Assembly (NCBI GenBank): GCA_964603735.1
Contig: CAZRWN010000003.1
Location: 22,745 to 86,744, forward strand
Source of the DNA: an uncultured Sediminispirochaeta sp.
GTDB lineage: Bacteria; Spirochaetota; Spirochaetia; DSM-16054; Sediminispirochaetaceae
Length of the DNA: 64,000 nt
Direction: 5' to 3'
The notes under the pieces are model-generated. The model did not search any database. It was not told the DNA's origin and was given only the letters and a program-made list of their open reading frames with translations. Position 1 is the first letter of the stretch, and every line of letters begins with the position of its first letter. The translations under genes were made by a program, and so were the position numbers. Below, piece by piece: positions 1 through 64,000 of the stretch.

Positions 1-968
1 CAGGACTCGCCCACTCCGTAGCGGTCGATCAGCGCACCCATGGTCATACTGTCGGTGGTAATCACGCCTTCGAACCCCAGTTCCTTGCGTAGCAGATTGG
101 TAACGATCGGCCGCGACACGGTAGAGATAGTATCGCCGTCGATGTGTGGGTACATGCAGTGGGCCACCATAATGGAATCGATGCCGGCCTCGATCAGCCG
201 CTTGTAGGGATACAATTCAACCTCGTGAAAGCGCTTATTATCGACTTCCAGTTTCGGACAGGCGTGGTGGGCATCGGTGGCGCTGTCGCCGCGGCCAGGA
301 AAGTGCTTGGCAGCAGCAATCACCCCGGTTTCTTTAAATCCCTGCAGCATGGCGACGGCGTATTCGGCCACCAGGGCGGGATCGTCACCGAAGGCGCGAC
401 GTCCGATCTCCGGGTTCTGCGGATTGATGTTCACATCCACCACCGGCGAATGAATCATGTCCAGGCCGGCGGCTTTCATCTGTAATCCGACGGCCCGGGC
501 AACCTCATAGGCCATATGCGGGTTGCCGGAGGCGGCCAGTCCCAGATTGGAAGGAAACTGCACCACTCCGCCGCGGCTGTAGTCCTTGCTGGTATCGCCC
601 TCCTGGTCTACCACCATATGCAGGGGGATCCCCGGATTGCGCACCGCCGCCAGCTCGCGCAGCTCGTTCAGCATTTCTACGAACCGGGCCGGGCTTGCAT
701 AGGGTGGCTCGCCCGATTTGGCAATTTTCTGCAGGGAGGGTACATAATCCGGCCCCAAATCCTGCTGCTTGGCCCGCTCATCGCTGAAATAGCGAAAAAT
801 TCGGTAAAAAGGAGATAATCGGACCCCTCCGCACTGATACCTCGTAATTGCTTCGCGCAGGTCGTTGGTGATTGTCGTACCCGACATACCTACTACCACA
901 CACTGGCCTATTTTCTGTTCAACGGACATCTGTCCGACTGTTTTCTCAATAAATTCTTCTCTGGTCAC
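1..968 (-). CDS. Glycoside hydrolase family 3 (NagZ / beta-glucosidase-like), N-terminal part; the gene runs off the window start
   Basis: Absent from the ORF track because it leaves the window. Reverse translation from GTG at 968 (SD AAGGAGAGAA at 980-971) gives VTREEFIEKTVGQMSVEQKIGQCVVVGMSG. It contains KHFPGRGDS (nt 281-308) and GVITTDSMTMGAL (nt ~30-69), the GH3 signature and nucleophile-Asp region. Confidence 0.8.
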   Translation of the reverse strand, partial: MTREEFIEKTVGQMSVEQKIGQCVVVGMSGTTITNDLREAITRYQCGGVRLSPFYRIFRYFSDERAKQQDLGPDYVPSLQKIAKSGEPPYASPARFVEMLNELRELAAVRNPGIPLHMVVDQEGDTSKDYSRGGVVQFPSNLGLAASGNPHMAYEVARAVGLQMKAAGLDMIHSPVVDVNINPQNPEIGRRAFGDDPALVAEYAVAMLQGFKETGVIAAAKHFPGRGDSATDAHHACPKLEVDNKRFHEVELYPYKRLIEAGIDSIMVAHCMYPHIDGDTISTVSRPIVTNLLRKELGFEGVITTDSMTMGALIDRYGVGES

Positions 969-1045
969 ACTTCTCTCCTTCCGCACCTCATCTGTCAGTA
1001 GTTCCATTGGAGTTCTGTACTATTTTCTGTATACTTAGAAGAGGA

Positions 1046-1081
1046 GCGGGGGCTGTAAGCCACACACTTGCCGGCCCCCGC
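1046..1081 (-). other. GC-rich intercistronic hairpin between the binding-protein gene and the GH3 gene
   Basis: GCGGGGGC (1046-1053) pairs with GCCCCCGC (1074-1081), extendable by two more pairs. There is no clear U-tract, so it is more likely an mRNA-stability or attenuation hairpin than a full terminator. Confidence 0.3.
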
Positions 1082-1122
1082 CTTCTTACCAGGGGGTAAG
1101 AACCTTTCTTATCCCCTGTGTT

Positions 1123-2577
1123 TTAATAGTTCTTCATCGGATCCCAGTCCGGGAAGATGAAATCGTCTTTGCTCACATCAGCACCTTCCGAGCGGGCTTT
1201 TTCGATGTTGCGCTCGAGCTGTTCGGCCATTTTTTCGTTCCAGGCCGCGGCTTCTTTCAGATAGTAGTCCTCTCCTTTCAGCAGCGAAGCACTGAAAATC
1301 TCCGCCAGATTAGGCGATACACTGGGCCACTGCACTTTTCCGGCATCCGGATTCTGGGTGACCGGCTCCGGGTGGTTTCGCACAACCTCTTCGGCGATTT
1401 CTAAAAAGCGTTTCTGGAACCAGGTGGCATTACTGGTGTCAACCTCTCGGTTTCCGGGAAACACGCCGTTCTGATCAAAGTTAGCCTTCTGAAACTCTTT
1501 GCCGTGCAGCCATTTATAGACTTCTGCGGCAGCTTCCGGGTGTTTGGTTTGGGAAGACATGAATACCGAACCTTTAGCCAAACTCATGTAACGGTACGCA
1601 CGACGGCCGCTGTCGGGAACCGGTACATAGGCAATTCCGAAGTCCAGATCTTCATAGCCCATGGAGTTCCAGGTGCGCGGCATCCAGGTTCCGTCGAGGT
1701 AGAAGGCGGCGCGGTTTTCACCGAACAGGCTGCGAGCAGCCTCTTTTTTCATCGAGCTCCAACCGGGAGCCACGCTGCCGTCGTCCAGCAGGCCTTTCAG
1801 CAGGCGATACACTTCAAGATGGTTATCATTAGCAGCCTTGAACTCGCCATCGCGATAATCATAACCTACCCGGCCGTAGCGTATATCTCCAGATGCGGGA
1901 GTTGCGGTGGTAAAAAAGCCCTGCAGGGGTCTGTCCATGCCGCTGCCTACGCCGTGCAATGCGATACCGTAGTATTTTCCATCACCGGCATCAGTGATCT
2001 TACGACACACCTCGCGGAACTCGGAGAAGGTCTCCGGCATGTCCTTTTCCGGATCGAGACCGGCCATTTCGAATACTGTTTTGTTGTAGAAGAGCAGTCC
2101 GTGCAGCTTTACAAAGCGGTTTTCAAACGGGAGGGTGTAAAGCTCATCATCATAGAGCAGAATCCCCTCCTGAAAGCGGCGCTGATCAAATTGAGCAAGA
2201 AAGTCATCGTCCATGTAATCACCGATCGGACGAATCCAGTCCTGCGCGATGTAGTCCATGGCGCTCATTTCAGGCGAAAGCCAGAACAGATCGGCAGCCT
2301 GGCCGCTTTTCAGAGACAGGGGCAGGGTCTGTTGATACTGATCCTGAGCATAGGTCTCGAAGTTCACTTTAATGTTCGGATGTTCGGCTTCGAACTTTGC
2401 CGCCTGATTTTCGAAAAACTTCTGATTTTCCTGCGACCAGTTCCATACGGTTACCGTCACCGGTCCGGCTTTTTGTTCGGTTTCAGCCGACTCTTCCTGG
2501 GCACCTCCCGCCCACAGAGCCGGAGCCATCAGCACTACGAGTGCTACCAAAAGGATGATACTTTTCTTACGCATCAC
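1123..2577 (-). CDS. ABC transporter extracellular solute-binding protein (carbohydrate type)
   Basis: 484-aa ORF with an N-terminal signal peptide (MMRKKSIILLVALVVLMAPALWA). Length and composition fit family-1 sugar-binding proteins. It sits directly downstream of two MalF/MalG-type permease genes. Confidence 0.8.
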   Translation of the reverse strand: MMRKKSIILLVALVVLMAPALWAGGAQEESAETEQKAGPVTVTVWNWSQENQKFFENQAAKFEAEHPNIKVNFETYAQDQYQQTLPLSLKSGQAADLFWLSPEMSAMDYIAQDWIRPIGDYMDDDFLAQFDQRRFQEGILLYDDELYTLPFENRFVKLHGLLFYNKTVFEMAGLDPEKDMPETFSEFREVCRKITDAGDGKYYGIALHGVGSGMDRPLQGFFTTATPASGDIRYGRVGYDYRDGEFKAANDNHLEVYRLLKGLLDDGSVAPGWSSMKKEAARSLFGENRAAFYLDGTWMPRTWNSMGYEDLDFGIAYVPVPDSGRRAYRYMSLAKGSVFMSSQTKHPEAAAEVYKWLHGKEFQKANFDQNGVFPGNREVDTSNATWFQKRFLEIAEEVVRNHPEPVTQNPDAGKVQWPSVSPNLAEIFSASLLKGEDYYLKEAAAWNEKMAEQLERNIEKARSEGADVSKDDFIFPDWDPMKNY

Positions 2578-2602
2578 ATCTCCTCCTTAGATTTTTGTGC
2601 AT

Positions 2603-3457
2603 TTATCCCTTCACTGCTCCCGCTAATCCCTCTATGAAATAGCGCTGAAACAGGAGAAATACCAACATCATTGGTAAAATCGATATCGAAGCCGCGGCGG
2701 CCATGGCCGCCCAGTCACTGGAGAACTCTCCGACAAAGGCATACATTCCGACGCCCAGGGTTCTCAGATTGGGTCGACTGAAGGTAAAAACCAGGGGAAT
2801 CATAAATTCCTTCCATGCTCCGATGGTATTCAGAATGGTCACCGTACCGATAATCGGTTTGGCCAGCGGCAGCATAATGTGCCGGAACTGCTGCCAAAAG
2901 TTGCAGCCGTCCATCGCCCCGGAGTCCTCCATTTCGCGGGGGACGCCGACGTAAAAACCGATGAACAGGAGAATGGCAATTACCAGGGTTTTACTGGTGT
3001 AGGCCAAGGTGTATCCGATGCGGCTGTTAAGCATACCCAGCATATCGGCCAGCTGGAACAGGGGAATGATCGTGGTAGCCCCGGGGACCACAGTAGTCCC
3101 GATAAGCAGCAGCATAATCAGCCGCTTGCCCGGAAACTGAAAGCGACCCAGGACATATCCGCTGGTCGAACCGAGAAAAATGATCAGCAGAACCACGCTC
3201 ACCGCAAAAATGACGGTGTTGAGAAAGTAGATGGAAAAGTTCGAAGTGGTCCAGGCGCGCACGTAGTTGTTCAGCTGAATGGGATCCGGAATGAGACCGG
3301 CGCTGTTGTTCCACATCTGCGCATTAGTTTTCAAACTGGCAGAGATCATCCACGCAATCGGGTACATCCAGATAATACAGAGAACGGTCAGTACTATATG
3401 CAGCAAACTGCGGCGCATAAATCTTCTGAATACATCTAAAGTTGTTGTATTAGCCAT
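2603..3457 (-). CDS. Carbohydrate ABC transporter permease (MalG-like)
   Basis: 284 aa, multi-pass membrane protein. It has an EAA-like loop (GVPREMEDSGAMDGCNFWQQFRHIMLPLAKP) typical of binding-protein-dependent permeases. Confidence 0.9.
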   Translation of the reverse strand: MANTTTLDVFRRFMRRSLLHIVLTVLCIIWMYPIAWMISASLKTNAQMWNNSAGLIPDPIQLNNYVRAWTTSNFSIYFLNTVIFAVSVVLLIIFLGSTSGYVLGRFQFPGKRLIMLLLIGTTVVPGATTIIPLFQLADMLGMLNSRIGYTLAYTSKTLVIAILLFIGFYVGVPREMEDSGAMDGCNFWQQFRHIMLPLAKPIIGTVTILNTIGAWKEFMIPLVFTFSRPNLRTLGVGMYAFVGEFSSDWAAMAAAASISILPMMLVFLLFQRYFIEGLAGAVKG

Positions 3458-4355
3458 GAGTGCCTCTCCCCACTATTTTGCCTTGCATTGTGCCGACCAC
3501 CATTATCAGCAGGCCGAAGAGTACGGCCACCGCCGAGGAGTAACCTATCCGCGGTGCTGCGGTGCTGAAGGCGTTGCGGTAGATAAAGGTGCCGATTACG
3601 TCGGTGGAAAATGCCGGCCCGCCGCCGGTCATCGCCATTACTATGTCAAAGACTCGCAGCGACATGACGATCCCGAGCAGACTTACAATTATAATGACCG
3701 GTTTCAACGCCGGAATGGTTACAAACAGAAAACTCTGCACTGAATTGGCCCCGTCGACTTCCGCCGCCTCATACAGCTCTTTGGGAATCGTCTGCAGGCC
3801 GGCCAGCCAGTAGATGATATACTGGCCCGAGTAGTGCCACACCTCAACCAGTATTACAACCGGCATGGCTAAATTGATATTACCCAACCAGTCAACCGGC
3901 CGTTCCAGCACGCCGAAGTCCAGCAGCAGCTTGTTCAGGGGACCATTCCACGGATTGAGGATAAAGGTCATGACGATACCGATGATCGCCGTAGAACTGA
4001 CCATGGGCAGGAACAGGCCGGTACGGTACAAATTAGTGAACCTCAGCTTCGGGTTGTTGAGCATGTAAGCGATGATCAGGGTCAACGGCAGCTTGATGGC
4101 ATTGTTGAGAACTACAAAAACAAATGTATTTTTGAAGGCATTCCAGAAATGAGGATCCCCAATCAGGTCGCGATAGTTGCGCAGCCCGACATAGTAACTC
4201 GGCCACTCGCCGATTCCGTTCCACTGGAAGAAAGAGTAGTAAATACTGGCTAATATCGGCCACAGTATAAACAAGAGAAACACAATCATGGTCGGCAGCA
4301 TGAAAAGAGCGATCCACAAATAGTTGTGCCCTTCCGGTTTTATTGCAGCATTCAT
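3450..4355 (-). CDS. Carbohydrate ABC transporter permease (MalF/UgpA-like)
   Basis: 301 aa with an EAA loop (YEAAEVDGANSVQSFLFVTIPALKP). It overlaps the next permease gene by 8 nt. Confidence 0.9.
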   Translation of the reverse strand: MNAAIKPEGHNYLWIALFMLPTMIVFLLFILWPILASIYYSFFQWNGIGEWPSYYVGLRNYRDLIGDPHFWNAFKNTFVFVVLNNAIKLPLTLIIAYMLNNPKLRFTNLYRTGLFLPMVSSTAIIGIVMTFILNPWNGPLNKLLLDFGVLERPVDWLGNINLAMPVVILVEVWHYSGQYIIYWLAGLQTIPKELYEAAEVDGANSVQSFLFVTIPALKPVIIIVSLLGIVMSLRVFDIVMAMTGGGPAFSTDVIGTFIYRNAFSTAAPRIGYSSAVAVLFGLLIMVVGTMQGKIVGRGTHG

Positions 4356-4429
4356 GCGCTATCCTCGTTAAAATGATGATACTTTATGGTAGCACAATAT
4401 TATAACTTGTCAACACTTTTTTCATAATT

Positions 4430-4461
4430 ATATAACACAATTTTATTTTTTGTACCGTACA
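4430..4461 (-). promoter_or_regulatory. Candidate operator region upstream of the ABC operon: 14-nt box ATATAACACAATTT plus palindrome TGTACCGTACA
   Basis: The box at 4430-4443 is identical to 5670-5683, upstream of the regulator gene. TGTACCGTACA (4451-4461) is an 11-nt palindrome resembling AraR-type TTGTACGTACAA operators. A TTGACA -35 (minus strand) lies at 4414-4409. Confidence 0.4.
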
Positions 4462-4524
4462 TTATTTAACTGAAATTTGTGTAAATTTTGTACCCGAAAA
4501 CATAAAATGCAGAGGAAAAGAATA

Positions 4525-5631
4525 TTACTGTTTTACAAATACCGATTTGCGAATGACCATTTCGGTTTTAAGGGTTTTCTCGAGATATACCGGAGCACGC
4601 CCGCTCATGAGTTCTTCCATAATTGCATACCCTTCGTGCACAAGGGAGGAGCGGTTAACCCGCAGGGTGGTGAGCGGCGGGCTGGCCAGATTGCTGGCCA
4701 TGATATCGTCGAAACCGACTACCGAGAAATCCTCAGGAATGGAGCGCCCGGCGGCATTCAGTAATGCATAAAGACGGAGCGCCGAAACATCGTTGTACCC
4801 GAAGGCCGCTGAAAAGCCCTCTTGCAGGTATTGGTGCAGCTGCTCGACTGTTTCATGCTCATGCGCATCGAAAGCGAACTCCTCCAGCCGGATGCCGGCA
4901 TCGCCCCAGCTCTTAATTGCCGACTCGAGCTGATTATAGCGCCGGTAACAGACCTCACTCTTCTCGAACTCCTTGGAAAAGGCAAATAGGAGCTTTTTAT
5001 GACCCATACTGACAATATAATTGAGCAGATCGCCGATTTTTTCCTCTGAAATGAGGACCGAGCCGAACTTTCCCGATGCCCCTTTCGGCAGAGTGCGGTT
5101 AATCAGTACGGTTGGAATTTCGTGCTGCCCCAGATAATCGAAGTAACACTGCGGCAAACTCCCCTGTACAAAGAAGCCGGAGGCTTTCAGCGCCTTCTCC
5201 TTGAACTCTTCGGGTACCAGCTCGACATTTTTATCGTATATGATGAAATCCGCATTGATCTTATTACTATTCATCAGCATAAAGTAGGAAAAGTAGATAT
5301 CGCGGCTGTGGCTGTTCTCGGGATTCTCCTGGTCGGTCAGCCAATGGCTGCGGGTACGGTCGACCAGCATGCCGATATAGCGGGACGGTGCCTCTTCATA
5401 CGGAATAGTGACCGTTGAGCCGGCTCCCTGGCGCGGCTGCAGGTAGCCGAGACTGGCCAGATAGGCGGTGGCCTTATTCACGGTTTGAGGATTAACTCCG
5501 TATTTTTCCGAAAGCTTGCGGATAGGCGGAATTTTTTCTCCAACCGTATAGACTCCAGCAACAATATCCCTCCGGATAGTATCGGCGATTTCCAAATATT
5601 TGTGTTTAGTGTGTGACTGAGTATCCATCAC
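4525..5631 (-). CDS. AraR-type transcriptional regulator (GntR-family winged HTH fused to a LacI/periplasmic-binding-protein-like sensor domain)
   Basis: The N-terminus YLEIADTIRRDIVAGVYTVGEKIPPIRKLSEKYGVNPQTVNKATAYLASLGYLQPRQGAGSTV is GntR-type. The C-terminal ~270 aa (VVGFDDIMASNLASPPLTTLRV) are LacI/GalR sugar-binding type. The start is GTG at 5631 or ATG at 5628. Confidence 0.8.
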   Translation of the reverse strand: MMDTQSHTKHKYLEIADTIRRDIVAGVYTVGEKIPPIRKLSEKYGVNPQTVNKATAYLASLGYLQPRQGAGSTVTIPYEEAPSRYIGMLVDRTRSHWLTDQENPENSHSRDIYFSYFMLMNSNKINADFIIYDKNVELVPEEFKEKALKASGFFVQGSLPQCYFDYLGQHEIPTVLINRTLPKGASGKFGSVLISEEKIGDLLNYIVSMGHKKLLFAFSKEFEKSEVCYRRYNQLESAIKSWGDAGIRLEEFAFDAHEHETVEQLHQYLQEGFSAAFGYNDVSALRLYALLNAAGRSIPEDFSVVGFDDIMASNLASPPLTTLRVNRSSLVHEGYAIMEELMSGRAPVYLEKTLKTEMVIRKSVFVKQ

Positions 5632-5635
5632 TCAA

Positions 5636-5683
5636 AGTATGGAAGTAAAACGGTCATTTGTCAACTTAAATATAACACAATTT
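5636..5683 (-). promoter_or_regulatory. Promoter of the regulator gene (TTGACA-17-CATACT) plus a second copy of the ATATAACACAATTT box
   Basis: Minus strand: TTGACA (5664-5659), 17-nt spacer, CATACT (5641-5636), then 7 nt to ATG at 5628 with no SD. The box lies at 5670-5683. Confidence 0.35.
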
Positions 5684-6350
5684 CTATTTTTTCTTTAATT
5701 GTATGTTACAATTTTTATACAAATATGGTGCACCTGCGGTTAGCCAGAGCCCAACGAAGAAGTAGCGTATCAGGTCCGCCGCCATAAAGTCGGCCGGAAA
5801 CAACACGGAAAACAGACCCTTGAGCCCGGCCCGTAGAGCTACCAACAGCCCCAGTCCGACAATCAGCTTGAGCGCCTGCAGCCACCAGGCAGCCTGCACC
5901 TCGAACCCGATATAGCGGTCTTCTAGCACATATCCCAGCCAGAATCCGAGCAGAGCGCCGAAGGGCTTTATATAATTCTCGTCCTTGAAGAGAAACAGAC
6001 CGACACCCAGCGGCAGCACTACCAGCAGCAGGAGCAGCTTGCTGCGGCGACGGGCTGCAAAGTCGAAGACCCGGTTTATCAGCAGGACCGTCAGCACTCA
6101 GGCCGCCACTCCGCCGATTACATCGCTCGGCCAATGGACCCCAAGATACATGCGGGAGAGTGCGACCAGAAAGATCAGCGCCGTACCGACCCGGTAGCCC
6201 AGCCGCTTGTTACCGCAGCACAGAAACCAGGCCGCCAGCACAATAAAAACAACTCTTCGGCGGTCATAGTAATGCCCTGAAACAGCACATCCAGCAGCGG
6301 CGAGCGTATCTGTTGAATGGCCTTGATCAATTCGACTTGCAGTTCTATTC
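5684..6350 (-). pseudogene. Decayed PAP2-family phosphatase gene (frameshift, internal deletion, in-frame TGA, no clear start)
   Basis: LSRMYLGVHWPSDVIGG is the PAP2 C3 motif. It is followed directly by an in-frame TGA (6097-6095), after which the reading frame continues as VLTVLLIN. The N-terminal PAP2-like text ELIKAIQQIRSPLLDVLFQGITMTAEELFLL lies in a different frame and joins WFLCCGNKRLGYRVG across a T5/A5 run near 6245. I found no KxxxxxxRP or genuine PSGH motif between them. Confidence 0.6.
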
Positions 6351-6431
6351 TCCAATCATACGCTCACCTATATCGGATTGTCAACTTATCGGCCGGACGC
6401 CCGAAAACGGCCGAATATGCCCTTTTCAGCC

Positions 6432-6460
6432 TTGACCCCTCGCCGTTCCCCGGGTATTAT
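6432..6460 (+). promoter_or_regulatory. Sigma70-like promoter ending 7 nt before the MFS start codon (leaderless candidate)
   Basis: TTGACC (6432-6437), 17-nt spacer, TATTAT (6455-6460), then TTTCTCC and ATG at 6468. No SD is present. Confidence 0.4.
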
Positions 6461-6467
6461 TTTCTCC

Positions 6468-7892
6468 ATGAAAGTAAATACACAGAAGCCTGAAGATACC
6501 AAATCCGCCGCGCAGGCGGCGAAGACGAGCGGGCCCGAACCGCTGCCAACCTGGAAAAAGTTCATGTACGCCCTGGGGCAGCTGGGCTGGGCCCTGACCA
6601 GTTACGCCCCCGGAATGCTGCTGGTCTATTACTACATGCCCCCGGAGTCCGGGCAACGGAGCTTTCCACCGCAGATTTTTCAGGGCTCGGTGTTCGGCGT
6701 ACTGACGGTTATCGGCCTGGCCTATGCCGCCGGCCGGCTCTTCGACGCGGTCACCGACCCGCTGATAGCGGGCCTTTCCGATCGCTCCACCCATCCGATG
6801 GGACGGCGGCGCTTTTTTCTTACTGTAAGTATCCTGCCCTTCAGCTTGCTCAGTTTTCTGATCTTTTTCCCTCCCCAGTCCGGAGTAACAATGCTCAATA
6901 CGGTCTGGGTGTTCGCTACTATTATTATCTTTTACTGGTTCATGACCATGTACGTTACACCCTACTTTGCCTGGATGTCGGAACTGGGGCACAGCCCCAA
7001 AGAGCGGCTGCTGCTCTCCACCCTCATTTCTATTACCTGGGCGGTAGGTACGGCTATCGGCAGTCAGGTCTACGCGATAAAGGCGGTATTCGAAAACCGC
7101 GGTATGGACCCGGCCCCGGCTTTTCAGCTGACGGTGGCTCTGTTCGCGGTAATCGGATTCATCTTCATGCTGCTGCCGATCATTTTTATCGATGAAAAAC
7201 GCTACTGCGAACAGCATGTCTCATCGGAAGGGATATTCGAGGCGCTGAAATCGAGCCTGGGGAACCGGAACTTCCGGGTCTTCGCCCTCTCCGACCTCTC
7301 CTACTGGATCGCCATCACCATCGCCAGCACGGGTCTGGTGTATTACGTGACGATCCTCCTGGCACTGCCGGAATCCTTTACCTCGACACTGCAGGTACTC
7401 ATGTTCGGTCTCTCGTTCGTGTTTTACGTGCCGGTCAACCTGATTGCCAATGCTACGGGCAAACGACGCCTATTAATCGTGGCTTTCTTTCTGTTTATAT
7501 TCGTGTACTGCTTCGTCTTCTTCCTGGGCCGGATGCCGATTACCCCGCGGGCCCAGGGCTACGCGCTTATCCTCTTGCTGAGCATGCCGATGGCTATTTT
7601 CGGAATTCTGCCCAACGCTATTATCGCCGACATTGCCGAGGCGGACGGCCGGCGCCGGGGAACCTTCAAGGCCGGCATCTTTTTCGGCGCCCGCACCTTC
7701 ATGTCGAAACTGGGTCAGATGGTCGGGGGCATCCTCTTTCCCAGCCTGCTGCTGCTCGGGCAGAGCCGTACCAACGACATCGGCATCCGGCTGACGGCCA
7801 TCGCAGCCCTCTTGTTTTTAGTGAGCGGTCTGCTATTATTCTTACTGTACCGCGAACGTGAGGTATTGGCGGTCTTGAATACGGAGGAGTAA
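6468..7892 (+). CDS. MFS transporter, glycoside-pentoside-hexuronide (GPH):cation symporter family
   Basis: About 12 TM segments. The motif DAVTDPLIAGLSDRSTHPMGRRRFF is typical of GPH/MelB-like carriers. The ORF track starts at TTG 6378; I prefer ATG 6468 because of the promoter geometry, so the start is uncertain. Confidence 0.75.
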   Translation: MKVNTQKPEDTKSAAQAAKTSGPEPLPTWKKFMYALGQLGWALTSYAPGMLLVYYYMPPESGQRSFPPQIFQGSVFGVLTVIGLAYAAGRLFDAVTDPLIAGLSDRSTHPMGRRRFFLTVSILPFSLLSFLIFFPPQSGVTMLNTVWVFATIIIFYWFMTMYVTPYFAWMSELGHSPKERLLLSTLISITWAVGTAIGSQVYAIKAVFENRGMDPAPAFQLTVALFAVIGFIFMLLPIIFIDEKRYCEQHVSSEGIFEALKSSLGNRNFRVFALSDLSYWIAITIASTGLVYYVTILLALPESFTSTLQVLMFGLSFVFYVPVNLIANATGKRRLLIVAFFLFIFVYCFVFFLGRMPITPRAQGYALILLLSMPMAIFGILPNAIIADIAEADGRRRGTFKAGIFFGARTFMSKLGQMVGGILFPSLLLLGQSRTNDIGIRLTAIAALLFLVSGLLLFLLYREREVLAVLNTEE

Positions 7893-7893
7893 C

Positions 7894-8811
7894 ATGACGC
7901 TGCTGTGGATTATTCTGTTACTGGCCGGACTGCTGCCGGCGGCCTATTTTGCAGTTGCCAGTTTCATGGGCCGCAAAGTCATTTACCAGCATCGCCACAG
8001 TACCGCCTATACCCTGGGTTTCGGCCTGCTGAACGAAGAGTTCGGTACAAGCGAACTGGACCTGCCTTGGGAGTACTTCGAGCTCGTCACGACTGGCGGA
8101 TTGACTATCAGAGGGCAATTATTGGACAACACAGCCGGCCGAACGGTGGTTTTCTGTCACGGCATCACCTGGACCCGCTATGGGATGTTCAAATATCTGG
8201 AGCCCTTTCTCGACGGCAGCTGGAATCTGGTACTCTACGACCACCGCGCTCACGGTGAAAGCGAGGGCCGCTTTGCAACCTACGGAGTGTTCGAGCGCCG
8301 CGATCTGGCCGACCTAATGCGGATGGTCCGCCGCCGCTGGCCCGGCAGCGCCACTCTGCTCTACGGCGAGTCGATGGGAGCGGCCACCGTGCTGCAGTAC
8401 CTGGCCGATGATCCGCTGGTCACCGCCGCCATCGCCGATTGTCCATTCTCCAGCCTGCGCGGAGAGCTGGTGCATCAGCTGTTTAATATGGGCGTCCCGG
8501 CCCGGCTGCACGGGCTGCTCTTAGCGATAGTGCGCAGATATATTCAGCGTAAAGCCCAGTTCGACTTTAAGCGGGTGGAGCCGGCCGCCGACGCGCTGGC
8601 CAGCAGCTGCCCCCTGCTGCTGACCCACGGCGCCGAGGACAACTATGTACCTACGCGGATGAGCGAGGAGCTGTACCGTGTACGCCGCCCCAAAGCCCCT
8701 ACGACACTACATCTGACACCGGAGGCCGGGCACGCGGAATCCATAAACACCGACCGGCAGACTTACATACAGGTCGTACGGGAGTTCATCGAGGGGATTG
8801 CCGCACTATAA
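7894..8811 (+). CDS. Alpha/beta-fold hydrolase with an N-terminal membrane anchor
   Basis: 305 aa with a GESMG nucleophile elbow (GxSxG) and HG(ITW) oxyanion region. SD GGAGGAG lies 5 nt upstream. Only one nt separates it from the MFS stop codon. Confidence 0.75.
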   Translation: MTLLWIILLLAGLLPAAYFAVASFMGRKVIYQHRHSTAYTLGFGLLNEEFGTSELDLPWEYFELVTTGGLTIRGQLLDNTAGRTVVFCHGITWTRYGMFKYLEPFLDGSWNLVLYDHRAHGESEGRFATYGVFERRDLADLMRMVRRRWPGSATLLYGESMGAATVLQYLADDPLVTAAIADCPFSSLRGELVHQLFNMGVPARLHGLLLAIVRRYIQRKAQFDFKRVEPAADALASSCPLLLTHGAEDNYVPTRMSEELYRVRRPKAPTTLHLTPEAGHAESINTDRQTYIQVVREFIEGIAAL

Positions 8812-8830
8812 CCGTTCGCCCGCGGCTGGC

Positions 8831-8859
8831 TTGCATCGCCCGTCCTTTTCCCGTACAAT
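8831..8859 (+). promoter_or_regulatory. Sigma70-like promoter ending 6 nt before the chrA start codon (leaderless candidate)
   Basis: TTGCAT (8831-8836), 17-nt spacer, TACAAT (8854-8859), CGCTGC, then GTG at 8866. No SD is present. Confidence 0.4.
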
Positions 8860-8865
8860 CGCTGC

Positions 8866-9426
8866 GTGATACGCGAACTGCTTAACCTATTTACTATATT
8901 CTTCAAAATCGGCCTATTTTCGATCGGCGGAGGCTATGTGATGCTGCCGATGCTGCGGCGCGAGATGGTGGAAAACCGCCACTGGCTGAGCGACGAGGAA
9001 CTGATCGATTACTACGCCATCGGCCAGGCAACTCCGGGTATTATCGCTATCAATACGGCCACCTTTGTCGGCTACAAGCGCAGGGGAATTGCCGGGGCAA
9101 TCGCCAGCACCGCCGGTATGGTGGCCCCTTCACTGATCATTATTACTCTGATTGCCCTCTTTTTTGCCCAGTTTCAGGAGAATCCGCTGGCGCAGCGGGC
9201 CTTCCGCGGTATCAGAGTGGCGGTGGCGGTGCTGCTGAGCTTTACCGTCGGGTCGCTGATCAGGAAGACCGTACACAATCTGCTGGGTGGAATCCTGTGC
9301 GCAGCGGCCTTCCTTTCGATAGCCGCATTCGATCTTTCACCCATCCCGGTGCTGATTTCCGCCGCCCTGATCGGCTTGCTCGCCGGCCGATTGACCGCAC
9401 ACAAGGAGAAAAGCGAGACACGATGA
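8866..9426 (+). CDS. chrA: Chromate transporter family protein (short-chain CHR, first half of a pair)
   Basis: 186 aa. FKIGLFSIGGGYVMLPMLRREMVENRHWLSDEELIDYYAIGQATPG is the CHR signature. Confidence 0.8.
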   Translation: MIRELLNLFTIFFKIGLFSIGGGYVMLPMLRREMVENRHWLSDEELIDYYAIGQATPGIIAINTATFVGYKRRGIAGAIASTAGMVAPSLIIITLIALFFAQFQENPLAQRAFRGIRVAVAVLLSFTVGSLIRKTVHNLLGGILCAAAFLSIAAFDLSPIPVLISAALIGLLAGRLTAHKEKSETR

Positions 9427-9971
9427 GTCTGATTACTATTTTTACGGCATTTTTTAAGATCGGCCTGTTTACTATCGGCGGCGGGCTGGCGGCGATTCCC
9501 CTGCTGCGCGAAGAGCTGGTGAAGGGCGGCTGGGTATCCAGCGCCGAGTTTATCGATATGCTGGCAGTCAGCCAGTCGACCCCCGGTCCTATCGGCATCA
9601 ATATGGCCACCTACGCCGGCTTCAAGGCCGCCTCGGTGGCCGGTGCGCTGGCGGCCACCGCCGGAATGGTGGCCCCTTCGCTGATCATCATCGTTATTAT
9701 CGCCCGCTTTATGCGGGATTTTGCCGACCGCCCGGCGGTCCGCAGCCTGCTGGCCGGGGTACGCCCGGCGGCCATCGGCCTGATTGCCGCAGCCGCCTGG
9801 TTCGTTCTGGCCAACTCGGTACTGCAGCTGAACCTGTTTCCGCAGGCCGGCTGGATAGAGCTGCGGGCGGTGCTGCTGTTCGGCGCACTGGCTTTGGTCT
9901 ACTGGAGAACCAAAGCCTATCCGGTCTACTACATCATCGCCGGCGGGCTGATCGGCATCTTCATTTTTTAG
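9423..9971 (+). CDS. chrA: Chromate transporter family protein (short-chain CHR, second half of a pair)
   Basis: ATG at 9423 overlaps the preceding stop codon (ATGA). The N-terminus MSLITIFTAFFKIGLFTIGGGLAAIPLLREELVKGGWVS is CHR-type. The longer track ORF starting at 9297 is an upstream in-frame extension inside the previous gene. Confidence 0.8.
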   Translation: MSLITIFTAFFKIGLFTIGGGLAAIPLLREELVKGGWVSSAEFIDMLAVSQSTPGPIGINMATYAGFKAASVAGALAATAGMVAPSLIIIVIIARFMRDFADRPAVRSLLAGVRPAAIGLIAAAAWFVLANSVLQLNLFPQAGWIELRAVLLFGALALVYWRTKAYPVYYIIAGGLIGIFIF

Positions 9972-9984
9972 CATTTCAGGCATT

Positions 9985-10521
9985 TCTTACCACGGAGTCG
10001 AAGCCGGGCCGCAGATTCTGCAGCTCGGCCTTAGCCGTGGCGGCGGACAGGAGTTCGGCTGGGAGCGTCTTGTGATTGCCACCGGGGCCGAACCGATTCT
10101 GCCGCCGATTCCAGGACACGACCTGGACGGGGTGACGGTGTTCAAGTCGCAGAAGGATATGGAGCGGATTGCCGCCATGGTCGAGGGCGGGGTGCGCGCT
10201 GCGGTGGTCTCCTATGCCGAGTTCACCACCGCCTTTCCGATTATGCCTACCGCCAAGAAGGTCAAGCTGAAGCTGATTGCCGACCGGCAGAGCGGCCGGA
10301 TCCTCGGGGGGCAGGTGGTCAGCGGCCAGCCGGTCACCGACAAGGTCGACCAGATGACCATGGCCATTCAGTTCGGGATCACCGCCCGGCAGCTGCTCGG
10401 TTTCAGTTACTCCAGCCAGCCCTGGCAGTCGTTTTATCCGGCCCACAACCTGCTGGTGAAGGCCGCCGAGGGTCTGGTGTCCAAAATGAATGCCGACCGG
10501 CAGGTGGCCGCACGCGGCTGA
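9985..10521 (+). pseudogene. Remnant of a pyridine-nucleotide-disulfide oxidoreductase (CoA-disulfide reductase / NADH oxidase type)
   Basis: WERLVIATGAEPILPPIPGHDLDGVTVFKSQKDMERIAAMVEGG matches the end of the FAD domain. It then jumps straight to the C-terminal dimerisation domain (KLKLIADRQSGRILGGQVVSGQPVTDKVDQMTMAIQFGITARQL). The N-terminal GxGxxG region and the whole NAD domain are missing, and there is no start codon with an SD. Confidence 0.6.
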
Positions 10522-10612
10522 GGGCTGCGGCCACAGCTTCAAACCGCGGCGCACAACTGCGGTCAGGACGACTGACGCAGCCCCCGGCCCGATAGCCCGG
10601 TCGCCAGCCGGC

Positions 10613-12541
10613 TCACTGGGTGTTCGGCCGGGTCTCTACATACCCTCTCTCGCGGGCGTAGTTGTCGATAAGCTCGATAAACTGCGCCCCGTACTGTTTC
10701 ATTTTTTTACGCCCGACCCCGTTGATCCGCAGGAAAGACTGCCGGTCGCGGGGTATCTCACTGGCCATCTCCTCTAAACTGGCATCCGAAAAAACCATGT
10801 AGGGAGCGATTCCCTTTGCCCGCGACAACTCGAACCGTTTTTCTCGCAGCAGTTCGAAGAGTTCGGTTTCGATTTCGGGGGCGGCACCCCCCCGAGCTTC
10901 ACGGCCCGCTGCTCCACGGCCCACAATCTTGGCACCAGCTGCCTCACTGGTGCCGCCAGCCCCCGAGGCCCCGCCGCCCCGCTTCAACAGAATGGACTGC
11001 TGCTTCCGGCGAACTACCTGGAAAGGGGCCCGTCCGAACAGGATGTCCCGCCCCGCGGGGCTCATACTCAGGGTCGGGTAACGGCCGCCATCCTGCACCA
11101 GAGCACCGCGGCTGACCAGATCGTTTACCACCTGCTGCCAGTGCTTCTTCGGCCGTCCCCGGCCCACACCAAAGGTCGGCAGGGCATCATGGCCCCTCTC
11201 GCGGACCTTCTCGGTATCGCTGCCCTTCACAATATCGACGATGTGCCCGGCACCGAAGCGCTCCCCGGTGCGGGCCACCGCCGACAACAGCTTCTGGGCG
11301 TCCACGGTAAGGTCCTCGGTGCTGGCCTGGTCGGTGCAGACATCGCAGTGGCCGCAGTTGCCCGGGTGCTCCTCATCGAAGTGGTTCAAAAGTTGCGTCC
11401 GCCGGCAGACGCTGCTCTGGGCGTAGCGCAGCATGGTCTCGAGGTTGCGGCGTCCCCGGGCCGCCTCGGCCGCATCCTCTATTTGATCGATAAAGTAGCG
11501 CTGGGTGCGGATGTCCGCCGTCGAATAGAGCAGCAGACAGTGCGACAGCAGCCCGTCGCGGCCGGCCCGGCCGGTCTCCTGGTAGTAGGCCTCCAGGCTC
11601 TTCGGCAGGTCGCCGTGCACCACGAAGCGTACGTTCGACTTATCGATGCCCATTCCAAAGGCAATGGTGGCCACAATCACATCGTTCTCGTCCCGCACGA
11701 ACTGCTCCTGATGGCGGCGGCGGGTTTCGTCGGGCAGTCCGGCGTGGTACGGCCGGGCATTCACCCCGTTTTTCCGCAGAAATTCGCTGGTCGCCTCGAC
11801 ATCGGCCCGCTTGCTGCGGTACACAATGCCCGCCTTCCCCGGACGGTCCTGCACGAAGGCCAGAATCTGGTCCAGGACGTCCTCCTTCGGCATCACCCGG
11901 TAGAACAGCTCGGGACGGTCGAAGCTGGCCCGCACCACAAAGGGATCCTTCATCTTGAGCTTCTTCAGAATATCGTCCTGCACGGTCCGGGTTGCGGTGG
12001 CGGTAAAAGCGGCGATGCGGCAGCCGGGAAACTCGCGGCGAATCTTGGAAAGCTCCAGGTAGTCGGGCCGGAAGTCGTGGCCCCACTCGCTGATGCAGTG
12101 CGCCTCGTCGATCACGCAGAGTCCCGGCTCAAACTCCTGCAACCTGGTACGAAACTTGTGGGATGCAAACCGCTCCGGACTTATGTACAGCAGCTTGATC
12201 TGCCCGGCGTGCAGCCGCCGGTAGACCGCCCGGATCTCCTGCTCGCTCATGCTGCTGTTCAGAAAGGCCGCCGCCAGGCCCAGCTCCTGCGCCGCCCCCA
12301 CCTGATCCTGCATCAGGGCAATCAGCGGACTGACCACCACCGTCAGCCCGTCCATCAATAGCCCGGCCAGCTGGTAACAGAGCGACTTGCCCCCGCCGGT
12401 GGGCATCGACACGAAGGCATCCGAACCGGCCAGCAGCGCCTGCACCACTTCCTTCTGGTTGGCCCGAAACTTCAAGAATCCGAAATACTGTTTTAACGCG
12501 CGCCGCAACTCTTTCTCTGAAACCACAGGCAACTCTCGCAC
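10613..12541 (-). CDS. recQ: ATP-dependent DNA helicase RecQ
   Basis: 642 aa. Motifs seen: FRANQKEVVQALLAGSDAFVSMPTGGGKS, DEAHCISEWGHDFRPDY, a zinc-binding C-x-C cluster (CRRTQLLNHFDE..CGHCDVC) and a C-terminal HRDC domain (LFELLREKRFELSRAKGIAPYMVFSDASLEEMA). The start is GTG. Confidence 0.92.
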   Translation of the reverse strand: MRELPVVSEKELRRALKQYFGFLKFRANQKEVVQALLAGSDAFVSMPTGGGKSLCYQLAGLLMDGLTVVVSPLIALMQDQVGAAQELGLAAAFLNSSMSEQEIRAVYRRLHAGQIKLLYISPERFASHKFRTRLQEFEPGLCVIDEAHCISEWGHDFRPDYLELSKIRREFPGCRIAAFTATATRTVQDDILKKLKMKDPFVVRASFDRPELFYRVMPKEDVLDQILAFVQDRPGKAGIVYRSKRADVEATSEFLRKNGVNARPYHAGLPDETRRRHQEQFVRDENDVIVATIAFGMGIDKSNVRFVVHGDLPKSLEAYYQETGRAGRDGLLSHCLLLYSTADIRTQRYFIDQIEDAAEAARGRRNLETMLRYAQSSVCRRTQLLNHFDEEHPGNCGHCDVCTDQASTEDLTVDAQKLLSAVARTGERFGAGHIVDIVKGSDTEKVRERGHDALPTFGVGRGRPKKHWQQVVNDLVSRGALVQDGGRYPTLSMSPAGRDILFGRAPFQVVRRKQQSILLKRGGGASGAGGTSEAAGAKIVGRGAAGREARGGAAPEIETELFELLREKRFELSRAKGIAPYMVFSDASLEEMASEIPRDRQSFLRINGVGRKKMKQYGAQFIELIDNYARERGYVETRPNTQ

Positions 12542-12660
12542 ATTTTTCCCGTCAAAATCAATTGCGCCCGGCCGATTGAATCAACTGTTTTATCCACTGT
12601 GGCCTCCCGGTTAAAGAGCACCGGTGTGGCCTGCATCACTGCAACCTGTAATTTTTTCAT
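12493..12660 (-). pseudogene. Orphan 5' fragment of a nitrilase / carbon-nitrogen hydrolase gene, overlapping the recQ start
   Basis: ATG at 12660 opens MKKLQVAVMQATPVLFNREATVDKTVDSIGRAQLIL. This reads like the conserved N-terminus of nitrilase-superfamily enzymes (KVAAVQAAPVFLDREATVDK). Only about 35 codons remain before the frame runs into recQ and stops at 12493. Confidence 0.45.
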
Positions 12661-12720
12661 ATGTCTACGATACCACAAACCGAAGGTCGCGGCCACAGGA
12701 TAAATTTGTACCACAACCTC

Positions 12721-12771
12721 TTGACAAAAAGTACTATAGTACCTATTTTAGGTACTATAGTACATATAACA
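12721..12771 (+). promoter_or_regulatory. Promoter with two perfect 12-bp palindromic operators (GTACTATAGTAC x2) for the membrane-protein/MarR operon
   Basis: TTGACA lies at 12721-12726. The palindromes lie at 12731-12742 and 12752-12763, centre to centre 21 bp. A candidate -10 TATTTT at 12744-12749 has a 17-nt spacer. SD AAGGAG precedes ATG at 12789. Confidence 0.55.
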
Positions 12772-12788
12772 ATGCGAAGGAGATATTG

Positions 12789-13658
12789 ATGAAACCCGGA
12801 TACATTCGATTCGAACGGCTGTTTATAGGAATCGCCGCCATTGCGACGGGGATAGGACTGGCCGCAATGGCGGCAATGGGGCCGCTCTGGCTGGGAATAA
12901 TTCAGTACAGAACCTCGCCGTCGGCTATTTACCAGTTCATCGGCCAGGATATGGTCAACCTTTTTATCATGGCACCAGTCTGCATTATCGGCGGGGTACT
13001 GCGGCTGCTGGGCAAAGGCGCGGCGAGCTACCTGCTCATTCTCACCCCGCTCTACCTTATCTATACCATCCTGAGCTTCGGGATGGGCATGGAGTGGAGC
13101 CACCCGGCCTACAGCGGCAACAGCGAACAGTACTTCTTTCTGTTTTTGGGGCTGCTGATCGGCGGGTTCCTGCTGCTGTTCGACTCACTCGGCCAGTTTT
13201 CAGGAACAGCCAAAGGCCGGCCGATCAAGACCAGCGTACTGCTGCCCTACAGCATGCTCTTCAGTCTGTTTCTTATTCTGTTCGCCCTGATGTGGGTCGG
13301 CGAGGTCTTCGAGGTGATGCGTACCGGCACCACCCGCGGCTACGAGGCCTCTCCCCTTGCATTCTGGCTGGTGCGTTACTTCGATCTCGGCTTCACAGCG
13401 CCGCTGGGCTTTCTCAGCATCTATCTGCTCTGGAGCCGGCCGGCCACAGGCTTTCCGGTGCAGCTGCTGTTTTACGGATTTTTCCTGACCATGGGGCTGG
13501 CGGTGAATGCAATGGGCCTGGCCATGTACCTGTTCAAAGACCCCAACTGGACCATTGAAAGTACTGTGGTGTTCGGCGTGCTGCTGCTCATTATTTCAGC
13601 CGGTTTCGCGCTTATTCTCACTCGCGGCCGTGAAAGGGCTTCTGATGCAGCGTCCTGA
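12789..13658 (+). CDS. Polytopic membrane protein of unknown function (~8 TM)
   Basis: ATG at 12789 is preceded by AAGGAGATATTG. The product is hydrophobic throughout and I recognise no family motif. The track ORF start at 12624 lies upstream of the promoter and operator. Confidence 0.6.
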   Translation: MKPGYIRFERLFIGIAAIATGIGLAAMAAMGPLWLGIIQYRTSPSAIYQFIGQDMVNLFIMAPVCIIGGVLRLLGKGAASYLLILTPLYLIYTILSFGMGMEWSHPAYSGNSEQYFFLFLGLLIGGFLLLFDSLGQFSGTAKGRPIKTSVLLPYSMLFSLFLILFALMWVGEVFEVMRTGTTRGYEASPLAFWLVRYFDLGFTAPLGFLSIYLLWSRPATGFPVQLLFYGFFLTMGLAVNAMGLAMYLFKDPNWTIESTVVFGVLLLIISAGFALILTRGRERASDAAS

Positions 13659-14100
13659 GTATCAGACTGCAATTATAAGAGAGGTGATGCTGCTCGCGCG
13701 GCAGTGGGAGTATTATCTGAATCAGCGTCTCTCCGAAACCGGCATCACCTTTCCGCAGGTCACGCTTCTTTCAACTGTGGAACAGTACGGCGACACCGCG
13801 CCTACTGTCAGCGAAGCCGCCGAAAGCCTGCTGATGAGCCATCAGAATGTGATGCGCCTGGCCAGGCCGCTGGAACGGGAGGGATTTCTGGAAATACGCA
13901 AGGATTCTTCAGATCGAAGGGTGCTGCGACTGCATTTGACACAGAAAAACTACGATTTCTGGGCGGCTTTTCAGGAGCGCTCGATCCGTGAAATCGAAGA
14001 ACTGTATCGTGGTGTTCAAGACGAGGAGCTGGAGCAGCTTTACAGCCGGCTGGAGGAGCTTTTAGAAAGGGCTATTGCGCTACGTAATCACACTACATGA
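13645..14100 (+). CDS. MarR-family transcriptional regulator
   Basis: ITFPQVTLLSTVEQYGDTAPTVSEAAESLLMSHQNVMRLARPLEREGFLEIRKDSSDRRVLRLHLT is a MarR winged helix. It overlaps the end of the preceding membrane-protein gene. The start (ATG 13645) is uncertain. Confidence 0.8.
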   Translation: MQRPEYQTAIIREVMLLARQWEYYLNQRLSETGITFPQVTLLSTVEQYGDTAPTVSEAAESLLMSHQNVMRLARPLEREGFLEIRKDSSDRRVLRLHLTQKNYDFWAAFQERSIREIEELYRGVQDEELEQLYSRLEELLERAIALRNHTT

Positions 14101-14114
14101 GTCTCACGAGGCCG

Positions 14115-14360
14115 TCAGCGGGAGCGTACAATTCCCAGAACGGCCCCGATCACTGCCCCGGCACCGCCGGCTAAAAGGATGTTCTGCCGGATCGTCTCTA
14201 TCCCGCGCAGTTTATTTCCCAGCTGTGAAAGCAGGTTGTCGCTCGGAGCAATCAGTGCATTCAAACCGATATACGAGTTTCCAACTTTTCCGAACAAGAA
14301 ATATCCTGCCACCAATCCAATTATTCCCAGGAAGAGTGCACTTGAAAGAATTTTGCGCAT
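14115..14360 (-). CDS. Small two-TM membrane protein, unknown function
   Basis: 81 aa with SD GAGGAG 6 nt upstream. It has hydrophobic N- and C-terminal helices (the C-terminal one is GGAGAVIGAVLGIV). Confidence 0.55.
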   Translation of the reverse strand: MRKILSSALFLGIIGLVAGYFLFGKVGNSYIGLNALIAPSDNLLSQLGNKLRGIETIRQNILLAGGAGAVIGAVLGIVRSR

Positions 14361-14491
14361 TTTGTTTCTCCTCTATCTGAGGTATAGTGCAATTCGGAGC
14401 TATTTACAACGTTTTTTTTATTCTACTATTTGATTTTTTAGAGTTTTGTGGTATTTTATAAAGTGGAAAACACTCTATACAGGAGTAAATA

Positions 14492-15880
14492 GTGAAAACG
14501 GGCCTCTTACTCGTTCACTCAGACAGCGATTTTACTCGACACATGCAGAAGTACCTCAGCCGGCACGGCTATGAGGTCGAAATTGCAGCAACCGGTAATG
14601 AGTGCCTCGAGAAGCTCGCCAGTCACAAATCGGCTCCCAAGATTGCAGCTGTTGAGCTCGAGCTGCAGCAGAGGCACAACAACAAACTACCTCTTTCGCA
14701 AGAAATCTTCGAACGCTACCACCTACCAGTTATTTTCATCACCCGCCGACAAGATCCGCAGGTAATCGAAGAATTAACAAATAAGGGCGCTTACGGCCTG
14801 CTCGATCAATCAGTAGCGGCAAGCCCCAGCGGCATAAGCGGTATAGCCTCTGCATTACGCCTGTACAGATCTGAGCACCGGCACAAATCTTCTGAGGAAA
14901 AGTACCGCTTTTTCTTCAACAACATCCCCATCGCAGCAGTTGTGTCAGATAAAAAGTACACAGTGCAGGAGTGGAACTTTTCGGCGCAGGACCTGTTCGG
15001 CTACCGTAGAAAAGAGGCCATTGGGCAGAACCTCATTCAGCTGCTCTCCTCCGAGAAAAACGACAAGCAGCCTGACGAACTAATGAGTTTCCTGCTCACA
15101 TCACTAGAGAATCAGAAGAAATCACATAACTACAACTATGACCGTACCAAGGACGGCCGTGATATTCTCTGCGAATGGTACGATCTCCCGTACCGGCACA
15201 ACGGAAAGTCCTATATACTCTCGGTGGCCAAGGACATCACCGAGGAAAAGCAGCTGCTGGACGAATTGCGCGACACCGTCATCGAAAAAGAGTTCTTACT
15301 ACGCGAAACCAACCACCGGGTAAAGAACAGTCTGAATATGATCAACTCGCTGATCAATCTGAAAACTGCCAATATAGAGGCCCAATCAGCGTTCGCAGAT
15401 CTGAAAGGCAAGATACAGGCACTCAGCAGTCTGTATGAAAAGCTGCACCAGAACAGCGATGCCACCGAAATCGATCTGCAACAGTATGTAGAGGAGTTAC
15501 TGAACTCCCTGTTTTCAACGTTTGCCGACTATCCGATAGATCTGCAGGCTGATCTACACGGCATCTCCATCGATCCCGACACTGCAATTTCTATCGGTCT
15601 GATTATCAACGAAATCGCCACCAACGCCATCAAGCACGGATTCAAGCCTGAAGAGGACAGCTGGTTTCGCGTTCGGCTGGATACCACCAACCAAGGAAGC
15701 CTGCTGCTTCTCTCCGTATCCAACTCCGGACACCCGCTCCCACGTGATATTGCCATCGGCTCCACGGATACCCTCGGCATGCGGCTCATACAAACCCTGG
15801 TTGAACAACTGCAGGGAAGTCTCGAACTCACCCGCGAGCCGCAGCCCGTCTATACCATCCGCTTTCCGCGCAAGACCTGA
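14492..15880 (+). CDS. Hybrid sensor histidine kinase: degenerate receiver domain, PAS domain, HisKA_2-type kinase
   Basis: The N-terminal CheY-like fold is followed by a PAS region (YRFFFNNIPIAAVVSDKKYTVQEWNFSAQDLFGYRRKEAIGQNL). It has an H-box (ETNHRVKNSLNMINSLINL) and a HATPase region (NEIATNAIKHGF..SNSGHPLP). Confidence 0.8.
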   Translation: MKTGLLLVHSDSDFTRHMQKYLSRHGYEVEIAATGNECLEKLASHKSAPKIAAVELELQQRHNNKLPLSQEIFERYHLPVIFITRRQDPQVIEELTNKGAYGLLDQSVAASPSGISGIASALRLYRSEHRHKSSEEKYRFFFNNIPIAAVVSDKKYTVQEWNFSAQDLFGYRRKEAIGQNLIQLLSSEKNDKQPDELMSFLLTSLENQKKSHNYNYDRTKDGRDILCEWYDLPYRHNGKSYILSVAKDITEEKQLLDELRDTVIEKEFLLRETNHRVKNSLNMINSLINLKTANIEAQSAFADLKGKIQALSSLYEKLHQNSDATEIDLQQYVEELLNSLFSTFADYPIDLQADLHGISIDPDTAISIGLIINEIATNAIKHGFKPEEDSWFRVRLDTTNQGSLLLLSVSNSGHPLPRDIAIGSTDTLGMRLIQTLVEQLQGSLELTREPQPVYTIRFPRKT

Positions 15881-15891
15881 GGTGAAAAACC

Positions 15892-16956
15892 TCAGTACAG
15901 AATTGTATCTAATTCGAAGCCCGGCGCGTCTATGCGCTGCAGCAACTCCCGCATCTCCCGCGGAGTTATAGTTTTATACCGCACTTTACCGTTACGTCCG
16001 TCGCGACCGTCGCGGCCCTCCCGGCCAACCTTCGCCAGGTCTCCATCGGCATAGGCCCGGCCGGCCGCACCGCCGTATCCGCCCTCTCCCCCGGCTGCAT
16101 CCGGTTCTATAAAGTTAAACAGTCGCGCTTCAACCGCCAAAAGGGTAATATCGCCGCCGTATCCGCCGTCAGCACCGTCACCTCCGTCGCCTGGATCTCC
16201 GGCAACTCCCGGCACCGGATCCGGGTCGTCATCAAAGGTTCGTCCGGTTCCGCCGTTGCCGCCCCGGCCGCCGTCACCGCCTTCTCCGCCGGAGGCATCA
16301 ACTACCATCGCCTTCATTTCTGACAGGTACAGATCTTGATGCTCCACAGCATACAGCAGCAGCTTCTGCTGACCGTCGTAGCTGTAGCGGCTCAGTACTA
16401 AAGTGACATCCTCGCCCGGATACCCGCGGGTACCGTCGCTGCCGTCCCCTCCATCGCCGCCCTCGACCTCATCGGCCGCCTCTCCGCTGGCCGAGGCTCC
16501 GGAATCGCCGTCTTCGCCGTCCTTACCGTCGATACCGCTGTAATCAACTTTAGTAAAGCCGTCCCAGTTCAGGGGAAACGAGTAGCTCTGCTGAGGATAT
16601 GGATTCCCCTTAACCGCCAAACTAAATCCGTACAAATCGGTGTCTGCAGCATGAAAAGTCGACTTATCCGTACGCAGCTTTATACTGAAGCGTGCCTGTT
16701 GGACGAGTTCGAGATGCTTCAGGTTCGAAAAACGAAAATCACGATAATTCGGGTTTAAATGCAGTTCGCCAGAACTGTCCCGTACCCGAAAATCGATCGA
16801 ATACACAGTATCCGGCAGGAGCTCATCAACCTGTTTGCCGTCCTGGTCTTCAATGCGCATCTCGATTGAATCAATCTGCATGTCCTGGATCCCGGTTACG
16901 CAGGCACTGAGTAACATTACTCCCAGCAGCGGTAGCATATATTTGAAGCTTCTCAT
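15892..16956 (-). CDS. Predicted lipoprotein with a Gly/Asp-rich Gly-X-Y block region, unknown function
   Basis: The signal peptide has a lipobox-like LLSAC. Residues ~141-324 carry blocks such as GGDGGDGSDGTRGYPGED, GGEGGDGGRGGNGGTG and GREGRDGRDGRNGK, separated by short beta-like segments. SD AAGGAAG lies upstream. Confidence 0.65.
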   Translation of the reverse strand: MRSFKYMLPLLGVMLLSACVTGIQDMQIDSIEMRIEDQDGKQVDELLPDTVYSIDFRVRDSSGELHLNPNYRDFRFSNLKHLELVQQARFSIKLRTDKSTFHAADTDLYGFSLAVKGNPYPQQSYSFPLNWDGFTKVDYSGIDGKDGEDGDSGASASGEAADEVEGGDGGDGSDGTRGYPGEDVTLVLSRYSYDGQQKLLLYAVEHQDLYLSEMKAMVVDASGGEGGDGGRGGNGGTGRTFDDDPDPVPGVAGDPGDGGDGADGGYGGDITLLAVEARLFNFIEPDAAGGEGGYGGAAGRAYADGDLAKVGREGRDGRDGRNGKVRYKTITPREMRELLQRIDAPGFELDTILY

Positions 16957-16967
16957 ATTTTTCTTCC

Positions 16968-17471
16968 TTATACTAATTCAGGCTCTTCGTCGCGGTTTTC
17001 AAAAAACCACTCCTCTTGAAAGCCCTCGGCATCATCGACAATTGTATCTATCTTCAGGCGCACGTAGCGGCCGGTGGCGGTGGCCGCCACCGTACCGTCG
17101 GGCAGTAGCAGTTCGCCGGAGCCGGCAAAGACTTTGCTGCCCAGTTTGTCGATCCGCCCCACAATTTTCAACTCTTCCTCTAGAGGCACCGGTTTCTTGA
17201 AGCGTACATTCAGCTCCGCAGTTACACCCCATGCATCCGGGTCCTCTATCATGATCGCCCGGCCGATAGTCTCGTCGAGAAGAGCAGAAATAATTCCACC
17301 ATGCATGCGGCCGGGATAGCCCTGATGTTCGTGCCGCCCCTTCGCCAATGCCACGAGCTCAGCCCCTTCGATTTCATAAAACCTGGTGAACAAACTAAAA
17401 TCGTTTTCCAGCCCGCACACGATGCAGCTTTTACTGTTATTCTGTTTAGCGGTGACTTTGCGCTTTTCCAT
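16968..17471 (-). CDS. PaaI/hotdog-fold acyl-CoA thioesterase with an N-terminal Cys pair
   Basis: GRMHGGIISALLDETIGRAI is the hotdog thioesterase motif. I chose ATG 17471 (SD GGAGGAG) over the longer track ORF. Confidence 0.75.
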   Translation of the reverse strand: MEKRKVTAKQNNSKSCIVCGLENDFSLFTRFYEIEGAELVALAKGRHEHQGYPGRMHGGIISALLDETIGRAIMIEDPDAWGVTAELNVRFKKPVPLEEELKIVGRIDKLGSKVFAGSGELLLPDGTVAATATGRYVRLKIDTIVDDAEGFQEEWFFENRDEEPELV

Positions 17472-17591
17472 AACTCCTCCACACTCCATCATACAACCCA
17501 AACCGGTCGTGAGAAAAGAGCCCTTTCCCATTACTTTTTCCCACACCGAATATTTTGAAATTCTTCCCTTAATTGTTATATTTATTACAGA

Positions 17592-18182
17592 ATGAGTATG
17601 AATTATGACTTCGACAGAATCGACAGTTTAATAGAAACGGGCATGTACTCTGAAGCCCTCGACCTGCTGACCGGCATTTTGGAAGAAGAACCGGATAATC
17701 AGGAGGCGCTCTGGCGTATCGGAGTAGTGTTCACCGAGCGGAACGAACCCTTCAAGGCCCGCAAGGCCCTCCAGTATTTTTTTAGATTTCAGGAGGAGCA
17801 CCCCCAGGCTCTGGAGGCGTACGGCTGTGCTCTGTTCAAGATGGGACAAAACCAGCAGGCCTGCGAATACCTCGAAAAGGCCGAAAAGATCATGCCCGGC
17901 AGTTCCTCGATCAAGCGGAATCTGGGGGTTGTCTACAACCAGCTTGGTAAGCGGGACACGAGTTACTCCAAATTTAAAAAATCCTACGACATGAACCCCG
18001 AAGATTACCGCACTGGTTACGCACTGGCAATGGCTCACATCCACTTCAACCACTATGCTGCCGCCCGGGAAGTGTTGGAGCGTATGCTCAGCCAGCAGCT
18101 GCCTACCGATTTTCGCGAACTGGCCGACGAAAGCTACAAGTGGATCAAAAAGAGGCTCGGCCACCACATCGACAGAGATTGA
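17592..18182 (+). CDS. Tetratricopeptide (TPR) repeat protein
   Basis: 196 aa with a repeated 34-residue A/Y/L pattern (ALWRIGVVFTERNEPFKARKALQYF, AYGCALFKMGQNQQACEYLEKA). Confidence 0.7.
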   Translation: MSMNYDFDRIDSLIETGMYSEALDLLTGILEEEPDNQEALWRIGVVFTERNEPFKARKALQYFFRFQEEHPQALEAYGCALFKMGQNQQACEYLEKAEKIMPGSSSIKRNLGVVYNQLGKRDTSYSKFKKSYDMNPEDYRTGYALAMAHIHFNHYAAAREVLERMLSQQLPTDFRELADESYKWIKKRLGHHIDRD

Positions 18183-18207
18183 AATAGCTCAATATAACGT
18201 GTAAGTT

Positions 18208-19443
18208 ATGAACATGCAGTTTACACCCGGTGAACACCGCTTTCAGGTTTCAGAAATCACCGCACATATAAAGGAAATCCTCGAACAGAGCTTCTCAACT
18301 GTAACAATAGAGGGAGAGGTATCCAACTTTCGCCCGGCCAGCAGCGGGCACTGGTACTTCACCCTGAAAGACCACGATGCGATGATTCAGGCAGTAATGT
18401 TCAAATATCGCGCCTCCCGGGTCGCCTTCATGCCCGCGGACGGACAAAAAGTGGTGGTGCGGGGTAGTATCAGCGTGTACGCAAAGCGCGGCAACTACCA
18501 GATTATCTGCGAGAGTATGGAAAAAGCCGGCGAAGGCGATATTCTGGCGATGCTGGAGGAGCGCAAGCGCAAGCTTGCCGCCGAGGGACTGTTTGCGGAG
18601 GAGCGGAAACAGCCGCTGCCCTTCTTTCCCACCAGAATTGCGGTAGTCACATCGCCTAGCGGAGCGGCCATCAGGGACATTCTGCAGGTTCTCGGCCGGC
18701 GTTCATCCGGATTGGATGTGGTAGTGCTGCCGGCGCCGGTACAGGGCGAGAGTGCCGGAGCGAAGATAGCGGCACAGATACAGCGGGCCAATATGTTCAA
18801 GCTCGGCGATGTGATTATCACCGGCCGCGGCGGAGGCTCGCTGGAGGATCTGCTTCCTTTTTCCGAGGAAGCGGTGGTGCGGGCGGTAGCGGCATCGGAA
18901 ATACCAGTTATCTCGGCGGTAGGCCACGAAATAGACACTGCTCTGAGCGATTATGCCGCCGATGTAGCCGCACCGACCCCCTCTGCGGCGGCCGAACTGG
19001 TGAGCAAGAGCCGGGAAGAGTTGTTCGAGCGGGTCAGCAGACTGAGAGAGGAGATGGCCACCCGGGTTCAGAACCGGGCCGAGCACGCCCGGCTGCTGAT
19101 CCGCCAGTTTACCCCCGAAAATCTGGAAGAACGCTTCCGGCAGGTACTGCAGCCGTATCAGCTGCGTCTGGACGATGCAAAAGAGGAGACGGTGCGCGCA
19201 CTGCAGGATATTCTCACCACAACCCGCCACCGGATCGAAATGCTGAAAGCCGCTATCGAGAGCAATTCGCCCCTCGCGATACTGCAGAAGGGATATGCGG
19301 TGGTCACCGACCGCCGCAGCGGCGACCTGATAAGCGCTGCCGGACAGACCGCTGCCGGCAATGAGGTTGATATACGCCTTCACCGCGGCCGCATCGGAGC
19401 CACGGTAGATACCATATACGGCCATGAGGAGGAGACCCCGTGA
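18208..19443 (+). CDS. xseA: Exodeoxyribonuclease VII large subunit
   Basis: The N-terminal OB fold reads TIEGEVSNFRPASSGHWYFTLKDHDAMIQAVMF, followed by the catalytic core and a coiled-coil C-terminus. It overlaps xseB by 4 nt. Confidence 0.9.
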   Translation: MNMQFTPGEHRFQVSEITAHIKEILEQSFSTVTIEGEVSNFRPASSGHWYFTLKDHDAMIQAVMFKYRASRVAFMPADGQKVVVRGSISVYAKRGNYQIICESMEKAGEGDILAMLEERKRKLAAEGLFAEERKQPLPFFPTRIAVVTSPSGAAIRDILQVLGRRSSGLDVVVLPAPVQGESAGAKIAAQIQRANMFKLGDVIITGRGGGSLEDLLPFSEEAVVRAVAASEIPVISAVGHEIDTALSDYAADVAAPTPSAAAELVSKSREELFERVSRLREEMATRVQNRAEHARLLIRQFTPENLEERFRQVLQPYQLRLDDAKEETVRALQDILTTTRHRIEMLKAAIESNSPLAILQKGYAVVTDRRSGDLISAAGQTAAGNEVDIRLHRGRIGATVDTIYGHEEETP

Positions 19444-19697
19444 AAAAATTCGAAGAACGGCTCGAAAAACTGGAAGAACTGAATGAAAAAATGAAAGCCG
19501 GCAGCATTCCGCTGGATGAAGCGGTAGGAATGTTCGAGGAAGGCATCAAACTGGCGAAGAGCCTGGAAAAAGATTTATCCAAAATAGAGCGGAAGATAGA
19601 AATTCTGGTGAATGAACCGGACTCCCCGGAGGAAGAGCCGAACCTCGAGCTGTTTCCCGGCCTGGAAGCGACCCAGAACGAGCAAAACGAAGAATAA
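19440..19697 (+). CDS. xseB: Exodeoxyribonuclease VII small subunit
   Basis: 85 aa. FEERLEKLEELNEKMKAGSIPLDEAVGMFEEGIKLAKSLEKDL is the XseB helical hairpin. Confidence 0.85.
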   Translation: MKKFEERLEKLEELNEKMKAGSIPLDEAVGMFEEGIKLAKSLEKDLSKIERKIEILVNEPDSPEEEPNLELFPGLEATQNEQNEE

Positions 19698-19717
19698 GGA
19701 TAACAGGACACAACTGA

Positions 19718-21325
19718 ATGAGTTTACATACAGAAATAGAGAAACGAAAAACATTTGCAATTATCAGCCACCCGGATGCGGGAAAAACTACCCTGACCGA
19801 AAAACTGCTGCTGTTCGGCGGCGGTATCCGCACCGCCGGGGCGGTTAAAAACAACAAAATCAAGCGGAGCGCCACATCCGACTTTATGCAGATAGAGAAG
19901 CAGCGCGGCATATCGGTTGCCACCTCGGTCATGTCGTTCGAGTATAACGACAAGCTCATCAACATCCTAGATACCCCGGGCCATAAGGACTTTGCCGAAG
20001 ATACCTACCGCACGTTGACCGCCGTGGACAGCGTCATTCTGGTAGTCGATTGCGCCAAAGGCGTCGAGGAACAGACCGAAAAACTGATGAACGTCTGCCG
20101 GATGCGCAATACGCCGGTTATCATCTTCGTCAATAAGCTCGACCGCGAAGGCAAAGCCCCGCTCGAGCTAATGGACGAGCTCGAGGAGAAGCTGGAGATA
20201 AAGGTGCGCCCCCTGACCTGGCCGATCGGCATGGGCATGAACTTCAAAGGTGTGTATAATCTGCACGAGAAGAACGTCTACCTCTTCCAGCCGGGTAAAA
20301 CCAAGGTTGAAGAGGACCGCCTGCTGATCGATGACCTTCAGGACGAAACGCTGGACCAGCTGGTCGGCAGCAGCGCCGACCAGCTGCGTGAAGATGTTGA
20401 TCTGATCGAAGGAGTATACGATGACTTTTCGCATGAGGAGTACCGCCAAGGCGAGCTTGCGCCGGTGTTTTTCGGCAGTGCACTGAACAACTTCGGAGTA
20501 CGGGAGCTGCTGGAAACCTTCATCGACATCGCCCCCTCCCCGGAAAAGCGAGAAACCGACACCCGCTATGTCGATCCGGATGAGGAGAAGTTCAGTGGAT
20601 TCATATTCAAGATCCACGCCAATCTCGACCCCCGGCACCGCGACCGGATCGCTTTTCTGCGGGTCTGTTCGGGCCGCTTCGTGAAAGATCGCCCCTTCAA
20701 ACACGTACGGTTGGGGAAAAATCTGCGCTTCACCTCGCCCTACAACTTCATGGCACAGCGCAAGAGCGTTGTAGACGAGGCCTTCCCGGGCGATGTAGTC
20801 GGCCTGTATGACCGCGGCGACCTGAAAATCGGCGACACCCTCACCGAGGGTGAAGAGTTCACCTTTCGCGGCATTCCCAATTTTTCGCCGGAGATTTTCA
20901 AGGAGCTGATCAACACCGATCCGATGCGATCCAAACAGCTGGACAAAGGAATTGCCCAGTTGACCGAAGAGGGCGTAGCCCAGCTGTTCATTCAGGACAA
21001 GGGCCGCCGTAAAATTGTCGGCACCGTCGGCGATCTGCAGTTCGACGTGATCAACTACCGCCTCGAACACGAGTACGGGGCCTCATGCCGCTTCGAAGCA
21101 CTGAGTTTCGCCCAAGCCTGCTGGATTACCTCCGACGACCCGAAAAAGCTGAAGGATTTTATCCGTTTCAAAGAATCGAAAATCGCCTATGACGCCGAGC
21201 AGAACCCGGTCTACTTCGCCGAAACCCAATGGATGCTGCGGACAGTCATTGAAGATAACCCGGATATCGAGTTCCACTTCACCAGCGAGTTCAAAACCGA
21301 GCGCGAGCCTCTGCCGACCCGCTAA
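19718..21325 (+). CDS. prfC: Peptide chain release factor 3 (GTPase)
   Basis: [34 protein letters not shown] and NKLDR are GTPase motifs. The 535-aa length fits RF3. Confidence 0.95.
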
Positions 21326-21348
21326 CATACACTAGCTTGGTACCCGGA

Positions 21349-21687
21349 TTACCGCTCCGGGTGCTTCCGAGAGTTTTCTTCGAACCGGCGGGCCTCGAAT
21401 TCCATTTTCAGTATTTTATGATCCAGCTCATTCAACTCTTCCCCGGCCCGGCTCTTAGCCTGAATCTCTTCGAGGGTCGGCACGTCATCCTGGAGGTAGC
21501 GACGGACCGCCTCCCGGGCTCTTCCGATAAGGCTCGACTCGGCCGATTCGTTGATGTAGTTGAGCAGTAGATTCTTGCTGGTATTCCGCAATTCCATGCG
21601 GGTCATGTGTTCTACCAGATCAAAATAGGCATGTAAAAAAGGACGTTCATCGGAAATAGTGTGCTCCTTGTGTGCTTCTGCATACAT
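21349..21687 (-). CDS. Hypothetical protein (112 aa, helical, charged)
   Basis: Clean ORF between prfC and a DUF192 gene. I recognise no motif. Confidence 0.4.
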   Translation of the reverse strand: MYAEAHKEHTISDERPFLHAYFDLVEHMTRMELRNTSKNLLLNYINESAESSLIGRAREAVRRYLQDDVPTLEEIQAKSRAGEELNELDHKILKMEFEARRFEENSRKHPER

Positions 21688-21702
21688 CTTAGCAGAACAA
21701 GC

Positions 21703-22134
21703 TCATTCAAGAAAGCGTTCCAAAGCTTCGATTTTATCACCCGGCTGCACTCCCGAGCGCGCAAAGGCACCCTGCGGCAGTTCCAGAGCGAAACGCACCG
21801 CCACCTCAGATTTAACCGGACGCAGCGACTCGGGCTGCATGTCATGGATGCTCTTGATCACACCGGCCTTAGAGATGTAGGCGATCGAGAGGGGAATATA
21901 GGTATTCTTCATCCAGAAGCTCAAATGCCGGTCGCGTTCGAAGACAAACAACATCCCCGCATAGTCCCCGAGAGAATCCCGGTGCATCAGCCCCTGCTGA
22001 TGTTCTTCTTCGCTGCGTGCGATTTCTACAGTATATGTATCCGGCCCTACCTCTATTTCGGCAGTAGGAAGCCCCTGATCTGCACTACAACCGGCAGACA
22101 TTATGAGCATCAACAGAATTAAAAACTTCATCAA
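21703..22134 (-). CDS. DUF192 (COG1430) domain protein, secreted
   Basis: The signal peptide is followed by VEIARSEEEHQQGLMHRDSLGDYAGMLFVFERDRHLSFWMKNTYIPLSIAYI, a DUF192-like pattern. Confidence 0.7.
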   Translation of the reverse strand: MMKFLILLMLIMSAGCSADQGLPTAEIEVGPDTYTVEIARSEEEHQQGLMHRDSLGDYAGMLFVFERDRHLSFWMKNTYIPLSIAYISKAGVIKSIHDMQPESLRPVKSEVAVRFALELPQGAFARSGVQPGDKIEALERFLE

Positions 22135-22745
22135 AATTGCTCCAAGAAACGTTCTCGATTCAGCCTCTCGAGTGATTTTTCACGGGTACTGCTGCGGCGC
22201 ATCTCTTCGAGAACCGGCATCGCAATGTATTTTACCCGCAGCGGCCGCTCAAGAGCCATCTGTACCTGCTCGTTTTCCCACACGGCTTTGTCGGGGGACA
22301 GGCGGTCCGGCTCTCCGTATTTTTCCTGCAGAGTACTGTACATAGTGTAATAGCCGATGCGATTGGGGTTCAAAATCAGGGTGATAGTGAACAACCCGTC
22401 ATCTACGAACTGAAATGAAGCCTGCTGAATAAAATCAAATCCGTCACACTGGATCAGAGAATCATTACGCGAACGCAGCAAACTCACATCCGGTTCTCCG
22501 CGATAGTTGAAGTTTCCATCGGCTTCCAGTTCCTGCTGTACCGAATCCAGATCCATCCCCAACAGAATCTGGTTGAAACCGGTCGGCAAAGCCTGAGCTC
22601 GTGCTTGAGCTTCTCCGTCATCCGGCACCTCGACAGTTCCAGCTCGGTCGGTTGGATTTACAGGTTCGGTTGTGGCTTGGGCCCACACACCGAGGGTAAG
22701 AATCAAGAGTACTGCCGCAGCAGACATACGGATCATTATTCTCAT
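22131..22745 (-). CDS. Hypothetical secreted protein
   Basis: 204 aa with a signal peptide (AAAVLLILTLGVWAQA). It overlaps the DUF192 gene by 4 nt. Confidence 0.5.
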   Translation of the reverse strand: MRIMIRMSAAAVLLILTLGVWAQATTEPVNPTDRAGTVEVPDDGEAQARAQALPTGFNQILLGMDLDSVQQELEADGNFNYRGEPDVSLLRSRNDSLIQCDGFDFIQQASFQFVDDGLFTITLILNPNRIGYYTMYSTLQEKYGEPDRLSPDKAVWENEQVQMALERPLRVKYIAMPVLEEMRRSSTREKSLERLNRERFLEQF

Positions 22746-22811
22746 ACTACGCTAATTATCGTCATTTCTCTACATTTATCTTAGGGCTTCATAGGAGGGG
22801 CGGATACGATA

Positions 22812-22848
22812 GTAAAAAAAAACCGGGTAGAAGAAATTCCACCCGGTT
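22812..22848 (-). terminator. Rho-independent terminator after the RRM gene
   Basis: Minus strand: AACCGGGT (22848-22841), loop, ACCCGGTT (22828-22821), followed by a U9 tract (22822-22814). Confidence 0.65.
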
Positions 22849-22865
22849 GTATATTCTGCTGCCGT

Positions 22866-23126
22866 TTAGAAGCGGGGACGACGTTCTTTGGCCACGTTGA
22901 CCTTCAAATTGCGTCCGCCGAACTCTGAATTGTCCAGCGCAGAGATAGCCGCATCAGCAGCCTGTTCATCTTCCATCTCAACAAAACCGAAGCCTTTTGA
23001 GCGATCGGTGTAACGATCGATGATAATGTTGGCACTTGCAACAGTACCGTACTGACCGAACAGATTTTCGAGTTCCTGCTCAGTAGTGTTGTAATTCATG
23101 TTTCCGACATAAATTTTCTTAGCCAT
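22866..23126 (-). CDS. RRM-type RNA-binding protein (glycine-poor Rbp)
   Basis: 86 aa with RNP2 IYVGNM and RNP1 KGFGFVEM. Confidence 0.88.
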   Translation of the reverse strand: MAKKIYVGNMNYNTTEQELENLFGQYGTVASANIIIDRYTDRSKGFGFVEMEDEQAADAAISALDNSEFGGRNLKVNVAKERRPRF

Positions 23127-23342
23127 AGTGTAGCATCCTTCTCCCCTGCCTTTCGCAGGGCGTAATAATATTGAGTATATGGAAGAAATAGTCTTAATCG
23201 TTCAGTAGGAAATTACTTTTTTGATGGGAGAAGAGACAGAAAAGAATCAGCTTACATCAACTCAGAGAATACCTATCGAAAATTAAAGAACAATACCGCA
23301 TCCGATATACGTATGTAAATATAACTGCTTTCCCATAATTAA

Positions 23343-23900
23343 TCAAGTAGGAGGAAGATTTAAATTTCCATCGAACTCACGATCGAGTATATCCATGAAA
23401 ATTTCATCATAATACTGCCCTCCCAGCAGAACACACTCCCGCCGCCGGCCGATTTCCTTGAACCCGACCTTCTGATAACATCTCTGCCCCGCCTTATTAA
23501 AGGAGCGAACCCGTAGATACACACTGTGAAGATTCAACAGGTTGAACGCATAATCCAGCAGTAGACGCATCGCCTCAGCTCCGTAGCCCTTTCCCCGGTG
23601 TTTCTCCTCGCCGATGAAAATGCCCAGTTCGGCGGTTCGCTGCACCAGATCTACATTCATCAAACCGCAGTTGCCGGTCAGTTCATCATTTTCTTTCTGA
23701 ACAATGGCAAAATTGTAGCCCTCTTTCTGCAGCTTTACCAGCATCTCGGCTTCCATCTCAAGGGAGATAATCTTCGGTGCGGTGGTCAAATTACAGGTGG
23801 TACGCAAATCATTCATCCAACGAGTATATTTTTCCGCCTCCTCAGAGCTCATTGGAGACAAAAAGAGCCGTTCTCCGACTATTTTCCTAAAATAAGGCAT
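23343..23900 (-). CDS. GNAT-family N-acetyltransferase (RimJ/RimL-like)
   Basis: 185 aa with the acetyl-CoA motif IGEEKHRGKGYGAEAMRLLLDYAF. SD GGGAGG lies upstream. Confidence 0.8.
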   Translation of the reverse strand: MPYFRKIVGERLFLSPMSSEEAEKYTRWMNDLRTTCNLTTAPKIISLEMEAEMLVKLQKEGYNFAIVQKENDELTGNCGLMNVDLVQRTAELGIFIGEEKHRGKGYGAEAMRLLLDYAFNLLNLHSVYLRVRSFNKAGQRCYQKVGFKEIGRRRECVLLGGQYYDEIFMDILDREFDGNLNLPPT

Positions 23901-24014
23901 TCAAACCTCCCGATATTGCATGCTTCCCATAGCCTACAACCGAAACACAGCTGGATGCAAGCCGGAAAAATAAATTGAATATACACTGTGATAATAAACA
24001 AATAAATAAAACAG

Positions 24015-24045
24015 ACGAATTTTGCTCATCCGGAGCAAAATTCGT
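24015..24045. repeat. Perfect 13-bp inverted repeat with a 5-nt spacer in a divergent intergenic region
   Basis: ACGAATTTTGCTC (24015-24027), ATCCG, GAGCAAAATTCGT (24033-24045). Confidence 0.7.
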
Positions 24046-24139
24046 CAACCGCAGTCCGCATTTAGCCTTTTCTGTAGTTGAAAGTATGTGATATGCTGTC
24101 GTGCAGCCGATTTCATCGCATTATAAAAGGGGGAGCACA

Positions 24140-24487
24140 ATGGATGAAGAGTTCGTATACTCCACCGAAGAAGGAGATCTGCGCAAACAGCACAAAGGCA
24201 AAAAAAAGAAGAACAGGGGAGACAACCCTCCCTCCGGTATAAAAAACGACGGTGTTATCCGAGTTCAGCGCGAGAGCAAAGGCAGAGGTGGAAAAACGGT
24301 TTCCGTTATCTACGGCATGCCCGGCTCCGAAGAGGAACTGCATGAGTGGTCAACCAAGCTCAAACAACAGTGCGGCACGGGCGGAAGTGTAAAATCGGGC
24401 ACCATTATTATCCAAGGCGATCAGGTTGATTCGATTGTTGCAATACTGAAAAATGCGGGATTTTCTGCCAAGCGAGCAGGAGGCTGA
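24140..24487 (+). CDS. SUI1/eIF1-family translation initiation factor (YciH-like)
   Basis: GVIRVQRESKGRGGKTVSVIYGM..LKQQCGTGGSVKSGTIIIQGDQ is the SUI1 fold. I chose ATG 24140, which follows SD GGGGGAG. Confidence 0.85.
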   Translation: MDEEFVYSTEEGDLRKQHKGKKKKNRGDNPPSGIKNDGVIRVQRESKGRGGKTVSVIYGMPGSEEELHEWSTKLKQQCGTGGSVKSGTIIIQGDQVDSIVAILKNAGFSAKRAGG

Positions 24488-24688
24488 ATGATGGATGGAC
24501 GCTACCGAGACAATGTAAAAACCGGCCAGCAGGTGGATGTTGTCAAAAAACAGGATCAGGGAACCGGACATCTGACCGATGGTGTGGTGGAACGGATACT
24601 CACAAAGTCGTCATACCATCCGCACGGCATCAAAGTAAAACTGGAATCCGGAGTAGTCGGAAGGATAAAAAAAATTTATAAATCATGA
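24488..24688 (+). CDS. YwbE-family small protein
   Basis: 66 aa. RDNVKTGQQVDVVKKQDQGTGHLTDGVVERILTKSSYHPHGIKVKLESGVVGRI matches the YwbE/DUF2196 pattern. Confidence 0.7.
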   Translation: MMDGRYRDNVKTGQQVDVVKKQDQGTGHLTDGVVERILTKSSYHPHGIKVKLESGVVGRIKKIYKS

Positions 24689-25455
24689 ATGTGTGTATTG
24701 ATACGCTTCTAAAGCGAAAATCGATCCGCAGTTACCTGCCCGCCGGAATTCCGGAGGAACAGAAGCAGCAGGTAATCAATGCGATGCTGCGGGCGCCGAC
24801 CGCCGGGAACCAGATGCTTTTTTCGGTCATCGATGTAGAATCTGCAGACCTCAAACAGAAACTCTCCGAAACCTGCGATAATCAGCCGTTTATCGCCACT
24901 GCACCCTGGGTGCTGCTTTTTCTGGCAGATTTTCAGCGTATGTACGACTTCTTTCATTTTTCGGAGGCAGGTGCACTGGTAAAGGCCGGCATCGCAGCCG
25001 AAACCAAGCCGCAGGAGGCGGACCTGCTGCTGGCCGCCTGCGACGCGCTAATTGCCGCTCAGACCGCTGTGGTAGCCGCCGAATCGCTCGGGATCGGCAG
25101 CTGCTACATCGGCGATATAATGGAAAATTACGAGGTTCATCGTGATCTGCTGGATTTACCGCCCTACGCCGCACCGATCACTATGATCTGTTTCGGGTAT
25201 CCAACCGAACAGCAAAAGAACCGCCCCTACACTCCTCGCCTCCCGCAGGAGTTGATTGTGGCGAAAAACAGTTACCGCCGACTTACTCCGCAGGAAGCCG
25301 ACGGCCTTTACGATGCGAATTTACCGCGCACGCCCCAATTTTTAGAAGGCGCACACAGCTATGGCCAGCACATCTACCTGCGGAAATTCAGCTCTGACTT
25401 CATGCAAGAGATGCGCCGGTCGGTCAGAGCAATGCTGTCAAACTGGAAGAAATGA
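24685..25455 (+). CDS. Nitroreductase-family flavoprotein
   Basis: RKSIRSYLPAGIPEEQKQQVINAMLRAPTAGNQ is the nitroreductase N-terminal motif. 256 aa. Confidence 0.8.
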   Translation: MNVCIDTLLKRKSIRSYLPAGIPEEQKQQVINAMLRAPTAGNQMLFSVIDVESADLKQKLSETCDNQPFIATAPWVLLFLADFQRMYDFFHFSEAGALVKAGIAAETKPQEADLLLAACDALIAAQTAVVAAESLGIGSCYIGDIMENYEVHRDLLDLPPYAAPITMICFGYPTEQQKNRPYTPRLPQELIVAKNSYRRLTPQEADGLYDANLPRTPQFLEGAHSYGQHIYLRKFSSDFMQEMRRSVRAMLSNWKK

Positions 25456-25486
25456 ACCGGCGCCTGTGAACCGGCGCCTGTGAACC
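25453..25486 (+). repeat. 14-bp tandem repeat (2.4 copies) starting at the nitroreductase stop codon
   Basis: TGAACCGGCGCCTG occurs at 25453-25466 and 25467-25480, followed by a partial TGAACC. Confidence 0.8.
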
Positions 25487-25506
25487 AGGCTCATAAGGAG
25501 AGAAAC

Positions 25507-26454
25507 ATGGACAACGCAACCATTCTTTGGGATATCGAAAACGTAACACCCAAAAACGATCATAAATTTATTACAAACCTTTTCGATTTTCTGGAGGAAG
25601 AGAATAAGATCTCCTCCTCGATCTGTTTCGGCGACTGGACTCGGCCGCATTTGAAAAAGCTGCCGAGCAACCTTTCGGATTATAATTTTGAACTGATACA
25701 TATTCCCAAATCGCGCAAAAACAGCGCCGATATGGCATTGATTACCCACGCCACGGAAATGATATTCCTCTACCCTCACCTGCAGAGGTTCATTCTGATT
25801 ACCGGAGATGCCGATTTCAGACCACTGCTTACAACACTGAAAAAACACGGAAAAGATGTATGGATTATCTGCGACGCATCAAACGCCTCTGAAGATCTGT
25901 TGGCTCAGTCGGACAAATACTTCGACTACCGCAGCATTATGACAAAGGACTATGAAGAGGACCAGGAAGAGGAGTCAACCGAAACCATTTCAAAAGAGGC
26001 TGCCTTTCAGCTGTTCGCCGAAGCGGTGAATCTCATGCTCAAGCAGAAGAAAAAACCCAGCCCCGGCTCGGTGAAAGTAAAGATGAAACTCTTGAATGAA
26101 GACTTCAGCGAGGAGAAGATCGGCTACAAATCCTGGAAAGCATTCTTAGCCGACGCTATCGAACATACCAACGTAGAATACAGCCAGGAAAACAGCAACC
26201 TTCTAACCATCACCGACCGCAGCCGCACCTCGAGTTCTGGCCAGCTTCCGGAGATTTTTAAATACCTGCTAAATTCTTTGAGTGGTAACAATTGGACCTC
26301 ATTTGCCAAATCGAGCCAGCAGCTGCAGGAGAAGAAAATTTCAATTAAACGCTACGGATACAGCAAGTTCAAAAAGTTGGTCTTCGATGCGGAAAAACGC
26401 GGTCTCGTAGAGACTAAAAACGAGGGCATTCACTGGTACCTGCGAAAAAAATGA
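25507..26454 (+). CDS. NYN-domain (LabA-like) predicted RNase fused to two OST-HTH/LOTUS-like domains
   Basis: ILWDIENV..NSADMALITHATEMIF..RFILITGDADFRPLLTTLKKHGKDVWII is the NYN core. It is followed by two ~70-aa helical modules (KMKLLNEDFSEEKIGYKSWKAFLADA and KRYGYSKFKKLVFDAEKRGLVE). SD TAAGGAGAG lies upstream. Confidence 0.72.
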   Translation: MDNATILWDIENVTPKNDHKFITNLFDFLEEENKISSSICFGDWTRPHLKKLPSNLSDYNFELIHIPKSRKNSADMALITHATEMIFLYPHLQRFILITGDADFRPLLTTLKKHGKDVWIICDASNASEDLLAQSDKYFDYRSIMTKDYEEDQEEESTETISKEAAFQLFAEAVNLMLKQKKKPSPGSVKVKMKLLNEDFSEEKIGYKSWKAFLADAIEHTNVEYSQENSNLLTITDRSRTSSSGQLPEIFKYLLNSLSGNNWTSFAKSSQQLQEKKISIKRYGYSKFKKLVFDAEKRGLVETKNEGIHWYLRKK

Positions 26455-26483
26455 TTGCATTTTGAACTAAAATGACGTAGTAT
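26455..26483 (+). promoter_or_regulatory. Sigma70-like promoter for the second RRM gene (~95-nt leader)
   Basis: TTGCAT (26455-26460), 17-nt spacer, TAGTAT (26478-26483). Confidence 0.4.
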
Positions 26484-26580
26484 CGATCAAAAGACATGAC
26501 GAGATAGTATCTACTACTTGGGTTACTTCCATCTATCAGATCATTTCTTTAGTACTTTTTATTTCTTAGGAGCTTTTTGT

Positions 26581-26826
26581 ATGAACATTTATGTCGGAAA
26601 TCTCACTTATTCCGCCACCGAGGACGATCTGAAAAACCTTTTTCAGGAATACGGAACAGTGTCATCCGTTCGGGTAATTTTTGATCGCATGACCCAGCGC
26701 TCAAAGGGATTCGCATTTGTCGATATGCCCGATGATAATGAAGCAAACAGTGCAATCGATTCCTTGAACGGTTCGGAATTCATGGGACGAGCGATGAAGG
26801 TTAACCAAGCTAGAGAAAGAAGATAA
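26581..26826 (+). CDS. RRM-type RNA-binding protein (second paralogue)
   Basis: 81 aa with RNP2 IYVGNL and RNP1 KGFAFVDM. SD TAGGAG lies upstream, and I prefer ATG 26581 over the track start at 26518. Confidence 0.88.
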   Translation: MNIYVGNLTYSATEDDLKNLFQEYGTVSSVRVIFDRMTQRSKGFAFVDMPDDNEANSAIDSLNGSEFMGRAMKVNQARERR

Positions 26827-26878
26827 GTCATTTAGTTATATTCACTATTCTCAAGTGCTTCGGCACACCTTTCCGAAA

Positions 26879-26912
26879 AACGGCGCCACATCAACACTGG
26901 CGTCGTTTTTTT
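26879..26912 (+). terminator. Rho-independent terminator after the second RRM gene
   Basis: AACGGCGCCA (26879-26888) pairs with TGGCGTCGTT (26898-26907) with one G-U pair. A T7 run ends at 26912. Confidence 0.6.
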
Positions 26913-26924
26913 ATTATAATGGCC

Positions 26925-27127
26925 AGTATACCCCGTCGTGCTTATCCAGCGTCCCGGTCATCCGGCCGATGCGCTTGGCGAAGTAGTCGAGGCGGAAGGT
27001 CTGTTCGCTGAAGGTCTTGCCGCAGGAGAGGCATTTGAAGCGAGCCACCGTGGTACCACTTTCCGTGCACTGGCAAGGCAGTATGCCAGGGACAATCAGG
27101 ATTGGGACAAAATGGGGGTGAGAGCAT
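26925..27127 (-). mobile_element. Frameshifted N-terminal remnant of an IS-type transposase (zinc-ribbon region only)
   Basis: SD GGAGG precedes ATG 27127, which opens MLSPPFCPNPDCPWHTALPVHGK. The +1 frame continues TTVARFKCLSCGKTFSEQTFRLDYFAKRIGRM and stops near 26927. This is the pattern of IS1/IS1595-type N-terminal zinc-binding domains. No catalytic domain or inverted repeats are present. Confidence 0.45.
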
Positions 27128-27251
27128 AGGAACCTCCTCTAAAAAATTGCTTACACTCTACTAATAGAGGCTTGACGATGCTCATTTGCTTCAAAAAAAC
27201 AGGATTTTAGCCATTAAATATGGTACCCTTAGAAGAAAAAGGAGAGATAGA

Positions 27252-27740
27252 GTGAAGACACCTCATCCATCAGTCAAAAACATGTGGCAAGCATATTTGG
27301 AATATCTCGGCGAGACACCGCAGTCTACCTCGAAAACTTATACAGCCTGGCATTTTTGCAGCACTCAGCCGGCCGCCGATGAATTGGCCGAGCTGGTGCT
27401 GAAAGGAGAAAAGCGCTGTACAGCGACATCTATTTGGAGTCTCGAGGCAGAAGAGGAACCGTTGCCTGAGGTAGGTGATTTGAGCATAATAACCGATTGG
27501 AGCGGAAGAGCTAAGTGCATAATTAAAACCGTGGTGTTGGAAAATGTGCCTTTCAACGAAGTTACTGAAGCATTTGCAGCCGCTGAAGGCGAAGGTGATA
27601 AAAGCCTCGAATATTGGAGGAAAGTGCATCAAGAAGTTTTTTCGCAGGAGTTATCGGAACTCGGACTCAAATTTACAGAGCAGATGCCGGTTCTTTGTGA
27701 GACGTTCGAAGTAGTCTGGCCGCCACAGTCGGGCAGCTAA
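27252..27740 (+). CDS. ASCH-domain (PUA-like) protein
   Basis: AWHFCSTQPAADELAELVLKGEKRCTATSIW..AAAEGEGDKSLEYWRKVH is the ASCH pattern. GTG 27252 is preceded by AAAGGAGAG. Confidence 0.72.
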   Translation: MKTPHPSVKNMWQAYLEYLGETPQSTSKTYTAWHFCSTQPAADELAELVLKGEKRCTATSIWSLEAEEEPLPEVGDLSIITDWSGRAKCIIKTVVLENVPFNEVTEAFAAAEGEGDKSLEYWRKVHQEVFSQELSELGLKFTEQMPVLCETFEVVWPPQSGS

Positions 27741-27764
27741 AGGCACATAGAAGCTGAAAGCGAT

Positions 27765-29375
27765 ATGAAGGTTTCTTCGATTTCGGTAACAGCTATAGTA
27801 TTCGTTCTCTTGCTTTTGAGTATTTCAGGCTGTGTATCACAGCCTGCCGAACAGTCCGTCTCGACCACTGCAACCGAGGAGGAAGCGGAAGTACGCCAGG
27901 ACCAGCGCAGCCAGGTGAAAAAGTACAGCAGGAGCGAGGGGCTTCCGCCTTTCAACCTCGAACCGAAAACGGGAGAGGTAATCTTCAGTACAGTGCCGTC
28001 AGGCGCTGAAGTGGTGCTCAATGGACGGCTGGTAGGCAGGAGTCCACTGCGCTATGCCTTGTCGGATGGAACCTATAATGTGCGTGTGCAAAAGGAGCGC
28101 TATCACCCCAATAACTTTTATTTGGATATTCAGAACGATAATCTCGCCGCGGTACAGATTGAACTGGAGCCGTTTACCGGAAAGATAGTCCCGCGCATTC
28201 ATCCGCAGGATGCAGAAGTATTACTGAGAGGAGTACCGGTTGAGGAGTTCCCTTTGGAGCTGCCGGTAGGTACTTACAGACTGCAGGTGCAGCGTTTCGG
28301 GTACAAGCCGCTCAGCAGAACAATAGAAGTAAAGCGCAGCGAGACATCCCGACCGCAGTTCATCCTCGAACCGGCGCCCTTTGACCTGGAAACAGTTTCG
28401 CTCCAAGCGAAACGTCTGCGTCGGATCCCCCCGCTCACCGATCCGCGACTCCTGTTAACCGGAACAGTCAGTGGCCCGGGGACAGTTGAGGTCGAAATTA
28501 AGGATAGCTCGGACGTACTCGTTGATTCAAAGCAGATAATCTTGAATGCAGAGCCTGAGTTCAGGGCCGCTTTTAAGCTCGGCGAAGGCAAGTATACAGT
28601 AACTATCAGGGCTAAAGGAAAACGAGAGCGTGCGACTGTACTGCTGAAAAAAAAGGTTGAGGTGGTGAGTGAGAATACTATCGCGATCTTCAGCACTGGT
28701 ACACCTTCCTCCGGTGTCCCGGTGGGTGTACCCCGTTCTCAAAGCCTGCCCAGCGGAGTGCTGCAGGGCGGACTCAGCTTCAGTGCAGGCGGACCGGCCG
28801 GCTCATCAGCGGCACAGATTCCTGAACAGTTTCCCGCCCAGCTCAGTCTTGCAGCAGGCTTGCCGTATGCATTCGAGCTGCAGGGATCCGCGAGCTTCTT
28901 CATTCAGCGGGAAGAGTATTCTGACTGGGCGGGAACCGCTCAGATTAAAAAGGAGATTGCATCCGGCGGTAATTCACTCGAATGGGCCGGAGCACTCCAA
29001 CTGCTCGGAACATATCAACCGGGCTTTGAATCTGGAATCGGGGCTGGCCCTATTCTTGAACTGCGATATGTCCCGGAACCGGAGTATCTGCTGGGAATAG
29101 GATTCAGTCCGACTGTTCACTGGATGTTTCGGATGGAAAACGAACGCAATTGGAGAGGGCTGCTGCAGGGCGGCATTTTTGTACAGCGGGGCCGATGGGC
29201 TTACTCCTTTAGTTCGAAGACAGATACCGATTTCGAGCAGCTCTGGTATGCAGTCGAAATCAGCCGGCTCATTTTAGGCACCTCTATGCATATAAATTTT
29301 TCAGCCGGGGCGGTGGCCGGGGACAACTTCATAGACTACTATACAGGCGGCTTCGGATTTTATTATATTCGTTAA
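27765..29375 (+). CDS. PEGA-domain lipoprotein with a large C-terminal beta-rich domain
   Basis: The signal peptide has the lipobox LSISGC. PEGA-like modules are present (VIFSTVPSGAEVVLNGRLVGRSPLRYALSDGTYNVRVQKERYHP and a second one around AEVLLRGV). The C-terminal half has alternating hydrophobic and aromatic residues. Confidence 0.68.
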   Translation: MKVSSISVTAIVFVLLLLSISGCVSQPAEQSVSTTATEEEAEVRQDQRSQVKKYSRSEGLPPFNLEPKTGEVIFSTVPSGAEVVLNGRLVGRSPLRYALSDGTYNVRVQKERYHPNNFYLDIQNDNLAAVQIELEPFTGKIVPRIHPQDAEVLLRGVPVEEFPLELPVGTYRLQVQRFGYKPLSRTIEVKRSETSRPQFILEPAPFDLETVSLQAKRLRRIPPLTDPRLLLTGTVSGPGTVEVEIKDSSDVLVDSKQIILNAEPEFRAAFKLGEGKYTVTIRAKGKRERATVLLKKKVEVVSENTIAIFSTGTPSSGVPVGVPRSQSLPSGVLQGGLSFSAGGPAGSSAAQIPEQFPAQLSLAAGLPYAFELQGSASFFIQREEYSDWAGTAQIKKEIASGGNSLEWAGALQLLGTYQPGFESGIGAGPILELRYVPEPEYLLGIGFSPTVHWMFRMENERNWRGLLQGGIFVQRGRWAYSFSSKTDTDFEQLWYAVEISRLILGTSMHINFSAGAVAGDNFIDYYTGGFGFYYIR

Positions 29376-29378
29376 GTT

Positions 29379-29711
29379 ATGAATGAATCTCCGGACAAAA
29401 GACTGATTAAAATATTAAAGGGTTTGCCCCCCGCCGAAGCACAAAACCGACTAATGAGAATAACCGACCGTAATTTGGCCATTTGTATGCTGTATATGGA
29501 GGATATGGAACGCAATGTTCTGTTGGGACGTCTTGGAAAAATGAAACGTGACCGGGTTCAGCAGGAACACGGCTATGTGAAGCATCTGCGTTTGCGGTAT
29601 CCGCAGTACAGGTCGGTAATCGAACAGGTTATTATTAGTTTAGTGGGTGGAAAGGATATCGGCCCACGCAGCTATATCCGGCCGATTAAGCATGATAGAA
29701 GAAAATCCTGA
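29379..29711 (+). CDS. Small protein resembling a stand-alone FliG C-terminal / MgtE-N type helical domain
   Basis: 110 aa. RLMRITDRNLAICMLYMEDMERNVLLGRLGKMKRDRVQQE resembles FliG_C (VD.KDLA.ALKG..EEL.EKIL.NMSKRAAEML.ED). It starts 3 nt after the PEGA gene stop codon. Confidence 0.4.
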   Translation: MNESPDKRLIKILKGLPPAEAQNRLMRITDRNLAICMLYMEDMERNVLLGRLGKMKRDRVQQEHGYVKHLRLRYPQYRSVIEQVIISLVGGKDIGPRSYIRPIKHDRRKS

Positions 29712-29735
29712 GGCCTTACTATTTCCCTCACTAGT

Positions 29736-30503
29736 TCAGGGTTTGACTAGAGAACGGCCTGTATAGTCATCTCGATGCAAAAACACAGGGGTGTCGGCAA
29801 AATACTCATCAACTGCCTTACGTGCACCGGTAAAGTGTCCGTAATCATCCAGCAGAAGCACTCCGCCGGTTTCCAAACAGGGGTACAGATACTGCAATTC
29901 ATGCAGGGTGGATTCATACCAATCGGTATCGAGTCGCAAAAGTGCAATTTTACCGGGACTCTCCTGCGGTATTGTCTGCAGCACGTCACCTTCAACGGTG
30001 CATACCTGGCTTTCCGGATACCCGGTAGTATGAATATTGGCGGCAACCTCCTGACGGGGTATCGCCCACCAGCCGAAGTTGTTTTTCTCGCCCCGCAGAT
30101 CCTCATCCCACTTTTCTATAACCGGCTGACCGGTGTACGCAACCTTGTCATTTTCAGTAGGAGGAGTCATTCCCTGGAATGTGTCGAACAAATACAGGCG
30201 ACGCTCGGCTGCATCGAGGTCGAGCAGTGTCAGCGCCATCAGCATTGCTGCCCCGCCTTTCCAGACACCGCATTCGACGAAGTCTCCCGGTATGCCGGCT
30301 TTCACTACGTAATGCACTGCCGAGTAAAGGGCATACGCCCGTTCCATGCTGACCATCGTGTATGCGCGGATCCGCTCCCACAGATCAATGAACTCGCTTT
30401 CGAGATCGCTGCGAAACTGCTGCGGAGGAACCACCCCGTATCCGGAGCGCTGCAATTCCTCAATCATAGCCTGAAAATCGGTTCGGGAGCGTCCGCCTTT
30501 CAT
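29736..30503 (-). CDS. TylF/MycF-family (macrocin-O-methyltransferase-like) SAM-dependent methyltransferase
   Basis: GDFVECGVWKGGAAMLMA, LYLFDTFQGM and LRLDTDWYESTLHELQYLYPCLETGGVLLLDDYG are TylF-type motifs. It has an ATGA overlap with the ligA stop codon. Confidence 0.8.
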   Translation of the reverse strand: MKGGRSRTDFQAMIEELQRSGYGVVPPQQFRSDLESEFIDLWERIRAYTMVSMERAYALYSAVHYVVKAGIPGDFVECGVWKGGAAMLMALTLLDLDAAERRLYLFDTFQGMTPPTENDKVAYTGQPVIEKWDEDLRGEKNNFGWWAIPRQEVAANIHTTGYPESQVCTVEGDVLQTIPQESPGKIALLRLDTDWYESTLHELQYLYPCLETGGVLLLDDYGHFTGARKAVDEYFADTPVFLHRDDYTGRSLVKP

Positions 30504-32581
30504 TTTACCTCAATGCCTCCCTCTTCCAGACGTTGCAGAAATTCGTTTTCATCCACTATCCGTATGCCCAACCGTTGCGCCTTCTGCAGTTTGCTGCCGC
30601 CTCCGCTTCCGGCCAATAGGTGGGTGGTACTGCCGCTGACCTGACTGCTGGTTTTTCCTCCGCCGGCCTTCACATAGTCCATTGCCGCAGAGCGTGGTTT
30701 AAAATGCTCGAAACTGCCGGTCACACACCAATTTTCGCCCTCGAAAATCTGTGGAAATTGGTGTCGGCTTTCGTCGGCGGCACTGGACTCGGCTTCGAAA
30801 TTGAGTCCGACCTTTTTCAGCTCCTCAATCCGCTGCTGTACCTCCGGACGCGAGAACTCTTCTATTATTGTTTCGGCGGTTTTCTCTCCGATTCCCTTTA
30901 TTTCTACCAGCTTGTCGCTGTCGTTCTCCTCGGCAACTCTAATTATGTCATCTATCGAAGTATATCCGGCAGAAATGAGCAGCTCGGAGACGTTAGGTCC
31001 GACTTCAGGGATTCCCAGCGATGGCAGGACAACACGAAACGGCTGGAAAAGGCTCTTCTCCAATCCCGCCTTGATCGCGGCAATCTTCTTCTCACCGAAG
31101 CCCTGATATCCCTGCAGTCGGTCGAAGTCGAAACGGTACAAATCGGGCAGATCTTCAACAAACCCCTCTTCGATCAGTAACTCGGCAGTTTCCGGTCCGA
31201 GGTTTTCTATATCCATCTGATTACGGCCGATGAAAAAATGAATCCGCCCTCTTACCTGATCCGGGCATTTGTTGTTTCGGCAGAAGTGGTGGGCACCGTA
31301 CTCTTCAAGCAAACTTCCGCAGGAGGGGCAATGCTCCGGGATCCGCCATACCGGGTTCCCGACTTCATTTTTCTGCACTACTTTTTCTACCGCCGGAATC
31401 ACATCACCACGCCGTGAGACAGTAACCTGATCTCCTTCGGCGATTTCCAGCATCTCAATGTAGGACTGATTGTGCAGAGTTACGTTACTGATGGTTGAAC
31501 CGCCGATCTGCACCGGTTCAACCCGGGCTACCGGTGTAATCCGGCCGGTCCGCCCTACCTGCACATCTATCGATTTTATGGTGGTGGTTCCTTGCGGAGA
31601 TTCGAATTTGTAGGCAATCGCCCAACGGGGATGATGGCCGGTATATCCAAGCTGTTCGCGCACCTGCAGCTCGTTCACCTTCACTACCAGCCCGTCGATC
31701 TCGTACTCCAGGGAATCGCGCTGGGCAGTCGCGGTCTGAATATAGTTCGGCAGATCATCGAAGTGCCCGAAGCTCCACTCCGGGTACTGCCTGCGCAGCT
31801 CTTCCGGACTAAGCCGGTTGGAGAATACACCGATGCGTTTACTCACCCGAAACTCCAGGGCTTTGAGTTTATCCAGCACCTCTATGTGGCTCATCTGCTG
31901 CTCGGGAAAATAGCCTTCGTAAGCAAAGATATTCAGAGGAACCCCGGCTACCTCGCTGCTCTTGATGCGGCGCAGTGTGCCGGCTGCCAGATTCCGCGGG
32001 TTGGCGTAAGACATTTCCATTGTGCGGTTCAGCTCTTGGAAGCGGTTTTTCGGAAGATAGATCTCCCCACGGACTGCCACATCGACCGCCTCAGGCAGAC
32101 GCAGCGGCACAGTCGGAATGGTTTTGACATTGCTGGTTATATCATTGCCCACGAAACCGTTCCCTCGGGTCACCGCCCGCACGAGCCGGCCGTTTTCATA
32201 GTAGAGCACGATCGACACCCCATCGATTTTCTCTTCGACTACAAACGTGAGAGCCCGGCCGCTGCGTTCGGATGTGCGCCGAATCCAGTTGCTGACCTCC
32301 TCGGCTGTGTAGGCTTTATCGAGACTCAGTACCGGTACTGTGTGTTCAACTTCCGGGAAGGTTTCAGTGAGATCAGACCCTACCCGCTGGGTGGGCGAAT
32401 CGGGCTGTTTCAGATCCGGATACCGCTGCTCGATTTCTGCCAGCCGGTCGAACAGACGGTCGTATTCCTGATCGGAGACACTGGGGTGTCCCTCTATATA
32501 ATATTCATACTGATAACGACGCAAAAGCTCGGCAAGTTCCTGGACCTCTTGCCGAGCCTGGTCATGGTTAATATCTGACAT
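30500..32581 (-). CDS. ligA: NAD-dependent DNA ligase
   Basis: 693 aa with an adenylation site (VVEEKIDGVSI), a Zn finger (CPSCGSLLEEYGAHHFCRNNKCPDQ), HhH repeats and a C-terminal BRCT domain. Confidence 0.95.
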   Translation of the reverse strand: MSDINHDQARQEVQELAELLRRYQYEYYIEGHPSVSDQEYDRLFDRLAEIEQRYPDLKQPDSPTQRVGSDLTETFPEVEHTVPVLSLDKAYTAEEVSNWIRRTSERSGRALTFVVEEKIDGVSIVLYYENGRLVRAVTRGNGFVGNDITSNVKTIPTVPLRLPEAVDVAVRGEIYLPKNRFQELNRTMEMSYANPRNLAAGTLRRIKSSEVAGVPLNIFAYEGYFPEQQMSHIEVLDKLKALEFRVSKRIGVFSNRLSPEELRRQYPEWSFGHFDDLPNYIQTATAQRDSLEYEIDGLVVKVNELQVREQLGYTGHHPRWAIAYKFESPQGTTTIKSIDVQVGRTGRITPVARVEPVQIGGSTISNVTLHNQSYIEMLEIAEGDQVTVSRRGDVIPAVEKVVQKNEVGNPVWRIPEHCPSCGSLLEEYGAHHFCRNNKCPDQVRGRIHFFIGRNQMDIENLGPETAELLIEEGFVEDLPDLYRFDFDRLQGYQGFGEKKIAAIKAGLEKSLFQPFRVVLPSLGIPEVGPNVSELLISAGYTSIDDIIRVAEENDSDKLVEIKGIGEKTAETIIEEFSRPEVQQRIEELKKVGLNFEAESSAADESRHQFPQIFEGENWCVTGSFEHFKPRSAAMDYVKAGGGKTSSQVSGSTTHLLAGSGGGSKLQKAQRLGIRIVDENEFLQRLEEGGIEVK

Positions 32582-32584
32582 AAA

Positions 32585-34192
32585 TTAATTTCCTTTGCGA
32601 ATAAAGGCGTCCCGGTATCCCCTCGAGGTAAAAGTAAACAGGAGAGTTCCGCTCTCGTCTTCATTGAGCGGACCGATCATCAGTTTATAAGGTGCGGCGA
32701 CATTGCCCTCTTCCTCAAAAAGAGTCACCGGATACTGATCCGCCAGCTCTTGGCCGCGGCTGCGGGCCAGATCGAGTTTGGAGTAGGCAGCCACCTGCAA
32801 GTAGTAACTGCCGGTGTCAATACTGCGCTGTACCGGAATCCTGCCGTCGGACGGCCGCCGGGTAGTCCGTTCTACGGTCGTCTCAGCCGGTTTCTCCGCT
32901 GGTTTTTCGGCCGGCTTCTCGTCAGGTGCCGGGCGGTCTTCGGGTACTGTTGCCGGTCCTTCAGGGGGTCGCTCCTCAGCCGGAATCAGAACCAGTTCAG
33001 CATCGTCCGGAATTTCCTCCTCGGTTGCCGGCTCGGAGGGCTCCTCGACAGGTTCCTCTGCGATTTTCTCCTCGGCTTCCTTTTCTACCGGCAGCACAGG
33101 CACATGGCTTAGTTTATCGGTTGCTTTTTTTTCAGCAGCCGGTTCCTCGGCTGCTGCGATATCTGCAGCGGGTTCCTCGGCTTTCGGCGGTTCGGGTGAA
33201 TGGCTGACCCTAATGTCGAGGTCTTCCTCACCATCTCCATCCGGATCGGCACTTGCCAAAGAGGGTGTGGGGCCTTCACGTTGATCATCTTGCTCGGGCA
33301 GCTGCGGCGCCGCGGGAGAGTAACGCCGGTCTTTCTGCTGCATGAACAGGGGTTCGAGTTGGGCCACCTCGGGTCCGCTCGGTTTGACGACTTCATCAGC
33401 CGCGACTGTAGCATCCGCCTTCTCCGCAGCAGGAACCTCATCTTCAGATGGGGCGGCTTCTGCTGTGCGTTCGGGCTCGAGGCTGGGCTCGGGCAGTTCA
33501 ACAGTAATCTCGGAACGTGGCTGACTCGTGTCCGGCAGAATATCCGCCTCGGGCGTCACGGCCTCGGTGTCTGGCTCGGTGTCGGCCTCGGTGTCTGGCT
33601 CGGTGTCGGGCTCTCGCGGCGGCTGCTCTTCCGGCGGAGATTTCTCAGCGACCGTAGCTTCGCCCTCCGGCTCAACCGGGGGTTCACTCGGAGCTTCTTC
33701 CGGTACCTCCCCGACTTCCTTCCGCTCCCGGTCAGCCAGGTACTGTTCAACTACCGACAGACCGTCTTCATCTACTGCCGCCGAAGGGTTCAGATCGGGG
33801 TCGGCGGTATAAGGTGCGTCCTGAGAGATCATCGGTTCGATCATATCCGTATCGTCTTGCAGCGGGCTGACCTTGGCGGTGAGAATTTCTTCTTCGGAAA
33901 TTCCGAGTTCCTGAGCAGCCTCACGCGAAACCTGCATGAAGATTCTGTCCGTATTTACTCGCTCTACAATTCGGACTTCTACAGTTGTTCCGTTGGAGGG
34001 ATGTGTAATCTCGACCTTGCTATCGAGGGGGAATGCGTTCGAGGCAGCATACATTCCACTATGGGGCAAAAGGCCGTACGGAGCGGTGGAAACCTTCCCT
34101 TCCCAATAAGAGTCCTGTGCCCAGACCATTCCGGAACAGATGGCGATGAATAGTAGTAGTGCCGCGGCACGTAGAATTCGTTTCTTCGTCAT
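32585..34192 (-). CDS. rlpA: RlpA-like double-psi beta-barrel protein with a long acidic Pro/Glu-rich linker and a C-terminal SPOR domain
   Basis: The N-terminus GLLPHSGMYAASNAFPLDSKVEITHPSNGTTVEVRIVERV is DPBB-type. The C-terminus YYLQVAAYSKLDLARSRGQELADQ..YKLMIGPLNEDES is SPOR-type. I chose ATG 34192 (MTKKRILRAAALLLF signal peptide). Confidence 0.75.
   Translation of the reverse strand: MTKKRILRAAALLLFIAICSGMVWAQDSYWEGKVSTAPYGLLPHSGMYAASNAFPLDSKVEITHPSNGTTVEVRIVERVNTDRIFMQVSREAAQELGISEEEILTAKVSPLQDDTDMIEPMISQDAPYTADPDLNPSAAVDEDGLSVVEQYLADRERKEVGEVPEEAPSEPPVEPEGEATVAEKSPPEEQPPREPDTEPDTEADTEPDTEAVTPEADILPDTSQPRSEITVELPEPSLEPERTAEAAPSEDEVPAAEKADATVAADEVVKPSGPEVAQLEPLFMQQKDRRYSPAAPQLPEQDDQREGPTPSLASADPDGDGEEDLDIRVSHSPEPPKAEEPAADIAAAEEPAAEKKATDKLSHVPVLPVEKEAEEKIAEEPVEEPSEPATEEEIPDDAELVLIPAEERPPEGPATVPEDRPAPDEKPAEKPAEKPAETTVERTTRRPSDGRIPVQRSIDTGSYYLQVAAYSKLDLARSRGQELADQYPVTLFEEEGNVAAPYKLMIGPLNEDESGTLLFTFTSRGYRDAFIRKGN
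33560..33607 (-). repeat. Perfect 24-bp tandem duplication inside the rlpA linker (encodes TEPDTEAD x2)
   Basis: GGCCTCGGTGTCTGGCTCGGTGTC occurs at 33560-33583 and again at 33584-33607. Confidence 0.85.
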
Positions 34193-34280
34193 ATTACACT
34201 CCCATATCTCATTCTCGGGGATTGTGTACGACATATTGAGAACTTTCTGCCGTTACAAACCGCCGAACAACTGCAGCAGA

Positions 34281-34790
34281 TTACATTTCCTGCAGGGCCT
34301 GAGAGCCCACTTGCCTTCCCATCCGCCGTATCAGCTCCTTATCTTCCAACTCTTCCCGGTCACCGGCTTCAGATAGCAGAACCACTCCGTCGGCCAGCTT
34401 TTTTTCTGAATTGAGTTCAAAGAAACTGTACAATGCTTTTTGCGGGAGGATTTCTTCCTCATCCTCGGTAAATTTTAACTGAACCTGCAGGATATAACCG
34501 GCTCCTCCTGATTTGGCTTCTCGAAACGACGGTGTGTCGCCAAAAGTCTCTTTTGCCGCATCCTCTGATTCCTGATCATCATATTCCAGGAATCCGCCGT
34601 TAAAAATAATGTGTCCGGCACTAAAAAATACTTCCATAATCCCGTCTTCGACGTATATTACGGAGTCCTGCTTGTTTCCGCTCCCCGTAGGCACTTCCGA
34701 GAACAGCATTACCGTGTCTGCAGGTAAAGCTGCCAGCGATAGACAGAAGAAAAGCATGAAGAATACCGATTGTGTTTTAAGCTTGTACAT
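34281..34790 (-). CDS. Hypothetical secreted protein
   Basis: 169 aa with a signal peptide (VFFMLFFCLSLAALPA). I recognise no motif. Confidence 0.5.
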   Translation of the reverse strand: MYKLKTQSVFFMLFFCLSLAALPADTVMLFSEVPTGSGNKQDSVIYVEDGIMEVFFSAGHIIFNGGFLEYDDQESEDAAKETFGDTPSFREAKSGGAGYILQVQLKFTEDEEEILPQKALYSFFELNSEKKLADGVVLLSEAGDREELEDKELIRRMGRQVGSQALQEM

Positions 34791-34989
34791 ATTTAATAAT
34801 ATCGGAAGAAAAGGCAGGTTTGTAAACCGCCGATACCGCTGTTATGCAAATGCGAATGGCTCTGACCGGATTGAACCGTCGAAGTGGTTGCAGTGCAGCA
34901 ATTTCCATGGTATTTTTCTATTCAGAATTGTGAAGAAAGAAGTGCAGCCGGCCGGCAATAGCAACATTGAATCAGCGGGTACTCACCGT

Positions 34990-35547
34990 ATGAAGTATTA
35001 TGTGATACAGGTTTTAACCAGGGAAGAACCAAAGTTCCTTACATTGGCCCGGAATGCACTCCGGGTGGATTGCCCTGAATGGGCTGACAGCGGCCGTTTT
35101 TTGTGGCCGCGCCGTAAGCTCACCATACGCAGGCGAGGAAAAACTAAAGAGGAGCTTGCACCGATATTCCCCGGATACTTGTTTTATGAAGCCACCGACC
35201 TTCCACCAGAAGTCTACTGGACACTGAAGCGGACTTCGGGGTTTATTCGCTTTCTGAAGAATAATCAGAGCATCGAACCCCTGACCGGCGATGATAAAGG
35301 ATTACTGCTCCATTTTTTGAGCTACGGCGAAGTGGTGGACAAATCGACGGTTACCTTTGACAAAAATAACCGTATTGAGGTGCTCGACGGCCCGATGAAA
35401 GGCCTTGAGGGGCGGATTGTGAAAGTGGACAAACGAAAAAAGCGGGCAAAAGTACGGTTATCGCTGTATGAACAGTCATTCTTAATCGATTTTGGATTCG
35501 AATTCTTAGAGAAGAAGAGCGAAGATGATCCGGGAAAAACAGAGTAA
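34990..35547 (+). CDS. Specialised NusG paralogue (LoaP/UpxY/RfaH-like antiterminator): NGN plus KOW domains
   Basis: MKYYVIQVLTREEPKFL..APIFPGYLFYEA is the NGN domain. VLDGPMKGLEGRIVKVDKRKKRAKVRLSL is the KOW domain. It is the first gene of a polysaccharide-type operon. The track ORF start at 34609 is an upstream extension. Confidence 0.75.
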   Translation: MKYYVIQVLTREEPKFLTLARNALRVDCPEWADSGRFLWPRRKLTIRRRGKTKEELAPIFPGYLFYEATDLPPEVYWTLKRTSGFIRFLKNNQSIEPLTGDDKGLLLHFLSYGEVVDKSTVTFDKNNRIEVLDGPMKGLEGRIVKVDKRKKRAKVRLSLYEQSFLIDFGFEFLEKKSEDDPGKTE

Positions 35548-37003
35548 TATTTACATCATTGGAGCCGGCTTTGCCGGCCACGAGATCGCCGAAGAGATAA
35601 AGTCAAAAGGCATCCTCGGGAATGTGGTTGCCTTTATAGACGACGATCCCGATAAAATCGGAAGTGAGATTAATGGCATTCCGGTGTACGGGCCCATCTC
35701 CGCACTACAGTCGGTGATGCAGCATACACCGGCTGATGAGGCACTTATTGCTATTCCGGCGGCAAGCAGCGAGCAGCTCAGGCGGATATATACCATTCTC
35801 CAGAACACAAAACTCACTCGTATCCGTATTCTGCCGAAGCTCTCACAAATTATAGACGGCGATGCTCACCTCATTCAAACTCGTGAAATCACGGCGCAGG
35901 ACCTGTTGGGCCGCAATCAGATTTCCATCTGTCTGAAAGAGAGCCTCGACTACCTTCGTGGACAGCGGGTCCTCATTACCGGGGCCGGAGGCAGTATCGG
36001 CAGTGAATTAGCACGTCAGCTGCTGTCGGGAGGTGCCGAACGCTTGTATCTGTTCGATCACGGCGAGAACAGCGTCTATGAAATAGAGAAGGAATTAAGG
36101 ATTTTGCAGGAAGAGGGGGTCGGTGAAAAAGCGACAATTGTTCCTATCATAGGAGAGATGCAGGATCCGAGTTACATGAACTTCATCATCCGGCGGCTGA
36201 AGGCGGATGTCATATTTCACTGTGCCGCTTACAAGCACGTACCGCTGCTCGAAGAAAATCCGATCGAAGCCATTAAGAACAATGTTTTCGGTACGAAAAA
36301 TGTGGTTGAAGCTGCCCGCGCGAACAATGTGCCCAGGTTTGTGCTGATATCCACCGACAAAGCTGTCAACCCGACCGGCGTGTACGGCGCTTCGAAGAGC
36401 CTGGCCGAGGAGATCGTTCTGGGCAGCAACGGCGGGCCCGGCGATTATATAGTCGTGCGCTTCGGGAATGTCCTCGGCTCCCGGGGCAGTATCGTCCCCC
36501 TGTTTACCAAGCAAATCCTGAAGGGCGGGCCGGTTACAATTACCCATCCCGAGGCTACCCGCTTTTTCATGACTATACCGGAGGCCTCCTCGCTGGTTCT
36601 AAAGGCCGGCGGAGTCGGGAAAGGCGGCAATGTCTATATTCTGGACATGGGAGAACCCCTGCTTATTCGCGATTTGGCCGAGCAGATGATCCGGTTCTAC
36701 GGCTTTTCTCCCGAAAGTGAGATACCTATCCGCTACATAGGCCTGCGGCCCGGAGAAAAAGTGCACGAACGCCTGTGGGCCGAAGGTGAAAAGCTGATAA
36801 GAACGGAACACAGCGGGATTAATAAACTCGACCGGATTCCGCGTTTCTCCGTGAGTCTGGACGAGGTTCTCGATGAGCTGCGTCCGATCTGTTTTTTCGA
36901 TTCGAACTCCCCCGAAAGCTACCGGAACAGAATTCTGTTGCGCGAAACACTGCAGAACTACCTGCCGACAATAAGAAAGGCTGAGAATGAGCCGCTCTAC
37001 TGA
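35525..37003 (+). CDS. CapD/PglF/WbpM-like nucleotide-sugar 4,6-dehydratase (soluble form)
   Basis: It has an N-terminal Rossmann-like module (IYIIGAGFAGHEI) and an SDR core (VLITGAGGSIGSEL, AAYKHVP, ISTDKAVNPTGVYGASK). Confidence 0.85.
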   Translation: MIREKQSNIYIIGAGFAGHEIAEEIKSKGILGNVVAFIDDDPDKIGSEINGIPVYGPISALQSVMQHTPADEALIAIPAASSEQLRRIYTILQNTKLTRIRILPKLSQIIDGDAHLIQTREITAQDLLGRNQISICLKESLDYLRGQRVLITGAGGSIGSELARQLLSGGAERLYLFDHGENSVYEIEKELRILQEEGVGEKATIVPIIGEMQDPSYMNFIIRRLKADVIFHCAAYKHVPLLEENPIEAIKNNVFGTKNVVEAARANNVPRFVLISTDKAVNPTGVYGASKSLAEEIVLGSNGGPGDYIVVRFGNVLGSRGSIVPLFTKQILKGGPVTITHPEATRFFMTIPEASSLVLKAGGVGKGGNVYILDMGEPLLIRDLAEQMIRFYGFSPESEIPIRYIGLRPGEKVHERLWAEGEKLIRTEHSGINKLDRIPRFSVSLDEVLDELRPICFFDSNSPESYRNRILLRETLQNYLPTIRKAENEPLY

Positions 37004-38228
37004 TTCAAAAAACCGTGCAAATTTTATACCCTTCGCCCGCCCTTCTATCGGCCGGGATGAGGAAAACGCGGTGTTGGAGGTGCTGCGCAGCGGCTGGCTG
37101 ACAACTGCCGGCCAGACGCAGGCATTTGAACGCGAGTTTGCCGAACTAACCGGAGCAGTCCATGCCCTGGCGGTCAATTCGGCTACCGCCGGCCTGCACC
37201 TCGCCCTCGAGGCGCTGGGGATAGGTCCGGGTGACAAAGTCATCACCACCCCCTACACCTTTACCGCCACCGCCGAGGTAATCCGCTATCTGCAGGCCGA
37301 CCCGCTGTTTGTCGACATCGATGAGCGGACTCTCACGATGGACCCTGAAAAAACAGAAGCAGCTCTCGCCGCCGCGGCAGCCAGGGACACTTCTGCGGCA
37401 TCAACCGGGGGCTCGGCGATAAAAGCCCTGCTGCCGGTGCACATGGGCGGGCATCCCTGCGATATGAAAGCCTTGTCGGAAATTGCCCGCGAATACTCAC
37501 TTTCGGTAGTTGAAGACGCGGCCCATGCCCTGCCCGTACGCTACGGCGACTCCTTCTTAGGCTGTATAGGCGATGTGGGAGTCTATTCTTTCTACGCCAC
37601 CAAAACCATTACCACCGGCGAAGGGGGAATGGTGACCACCGCCGATCCCGAGATAGCCGCCCGCATCGGTGTAATGCGCCTGCACGGTATCGACCGGGAG
37701 GTGTGGAAGCGCTATACCGACAGTAAAGCTTCGTGGAAGTATGATGTAGTGGCGGCCGGATTCAAATATAACCTGCCCGATATGGCCGCTGCGGTTGGCA
37801 GAGTACAACTGCGGCGGGCCTACGAGTTTCTGGAACGGCGCCGGATAATTGCCGAACGCTATCTGGAGGCCTTCCGGGATTTGGACTTTCTCGAGCTGCC
37901 TTCGGCGCCGGATCAACACGCATGGCACTTGTTCATCTTGAGAATTAAGCCGGAAAAGCTTACCATTAATCGAGATGGGTTCATCAACCGGCTTCAAGCG
38001 GCGGGCATCGGAACCTCCGTGCATTATATTCCGCTGCACATTATGAGCTATTATGCCCGCAGCTACGGTTTTGCGCCTGAAGATTACCCGGTATCAATGC
38101 GGGTATACAGAACGGCTTTCAGCATTCCGATCTATCCCGATCTGACCGACAACGAGGTCAAACGGATAATCGAGGCGGTGAGGTCGGTCGGAACCCGCCA
38201 TTACCGAAGGAGCTGCAGTGCCAGATAG
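36987..38228 (+). CDS. DegT/DnrJ/EryC1/StrS-family PLP-dependent sugar aminotransferase
   Basis: IPFARPSIGRDEENAVLEVLRSGWLTTAGQ is the family N-terminus. FYATKTITTGEGGMV holds the PLP lysine region. Confidence 0.9.
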   Translation: MSRSTDSKNRANFIPFARPSIGRDEENAVLEVLRSGWLTTAGQTQAFEREFAELTGAVHALAVNSATAGLHLALEALGIGPGDKVITTPYTFTATAEVIRYLQADPLFVDIDERTLTMDPEKTEAALAAAAARDTSAASTGGSAIKALLPVHMGGHPCDMKALSEIAREYSLSVVEDAAHALPVRYGDSFLGCIGDVGVYSFYATKTITTGEGGMVTTADPEIAARIGVMRLHGIDREVWKRYTDSKASWKYDVVAAGFKYNLPDMAAAVGRVQLRRAYEFLERRRIIAERYLEAFRDLDFLELPSAPDQHAWHLFILRIKPEKLTINRDGFINRLQAAGIGTSVHYIPLHIMSYYARSYGFAPEDYPVSMRVYRTAFSIPIYPDLTDNEVKRIIEAVRSVGTRHYRRSCSAR

Positions 38229-40284
38229 CTACCGCTTTATTGACGAATACAGCAGCCGCGATATGCTGCATATTAGAATCGTCCGCGCTGATATCCCGCG
38301 CGGCAGTATATCCTCCACCGAGTCGACCAATCTTCCCGATGAAGTGCTGGTGTTCGATTCCGACGATATCCAGGGCAGCAATCGGGTCAGCGTGCTGGAA
38401 GAGGAGATGCCGCTGCTCAGTGACGGGAGTATTGCTTACGAAGGCGAACCGATTCTACTGATAGCTGCGGAGGAACAGGATCTGCTCGATGAAGCTGAAC
38501 GGCACATCAGGATTTCATATGAGACTGATTTTTCACTGCTGGCCTTCGAACCGGCTTCCAAAGAGCAGATCGTCGACTCGGTAAGCATCTCGCGGGGCAA
38601 TCCTTCTAAAGAGTTCGAAGAAACCACACAAATTGTGGAAGCCGAATACCGTACCGCCATCGAAAGTCATGTGAGCCGGGCGCCTATCGGCGCCTACACC
38701 GAGTATAAAGACGGCCGGTATTGCGTATACACTCCCAGCCACTGGCCATTCCATGTCCGCAGAACAGTGGCGGATGTACTGGGGATAGCAGAAACAGAAA
38801 TCAAGGTAATTCAAACGAATCCCAGCCCAGCCTATGGAGAGAAAGTGGTCTATCCGTCGATTCTATCGGCAATGTCGGCACTCGTCTGTCAGGCCACCGG
38901 CAAAGCCGCTCGGCTGCTCTTGGCACCCAAGGAAGCGGAGCAGTTCACCACCCGCAAAGCACCGGTGCACGTTAAAAGCACTTCCATTCTGAATGAGGCC
39001 GGCAGCATTATTGCCCACGACGTTCATATGCGCTTCGATGTCGGAGCCTATCCGCTGTTCACGAAAGAGCTTCTACGCCGGGCGGTCATCACCTCCGGCA
39101 GCTACTACCAGGTGCCGAACGTTTCTATAACCGCCGAAGCTATCCGAACCTCCGCTCCTCCGATGAACATCTATCGCGGCTTAGGAGTATCGCAGAGCCT
39201 GTTTGCCACCGAGGTGCATTTTTCTCGACTGGCAGAGTTTTCACAGCTCAACCCCGGAGATTGGAAAAAGAGCCAAACCAAGGACAAGCACATTGTTACC
39301 GGAGTGCACATACCCAATATGCCTCTGGAGAAACTGGTAGATACGGTAATCGATCAGTCGGATTTCTACCGTAAACACTCAGCGTATGAACAGATCCGCA
39401 AACGCCGCAATTCCGTCAAAGCCTCACGCAGGTTTTTGCGCGGCATTGGTATTGCCACCGGATTCGCCGGAAACGGTTTCACCGACAAGCCGGTAAGCGG
39501 GGGCAACTGGGGCATAAAGGCTACCCTGGATAAAAAGGACCAGCTGACTATTGAATGCGGAACTATGACGATACCCGAGGCCATAAAAACTATCTGGAAG
39601 CGCCGGGCCGGCGAAACCTTGGGGATCTCACCGGATTCAGTGGAAATCGCTGCCGGAAACACCGATTCACTGCCCGATTCGGGGCCGATGATGCTGGGCA
39701 TGCCGGTGACTGTATATACCAGTCTGGTGGACCGCTGCTGTAACTACATCCGCAAACAGAGGTTCAACAAACCCCTGCCCATCGAGGTGCGCCGCAACAT
39801 TATCGCAGCCAGAAAATCGACCTGGGACGCCTCGAGCTGTACGGGACTGCCGTTCCACAACTTTTCATGGGGTGCTGTCGTGACCGAGGTGCAGCTCGAC
39901 CCATTGACTCTGGTGCCGGAGGTACGCGGGGTGTGGGCAGCTTTCGACTGCGGACTGGTGTACGACACCCAGTATGCAGTCTCAATTGCAGAGGGCGGAA
40001 TCTACGAAGCCCTGGCCTGGGCAACGGGTGAACAAAAAGTTACTCCGCGCTCCTATCAGGACTATGTGATCGAGGGACATGAAACTCCGAATTTGCGGCT
40101 GCCGCCGGTTTCGGTGGTCTTTGCAAACCGGGCCAAGGGACTTCCGGGAGGTATTAACGAAATTGCCGAATCACTGGTACCCGCCGCCTTTGTCACCGCT
40201 CTGAGCCAGGCAACAGGGGTCTACTTCGACCGCATCCCCCTCACCTCGGAGACTATTCAGAGTTATCTGGAGGAACCTTCATGA
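38218..40284 (+). CDS. Xanthine dehydrogenase / aldehyde oxidase-family large (molybdopterin-type) subunit, divergent
   Basis: 688 aa. It has an a/b-hammerhead-like N-terminus (MLHIRIVRADIPRGSI..YEGEPILLIAAE), plus YRGLGVSQSLFATE, FDCGLVYD..AEGG and PAAFVTALSQATG segments. SPAYGEK sits where I expect GGGFGGK. GTG 38218 follows SD AAGGAG. Confidence 0.72.
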   Translation: MPDSYRFIDEYSSRDMLHIRIVRADIPRGSISSTESTNLPDEVLVFDSDDIQGSNRVSVLEEEMPLLSDGSIAYEGEPILLIAAEEQDLLDEAERHIRISYETDFSLLAFEPASKEQIVDSVSISRGNPSKEFEETTQIVEAEYRTAIESHVSRAPIGAYTEYKDGRYCVYTPSHWPFHVRRTVADVLGIAETEIKVIQTNPSPAYGEKVVYPSILSAMSALVCQATGKAARLLLAPKEAEQFTTRKAPVHVKSTSILNEAGSIIAHDVHMRFDVGAYPLFTKELLRRAVITSGSYYQVPNVSITAEAIRTSAPPMNIYRGLGVSQSLFATEVHFSRLAEFSQLNPGDWKKSQTKDKHIVTGVHIPNMPLEKLVDTVIDQSDFYRKHSAYEQIRKRRNSVKASRRFLRGIGIATGFAGNGFTDKPVSGGNWGIKATLDKKDQLTIECGTMTIPEAIKTIWKRRAGETLGISPDSVEIAAGNTDSLPDSGPMMLGMPVTVYTSLVDRCCNYIRKQRFNKPLPIEVRRNIIAARKSTWDASSCTGLPFHNFSWGAVVTEVQLDPLTLVPEVRGVWAAFDCGLVYDTQYAVSIAEGGIYEALAWATGEQKVTPRSYQDYVIEGHETPNLRLPPVSVVFANRAKGLPGGINEIAESLVPAAFVTALSQATGVYFDRIPLTSETIQSYLEEPS

Positions 40285-40757
40285 GAATAAGATTCACATT
40301 GAACGGCAATGCTATCGAAACTGAAGCGCACACCTCCACCCGGTTGGTCGATCTCCTGCACCGGGATCTACAGTTGCAGAGTCTGCACCCGGCCTGTTAC
40401 AACGGACAGTGCGGCAACTGTGCGGTTCTGTTCAACGGCGAATTAGTCTATTCATGTCTGCTGCCGGCTTTTGCCGCACAGGGCAGTTCGATTTATACCT
40501 ATGAGGGAATAGTCAAAACCCTGGAATACAACGACATCATCTCGGGCTTTCATGACGAGCAGGCTTACCCCTGCACCTACTGCCTGCCGGCAAAAGTCGT
40601 TATTACCCAGTCCATCCTGGAAAGTACGGTTGCTCCGAACACCCAGGAGGTGTTGGAAGCCTTTTCCGGTACCTACTGCCCATGCACCAATTTTAACAAC
40701 CTGGCCCGGGGGGTTATCCGGGCCGGCGAGTACAGACGGAGACGGCTGCATGAATGA
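40281..40757 (+). CDS. (2Fe-2S)-binding small subunit of the XDH-family complex
   Basis: Both canonical cysteine sets are present: C-x4-C-x2-C-x11-C (CYNGQCGNCAV..SC) and C-x2-C-x31-C-x-C (CTYC..CPC). Confidence 0.85.
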   Translation: MRIRFTLNGNAIETEAHTSTRLVDLLHRDLQLQSLHPACYNGQCGNCAVLFNGELVYSCLLPAFAAQGSSIYTYEGIVKTLEYNDIISGFHDEQAYPCTYCLPAKVVITQSILESTVAPNTQEVLEAFSGTYCPCTNFNNLARGVIRAGEYRRRRLHE

Positions 40758-41619
40758 GAGCAAAATCTATCAACCAACCTCCGTCGGTGAACTCCTGCGC
40801 ACCTACCAGGAGTATCCGCAGGCTCTTTTAATTGCCGGCGGGTCCGCCCTGGCCCGCGAACAGAAAAGCGACGGCCCGCTTGATTTGCCGGAAATTGTGC
40901 TGCACATCAATCGTATTCCGGAGCTGCAGCGCATCAGCCGAACCGAACGTTATTTTGAAATCGGCGCATGTGTTCCGATCAGCCGCATTCTGAAGGTCGG
41001 TCAACATGTCCTGCCGAAAACCTTTACCCTTGCCCTCCACAACATTGCCCACCCGGCCGTCCGCAACATGGGTACGCTGGGAGGGAATCTCGGCCATCGC
41101 CCCCGCCGCTTAAACACCTTCGGTCCGCTAACCATTCTGGATGCGCGGGTAGAACTGCGCAAACTCGGAAACAGCCGCTGGGTACAGATACCCCGGTTGT
41201 TCAATAAATCCGGAGAACCGGCCCTGGAGAGCGGCGAGCTGATTAGCCGCATTCGTATTCCCTTTGTCGACTGGAATCTACAGTTCTATCAGCGCATCGG
41301 CGATCCTTTCACCAAGCCGAAATCATCCCTCACCTTCAGTGCGCTCAGCGATGTTAAAAAGGGCGAAGTCACCGATTTTCGGGCAGCCTTCACTTTCCTC
41401 GGCCGCTCGGTGCTGCGAGACCGCGAACTCGAAACCCTGATTACCGGTAAAAAGGTTCCGCTGAGTGAACGTATCCGCTCCGAAGCGCGCAGCCTGTTTC
41501 GCAGTTCTCTGATGGGTCTGCCCGGCGATGTGACCTTGTTTCAGAAACAGCGGGCCCTCAGACTGCTGCAGTGGTATTTAAGTGCACTCCACGAGCCCAC
41601 CTCGGAGCTATTTTACTAA
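40750..41619 (+). CDS. FAD-binding (CoxM/XdhB-like) medium subunit of the XDH-family complex
   Basis: LLIAGGSALAREQ and VRNMGTLGGNLG are FAD_binding_5-type motifs. ATG 40750 overlaps the previous gene by 8 nt. The track start at 40552 lies inside the Fe-S gene. Confidence 0.8.
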   Translation: MNESKIYQPTSVGELLRTYQEYPQALLIAGGSALAREQKSDGPLDLPEIVLHINRIPELQRISRTERYFEIGACVPISRILKVGQHVLPKTFTLALHNIAHPAVRNMGTLGGNLGHRPRRLNTFGPLTILDARVELRKLGNSRWVQIPRLFNKSGEPALESGELISRIRIPFVDWNLQFYQRIGDPFTKPKSSLTFSALSDVKKGEVTDFRAAFTFLGRSVLRDRELETLITGKKVPLSERIRSEARSLFRSSLMGLPGDVTLFQKQRALRLLQWYLSALHEPTSELFY

Positions 41620-41638
41620 GCAATATCTTTTGAATATC

Positions 41639-41667
41639 TTTACGGCTTCGTGTCCATCCGGTATATT
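41639..41667 (+). promoter_or_regulatory. Possible dnaE promoter
   Basis: TTTACG (41639-41644), 17-nt spacer, TATATT (41662-41667). SD AAGGAG lies before ATG 41687. Confidence 0.3.
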
Positions 41668-41686
41668 TTGACTAAGGAGTTCTTGC

Positions 41687-44600
41687 ATGTCTCAATTCGT
41701 CCATTTACATAATCACACCGACTACTCGCTGCTGGACGGAGCTGCCAATATAGAAAAGATGGTCAAAACCGCCGCCGACCTGGGGATGGATCAGCTGGCG
41801 ATAACCGACCACGGCAATATGTTCGGTGTGCTGAAGTTTTACAAAACCTGTAGATCTCACGATATAAAACCGATTATCGGCTGTGAGTTCTACGTGGCAC
41901 CGGAATCCCGCTTCGATAAGAAGGGCTCGGAGCAGAAGAACCGTTATTATCACCTGCTGGTCATTGCGCGCAATCAGCAGGGCTACAAAAACCTTATGCA
42001 GCTCTCCAGCCGGGCTTATACCGAAGGTTTCTACTACAAACCGCGGATAGACGACGAGCTGCTGGAGGAATTCTCCGACGGACTGATCGGCGCCAGCGCC
42101 TGTCTGGCCGGAGAAATCCCGCAGTTGATTATGGATAACAGATACGAAGCGGCGGTGGAAAAGGCGCGTTACTATGAACGTCTGTTCGGCCAGGGGAATT
42201 TCTACCTCGAGCTGCAGGACCACGGTATTCCCGAACAGAAAACGGTCAACCAGTCTCTCGTCAAAATGTCAAAAGAAACCGGAATGCCGCTGATTGCGAC
42301 GAACGATATCCACTACATCAAGCGGGAAGATGCCAACGCCCAGGATATCCTCATCTGCATCGGAACCAACAAAAAGAAGGATCAAAACGACCGCCTCAAG
42401 TTCGACTCGGACCAGTTCTATCTGAAGAGCCCGGCGGAGATGGAAAGCCTGTTCAAGCATGTGCCCGAAGCCCTGGAAAATACCGTCGAGCTGGCCGGTA
42501 AATGCGACCTCGAGATTCCCCTGCCCGGCCCGATCCTGCCGCACTACGAAATTCCCCCGGAGTTCGAATCGCTGGAGGATTACCTGCACCACTTGACCAT
42601 CGAGGGCTTGAAAGAGCGCTACGGGGCGGTAACGGAGGAGCTGCGGAAGCGGGCCGAGCACGAGCTCGGCATCATCAACTCCATGGGCTTTCCCGGCTAC
42701 TTTCTAATAGTGTGGGACTTCATCGACTTTGCTCGGAAGAACCATATTCCGGTTGGACCGGGCCGCGGATCCGGGGCCGGCTCGATTGTTGCCTATGCCC
42801 TCGGTATTACCAACATCGAGCCGTTGAAATATAACCTACTGTTCGAGCGTTTTCTTAACCCTGAACGTGTGTCAATGCCCGACTTCGATATCGATTTCTG
42901 CTTCGAACGGCGGGGAGAAGTGATCGATTACGTTACCGAAAAGTACGGCAAGGACAAAGTGGGCCAGATCATCACCTTTGGGACGCTGAAGGCGAAAGCG
43001 GTACTGCGGGATGTGGGGCGTGTGCTGGACATACCACTATCGGAGACCAACCGAATAGCCAAGCTGGTGCCCGGCGATCTCGGCATTACCATCGACAAGG
43101 CGATTGAAGCCGAGCCGCGCCTGAAAGAGATTGAGGAGCAGGGCGGTGCATACACCGAGCTTATTCAAACCGCCCGCACCCTTGAAGGACTCTCCCGGCA
43201 CGCATCTACCCACGCCGCCGGAGTGGTCATTGGCCGTGAGCCGCTGACCGAATACGTACCGCTCTACGTCGATCCGCGCACCGGAGCAATCTCGACCCAG
43301 TACACCATGGACCAGCTGGAGGAGTGCGGGCTGGTGAAGATGGATTTTCTCGGTCTGAAAACACTTACCCTGATCAAAAACACCGAAAAGCTGATCCGCG
43401 CCCGCGGCATCGATTTTGATATCGAAAAGATTCCGGAAGACGACAAACCCACTTTTGAACTGCTGGGCGAAGGCAAGAGCACCAGTATCTTCCAGTTCGA
43501 GAGTTCGGGCATGCAGAATATTCTGCGCCAGGCCAAACCGGAGACCATCGAGGACCTGATCGCTTTGAACGCCCTGTACCGGCCCGGCCCGATGCAGTAC
43601 ATTCCCCAGTTCATCGCCAGCAAGAACGGCCAGCAGGAGATCCAGTATCCCGACCCCAGCCTGGAAGAGGTTCTTAAACCGACCTACGGGGTTATCGTCT
43701 ACCAGGAACAGGTTATGCAGGTAGCCCAGATCATCGGCGGCTTCTCCCTGGGAAAAGCGGATATCCTGCGGCGGGCCATGAGTAAAAAGAAGATCAAAGA
43801 GATGGAGAAGATGAAGGTCGACTTCATCAACGGAGCGGTTGAGAAGGGACACGGCAAACAGCACGCCGAAGATATTTTCGAGATGCTGAAGCCCTTCTCC
43901 CAGTACGGCTTCAACAAGAGCCACGCCGCCGCCTATTCGGTGGTTGCGTATCAAACCGCATATCTGAAGGCCAACTATCCGGCCGAGTTCATGGCGGCCA
44001 ACCTCACCAATGAAATCAACAATCCCGACAAGCTGTCGATCTACATTACCGAGACGGCCAATATGGGCATTGAAATCCTGCCGCCGAACATCAATTTGTC
44101 GGAGCGCGACTTTTCGGTTAGCGACGGTAAAATCGTCTACGGGCTGGTTGGTGTAAAGAATGTGGGTAAGAGCGCGGTTGAAGAGATTCTGCGGGCCCGT
44201 GCGGCCGAAGGGAAATACGAGAATTTCATCGACTTCCTCGACAAGGTCGATCTGCGGGCAGTCAACCGAAAGGTGATCGAAACCCTGATTCAGTGCGGAG
44301 CCTTCGACTGCCTCGGCCAGTCCCGGGCCACCCTCATGGAAAACCTGGAGAGCGCACTTGAGTTCATTCAGAAGAAGAAAGAACGCGAGCAGTTCGGCCA
44401 AACCTCGCTGTTCGAGGGGGCTCAGCAGGAGGAGATGGAGCGCTTCGATTTCGAGCAGTACGACGAGTGGCCCACCCAGGAGCGGCTGCAGCAGGAAAAG
44501 GCTTTATTAGGATTCTATGTCTCGGGTCATCCGCTGGACACCTACCGTGAAACCTGGAAACGGGCGGTTAACATCGACCTCGGACGGCCGGACCACTTTG

Positions 44601-45091
44601 TTTCTAACGCCAAATATTCGATTCTCGGTATCGTGACCAGTGTTCGCTCAATTTTCACCAAAACGGGTCGTCCGATGGCCTTTCTGCAGATAGAGGACTA
44701 CAATGGAGCCATAGAACTGGTAGTTTTTTCCGACCAGTGGGAGCAGAATCGCGAGCAGATCGAGGTGGACAGCATTCTGGCCTGCAGCGGGCGGGTCGAC
44801 CTGAGCCGGGGTGATCCAAAATTTATAGTAGAGACCATTATCCAGCCGGAGGAGATGGAAGAGATAGAAACCCGGGAAATTCATATCCGGCTCGAACGTA
44901 ATACCATGTCGGAGGAGGAACTGTACAACCTGCGCTCATACCTCTTCGACCACAAGGGCACCTGCCCCCTCTACCTCCATTTGGACGAGACGGTTATCAA
45001 GGCCTCCAGTCAGATAACCCTCTCTTCTTCGAGAGATGTGCTGGAGGAGCTGCGGCGATATCCTACTATCGAGGATATCTGGACCGCATAG
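41687..45091 (+). CDS. dnaE: DNA polymerase III alpha subunit
   Basis: 1134 aa with a PHP domain (FVHLHNHTDYSLLDGA), a polymerase core (PDFDIDF) and a C-terminal OB fold. Confidence 0.95.
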   Translation: MSQFVHLHNHTDYSLLDGAANIEKMVKTAADLGMDQLAITDHGNMFGVLKFYKTCRSHDIKPIIGCEFYVAPESRFDKKGSEQKNRYYHLLVIARNQQGYKNLMQLSSRAYTEGFYYKPRIDDELLEEFSDGLIGASACLAGEIPQLIMDNRYEAAVEKARYYERLFGQGNFYLELQDHGIPEQKTVNQSLVKMSKETGMPLIATNDIHYIKREDANAQDILICIGTNKKKDQNDRLKFDSDQFYLKSPAEMESLFKHVPEALENTVELAGKCDLEIPLPGPILPHYEIPPEFESLEDYLHHLTIEGLKERYGAVTEELRKRAEHELGIINSMGFPGYFLIVWDFIDFARKNHIPVGPGRGSGAGSIVAYALGITNIEPLKYNLLFERFLNPERVSMPDFDIDFCFERRGEVIDYVTEKYGKDKVGQIITFGTLKAKAVLRDVGRVLDIPLSETNRIAKLVPGDLGITIDKAIEAEPRLKEIEEQGGAYTELIQTARTLEGLSRHASTHAAGVVIGREPLTEYVPLYVDPRTGAISTQYTMDQLEECGLVKMDFLGLKTLTLIKNTEKLIRARGIDFDIEKIPEDDKPTFELLGEGKSTSIFQFESSGMQNILRQAKPETIEDLIALNALYRPGPMQYIPQFIASKNGQQEIQYPDPSLEEVLKPTYGVIVYQEQVMQVAQIIGGFSLGKADILRRAMSKKKIKEMEKMKVDFINGAVEKGHGKQHAEDIFEMLKPFSQYGFNKSHAAAYSVVAYQTAYLKANYPAEFMAANLTNEINNPDKLSIYITETANMGIEILPPNINLSERDFSVSDGKIVYGLVGVKNVGKSAVEEILRARAAEGKYENFIDFLDKVDLRAVNRKVIETLIQCGAFDCLGQSRATLMENLESALEFIQKKKEREQFGQTSLFEGAQQEEMERFDFEQYDEWPTQERLQQEKALLGFYVSGHPLDTYRETWKRAVNIDLGRPDHFVSNAKYSILGIVTSVRSIFTKTGRPMAFLQIEDYNGAIELVVFSDQWEQNREQIEVDSILACSGRVDLSRGDPKFIVETIIQPEEMEEIETREIHIRLERNTMSEEELYNLRSYLFDHKGTCPLYLHLDETVIKASSQITLSSSRDVLEELRRYPTIEDIWTA

Positions 45092-45125
45092 ATAAACCCG
45101 GAAAGGGAGAGAAGGAAGGACAGAA

Positions 45126-45713
45126 ATGACAGTTGTTGCAAGAATATTAGGCGGAATTCTAAGCCTCTACATGATTCTGATTTTCGTGCGGGTACTGCTC
45201 ACCTGGTTCAGCGGGGTGTACTACGGCCGGCCCTATGAAATTATACGTTCACTCACCGATCCCTACCTCAATTACTTCCGCCGCTTCCGCTTTCTGCAAA
45301 TGGGAAACGTGGACTTTTCGCCGATCGCCGGCATCCTGGTTCTGGTAGTAGTCCTGAACATCCTCAACCGCCTGGCCGTGTACGGAACCATTTCCGTCGG
45401 ACTGGTTCTGGCGATCATTCTCAACAGCCTCTGGTCCGCGGTTTCATTCCTGATTACTCTGTTTATCGTGCTAATCGTCATTCGCTTCGTCGCCGGTCTG
45501 ATCAATGCAAATACGGTGAATCCGTTTATCCGTACCGTCGATATGATCATCACCCCCCTGCTGAACTGGGTTCACAACACCTTTTTCAAACGCCGCTTTT
45601 TGACCCTGCAGAGCGGACTGGCAATAAGCGGAGCCTTACTGCTGGTAGTTTCAATTGCCGGCAACTTCCTCGTCTATCACCTGGCGCGCCTGTTTCAGTC
45701 GCTGCCCTTCTAA
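45126..45713 (+). CDS. YggT-family membrane protein
   Basis: 195 aa with two YGGT-like hydrophobic repeats (LSLYMILIFVRVLLTWF and LIVIRFVAGLI). SD GGGAGAGAAGGAAGG lies upstream. Confidence 0.7.
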   Translation: MTVVARILGGILSLYMILIFVRVLLTWFSGVYYGRPYEIIRSLTDPYLNYFRRFRFLQMGNVDFSPIAGILVLVVVLNILNRLAVYGTISVGLVLAIILNSLWSAVSFLITLFIVLIVIRFVAGLINANTVNPFIRTVDMIITPLLNWVHNTFFKRRFLTLQSGLAISGALLLVVSIAGNFLVYHLARLFQSLPF

Positions 45714-45733
45714 GCACTGCCGGCTGAGCGGAT

Positions 45734-47800
45734 ATGCTGTTAGGCGAGCTGAAGCATTCGGTAACAAAACTCAAAGGAGTCGGTCCCCGTACCGCCGCGC
45801 AGATGGCGGGTATGGGGGTGGTTTCGGTCGCCGATCTGCTGCTGCATGTTCCGCGGGATTATGAAGACCGCTCGAAAATCGTTCCCCTGGAAGCCGGCTA
45901 TCAGGGAGCAACGGTCAACACGATAGTCGAGGTTCTGGCACACGATTTTTTCGGTTCGGGCTACAAAAAAACCTTAAAGATATTTGTAAAGGATGAAACC
46001 GCCGGCGGAGTACTGGTCTGTTTCAACCGGAATTTTCTGCAGCAGGTGTTGAAGGTGGGACAGCAGTTTTACCTCTACGGACAGTTCGCCTACCGCTACG
46101 GTGAACTGCAGTCCACCAGCTTCGAAGCCGAACCCTACCCCTCGGACAACTCTAAATTCGGTTCGATTCTGCCGGTGTATCCGCTCTCGGGCAAACTCAA
46201 TCAGGCGGTGATGCGCAAGGCAGTGCAAGACGCCTTGAATACCTACGGCCGACACATCGACACCGAGCTGCCCGAAAGCCTCCGCAGCCACTACCGTTAT
46301 CCTGAAAAACTGAATGCCCTTACACAGCTGCACTTTCCCGATAGCCACGAAGCGGCCGCGACGGCCCGGCAGGCGCTGGCCTACGAAGAGCTGCTCTACT
46401 TTCAGTTGGTGGTTGCTCGGCGGGCGACGGCCCGCAGCCGCAGCAGCCGCAGCCCGCAGATTCTGCCGCAAGGTCTGCAGCAGCGCTGCCTGCGGCAGCT
46501 TCCCTTTAAGCTCACTGGTGATCAGCGCAGCGTTTTGAAGGAGATCAAGCAGGACCTCGACAGCTCGAAACCGATGGGACGTCTCCTGCAGGGTGACGTG
46601 GGTGCAGGTAAAACCCTGGTGGCCTTTCTGTCGGCTCTGCCGGTTATCGAAGCCGGCTATCAGGCCGCCTTTCTGGCACCGACCGAGCTGCTGGCCCGCC
46701 AGCATGCCGAAAAAGCGGCTGCGCTGCTGGAGCCGCTGGGAGTAAGAGTGGCCTTTTTGAGCGGTAATGTCGACAAAAACGCCCGCCGGCCGCTCCTGGA
46801 GGCGCTGAAATCCGGAGAGATCGATCTTTTGATCGGTACTCATGCGCTGTTTACCAAAGAGGTGGTCTTCGCCAATCTGCGCTTCATAATAATCGACGAA
46901 CAGCACAAATTCGGCGTTGAACAGCGGGCTCAGCTGGTTGAGAAGGGATCAGCCCCCGACCTGCTGCTGATGACCGCAACTCCCATACCCCGCACCCTTA
47001 CCCTCACCTTTTTCGGCGATCTGGAAGTCTCGTCTATCCACACTATGCCGCCGGGCCGCAGCCCTATCATCACCCATCTAGCCCGGCAGTCCAACGCTGA
47101 CAAGGTGTACAGCGCCGTACGTCACGAACTGCAGCGGGGACATCAGGCCTATTTCGTGTATCCTCTCATCAGCGGCAGCGACAGGAGTTCGCTGAAAGAT
47201 GCCGAAGGGGCTGCTGAGCAGCTGAGCTCGCAGATATTTCCCGAGTTCGAGGTGGCACTCATCCACTCCAAGATACGTGAGGACGAAAAACTGGCTCGAA
47301 TGCACGCCTTTTCCGAAGGCAAACTCGACATCCTGGTGTCGACCAGCGTAGTGGAAGTGGGAATCGATGTAAAAAACGCTACCTGCATGGTCATCGAACA
47401 CGCCGAGCGCTTCGGTCTGGCCGGGCTGCATCAGTTGCGCGGAAGGGTGGGCCGCAGCACATTACAATCATACGCCTTTCTGGTATACTCCGAAGAGCTA
47501 ACCGAAGAGGGCAAGCAGCGCCTCATGGTAATGAAACAGAGCAGTGACGGTTTTTTCATAGCCGAAGAGGACCTGAAAATTCGCGGTCCCGGTGAAGTAA
47601 CCGGCACCCGTCAGTCCGGTTTTATGCGTTTGAAATTCGCCGATTTGGGCGGCGATCTCGAACTGCTGGACAAAGCCCGCAAGGATGCATTCCGCATCAT
47701 CAAAGCCGACCCCGGCCTGCTGCAGCCGCCTCACGGTCACCTGCGTAAGGTCTTGGAGTGTTGCCCGCCCTTTCCGGAAGACGCTTTAAGCGGAGGCTGA
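45734..47800 (+). CDS. recG: ATP-dependent DNA helicase RecG
   Basis: 688 aa with a wedge domain, LQGDVGAGKT, DEQHKFGV and TATPIPRTL motifs. Confidence 0.95.
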   Translation: MLLGELKHSVTKLKGVGPRTAAQMAGMGVVSVADLLLHVPRDYEDRSKIVPLEAGYQGATVNTIVEVLAHDFFGSGYKKTLKIFVKDETAGGVLVCFNRNFLQQVLKVGQQFYLYGQFAYRYGELQSTSFEAEPYPSDNSKFGSILPVYPLSGKLNQAVMRKAVQDALNTYGRHIDTELPESLRSHYRYPEKLNALTQLHFPDSHEAAATARQALAYEELLYFQLVVARRATARSRSSRSPQILPQGLQQRCLRQLPFKLTGDQRSVLKEIKQDLDSSKPMGRLLQGDVGAGKTLVAFLSALPVIEAGYQAAFLAPTELLARQHAEKAAALLEPLGVRVAFLSGNVDKNARRPLLEALKSGEIDLLIGTHALFTKEVVFANLRFIIIDEQHKFGVEQRAQLVEKGSAPDLLLMTATPIPRTLTLTFFGDLEVSSIHTMPPGRSPIITHLARQSNADKVYSAVRHELQRGHQAYFVYPLISGSDRSSLKDAEGAAEQLSSQIFPEFEVALIHSKIREDEKLARMHAFSEGKLDILVSTSVVEVGIDVKNATCMVIEHAERFGLAGLHQLRGRVGRSTLQSYAFLVYSEELTEEGKQRLMVMKQSSDGFFIAEEDLKIRGPGEVTGTRQSGFMRLKFADLGGDLELLDKARKDAFRIIKADPGLLQPPHGHLRKVLECCPPFPEDALSGG

Positions 47801-47864
47801 GCGCGCGGAGGCTGATGATACAGCCCCCGCAAAATCCCGATACTCGCCGAGAAGGAGCAGAGAA

Positions 47865-48407
47865 GTGCGAATAACAGGCGGAAGCTACCGCAGCCGCAAA
47901 GTTCAGTGCCCGCCGGGCGTCATTCGACCGGCTATGGACAGAATGCGGGAATCGATGTTTTCTATCCTGGGTAATATTTCCGGACTCGCTTTTCTGGATC
48001 TGTTTACCGGATCAGGAGTAGTGGGTATCGAGGCGGCCTCCCGGGGAGCCGAGCCGGTGGTTTTGGTAGAGAAGGACCGGCGCAAAGCCCCGGTAATCCG
48101 CAAAAACATATCTTTCGTCGAGAGCGAAATCAGATTGGTACTCCAGCCGGCCGAGCGCTTCATCGCCGGCGGCCGACCGGCACTGCAGTTTGATATCATC
48201 TACCTCGATCCCCCCTTCAAATACGGACAAAAGATAAAGCTGATCGAGTCAGTGGCCGGCAGCGGACTACTGGCTCCGGATGGTCTGTGCTTGATACACC
48301 ACCCCAGGCAGGAGGAGTGGCCCGATCGGATCGGGCAGCTCTTGTGCAATGATGTGCGCGATTACGGCGGCTCGACCCTGCGCTTTTTTTCCGCAGCTGA
48401 CCAATAA
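47865..48407 (+). CDS. rsmD: 16S rRNA (guanine966-N2)-methyltransferase RsmD
   Basis: MRITGGSYRSRKV..RPAMDRMRESMFSIL..LDLFTGSGVVGIEAASRGA..DPPF are RsmD motifs. Confidence 0.85.
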   Translation: MRITGGSYRSRKVQCPPGVIRPAMDRMRESMFSILGNISGLAFLDLFTGSGVVGIEAASRGAEPVVLVEKDRRKAPVIRKNISFVESEIRLVLQPAERFIAGGRPALQFDIIYLDPPFKYGQKIKLIESVAGSGLLAPDGLCLIHHPRQEEWPDRIGQLLCNDVRDYGGSTLRFFSAADQ

Positions 48408-48496
48408 ACGCCGCCGGGAAATCCCTTTCCGCAAGCCCACGGTTTTGGTATAGTAAAAAAGCAGGCGAACCCCTACTCTGCCTGAAGGAGGAATCC

Positions 48497-49585
48497 GTGA
48501 TAGACTCACGAAAAAGATATTTGCAGGTACCGCAGGGGACCGAAGGAGTCCACCTTGAAGAAGCGTACCGCCACCGCCGAATTAACCACGAACTGTTCCA
48601 GCTGTTTACCCAATGGGGCTATCTTCCGGTCGAAACACCGGTGTTCGATTTTTACGACATCTATGAGCCGCTGCTGCGCAGCAGTACCCGTGATGTGTAT
48701 CGCCTCATCGACCGCGACGGCGATCTGCTGATGCTGCGCTCCGACATCACCCTGTTTCTGGCCAAACAGATGGGACTCTGGCTGCGGGAGGAGGATCTGC
48801 CGACCCGCGTCTGCTACGCCGATACTATTCTGCGTCATCAGAGCGCCGAGGATATCTCAAAAAACGAGTTTTTTCAAACCGGAGCCGAACTCATCGGAAA
48901 GGCCGGCAGCGAAGCCGATCTGGAAGTGCTCCTGCTGCTGGAAAGCATCTTCATCAAACTCGGGGTACCGGCCAGTATTCATCTCGGTTCGCACCAGTTT
49001 CTCACACTTGCTCTGAAGGATTTTGACGAGGATGAGTTGAAACAGGCTGTGAAGGCGATCAGAAACCGGGAATACCACCGGCTGCGAATAATGCTCGCCA
49101 CGCATTGTTCCGAGCGCCGGGCGGAGGTGCTCAAATCGCTCTTCGCCTTTATCGGCACCCGCGCTGAGTTCTTGGCGGAAATCAACCAGTATGAAGGGAT
49201 TCTGCACAATGAGGAGATGGAAGCGCTGGAGTATCTGGCCGAATTGATAGAAGAAATGGAGAGTCTCGGCTACGCCAGAGACGTTCGGATAGACCTTTCG
49301 GAGGTCGGCGCCCAGCCGTATTACACCGGAATAGTGTTTCAGGTGTACCAGGCCGGTCTGGACGATGCTGTGGCCTCGGGAGGCCGTTACGACAAACTAC
49401 TCAGCCGGTTTGGTTTCGACTGCCCCTCGGTCGGCTTTTCGATGATGCTCAGAAAGATCGAGGATCAAATCGGCGACAAATTCGGTCTGCCGGAGAACGT
49501 GGTCAAGGTAGAGGGCAAAACCTTTGCCGAGGCATTTCGAGCAGCTCAGAAGGTCCGGGAAGAGGGAGGAATTGCACTACAATGA
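48497..49585 (+). CDS. hisZ: ATP phosphoribosyltransferase regulatory subunit (HisRS paralogue)
   Basis: 362 aa with a class-II aaRS-like core (GYLPVETPVFDFYD, YRLIDRDGDLLMLRSDITL). It lies immediately upstream of a short-form hisG and overlaps it by 4 nt. Confidence 0.85.
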   Translation: MIDSRKRYLQVPQGTEGVHLEEAYRHRRINHELFQLFTQWGYLPVETPVFDFYDIYEPLLRSSTRDVYRLIDRDGDLLMLRSDITLFLAKQMGLWLREEDLPTRVCYADTILRHQSAEDISKNEFFQTGAELIGKAGSEADLEVLLLLESIFIKLGVPASIHLGSHQFLTLALKDFDEDELKQAVKAIRNREYHRLRIMLATHCSERRAEVLKSLFAFIGTRAEFLAEINQYEGILHNEEMEALEYLAELIEEMESLGYARDVRIDLSEVGAQPYYTGIVFQVYQAGLDDAVASGGRYDKLLSRFGFDCPSVGFSMMLRKIEDQIGDKFGLPENVVKVEGKTFAEAFRAAQKVREEGGIALQ

Positions 49586-50217
49586 ATACCAGCACAGCAG
49601 ATGCACCACTGACCCTGGCCCTGCCGAAGGGGCGTCTCTTCGAGCAGGTACAAGAATTCTTCGCCGGCAAAGGCTTACACTTCAAATTCGAAAAACGCAA
49701 ACTGGTTGCCCATGACGAGAGCGGTTTACTAAAGATTTTTCTGGTAAAAAATGCCGATCTGCCAACCTATGTGAATCACGGAATAGCCGGATTGGGAATC
49801 TCCGGTGAAGATGTCCTCTATGAAACCGGTCTGCGCTTTTTTAAACTGATGCAGTTCGACTTCGGTTCAACCGAGATGTGCCTGGCTGCGAAAAAGGGCT
49901 ACGGACGGCCGGATACAATCCGCGCCGTATCAGTGGCCACCAAATTCCCCCGCTTTGCCCGGGACTATTTTTATAGCCAAGGTGTACCGATACAAATAAT
50001 AAAGCTGAACGGTTCGGTAGAATTAGCACCGATACTGGGACTCGCACCGTATATAGTCGATCTGGTAGAGACCGGCAATACTCTGCGGGCCAACAACCTC
50101 GAGGTGGTCGATACACTGAAAAATATTGACGTTCATCTTATATCGAACCCCTCGTACTACAAGCTGAACTACCGGCGAATCAATCGTTTTTTAGCAACGC
50201 TACGCGATAAGGAGTGA
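49582..50217 (+). CDS. hisG: ATP phosphoribosyltransferase, short form
   Basis: 211 aa. LTLALPKGRLFEQ and DLVETGNTLRANNL are HisG motifs. It lacks the C-terminal regulatory domain, consistent with dependence on HisZ. Confidence 0.9.
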   Translation: MNTSTADAPLTLALPKGRLFEQVQEFFAGKGLHFKFEKRKLVAHDESGLLKIFLVKNADLPTYVNHGIAGLGISGEDVLYETGLRFFKLMQFDFGSTEMCLAAKKGYGRPDTIRAVSVATKFPRFARDYFYSQGVPIQIIKLNGSVELAPILGLAPYIVDLVETGNTLRANNLEVVDTLKNIDVHLISNPSYYKLNYRRINRFLATLRDKE

Positions 50218-50221
50218 TTAT

Positions 50222-50806
50222 ATGAGCAGTCGTCTCGTAAATATTGAAAGAACTACCCGCGAAACCTCGATAAAACTGAGTCTCGATTTCGATGCCCCGC
50301 AGCAGGCTGTGGATACCGGGTTGCCCTTTTTCGATCATATTCTCACCTCGATGGCGTATCACGGATTTTTTGGTTTGAGTATCAAAGCCGAAGGCGATCT
50401 GGAAGTGGATGCACATCACCTGGTCGAGGATGTGGGCATAGCCCTGGGTAACGCCCTGAGTCATACGGTACAGCAGTACGGTCACGTGCAGCGGTACGGA
50501 CACAGCATCATCCCGATGGATGAGGCGCTGAGCGAGGTGAGCGTAGACGTAAGCGGACGCCCCTACCTGGTCTACACTGCCGAATACCCCCAGGAGTACT
50601 GCGGAGAGTTCCCTACTTCGCTCATCCGGGAGTTTTTGTATGCGTTGGCGCATAACGCCAAGATTAATCTGCACGCAGAATGCCGCTACGGCGAAAACAG
50701 CCACCATATGGCCGAGGCTCTGTTCAAGGCCCTGGGCCGGGCATTCATGAGCGCATATCAAAAAAGCGACCGTGGCGAACCGGCTTCGACGAAGGGCGTG
50801 CTATAG
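50222..50806 (+). CDS. hisB: Imidazoleglycerol-phosphate dehydratase
   Basis: RETSIKLSLDFD, FFDHILTSMAYHG and DAHHLVEDVGIALG are IGPD motifs. Confidence 0.9.
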   Translation: MSSRLVNIERTTRETSIKLSLDFDAPQQAVDTGLPFFDHILTSMAYHGFFGLSIKAEGDLEVDAHHLVEDVGIALGNALSHTVQQYGHVQRYGHSIIPMDEALSEVSVDVSGRPYLVYTAEYPQEYCGEFPTSLIREFLYALAHNAKINLHAECRYGENSHHMAEALFKALGRAFMSAYQKSDRGEPASTKGVL

Positions 50807-50937
50807 CGTACGATAAGAGCGATATTATAGACTTTTTTAGTAAGAATTGATATATTCTAAGTGAGAATTGGGGTTATGAATCATATTGCGTTTCAATCCC
50901 ATTTCTATTATATTACACTTTAACTGTAAACAAGAGA

Positions 50938-51273
50938 ATGAAAAAAGAAGATGCACTGAACCGGATGCCGCGGGAAGGATTCCTCAAAATAACTCCTTCC
51001 GGTAAAAAGCCTTTGAGTCCGGAGCAAAAAACCGCCCTTATTCGAAAGGGGAATGAGTTTTTTAACCAGGGTGACATAAAAACTGCTAAACGCATCTTTA
51101 TCACAACAGGCTACAGTGATGGATTAGAGAGGGTCGGCGACTATCACCAGCAAAAGGGTGATATTCTGGAAGCCTTGCGGATGTACTGGATTGCCCCGGC
51201 CCATGGGAAAAAGCAGCAGCTCATTGAACAATGTGCAGCTTTAGTGCAGTATTGGATCAATGAGAAAGGATGA
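50938..51273 (+). CDS. Hypothetical protein, possibly a single TPR-like helical hairpin
   Basis: 111 aa. GNEFFNQGDIKTAKRIF is TPR-like. It lies upstream of a TPR-protein gene. Confidence 0.4.
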   Translation: MKKEDALNRMPREGFLKITPSGKKPLSPEQKTALIRKGNEFFNQGDIKTAKRIFITTGYSDGLERVGDYHQQKGDILEALRMYWIAPAHGKKQQLIEQCAALVQYWINEKG

Positions 51274-51281
51274 TTTAAGAT

Positions 51282-52421
51282 ATGAGTGAATTCGAAGAAA
51301 ACTCTGCGATTACCCCTGAAGGACTAACAGAAGAACAGCTGACTCAGATATCAGAGCTTTCCAAACGCGGGTACCAACTGCTCAAGGAAAACATGGTAAA
51401 GGAAGCAGAAGAAAGCTTCAATCAGATATTAAGCATTGATGATACAAATAATTATGCATTAGTCGGACTGGGAGACGCAGCCCGTAAGAAACACGAATAC
51501 CGCAAAGCCATCGGATTCTACCAGAAATGTCTGGAAAACCACGCGGGAAATAACTATGCGCTGTTCGGATTAGCCGACTGCTACAAGGCTCTGAACCGCT
51601 ACACCGATGCCATCAAGATCTGGGAACAGTACCTTCAGCATGATGACAACAATGTGACTGTGCTCACCCGGGTTGCAGATGCTTACCGTAAAGTAAAAGA
51701 CTTTCGCCGGTCGAAAGAGATCTATTTGCGGGTGCTGGAAATAGAACCCGACAACCCGTATGCCCTGATCGGTCTGGGCCATCTGCACTACGACTTCAGG
51801 GAATATGAAGAGGCCCTGCATTACTGGGAGCGCATGCTCGAGGTTAAGCAGGACAATGTGGATATCCGGGTTCTCACCAGCCTCGGTAACTGCCACCGCA
51901 AGCTGAAAACCTACGAGAAGGGGTTGAAATACTTCCAGCAGGCGCTGGAGCTCGAACCGAACAATTTCTATGCACTGTTCGGCCTGGCCGACTGTTTCCG
52001 CGGTTTGAACCGGCATGAAGAGTCGCTGGAATACTGGCACAAGATTCTCAAACTCGACCCGCACAACAAGGTCATCCTTACCCGGGCCGGCGATGCCTAC
52101 CGCAGCATGGGCGATTACGACAACGCGGAGGAGTACTACCACGCTGCCCTCAATATTGAGTTCGATATGTACGCAATTCTCGGACTAGCCCTGATCAACA
52201 AAGCCAGAGGCAATTATGAAGACGCCATCGACAGCCTATACGGCCTTCTGCGCAACGATCCCAAGAACCACCGGCTGTATACCGAGATTGCCGAGTGCTA
52301 CATGGCCCTCAGTCAGCGCCATAAGGCCATTGAGATTCTCAACGAGTTCCATAAACAGGGCATTCGCAATCCATATGTTGCCAAACTGCTCGAACGCCTG
52401 CAGCAGGGCGGCAACATCTAA
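51282..52421 (+). CDS. Tetratricopeptide (TPR) repeat protein
   Basis: 379 aa with about 9 tandem 34-residue repeats (NYALFGLADCYKALNRYTDAIKIWEQYL and similar). Confidence 0.78.
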   Translation: MSEFEENSAITPEGLTEEQLTQISELSKRGYQLLKENMVKEAEESFNQILSIDDTNNYALVGLGDAARKKHEYRKAIGFYQKCLENHAGNNYALFGLADCYKALNRYTDAIKIWEQYLQHDDNNVTVLTRVADAYRKVKDFRRSKEIYLRVLEIEPDNPYALIGLGHLHYDFREYEEALHYWERMLEVKQDNVDIRVLTSLGNCHRKLKTYEKGLKYFQQALELEPNNFYALFGLADCFRGLNRHEESLEYWHKILKLDPHNKVILTRAGDAYRSMGDYDNAEEYYHAALNIEFDMYAILGLALINKARGNYEDAIDSLYGLLRNDPKNHRLYTEIAECYMALSQRHKAIEILNEFHKQGIRNPYVAKLLERLQQGGNI

Positions 52422-52435
52422 ATAGTACGGAGTCC

Positions 52436-53491
52436 ATGACCGACACTACCACCCCCAATCCCGATACTTCGCTCTGCGGGCTGCTGCCGGCGGAGCTCAG
52501 CAAGAAGCTCGAAATTTCGCCGCGTTTTCGCGGTGATCAGCTGTTTCAATGGATCCACCAGAAAGGCGTATCAGATTTTTCACAGATGTCGAACCTGCCG
52601 GCGGCACTGCGTGAAGAGCTGGCTGAACAGTACTCCGCGCCGGTGAGCTCGCAAGTGGAGACCCTGAACAAGGATGAAGACGGAACCGTAAAGGTGACCA
52701 TCAGACTGCATGACGGAGCTTTGATCGAAGCGGTGCTGCTGGGCGATGAAAGCGGCCGTAAAACCGCCTGTCTGTCCAGCCAAGTCGGCTGCGGCCTCGG
52801 CTGTACCTTTTGCAAAACCGCTACCATGGGCTTCATCCGCAATCTTTCAGCCGGCGAAATCGTAGAACAGTTTTTGCACCTGAAGCAGCGTTACGGAGAT
52901 ATTGCCAATATTGTGTTTATGGGCATGGGCGAACCGCTGCTCAATTTTGATGAAGTAGCCCAGGCCATAGAAGTGCTGCACCATCCCGAGGGCCACAACA
53001 TCGGCATGCGTAAAATAACAATATCCACCAGTGGTATCCTCGAGGGCATCCACAGGCTCGCCGATGAGGGACCACATATACGCCTGGCACTTTCTCTGAT
53101 CAGCGCCGATCAGCAGCTGCGGGAAGAACTGATGCCGATTGCCCGCAGCACGCCGCTGGGGGATCTGCAGAAGGCGCTGCTCCACTATCAAAAGTCCACC
53201 GGAAAACGCATCACCCTCGAATATGTACTGTTTCACGGCCTGAATACCGGAAAGCAAGATTTGCAGGCCCTGCAGAGTTTTATACGTCCTCTGCGGGTCC
53301 TGGTGAACATCATTCCGTGGAACCCGGTGGAGGGGCTGCCCTACTCCGAACCGCAGCACAATGAAATCGCCGCCTTTACACAAATGTTAGAGGCCGCCGG
53401 CATAAAAACCTCCCGCCGATTTCGCCGCGGCCGGGGGATAAACGGAGCCTGCGGTCAGCTGGCTGTTCCCCGCAATAAACAGACGCAATAG
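52436..53491 (+). CDS. rlmN: 23S rRNA/tRNA (adenine-C2)-methyltransferase, radical SAM
   Basis: CLSSQVGCGLGCTFCKT is the CxxxCxxC radical-SAM motif. The C-terminal GINGACGQL carries the catalytic Cys. Confidence 0.9.
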   Translation: MTDTTTPNPDTSLCGLLPAELSKKLEISPRFRGDQLFQWIHQKGVSDFSQMSNLPAALREELAEQYSAPVSSQVETLNKDEDGTVKVTIRLHDGALIEAVLLGDESGRKTACLSSQVGCGLGCTFCKTATMGFIRNLSAGEIVEQFLHLKQRYGDIANIVFMGMGEPLLNFDEVAQAIEVLHHPEGHNIGMRKITISTSGILEGIHRLADEGPHIRLALSLISADQQLREELMPIARSTPLGDLQKALLHYQKSTGKRITLEYVLFHGLNTGKQDLQALQSFIRPLRVLVNIIPWNPVEGLPYSEPQHNEIAAFTQMLEAAGIKTSRRFRRGRGINGACGQLAVPRNKQTQ

Positions 53492-53550
53492 TTTTTAATT
53501 GACAGGTCGTATAACAGTGGATAACCTGATTGATGAGGAGCAGTAAAACT

Positions 53551-54606
53551 ATGCGTAATTCAAGTAAATATCTACATCTATGTCTGATTTTCTTCTTCAT
53601 TTTAACAATAGATATTCATGCAGAGAAATTCTGGTTTGCCCCCGAGCCCATTCATAGCCTTTTAACAAAAATAGAGAGCACTCGTTCAGAACTAAAGATA
53701 GCAGAAAACTCGATAAAAGAAGAGACGGGAATATATGACTGGGAAACTACTGACGAGTATCAGGAACGTCTTCACAACTTAATACTGTCCAAAACAGCCG
53801 AACAAAGAAACCAATTACAACATCTCATAGAAGAACTAACTTCGACTAAGTTTTCCCTGAGCGGAGAACTTCTTTCTTATGATATACAAAGCTATCGTAG
53901 AGACGCAAGAATATGGCCAATAGAAGTTCAAACCTCATTGGCAGGTTTTGTCAGAAACCGTTATGGAATAAAAGCTATAGCCGAGTGGGATTTAAATAGA
54001 GTCGAGAGTGTAAAGGATTCATATATACAACTAGAGCAAGCTGCAAACTCAGAAACACTTGAACTACGTCTTATTTTCAATATAGAACATTTTAATGAAG
54101 TACTGACAGAAAAATATGTAGAAGGATGTCGTTACAGAATAGATGCTTATCAGTTAGAATTGTTTGATAAATCTGTCGGTAGAACTTTCGGTAAAATAAG
54201 TGAAGTTCCTCTTAATACGATACTCTTCTCTCCGGAACGGGTAATAGTTCGCTATAAAGTAGGCGATACAGGGCCTTCCGGAGGATATGTTATCCGGGAT
54301 AAAGGTTATGATAGAGTAAGTGAGCGTTATGTGGAAGCTCACAGAAGAAAGGTTGCCACAGGTGGGCAAAGAGGTGCTGAGAATTACTGTGCTGAACTGT
54401 CTAAGAACGGTTTTTCTGACTGGCGTCTGCCATCTACCCGGGAACTGAGAAAAATTGCCTCCATGGCTCAAAAATTTGGTGATTACGAAATAGATCGCGC
54501 CTATTGGGCAAAAAACCGATACGAATCTGTATATCTAACAACCGGTACAGCGGTAAACACCAAACGTACTAAGCAGTGTTATATCGTACCAGTTCGCGAT
54601 TTCTAA
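53551..54606 (+). CDS. Secreted protein with a C-terminal DUF1566 (Lcl C-terminal-like) domain
   Basis: The signal peptide reads LHLCLIFFFILTIDIHA. The C-terminus AENYCAELSKNGFSDWRLPSTRELRKI..YWAKN is DUF1566-type. The gene is visibly AT-rich relative to its neighbours. Confidence 0.68.
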   Translation: MRNSSKYLHLCLIFFFILTIDIHAEKFWFAPEPIHSLLTKIESTRSELKIAENSIKEETGIYDWETTDEYQERLHNLILSKTAEQRNQLQHLIEELTSTKFSLSGELLSYDIQSYRRDARIWPIEVQTSLAGFVRNRYGIKAIAEWDLNRVESVKDSYIQLEQAANSETLELRLIFNIEHFNEVLTEKYVEGCRYRIDAYQLELFDKSVGRTFGKISEVPLNTILFSPERVIVRYKVGDTGPSGGYVIRDKGYDRVSERYVEAHRRKVATGGQRGAENYCAELSKNGFSDWRLPSTRELRKIASMAQKFGDYEIDRAYWAKNRYESVYLTTGTAVNTKRTKQCYIVPVRDF

Positions 54607-54616
54607 AAAACTACAT

Positions 54617-54647
54617 GGACTGTCAGAGATTATGTCTTTGACAGTCC
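54617..54647. terminator. Hairpin between the convergent DUF1566 gene and alaS (bidirectional terminator candidate)
   Basis: GGACTGTCA (54617-54625) pairs with TGACAGTCC (54639-54647). An A6 run lies upstream and a T-rich stretch downstream. Confidence 0.5.
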
Positions 54648-54655
54648 AAATTCTT

Positions 54656-56452
54656 TCATTCCCCCGGTTCGAGCACCGCTCTGATACGCCGTACTCCGGC
54701 CGAGGAGGACTGCTCCTTTTTGATCTTGAACCGTCCGAGCTGCGAGGTTCGCTCGACATGCGGACCTCCGCACACCTCTTTCGAGAAATCGCCGACCGAA
54801 TACACTTTAACCTGCTCACCGTATTTACTGTCGAAAAACGCCAGTGCTCCGGCTTCCTTGGCCTCCTCCAGGGTCATCGACTCCATGCTCACCGGCAGAT
54901 CGCGGGCAATTACATCGTTGACGATATCTTCTACCTGCTGAATCTCTTCGGGAGACATCTTGTCGGGGTGAACGAAGTCGAAGCGCAGCCGTTCAGGGGT
55001 GATATTGCTGCCCTTCTGCTGCACATGGTCACCGAGTACCTGCCGCAGGGCTTTATGCAGCAAATGAGTGGCGGTGTGCAGGGCGGTAGTCTTCTCCGAC
55101 TGGTCGGCAAGTCCGCCTTTGAAGGTTTTATCGGCTCCCTTCTTGGAAAGCTCCTGGTGCTTCTGGAAAGCCTTTTCGAAGCCTTCCCGGTCGACCGTCA
55201 ACCCGTGTTCGGCTGCCAGTTCCTCGGTTATTTCGATCGGAAACCCGTAGGTATCGTACAACTTAAAAGCTATCCGTCCGGGAATAACCTTTTTCGGGTT
55301 CTTCATCAATCCAGGCAGCATTTTTTCGAACTCGTGCTCGCCCTTCTTGAGAGTAGCGAAAAAGCGCTCCTCCTCCGCAGTTAGTTCATGAATAATGGTC
55401 TCGTGTTGCTCGTCCAGAATCGGATACGGCTCTTTATACATCCCAAGCACGATTTCGGCCAGTTCAGCCAGGAAATGCTGTTCAACCCCCAGCTTTCGGC
55501 CGTGACGCACTGCCCGGCGAATGAGACGTCGCAGGATGTACCCCTGACCCAGATTCGAAGGGGTAATCGACTGTTCATCGCCCAAAATAAATACCGAGGT
55601 TTTGATATGATCGGCGATAATCCGTATGGAAGTGTCGGTAGACTCGTCCTGGTTGTACTTTTTGCCGGTAATGCGTTCTATGCCTTCGATGATGGGTACA
55701 AAGACCTCGGTTTCATATACCGAACCCTTGCCCTGCAGAATTGCCGCCGTCCGTTCGATTCCCATACCGGTATCAACACATTTGCGCTCGAGCGGAGCAA
55801 AGCTGCCGTCGGCCCGCTTGTTGTACTGCATGAAGACATCGTTCCATACCTCGAAATACTTGCCGCAGGAGCAGCCGGGTTTGCAGTCCGCTCCGCAGGC
55901 CTCCTTGCCTGTATCGATGAACATCTCCGAGTCGGGTCCGCAGGGGCCGGTTTGTCCGGCTGGTCCCCACCAGTTGTCTTCGCGGGAGAGGTAATAGATC
56001 CGCTCTTCAGGAATACCCATCGATATCCATACCTCCGCCGACTCGTCATCCCGGGGTACATTCTCATCACCCTCGAATACCGTTATTGAGATCTTCTCAG
56101 GTGGTATACCGAGCCATTTCTCGGAAGTGAGAAACTCATAGCTCATTCTGATGGCCCCTTCCTTGAAATAGTCTCCCAAGGACCAGTTTCCCAGCATCTC
56201 GAAGAAGGTGAGATGACTGGAATCTCCAACCGATTCTATATCTCCGGTTCGAATGCATTTTTGATAATTTACCAACCGGCTGCCCGCCGGATGATCCTGC
56301 CCCAGCAGATAAGGCACCAGCGGATGCATGCCGGCCGTGGTAAAAAGCACGGTGGGGTCGTTCTCCGGAACCAGCGATTTACCAGAAATCTGGGCATGCT
56401 CGTGTTCTTTGAAAAATTCGATATATTTGCGTCTAAGTTCGTGTGCTGTCAT
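54656..56452 (-). CDS. alaS: Alanine--tRNA ligase, short form (catalytic, tRNA-recognition and editing domains; no C-Ala domain)
   Basis: MTAHELRRKYIEFFKEHEHAQISGKSLVPENDPTVLFTTAGMHP is the AlaRS N-terminus. The editing-domain motif HTATHLLHKALR is present. The protein ends at 598 aa. Confidence 0.9.
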   Translation of the reverse strand: MTAHELRRKYIEFFKEHEHAQISGKSLVPENDPTVLFTTAGMHPLVPYLLGQDHPAGSRLVNYQKCIRTGDIESVGDSSHLTFFEMLGNWSLGDYFKEGAIRMSYEFLTSEKWLGIPPEKISITVFEGDENVPRDDESAEVWISMGIPEERIYYLSREDNWWGPAGQTGPCGPDSEMFIDTGKEACGADCKPGCSCGKYFEVWNDVFMQYNKRADGSFAPLERKCVDTGMGIERTAAILQGKGSVYETEVFVPIIEGIERITGKKYNQDESTDTSIRIIADHIKTSVFILGDEQSITPSNLGQGYILRRLIRRAVRHGRKLGVEQHFLAELAEIVLGMYKEPYPILDEQHETIIHELTAEEERFFATLKKGEHEFEKMLPGLMKNPKKVIPGRIAFKLYDTYGFPIEITEELAAEHGLTVDREGFEKAFQKHQELSKKGADKTFKGGLADQSEKTTALHTATHLLHKALRQVLGDHVQQKGSNITPERLRFDFVHPDKMSPEEIQQVEDIVNDVIARDLPVSMESMTLEEAKEAGALAFFDSKYGEQVKVYSVGDFSKEVCGGPHVERTSQLGRFKIKKEQSSSAGVRRIRAVLEPGE

Positions 56453-56460
56453 AGGTTAGA

Positions 56461-56489
56461 ATAGTAGGCATGGGGCGCCGAAATGTCAA
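56461..56489 (-). promoter_or_regulatory. Consensus-like promoter ending 8 nt before the alaS ATG (leaderless or near-leaderless candidate)
   Basis: Minus strand: TTGACA (56489-56484), 17-nt spacer, TACTAT (56466-56461), TCTAACCT, then ATG at 56452. No SD is present. Confidence 0.45.
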
Positions 56490-56524
56490 TACGCCGGTTA
56501 TCGGACCGCTATTGCCTGCCGGGC

Positions 56525-57076
56525 TTAGAAGTCCTCCAGATCGGGGTGAGATCCGTCGCCGGAGAATTCGGAGAAAAAGTATACCAGCCCGCCGCTTCTC
56601 TTGCTCACCCGCAGTTCGGCATAGTTCTTTTCCACCAGCTTCTCTAATGCCGCTTTTACCTCGTCCAGACTGCGTCCGCTTTCGAGAGCTACTTCGGATG
56701 GGGTTGCAACCCCATTTTGGCGTTTTGCTGTTTTCAGGATTACCTGCTCCAGAGGCTCCTTCCGGCTGCGGTTTGAGCCGTTTTCGCTCCCGGAGGTCGA
56801 CATTCCCCCTACATGCCGCATCGGCTGCTGCTGTTGAGGCCCGTAGAGTGCGTTACGCCACCCTATCCTGAGATTTGCCTCGCGTACCTGCAGCGGAAGG
56901 GTAATCAGGTCATATACGCAGCCGACTCCGAACAGCCCGCCGGTTACTACATACAGCAGCCCCGTCCCAATTTTACCCAGATAAAATCTATGAAAACCCA
57001 AAGCTCCGAAGCCTGAAATGAGCCACAACAAATATGCTATTCCGGTTGAATACACTCTTATTCCTCCATGTATCAA
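56525..57076 (-). CDS. TM2-domain membrane protein with a C-terminal soluble helical domain
   Basis: LISGFGALGFHRFYLGKIGTGLLYVVTGGLFGVGCVYDLITLP is the TM2 signature. 183 aa. Confidence 0.75.
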   Translation of the reverse strand: MIHGGIRVYSTGIAYLLWLISGFGALGFHRFYLGKIGTGLLYVVTGGLFGVGCVYDLITLPLQVREANLRIGWRNALYGPQQQQPMRHVGGMSTSGSENGSNRSRKEPLEQVILKTAKRQNGVATPSEVALESGRSLDEVKAALEKLVEKNYAELRVSKRSGGLVYFFSEFSGDGSHPDLEDF

Positions 57077-57085
57077 TTAATCATT

Positions 57086-58291
57086 TTATACCAGTTCATC
57101 ACGTTCCAGAGTCACTTCACCCTTTTCGGCCAGGCTCCTGACATAGGTCATAAAATCTCTGGTCACCTTTTCTACTTCCGACCGGCGCATCGGCCCCAGA
57201 TGCTCGCGCTCGCTGCGGATAAACTCTCTCCGCCGCTGGGATACGTTCCGCAACACCTTTTCCTCCAGTTCCTCCGGTTTGCCTTTCAGCATGGTGGCAA
57301 TATCACGGTCGGGGTACTTCTGCAGCAGCTCCTGCAGCTGCTTATCCGGTATCTCCAGAACACTCTCGATGGAGAAGAGCCTTTGCCGAATTTCATCGGC
57401 CAGACTGCTATTCTCCCCATGCAGATTGTCCAGAATACGATTTTCATCCTGCATAGTCATGTGCTTCAAGATATCCGCCAAAACCGACTGGCCGTCAATC
57501 TCTTCGCTGACCACCTTGCCCTGTTTTCGGATCCGCTCCCTTAGACTCTCCTCAACCGAGGAGAGTACCTCCGGCGAGACCTCGCCCATACGGGCCATTC
57601 GTTTCACGGTCTGCTGCTGCAGTTCGGGGGGAAGTGATTCGAGCACTTCAGAGGCTTTCTGCGGCAGCAGGTACGCCAGTACAATACTCATAACATGTAC
57701 AGGCTCCTTGCGCAGCAGGAGCATTATCTGCTGATAATCCATATCATTCAAAAATGAAAACGGTCGGTCACCGCTGTACGGATGCACTCTTTTGAGTATT
57801 TCCTCGGCCTTCTCTTTACCCAGGGATACCTGCAGGATGTCGCGCGCAGTATCAACGCCGCCGCGCGGATTGGCCGCAATATCTCCGGCGATGTCGCCGA
57901 ACTCTTCCAGTATCTTCTCGGCCTCGGGCCGCTCGATTCGCTTGATCTTGGCAATTTCACCGGTTACTTTCTCGATCTCCTCCTGGGAGAGGTGTTTGAG
58001 TACGGTAGCCGCCTGTTCCTTACCCAGCAGTAACAGCAGCTTGGCCGCCTTTTTGTGTCCGAATCCGGTCTTCAGAAAACCGTTACGGCCCACGAATTCA
58101 CCGACCGACCCTTCGGAAGGGTATTCGCCGTTGGCCTCAGGATGATAGATTTGCGGGTTCGCCCTGCTCTCGTCCCGCTCTCCGGCAGTAAGCTGCCTAC
58201 CCTTTTTCTGCGGATCCTTTTTCTGCGGGTCGCTTTCGTTTTTCTGAAAGGCCTGCAATTTGTAGGCCTGTATAGCGTGCCGATTCTTCAT
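57086..58291 (-). CDS. fliG: FliG-family flagellar motor switch protein paralogue with a ~75-aa N-terminal extension
   Basis: AAKLLLLLGKEQAATVLKHLSQEEIEKVTGEIA is the FliG N-domain, MSIVLAYLLPQKASEVLESLPPELQ the middle domain, and DRDIATMLKGKPEELEEKVLRNVSQRRREFIRSE the C-domain. Confidence 0.75.
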   Translation of the reverse strand: MKNRHAIQAYKLQAFQKNESDPQKKDPQKKGRQLTAGERDESRANPQIYHPEANGEYPSEGSVGEFVGRNGFLKTGFGHKKAAKLLLLLGKEQAATVLKHLSQEEIEKVTGEIAKIKRIERPEAEKILEEFGDIAGDIAANPRGGVDTARDILQVSLGKEKAEEILKRVHPYSGDRPFSFLNDMDYQQIMLLLRKEPVHVMSIVLAYLLPQKASEVLESLPPELQQQTVKRMARMGEVSPEVLSSVEESLRERIRKQGKVVSEEIDGQSVLADILKHMTMQDENRILDNLHGENSSLADEIRQRLFSIESVLEIPDKQLQELLQKYPDRDIATMLKGKPEELEEKVLRNVSQRRREFIRSEREHLGPMRRSEVEKVTRDFMTYVRSLAEKGEVTLERDELV

Positions 58292-58297
58292 GGCTCT

Positions 58298-58326
58298 ATT
58301 GTACCAATCACTTCCCCGTTAGACAA
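58298..58326 (-). promoter_or_regulatory. Promoter ending 6 nt before the fliG-paralogue ATG (leaderless candidate)
   Basis: Minus strand: TTGTCT (58326-58321), 17-nt spacer, TACAAT (58303-58298), AGAGCC, then ATG at 58291. Confidence 0.4.
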
Positions 58327-58383
58327 TCTTTAGTAGCACTTTCCAGCACACTTACAGTGCTGCCAATTTTTTTCCGCACTCCC

Positions 58384-58412
58384 TTGACAAATTCATAATA
58401 AATCGGTATAAA
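58384..58412 (+). promoter_or_regulatory. Near-consensus sigma70 promoter of tRNA-Phe
   Basis: TTGACA (58384-58389), 17-nt spacer, TATAAA (58407-58412), 13 nt before the mature tRNA 5' end. Confidence 0.6.
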
Positions 58413-58425
58413 TACACTCGTTCGT

Positions 58426-58498
58426 GCCGCTGTAGCTCAGTCGGTAGAGCAGGGGACTGAAAATCCCCGTGTCAACAGTTCGATTCTGTTCGGCGGCA
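58426..58498 (+). tRNA. tRNA-Phe (anticodon GAA)
   Basis: It folds by hand as acceptor GCCGCTG/CGGCGGC, D arm GCTC-AGTCGGTA-GAGC, anticodon arm GGGGA-CTGAAAA-TCCCC, variable loop GTGTC, T arm AACAG-TTCGATT-CTGTT and discriminator A. It is near-identical in layout to E. coli tRNA-Phe. The 3' CCA is not encoded (ACA follows). Confidence 0.92.
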
Positions 58499-58503
58499 CA
58501 GAT

Positions 58504-58535
58504 AAGCGTTGAGTCTTAGACTCAGCGCTTTTTTT
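58504..58535 (+). terminator. Rho-independent terminator of tRNA-Phe
   Basis: AAGCGTTGAGTC (58504-58515), TTA loop, GACTCAGCGCTT (58519-58530) with one G-U pair. The T-run extends to 58535. Confidence 0.7.
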
Positions 58536-58578
58536 ATGCCCGGGGACAAAGGGCCGGCAGCCGAACGCCTCCGCGGCA

Positions 58579-59232
58579 TCAGGATTTCAGCTCGGCCGAA
58601 ACCTCGCGCCGGACCGGATCTATATCTATCACGGCATACCGCCCCTCTTTGAAAGCGCCGGGGTTAATCACATGGGTCGCTCCGCTCAACTTGTGTCCGA
58701 AGGATTCGTGAATGTGTCCCGAGATCACGATCAGCGGCTGATGCTCGCTGATCCAAGCGGCAAGAGATCGGCTGCCGACGTGTTTTATCTTCATTGCCCG
58801 ATCGGCCACTGAACCGTGGGGCGGTTGATGACTGACCAGAATCAGCGGTTGGTTTGCGTCCCCTGCCAGCTGTGCCAGAGAATTGCCTATCTCCTGATCA
58901 GAAACCTCGTAGGGAGTAGGCACCGGACCGGGCAGGGCTCCGCTCATTCCGGCCAGTCGCAGACCCTGAAAATTCTCGACCGCCGTGCCGAGCAAAACGC
59001 CCTCCCCCTGCAGATACGACTCGATTTCACGATTATCACAGTTGCCGGCTACCGCCTTTACATTGGGATGCAGATCCCGCAAAGCTCGCAGCACACTGCG
59101 CGCCTCGGGAACGCCGCCGAAATGGGTCAGATCACCGGCGCAAATCAGGAGATCGGCTCCGGCGGCCTCATCGGCACAGCGTCCGAGAGCGGCTTCATTT
59201 CCGTGTATGTCGGAGACAAGCAGTACTCGCAT
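58579..59232 (-). CDS. Metallophosphoesterase (YfcE/MJ0936-like)
   Basis: MRVLLVSDIHGN, ICAGDLTHFG, GNCD and SGHIHE are metallophosphoesterase motifs. I prefer ATG 59232 (SD AGGAGG) over the track GTG at 59238. Confidence 0.8.
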   Translation of the reverse strand: MRVLLVSDIHGNEAALGRCADEAAGADLLICAGDLTHFGGVPEARSVLRALRDLHPNVKAVAGNCDNREIESYLQGEGVLLGTAVENFQGLRLAGMSGALPGPVPTPYEVSDQEIGNSLAQLAGDANQPLILVSHQPPHGSVADRAMKIKHVGSRSLAAWISEHQPLIVISGHIHESFGHKLSGATHVINPGAFKEGRYAVIDIDPVRREVSAELKS

Positions 59233-59295
59233 ATCCACCTCCTGCTGTAAGTGTAAGTATAACTCTCGCTTTGATCAACTTCGAGGCTGCTAAGC

Positions 59296-60003
59296 TCATG
59301 AAAGCAGTGTATAGAGCTGCTGCTCGAGTTCCAGAATAGTGTGCTCTTTCAGCGAACGCTGTTCGCGGGGAATAGGATTGTGAATACTGGCCTGGATTTC
59401 CGCCGGAGGGCCGTACAACACCACAATAGAATCTCCGAGCAGCACCGCCTCCTGTATGTCGTGGGTCACGAATAAGGCGGTCCGTTTATCACGACACCAC
59501 AGCCTTTCGAACAGCTCGATCAGCGCCAGCTTCAAATGCAGGTCCAGGGCCTGGAAGGGTTCGTCCATCAGCATTACACCGGCCGGATATGCAAATGCCC
59601 TGGCAACCGCCGCCCGCTGCCGCATGCCCCCCGAGAGTTCATGCGGATAATAATCCGCGAATCGGCTCAAACCTACCATATCCAGAAAGGAGGAGCTGCG
59701 CTCCGCCAGCTCACCGGCGGTAAAATGGGGGGTGAGCACCAGCTCGATATTCTTGCGCACACTTTTCCAGGGCAACAGACGCGGTTCCTGGAACAGATAA
59801 CTGATACGCTCGCCCTGCACTCCGCTGACAGACCCGCTATCGGGGCCGAGCAGTCCGGATATAAGGTTGAGCAGGGTGGTCTTTCCGCAGCCCGAGGGCC
59901 CGAGGATTGCGGTTACATGCCGGTCAGGAATGTCCAATGAGAAATTATCGAAGACTTTCAGATCTCTGAAACTGAGACTGAGGCGGTTACATTGAATCGG
60001 CAT
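59296..60003 (-). CDS. ABC transporter ATP-binding protein (NitT/TauT family)
   Basis: Walker A GPSGCGKTT, signature LSGGMRQR and Walker B MLMDEPF are present. Confidence 0.9.
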   Translation of the reverse strand: MPIQCNRLSLSFRDLKVFDNFSLDIPDRHVTAILGPSGCGKTTLLNLISGLLGPDSGSVSGVQGERISYLFQEPRLLPWKSVRKNIELVLTPHFTAGELAERSSSFLDMVGLSRFADYYPHELSGGMRQRAAVARAFAYPAGVMLMDEPFQALDLHLKLALIELFERLWCRDKRTALFVTHDIQEAVLLGDSIVVLYGPPAEIQASIHNPIPREQRSLKEHTILELEQQLYTLLS

Positions 60004-60769
60004 AAGAGCTACTCCACGGGAGGGCGCGAATTACAAGACTGAGAATCCATTGACTGACCGCACTCAGCAGTATGGCTACCGCCGTCCAGGCGAAAACCTG
60101 GGCGGTTTCAAGGCTCATCTGTGACAGCTGCATTTCGCTGCCGACGCCCCAGTTCGGCAGGCTCAGAACCTCGGCGGCCACCACGACCTTCCAGGTCAGT
60201 CCCAATGCGGTCTGTGCCCCGGATATCAGGTAGGGTACTACCGAAGGAATGGAAATATGAATAAGTCTGCGCCTCGCTCCCAAACCGTAAGCCCGGCCCA
60301 TTTGCAGCAGCCTTTGATCAGTCTGTCGTATTCCGATGATAATGTTTTGCGTAATCACCGGAAAAGCTATTAGGAACGATGAGAAAATTGGGACGGTGCC
60401 GGTTTTGAACCACAAGAGAGCGATCAGAATCACCGACATGATCGGGGTGGTGCGAATAACGGCAATCAGCGGTTTGAACAGGGCGTGCAGCGGCAGATAA
60501 ACCCCGGCGGCTATGCCCACGACAGTGCCAACCGACAGGGAGATCAGAAAGCCGACAATGCCCCTGACCACAGTCAGCCACACCGACATCCAGAAGTCGC
60601 CGCTGCCGGCCAATTCGACCATCTCTATGGCAACATCCGGAGGCGGTGGTAGAATTATGGTCGCATCGATAATGAGCGCAGCCATCCACCACATCCCCAG
60701 CAGTATAGCCACTGCCAGGAACGAGATAAGGTGAATGCGCCGCGATCTGTACCACGGGGCCGGTTTCAA
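59987..60769 (-). CDS. ABC transporter permease (NitT/TauT family)
   Basis: 260 aa, 6 TM, with an EAA-like loop (GRAYGLGARRRLIHISIPSVVPY). It overlaps the ATPase gene by 17 nt. Confidence 0.85.
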   Translation of the reverse strand: MKPAPWYRSRRIHLISFLAVAILLGMWWMAALIIDATIILPPPPDVAIEMVELAGSGDFWMSVWLTVVRGIVGFLISLSVGTVVGIAAGVYLPLHALFKPLIAVIRTTPIMSVILIALLWFKTGTVPIFSSFLIAFPVITQNIIIGIRQTDQRLLQMGRAYGLGARRRLIHISIPSVVPYLISGAQTALGLTWKVVVAAEVLSLPNWGVGSEMQLSQMSLETAQVFAWTAVAILLSAVSQWILSLVIRALPWSSSYADSM

Positions 60770-60794
60770 AAGCTACCCCTTTTACTGGCCCGCA

Positions 60795-61799
60795 CTAATT
60801 TGAAAGGTAAAAGCCGTCATCCGGCAGCTGTCCCCCGACCGAGTCGGGATTGAAATCCAGCAAGACCTCCAAATAGTCCTCCATCACCGTACGGGCTGCG
60901 GCCGAATGGATGAACCGCAGGTTGCAGTTCGGAATGGACGGTTTCGCCTGGGCGGCCGGCATCACTTCGTATTTCCCGATCAGCTCGGCCGCTTCGGCCG
61001 GATTACCGTTTACCCATTCGATCGAGTCGGCATAGGCCTCCAGAAAGCGCTCGACCAGTTCCGGCCGCGCTTCGACCAGCTGCGGTCTCACGACCACCAC
61101 CGTAATCGGGTAAGTGGACTCGCTGCCGCGCACTTCCTGCCAGGTGCTCTGAAAATTGAGTACTTTGCGCACCTGTTCGGTTTTGGCGCTCACCATGGTT
61201 ACAAAGGGCTCGGGAAGCACTGCAGTGTCGATTTTGCCCGCTATCAGCAACTGCGCCAGTTGCGGACCGCTGCTGACGGAAAAATTGAGATTCACATCCT
61301 CATCCGGATCGAGGCCGTGCTGTGTGAGCAGGTAGCGAAACAGGTAGTCCGGAGTGGCGCCCTTGCCGATCGAATGGATCTCTTTGCCCTGCAGGTCTTC
61401 CCAGTCCTCCACGGCCGGGTCGCGGCTAAGTACATGCAGTACGCCCATACCAACCACGCCGCCTAACTTGTAGCCCGGCCCGGCAGTATACATTTTGGCC
61501 GCCATATTGGCCGGCAGAACCGCAAAATCGACTTCCCCGCCGGCTACTCTGGCAATCATCTCCTTGGGAGAAGGCAACACCTTGAACTCCGAATCGGCAT
61601 TCGGCCCTAAATCGGGTTTATCCTCGAACAGTTTGATCATCCCAAAACCGGAAGGGCCCTTCAGAGAAGCGGCCTGTACGGTGATCGGTTCCACCGTCTC
61701 GGTTTCTTCTACTTCCTGCATACCGCGCGCTGCCAAGTGCAGTACCGCACCCGTGAACAGCAGCGCTGCAATCAGGACGACAGTGACACAACGTCGCAT
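60795..61799 (-). CDS. ABC transporter substrate-binding protein (NMT1/THI5 / SsuA-like)
   Basis: 334 aa with a signal peptide. GGEVDFAVLPANMAAKMY and IAGKIDTAVLPEPF are typical of this family. SD AGGAGG lies right after the tyrS stop codon. Confidence 0.78.
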   Translation of the reverse strand: MRRCVTVVLIAALLFTGAVLHLAARGMQEVEETETVEPITVQAASLKGPSGFGMIKLFEDKPDLGPNADSEFKVLPSPKEMIARVAGGEVDFAVLPANMAAKMYTAGPGYKLGGVVGMGVLHVLSRDPAVEDWEDLQGKEIHSIGKGATPDYLFRYLLTQHGLDPDEDVNLNFSVSSGPQLAQLLIAGKIDTAVLPEPFVTMVSAKTEQVRKVLNFQSTWQEVRGSESTYPITVVVVRPQLVEARPELVERFLEAYADSIEWVNGNPAEAAELIGKYEVMPAAQAKPSIPNCNLRFIHSAAARTVMEDYLEVLLDFNPDSVGGQLPDDGFYLSN

Positions 61800-61809
61800 A
61801 CGTCCTCCT

Positions 61810-63042
61810 TTAAGTTAAAGTTATTCTAAAATATCTCTTCTTGCCTGCCCGTAACAACAGCTCCTTGTCGACCAGTTCGGAGGAGTCGATGGTCTCTTCG
61901 ATATCCTCCACCTGGCGGTCGTTGATGCGGGCACCGCCCTGGCTCACCAGCCGGCGGGCCTCGCTCTTCGAGGCGCACAGATTAGTACGGGCAAACAGAT
62001 CCAGCACATTGATTCCGGCATCCAGTTCGGAGGCGTCTACCCCCAGAGCCGGGATGGCGTCGCGGTCAGCGGAACCTCCGGAAGAGAAAGCGGCCTTAGA
62101 GGCTTCCAGCGCCTTGTTGGCCTCCTCCTCGCCGTGAATAATCTTGGTCTGTTCCCAGGCCAAACGCTGCTTGGCTCTATTGATCTCACGGTCCTTCAGC
62201 TTAGCCAGCTCCGCGATCTCTTCCATCGGCAGAAATGTGAACATCTTCAGAAAACGGACGACATCGGCGTCATTCACATTTCTCCAGTACTGGAAAAACT
62301 CGTAAGGGGAGCATAGCTCGGGATCCAGGAAGATAGCCCCCCGCTCGGATTTTCCCATCTTCTTGCCGTCGGCCCGGGTTATAAGCGGAAAAGTGAGACC
62401 GAAGGCCTCGTTGCCGTCCATCCGGCGGATCAGTTCGACACCACTTACGATGTTGCCCCACTGATCGTCGCCGCCCACCTGCAGCTTACAGTCGTACTCC
62501 CGATTGAGCATGAGAAAGTCATACGACTGCAGGAGCATGTAATTGAACTCGATAAAGGAGAGCCCCCGCTCAAGGCGCTGCTTGTAGGCCTCGAAAGTCA
62601 GCATTCGGTTTACCGAAAAGTGCCGGCCGATGTCCCGCAGGAACTCGATGTAGTTGAGACCACCGAGCCAGTCGTAGTTGTTTACCACCAGGCCGCGGCC
62701 TTCGGAGAAGTCGAGCAGCTTCGAAGCACCCCATTTAATCGCCTTTTCGTTCTCCCGGATCTCTTCCAGACTAATGATCTTGCGCATCTCGGTTTTTCCG
62801 GAGGGGTCGCCGATCAGACCGGTTCCGCCGCCGACCACTAAGATCGGGCGGTGGCCGTGTTTCTGCAGGTGCGCCATGGCGTAGAAGGGCACCATATGTC
62901 CGATATGCAAGCTGCGGGCGGTCGGGTCCACTCCGACGTAAAAGCTGACGCGCTCGCTGCTCATAACCTCTTCTAAACGATCAATATCGGTACACTGCTG
63001 TAAAAAGCCCCGTTCCTGTATGTCTGCCAATCCTGATGCCAT
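61810..63042 (-). CDS. tyrS: Tyrosine--tRNA ligase
   Basis: It has HIGH-type (SLHIGHMVP) and KMSKS-type (KMGKS) motifs and a C-terminal S4-like domain. Confidence 0.95.
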   Translation of the reverse strand: MASGLADIQERGFLQQCTDIDRLEEVMSSERVSFYVGVDPTARSLHIGHMVPFYAMAHLQKHGHRPILVVGGGTGLIGDPSGKTEMRKIISLEEIRENEKAIKWGASKLLDFSEGRGLVVNNYDWLGGLNYIEFLRDIGRHFSVNRMLTFEAYKQRLERGLSFIEFNYMLLQSYDFLMLNREYDCKLQVGGDDQWGNIVSGVELIRRMDGNEAFGLTFPLITRADGKKMGKSERGAIFLDPELCSPYEFFQYWRNVNDADVVRFLKMFTFLPMEEIAELAKLKDREINRAKQRLAWEQTKIIHGEEEANKALEASKAAFSSGGSADRDAIPALGVDASELDAGINVLDLFARTNLCASKSEARRLVSQGGARINDRQVEDIEETIDSSELVDKELLLRAGKKRYFRITLT

Positions 63043-63044
63043 GC

Positions 63045-64000
63045 TTAGTCTCTCCTGTAGTTCTTTATTTCTTCGCGAATCTTTTGTGCTATCTCCGCCA
63101 CCGGAAGGCGTTCCTGTTCCATGGAGTCGCGATAGCGGATGGTAACGGTGTTGTCTTCCTTGGTGTCGTAATCCACAGTGATGCAGAAGGGGGTTCCGAT
63201 CTCATCCTGGCGGCGATAGCGGCGGCCGATGGCTCCGCTCTGATCATAGAAGGTGGAAAAATCTTCCCGCAGTTCTTGTTCTATGCGCTTGGCTAAATCG
63301 GCAATTCCGTCTTTCTTCACCAGCGGCAGAACCGCCACGGTTACCGGCGCCACCAGCGGATGGAAGTGCATGACCGTGCGGGTATCGCCGCCCTCCAGCT
63401 GCTGCTCCTCATAGGCATCGGAAAGCACCATCAATACCGAGCGGGTAAGTCCGGCCGAGGTCTCGATGACATAGGGAACGTAGCGTTCGCGGGTCTGATC
63501 GTCGAGGTAGGTCAGATCCTTCTTGGAATATTCGGCATGGCGTCCGAGGTCGAAATCGGTGCGGGAGTGGATTCCCTCAAGCTCCTGCCAGCCCATCGGA
63601 AAATAGAACTCGATATCGAAGGCATCTTTCGCGTAGTGCGCCAGCTCGTCCGGTCCGTGTTGATGAAAGCGCAGCTTGTCTTTGCGGATACCCAGCTTTT
63701 CGTAGTAGTTGATGCGCTCGTTTTTCCAGTACTCGAACCACTCCTGGTCGTCCCCCGGTTTCACGAAAAACTGCATCTCCATCTGTTCGAACTCCAGGGT
63801 CCGGAAAATAAAGTTCTTGGTGGTGATTTCGTTGCGAAAGGCCTTACCTACCTGGGCTATCCCGAAGGGCACTTTCACCCGGCTGGTCTGCACCACGTTC
63901 TTGAAGTTAACAAAAATACCCTGGGCAGTCTCCGGCCGCAGGTACACGATATTGTCTTCGCTGCGCACCGCTCCCATGTAAGTGGAAAACATCAGGTTGA
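63045..64000 (-). CDS. glyQS: Glycine--tRNA ligase (homodimeric class II type), C-terminal ~2/3; the N-terminus lies beyond the window end
   Basis: LRPETAQGIFVNFKNV, FRNEITTKNFIFRTLEFEQMEMQFF and the anticodon-binding C-terminus match GlyRS. The reading frame remains open at nt 64000. Confidence 0.9.
   Translation of the reverse strand, partial: NLMFSTYMGAVRSEDNIVYLRPETAQGIFVNFKNVVQTSRVKVPFGIAQVGKAFRNEITTKNFIFRTLEFEQMEMQFFVKPGDDQEWFEYWKNERINYYEKLGIRKDKLRFHQHGPDELAHYAKDAFDIEFYFPMGWQELEGIHSRTDFDLGRHAEYSKKDLTYLDDQTRERYVPYVIETSAGLTRSVLMVLSDAYEEQQLEGGDTRTVMHFHPLVAPVTVAVLPLVKKDGIADLAKRIEQELREDFSTFYDQSGAIGRRYRRQDEIGTPFCITVDYDTKEDNTVTIRYRDSMEQERLPVAEIAQKIREEIKNYRRD

Follow-up and report, generated by a model that had tools for sequence, protein, structure and literature searches.

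A LoaP-led spirochaete operon that may link amino-sugar enzymes to a probably molybdenum-less module with the xanthine dehydrogenase fold

The window, a 64,000-nucleotide stretch of DNA from an uncultured Sediminispirochaeta sp., carries a block of six genes at 34990–41619 (+ strand) that stays intact across families where its flanks change. With a probability of roughly 0.55, we read this block as a spirochaete-conserved operon, led by a LoaP-type NusG paralogue, that combines amino-sugar steps with a molybdenum-less flavo-iron-sulfur module of the xanthine dehydrogenase (XDH) fold for redox tailoring. From what is known of the protein families, LoaP would travel with RNA polymerase and keep transcription processive along the unit, while a PglF-like dehydratase and a DegT aminotransferase would convert UDP-HexNAc to UDP-4-amino-4,6-dideoxy-HexNAc. 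The last three genes encode an XDH-fold heterotrimer that keeps its FAD and two [2Fe-2S] sites. Rather than carrying out molybdenum hydroxylation, this trio may serve as a flavin and iron-sulfur electron-transfer module, its large subunit (L) repurposed to bind a substrate or partner, and may perform or support redox tailoring on the amino-sugar branch or a derived glycan. Conserved adjacency is the one basis on which we propose a functional coupling of the trio to the sugar enzymes. The role in tailoring flagellin or a surface glycan that the earlier note suggested would be a hypothetical extension of this reading. The chemistry of the trio is probably new.

The six-gene unit and its boundaries

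The unit comprises loaP (34990–35547, 185 aa), the PglF/CapD-like 4,6-dehydratase gene (35525–37003, 492 aa), the DegT-family aminotransferase gene (36987–38228, 413 aa), and the genes for L (38218–40284, 688 aa, GTG start), an Fe-S small subunit (S; 40281–40757, 158 aa) and an FAD medium subunit (M; 40750–41619, 289 aa). All six reading frames are present where the earlier note had placed them, the junction overlaps are exactly the 23, 17, 11, 4 (ATGA) and 8 nt that it had counted, and profile searches against Pfam and NCBIfam uphold its domain assignments. The less obvious starts of loaP (34990) and M (40750) are backed by the conserved N-termini of homologues; that of loaP is further backed by the conserved promoter, which falls within the longer alternative reading frame. 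A Shine-Dalgarno-like purine run precedes every internal start. All six genes are under purifying selection (dN/dS = 0.03–0.15).

Overlaps are widespread among relatives, at CapD/DegT in 97% of 67 loci, L/S in 94% of 83, S/M in 88% of 75, LoaP/CapD in 79% of 63 and DegT/L in 64% of 72 (at most 20 nt apart in 90%), with overlap lengths biased toward those of the window because the relatives' starts were picked by alignment to the window proteins. M and the downstream dnaE, by comparison, overlap in no relative and are separated by a median gap of 68 nt.

The view that a dedicated NusG paralogue heads one compact unit holds, and the paralogue can be specified as LoaP-type. Its product matches Pfam NusG and KOW and scores 139.6 bits against the NCBIfam model antiterm_LoaP (NF033641; cutoff 125) versus 56.8 bits against the housekeeping nusG model (cutoff 135.7). 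The nearest solved chain is 8f5g_A (69 bits), with E. coli NusG at about 36 bits, and dN/dS is 0.03–0.06. The first gene of the operon is thus predicted to encode a processive antiterminator.

A sigma-70-type promoter is predicted at 34888–34916 (+), about 70 nt 5′ of loaP, with a −35 element TTGCAG (34888–34893), a 17-nt spacer and an extended −10 element TGgTATTTT (hexamer 34911–34916); it is aligned and conserved among relatives. Of 63 loci, 39 carry the pattern TTGNNN-N13-15-TGNTANNNT in the 150 nt ahead of loaP, where shuffled sequences would give 0.36. In the relatives' loci it occurs nowhere before CapD, DegT, S, M or dnaE, and before L in just 1 of 82. Thus, a single conserved type of predicted promoter stands ahead of loaP, and the internal junctions are essentially free of that pattern. 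The overlaps themselves are real, but the claim that they leave no room for internal promoters was overstated, since promoters can sit within coding sequence.

Downstream, dnaE appears to have its own conserved promoter: a promoter-like site, TTTACG-17-TATATT (41639–41667, +), marks the limit of the six-gene unit, and CTTTAC(A/G)...TATATT recurs within the M–dnaE spacer of many relatives. The window's own M–dnaE spacer of 67 nt showed no terminator, so read-through into dnaE is possible; in one relative (locus L011) a terminator-like hairpin lies 3′ of the FAD gene. Upstream of loaP, a search for a LoaP recruitment hairpin or leader terminator found neither. The leader is short, variable or absent, and many relatives' loaP genes are apparently leaderless.

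Two genes diverge from loaP on the − strand, encoding a secreted-looking 169-aa protein (34281–34790) and a 549-aa protein (32585–34234), and a Pfam search of both in the window gave no match. A small protein and a protein of about 410–550 aa occupy the equivalent divergent position beside loaP in L001, L002, L004 and L088–L091. A weak or faint SPOR match occurs in the larger protein of some of these relatives, and none is recorded in others. These neighbours are uncertain members of the system.

Gene order among spirochaetes

The order LoaP-CapD-DegT-L-S-M is found in about 70 spirochaete genomes, free-living and termite-gut; of the 80 genome loci whose flank is long enough to judge, nearly all show it. 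It persists in annotated contigs whose L is 66%, 53%, 39%, 36% and 34% identical to that of the window, in a 3.65-Mb Treponema-like genome, and in the isolates Treponema primitia ZAS-2, Leadbettera azotonutricia ZAS-9 and Marispirochaeta associata JC231. The earlier note had offered as its own refutation that relatives might carry the trio only away from sugar genes and that the overlapping junctions might be unique to this strain. Instead, nearly every relative with enough flank has the trio behind the sugar genes, and overlapping junctions are widespread.

How much this order says about function depends on the background. The core genes around the operon, ligA, dnaE, yggT, recG and rsmD, are likewise syntenic across the same genomes; since unrelated genes such as dnaE, yggT, recG and rsmD also keep their order, gene order by itself argues only weakly for coupling. 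The trio could be a housekeeping flavo-iron-sulfur oxidoreductase, for example one linked to pyridine nucleotides or ferredoxin, that is unrelated to sugar chemistry and whose only tie to loaP-capD-degT is a promoter shared through history. Two loci fit such an origin: in L072, loaP is fused directly to L-S-M, and in L073, L-S-M stands alone behind a loaP-type promoter, in both cases with no CapD or DegT gene at the locus, which argues against an obligatory link between trio and sugar enzymes. The trio also evolves faster than CapD or DnaE, L being 33–39% identical where CapD is 62–67% identical. However, loci in which both flanks have been exchanged still keep the six genes together (L003, L004/L030, L088–L091), DegT and L stay in close contact in most loci, and the link is broken in just 2 of about 70 informative loci. 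We consider the housekeeping origin rather unlikely, although it keeps appreciable weight beside the redox-tailoring operon that we favor.

The sugar enzymes and the XDH-fold trio

As the earlier note had stated, a PglF/CapD-type dehydratase and a DegT aminotransferase come first among the enzymes, and the gene after them does not encode an acetyltransferase. The dehydratase, a soluble protein that begins with a Rossmann-like CoA_binding_3 domain, matches Polysacc_synt_2 (E 1.3e-108). Its nearest solved relatives are C. jejuni PglF/WlaL (5bju, 5bjy; 245–249 bits), followed by CapD 6bwc (167 bits) and PseB 2gn4 (145 bits), and the motifs TGAGGSIGS, STDK and YGASK are conserved across 67 homologues. 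No NCBIfam equivalog cutoff was reached by this protein, which we assign as a probable PglF/CapD-like NAD-dependent nucleotide-sugar 4,6-dehydratase. The aminotransferase matches DegT_DnrJ_EryC1 (E 4.8e-119), and its PLP lysine, K206 (SFYATK), is invariant among 75 homologues. It too reached no NCBIfam equivalog cutoff, scoring 366 bits for PseC (cutoff 423.5), 351 for ArnB (cutoff 631) and 151 for RfbH-type models (cutoff 423). The nearest solved structures are ArnB 8sng and 1mdo (288–296 bits), with H. pylori PseC 2fn6 at just 121 bits. A DegT-family PLP-dependent nucleotide-sugar 4-aminotransferase is the predicted activity.

The trio had been placed in the molybdenum-hydroxylase family. 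Fold and subunit set agree with that placement; against it stand, in L, the loss of the invariant signatures for the molybdenum cofactor and a catalytic Glu that the clade does not conserve. L matches Pfam Ald_Xan_dh_C, MoCoBD_1 and MoCoBD_2 and is far under all NCBIfam equivalog cutoffs (pucD, for example, 140 bits versus 784). Its AlphaFold2 model (pLDDT 87.4, pTM 0.89) gives Foldseek TM-scores of 0.80–0.85 to D. gigas AOR, bovine XO and R. capsulatus XDH, so that the modeled protein retains the XDH fold, and L is under strong purifying selection (dN/dS = 0.04–0.05). GGxFGGKE, FRGFGxPQ, E-M-GQG and GQIEGG are molybdenum-cofactor-binding motifs; invariant in 14 canonical relatives, they are lost in the 81 L proteins of the clade. 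In total, 35 positions that are each invariant in the canonical relatives are lost, and they cluster in segments that are known to contact the cofactor in bovine XDH (G796–E802, R912/F914, G1039/Q1040, A1079, Q1194). About 40% of clade members have D, Q, P, A or G where the catalytic Glu should be. Nine annotated contexts have no XdhC- or MocA-type gene adjoining the trio; L006, a purine-context relative, has both. The nearest XDH homologues outside the clade are 27–29% identical and lie in purine-catabolism contexts (XdhC, amidohydrolases, uricase).

The electron-transfer subunits are a different matter. S matches Fer2 and Fer2_2, its nearest solved chains being 4zoh_C and nicotinate dehydrogenase 3hrd_D, and both [2Fe-2S] cluster sites are intact: no fewer than 80 of 83 homologues retain each of Cys39, 44, 47, 59, 98, 101, 133 and 135. 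M matches FAD_binding_5 (E 2.5e-35); 4zoh_B and 3hrd_C align with it at the AGGS and TLGGN motifs, the conserved positions being the TLGGN glycines. Its C-terminal part is too divergent to match CO_deh_flav_C, a model matched by the purine-context relatives L006 and L007 but not by operon-linked M.

Because the cofactor signatures are lost and the catalytic Glu is unconserved, molybdenum-dependent sugar oxidation by the trio is unlikely. Alternatively, the trio could be a true hydroxylase that uses molybdenum (or tungsten) in a highly unusual cofactor pocket and oxidizes an aldehyde or heterocycle related to the sugar pathway. The complete XDH fold and the presence of the three subunits speak for this, as do features that the window L retains, namely the catalytic Glu, an Arg corresponding to R912, the GGKE Lys and the DSGP segment. 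In addition, T. primitia and L. azotonutricia presumably make molybdenum cofactor for other enzymes. The clustered losses, the replaced Glu and the lack of a nearby XdhC-type gene make this improbable. So does T. pallidum, which is not known to synthesize molybdenum cofactor and in which XDH-like proteins have been reported. These are the hypothetical proteins TPASS_0079 and TPASS_0081 of strain SS14, described as XDH molybdenum-binding-like and FAD-binding-like (PMC4403809).

If L has lost the cofactor, as we infer, it might instead be a catalytically dead scaffold, and the complex structural or regulatory, for example assembling or stabilizing the sugar enzymes while catalyzing no redox reaction itself. 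Strong purifying selection on a protein whose catalytic and cofactor motifs are gone would suit such a pseudoenzyme. NuoG/Nqo3 of respiratory complex I offers a precedent, a subunit in which a vestigial molybdopterin-enzyme fold persists without cofactor next to functional Fe-S clusters. It comes from another molybdoenzyme superfamily (DMSO reductase/formate dehydrogenase type) with no homology to L, and the resemblance is purely conceptual. Nevertheless, the eight Cys of S and the FAD motifs of M are kept in more than 95% of homologues, which argues that electron transfer is still in use, and new invariant residues specific to clade L (W176, E284, SDFxRKxxxYE, R515, W573, Q664) point to a newly acquired functional site and not to decay. 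We give the scaffold little credence. With molybdenum motifs lost, Cys and FAD motifs kept and no XdhC nearby, the trio has probably ceased to be a molybdenum hydroxylase and been repurposed as a flavo-iron-sulfur module.

Comparison with known systems

It is useful to set each part of the operon beside its best-known counterpart. LoaP of Bacillus velezensis is a NusG paralogue that acts as a processive antiterminator for the dfn and mln polyketide operons. The window protein resembles it in exceeding the NCBIfam LoaP cutoff, in its NGN and KOW domains and in its association with a biosynthetic operon. The determinants of the B. velezensis protein are a UNCG hairpin and a leader terminator (PMC12691694), neither of which was seen in the short, variable or absent leader at the loaP locus. 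Here, moreover, loaP is the first cistron of its presumed target operon, and the cargo is sugar and redox genes instead of polyketide synthases.

The three-subunit bacterial molybdenum hydroxylases of the xanthine oxidase family (for example Eubacterium barkeri nicotinate dehydrogenase 3HRD, Sulfolobus tokodaii 4ZOH, quinoline 2-oxidoreductase 1T3Q, CO dehydrogenase, 4-hydroxybenzoyl-CoA reductase 1RM6) share with the trio the subunit types, the fold (TM-score 0.80–0.85), an eight-Cys S for two [2Fe-2S] clusters, an FAD_binding_5 M and ATGA-coupled genes. The trio differs in lacking the four cofactor motifs and the conserved catalytic Glu of L, a recognizable C-terminal domain in M and a nearby XdhC or MocA gene, and in lying behind nucleotide-sugar genes rather than in a purine or aromatic catabolic context.

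The C. jejuni PglF-PglE(-PglD) route to UDP-diNAc-bacillosamine and the PseB-PseC(-PseH) route to pseudaminic acid likewise pair an adjacent 4,6-dehydratase with a DegT-family 4-aminotransferase bearing a PLP lysine. Unlike those routes, the operon has no N-acetyltransferase after the aminotransferase. Its dehydratase lacks the membrane anchor of PglF and has the YGASK Tyr at what is presumably the position held by Met in wild-type PglF, and, among solved structures, ArnB resembles its aminotransferase more than PseC does.

Finally, the E1/E3 system of 3,6-dideoxyhexose biosynthesis (AscC/AscD, DdhC/DdhD), in which a DegT-fold enzyme needs a dedicated, adjacently encoded FAD/[2Fe-2S] electron-transfer partner, is a precedent for a DegT-fold nucleotide-sugar enzyme beside such partner genes. 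E3 is a single protein of the ferredoxin-NADP-reductase type, whereas the operon encodes an XDH-type trimer. In E1, a His replaces the PLP lysine and the enzyme carries a [2Fe-2S] cluster itself; the DegT protein of the operon, by contrast, retains the lysine.

Conservation and transcription of the six-gene unit

The earlier note had read 34990–41619 as six genes locked together by overlapping junctions, and this reading holds. Among the window ORFs, six on the plus strand occupy that interval with the boundaries first assigned. The overlaps of 23, 17, 11, 4 (ATGA), and 8 nt are exact, and Pfam and NCBIfam bear out the identities proposed for all six genes: a NusG paralogue (of LoaP type, hence loaP), a CapD/PglF-like dehydratase, a DegT aminotransferase, and the large (L), Fe-S small (S), and FAD medium (M) subunits of an XDH-like trio. 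Every internal start is preceded, within the upstream gene, by a Shine-Dalgarno-like purine run (GAAGGAG for L, GGAGGA for S). The unit is flanked by ligA upstream and by dnaE, yggT, recG, rsmD, and his genes downstream, and the window as a whole is unremarkable core chromosome from a Sediminispirochaeta-like spirochaete. The nearest relative is a Sediminispirochaeta MAG whose L subunit is 96% identical.

A scan with one genome per species returned at least 171 relatives, mostly MAGs, and the 80 loci that were kept were scored for gene order by tblastn with the window proteins. The order LoaP-CapD-DegT-L-S-M was found in essentially all kept loci having enough flank, and it recurs at annotated loci where L is 66, 53, 39, 36, and 34% identical. 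Cultured Treponema primitia ZAS-2, Leadbettera azotonutricia ZAS-9, and Marispirochaeta associata JC231 carry the block, and in cultured Brucepastera parasyntrophica it is partly degraded. The block also persists where its surroundings change: one relative (L003) has a TetR/efflux cluster upstream, in another (L004) an 8-kb insertion precedes dnaE, and treponemes have secA upstream and either queA-ruvB or more glycan genes downstream. With start codons in relatives set by homology to the window proteins, overlaps occur at 97% of loci for CapD/DegT, 94% for L/S, 88% for S/M, 79% for LoaP/CapD, and 64% for DegT/L (90% within 20 nt); the M/dnaE junction never overlaps. Gaps of 35–70 nt between DegT and L at a few loci were considered as promoter-bearing spacers and rejected, as they look like start-codon misassignments. 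Thus, the overlapping arrangement is not peculiar to this strain, and the trio, far from being confined to sites away from sugar genes, follows CapD-DegT in relatives. Because the block is kept at 34–66% L identity, with changed flanks and conserved overlaps, the objection of strain specificity falls.

Two loci are irregular. In B. parasyntrophica (L091, 7054–11851), the place of the dehydratase (7054–8561) has no gene call and L is short, at 616 aa, which suggests decay or assembly errors. The sole non-spirochaete label among the 80 loci belongs to a 2.6-kb contig binned as Candidatus Fermentibacteria (L087); with a contig this small, holding just L and S, misbinning is the probable explanation, not lateral transfer.

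The transcription signals point the same way as the overlaps. A predicted sigma-70-type promoter with an extended −10 (TTGCAG-17-TGgTATTTT) lies at 34888–34916 on the plus strand, ∼70 nt before loaP, and it aligns across relatives. A generalized form of this pattern was found within 150 nt upstream of loaP at 39 of 63 loci, where 0.36 would be expected; there was one occurrence before L and none before CapD, DegT, S, M, or dnaE. A promoter-like element of a distinct type, at 41639–41667 (plus strand), is conserved in the M-dnaE spacer of relatives, and in one relative this spacer contains a terminator hairpin. Consensus scans for promoters and terminators over 34200–46000 gave counts no higher than shuffled sequence, and the same scan found no terminator after the FAD gene, so that transcription may read through into dnaE. 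Since the loaP promoter pattern is, with that one exception, absent internally and dnaE has a separate element, these comparisons support a single six-gene transcription unit.

A pair of divergent genes beside loaP (32585–34790, minus strand) recurs in seven relatives (L001, L002, L004, and L088–L091), spanning Sediminispirochaeta-like, Marispirochaeta, and Treponema genomes. It encodes a ∼165- to 175-aa protein with a signal-peptide-like N terminus and a ∼410- to 550-aa protein; neither window protein has a Pfam match, and the larger one shows a weak or faint SPOR match in four of those seven genomes. The two may form one functional unit with the operon, perhaps at the cell envelope.

What the XDH-like trio keeps and loses

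By fold, L is an ordinary member of its superfamily. It has the Ald_Xan_dh_C, MoCoBD_1, and MoCoBD_2 domains (PF01315, PF02738, and PF20256), and its AlphaFold2 model (pLDDT 87.4, pTM 0.89) matches D. gigas aldehyde oxidoreductase (1sij), bovine xanthine oxidase (1fiq_C), and R. capsulatus XDH (1jro_B) with Foldseek TM-scores of 0.80–0.85. A dN/dS of 0.04–0.05 indicates strong purifying selection, like that on neighboring genes. Every score against the NCBIfam equivalogs falls five- to tenfold under its cutoff. The nearest XDH homologues outside the clade are 27–29% identical and lie in purine-catabolism neighborhoods, with XdhC, amidohydrolases, uricase, and nucleoside transporters.

The active site presents a different picture from the fold. 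When 81 operon-type L homologues were aligned with 14 canonical relatives, purine-context ones included, 35 positions that never vary among the canonical proteins proved to be lost in the clade, most of them in segments that we take to touch the molybdenum cofactor or the substrate in bovine XDH; the bovine numbering and contacts come from established knowledge rather than structural superposition. Five cofactor-binding signature segments, invariant in 14 of 14 canonical proteins, are replaced in the 81-member clade. At bovine 796–802, canonical GGxFGGKE is PSPAYGEKV in the window; around R912 and F914, FRGFGxPQ has become YRGLGVSQ, the Arg being kept in only 17 of 81; at G1039 and Q1040, E-M-GQG is replaced by MTIPEAI; at A1079, the SGPTVASR/AAS segment (canonical SGPTVASR) reads GPMMLGM; and at Q1194, GQIEGG reads SIAEGG. 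The same substitutions are seen against solved nicotinate dehydrogenase (3hrd_A) and mouse AOX3 (3zyv_A). The catalytic Glu (bovine E1261) is present in all 14 canonical proteins, whereas the clade has E in 47 of 81, D in 14, Q in 8, P in 4, A in 2, G in 2, and others; the window L has Glu there. That such a site serves a genuine but divergent molybdenum or tungsten enzyme seems improbable to us. New residues have become invariant in the clade (W176, E284, an SDFxRKxxxYE motif, R515/F516, W573, and Q664), and they suggest a new functional site in L.

The electron-transfer parts of the trio are retained. In S, each of the eight cluster Cys of the two [2Fe-2S] sites is kept in 80–82 of 83 homologues. 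M matches FAD_binding_5 (PF00941, E = 2.5e-35), solved FAD subunits align with it at the AGGS and TLGGN motifs, and the TLGGN glycines are conserved across the clade; a C-terminal CO_deh_flav_C domain was not detected in M. A purely structural, non-redox scaffold would be a surprising use of proteins with these motifs. An additional Fe-S cluster like that of 4-hydroxybenzoyl-CoA reductase was considered and rejected, as M has a single Cys and the clade-specific conserved positions of L include only one. No XdhC or MocA-type maturation gene adjoins the trio in nine annotated contexts; both are present at a purine-context relative (L006).

The claim that the trio is a molybdenum-hydroxylase-family complex therefore survives in part: fold, Fe-S clusters, and FAD site stand, but the cofactor signatures and a conserved catalytic residue do not, and for lack of these the name molybdenum hydroxylase should not be applied to the trio. 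Judged from the alignments, databases probably mislabel a whole spirochaete-wide clade when they call its proteins "xanthine dehydrogenase" or "molybdopterin-dependent oxidoreductase"; the clade counts at least 171 genomic relatives from a single scan, along with several hundred protein clusters. We regard a conserved operon with a degenerate molybdenum site as very likely. To our knowledge, the xanthine oxidase family has no described member that lacks the cofactor yet retains the flavin and Fe-S wire, and such a trio would show the reuse of an ancient redox scaffold.

The amino-sugar branch and the role of the trio

The two sugar enzymes have intact active-site motifs. The dehydratase (PF02719, Polysacc_synt_2, E = 1.3e-108) keeps the NAD-binding glycines of TGAGGSIGS and the Thr-Asp-Lys of ISTDKAV in 67 homologues, and YGASK is also kept. 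It aligns to PglF (5bjy) over residues 120–430, and its nearest solved relative is C. jejuni PglF (245–249 bits; PseB, 145 bits). The aminotransferase (PF01041, E = 4.8e-119) has ArnB as its nearest solved structure. Neither reaches a tested equivalog: the dehydratase scores 179 bits against PseB (cutoff 408), 148 against FnlA (730), and 51 against LegB (475), and the aminotransferase scores 366 against PseC (423.5), 351 against ArnB (631), and 256 against LegC (420). On these scores, both are family members without an equivalog assignment. Such a pair should make a UDP-4-amino-4,6-dideoxy-HexNAc. We also considered whether the DegT protein could act as a 3-dehydrase of the E1/ColD type, supplied by the Fe-S/FAD subunits. 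In those enzymes, His replaces the Schiff-base lysine, whereas here the PLP lysine (K206, in SFYATK) is invariant in 75 of 75 homologues, so the protein is a transaminase; RfbH/E1 models also score poorly.

We propose that LoaP would promote processive transcription of the unit, that the dehydratase and aminotransferase would supply the amino sugar, and that the trio would act as a molybdenum-independent electron-transfer module, its L subunit now binding a different ligand or partner, in a redox step tied to the amino-sugar branch. We put this composite at a probability of about 0.55. Its most exposed element is the action of the trio on the sugar pathway, for which we would offer close to even odds, or slightly under. 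That the trio does something other than sugar chemistry, and only shares a transcript with the sugar genes, is unlikely but has identifiable points in its favor. In a Treponemataceae MAG (L072, 9357–13339), loaP overlaps L by 4 nt with no CapD or DegT between them; in another Spirochaetota MAG (L073, 9986–13321), the trio stands alone, L-S-M following ligA directly behind a loaP-like extended −10 placed immediately before L, there the first gene; and the chromosomal region is generally syntenic.

A more specific form of the proposed redox step can be imagined. The dinucleotide cofactor of most bacterial family members is pterin-P-P-cytidine. The pocket for it in L might now hold a nucleoside-diphospho-sugar, with the sugar ring at the former pterin/Mo place and close enough to the proximal [2Fe-2S] cluster for electron transfer, and the trio would then be a new molybdenum-free FAD/Fe-S enzyme class performing one-electron redox directly on a UDP-4-keto or UDP-4-amino-6-deoxy sugar. 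This is a long shot; for the trio being a new enzyme class, we see a modest chance. Each of the six genes falls in a known superfamily, and the searchable literature, whose coverage was partial, yielded no account of this clade or of any tie between it and nucleotide-sugar genes. The strict linkage to LoaP and amino-dideoxy-sugar enzymes provides a testable entry into spirochaete glycan biology.

Links to nonulosonic-acid or flagellin glycans are circumstantial and consist of a NeuB-family gene in one treponeme and further glycan genes in T. primitia and L. azotonutricia, all described below. T. denticola needs flagellin O-glycosylation to assemble its filaments and to be motile, and its flagellin glycan bears a methoxy group (PMC13439194). 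In the window, a TylF-family (macrocin-type) O-methyltransferase gene (29736–30503, minus strand) shares 4 nt with the end of ligA and is syntenic in three relatives (L001, L002, and L004); DNA ligase is unusual company for an O-methyltransferase of the sugar type. Elsewhere in the window, a FliG homologue (57086–58291, minus strand; 401 aa, with its first FliG domain match starting only at residue 78) adjoins a single tRNA-Phe(GAA) (58426–58499, plus strand); the ORFs that were scanned showed no other flagellar or RNA gene. In a 3.65-Mb Treponema-like genome (L090), a NeuB-family gene (17963–19114) lies 4.6 kb downstream of the trio, separated from it by queA, ruvABC, and yebC on the other strand. 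In T. primitia (L088, 13608–22091) and L. azotonutricia (L089, 13563–22100), the six genes are followed by more genes for glycans, among them a DHQ-synthase-like gene, a gene for a conserved domainless 511- to 543-aa protein, and UDP-glucose dehydrogenase, with PEP mutase/phosphonopyruvate decarboxylase (phosphonate) genes in the former and an ABC exporter and Wzi in the latter; in both, the unit heads a larger surface-polysaccharide locus.

The clade may also be relevant to the reduced genome of the syphilis agent, in which XDH-like hypothetical proteins have been noted: published annotation (PMC4403809 and its correction) describes T. pallidum SS14 TPASS_0079 and TPASS_0081 as XDH Mo-binding-like and FAD-binding-like. 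Two further homologue searches brought in T. primitia, L. azotonutricia, Hollandina, and Brucepastera and did not reach T. pallidum or T. denticola, and literature searches on TP0077–TP0080, cap5D/spsC, and the Treponema molybdenum cofactor yielded only that annotation. We take the T. pallidum XDH-like genes to be preceded by TP0077 (cap5D) and TP0078 (spsC), and we know of no molybdenum-cofactor pathway in this organism. If this gene order and the missing pathway are true, they would strongly and independently favor the view that the trio works without the cofactor. If, moreover, L holds a sugar nucleotide and the T. pallidum proteins are orthologous, the trio would represent a core step, so far unexplored, in the way spirochaetes build their glycans.

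LoaP and its leader

At the level of HMM scores, the first gene belongs to the LoaP subfamily. Its product has an NGN domain (PF02357, residues 1–99, E = 2.6e-8) and a KOW domain (PF00467, residues 126–155, E = 5e-5) and scores 139.6 bits against NF033641 (cutoff 125); scores against nusG (56.8), UpxY (40.7), and RfaH (28.5) are all far under their cutoffs. LoaP of B. velezensis needs a leader with a UNCG-type hairpin and one or more intrinsic terminators (PMC12691694). A hairpin-plus-terminator leader of this type was not found here, and terminator-like sites were not above chance. A search for a conserved LoaP-type hairpin across relatives was likewise negative, the loaP leader being unconserved and often absent, and tRNA-Phe was the one match in an Rfam scan of the whole window for leader RNA. 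The leader is ∼70 nt in the window (34911–34990), where it holds the palindrome GCCGGCCGGC, and 5–30 nt in many relatives. Since the predicted −10 ends 5–12 nt ahead of the loaP ATG in many relatives, loaP may be leaderless there.

It is useful to contrast the two arrangements. Whereas B. velezensis LoaP relies on a hairpin-plus-terminator leader, the spirochaete loaP is itself the first, and apparently often leaderless, cistron of the operon that its product presumably serves. Thus, this operon widens the biology of LoaP.
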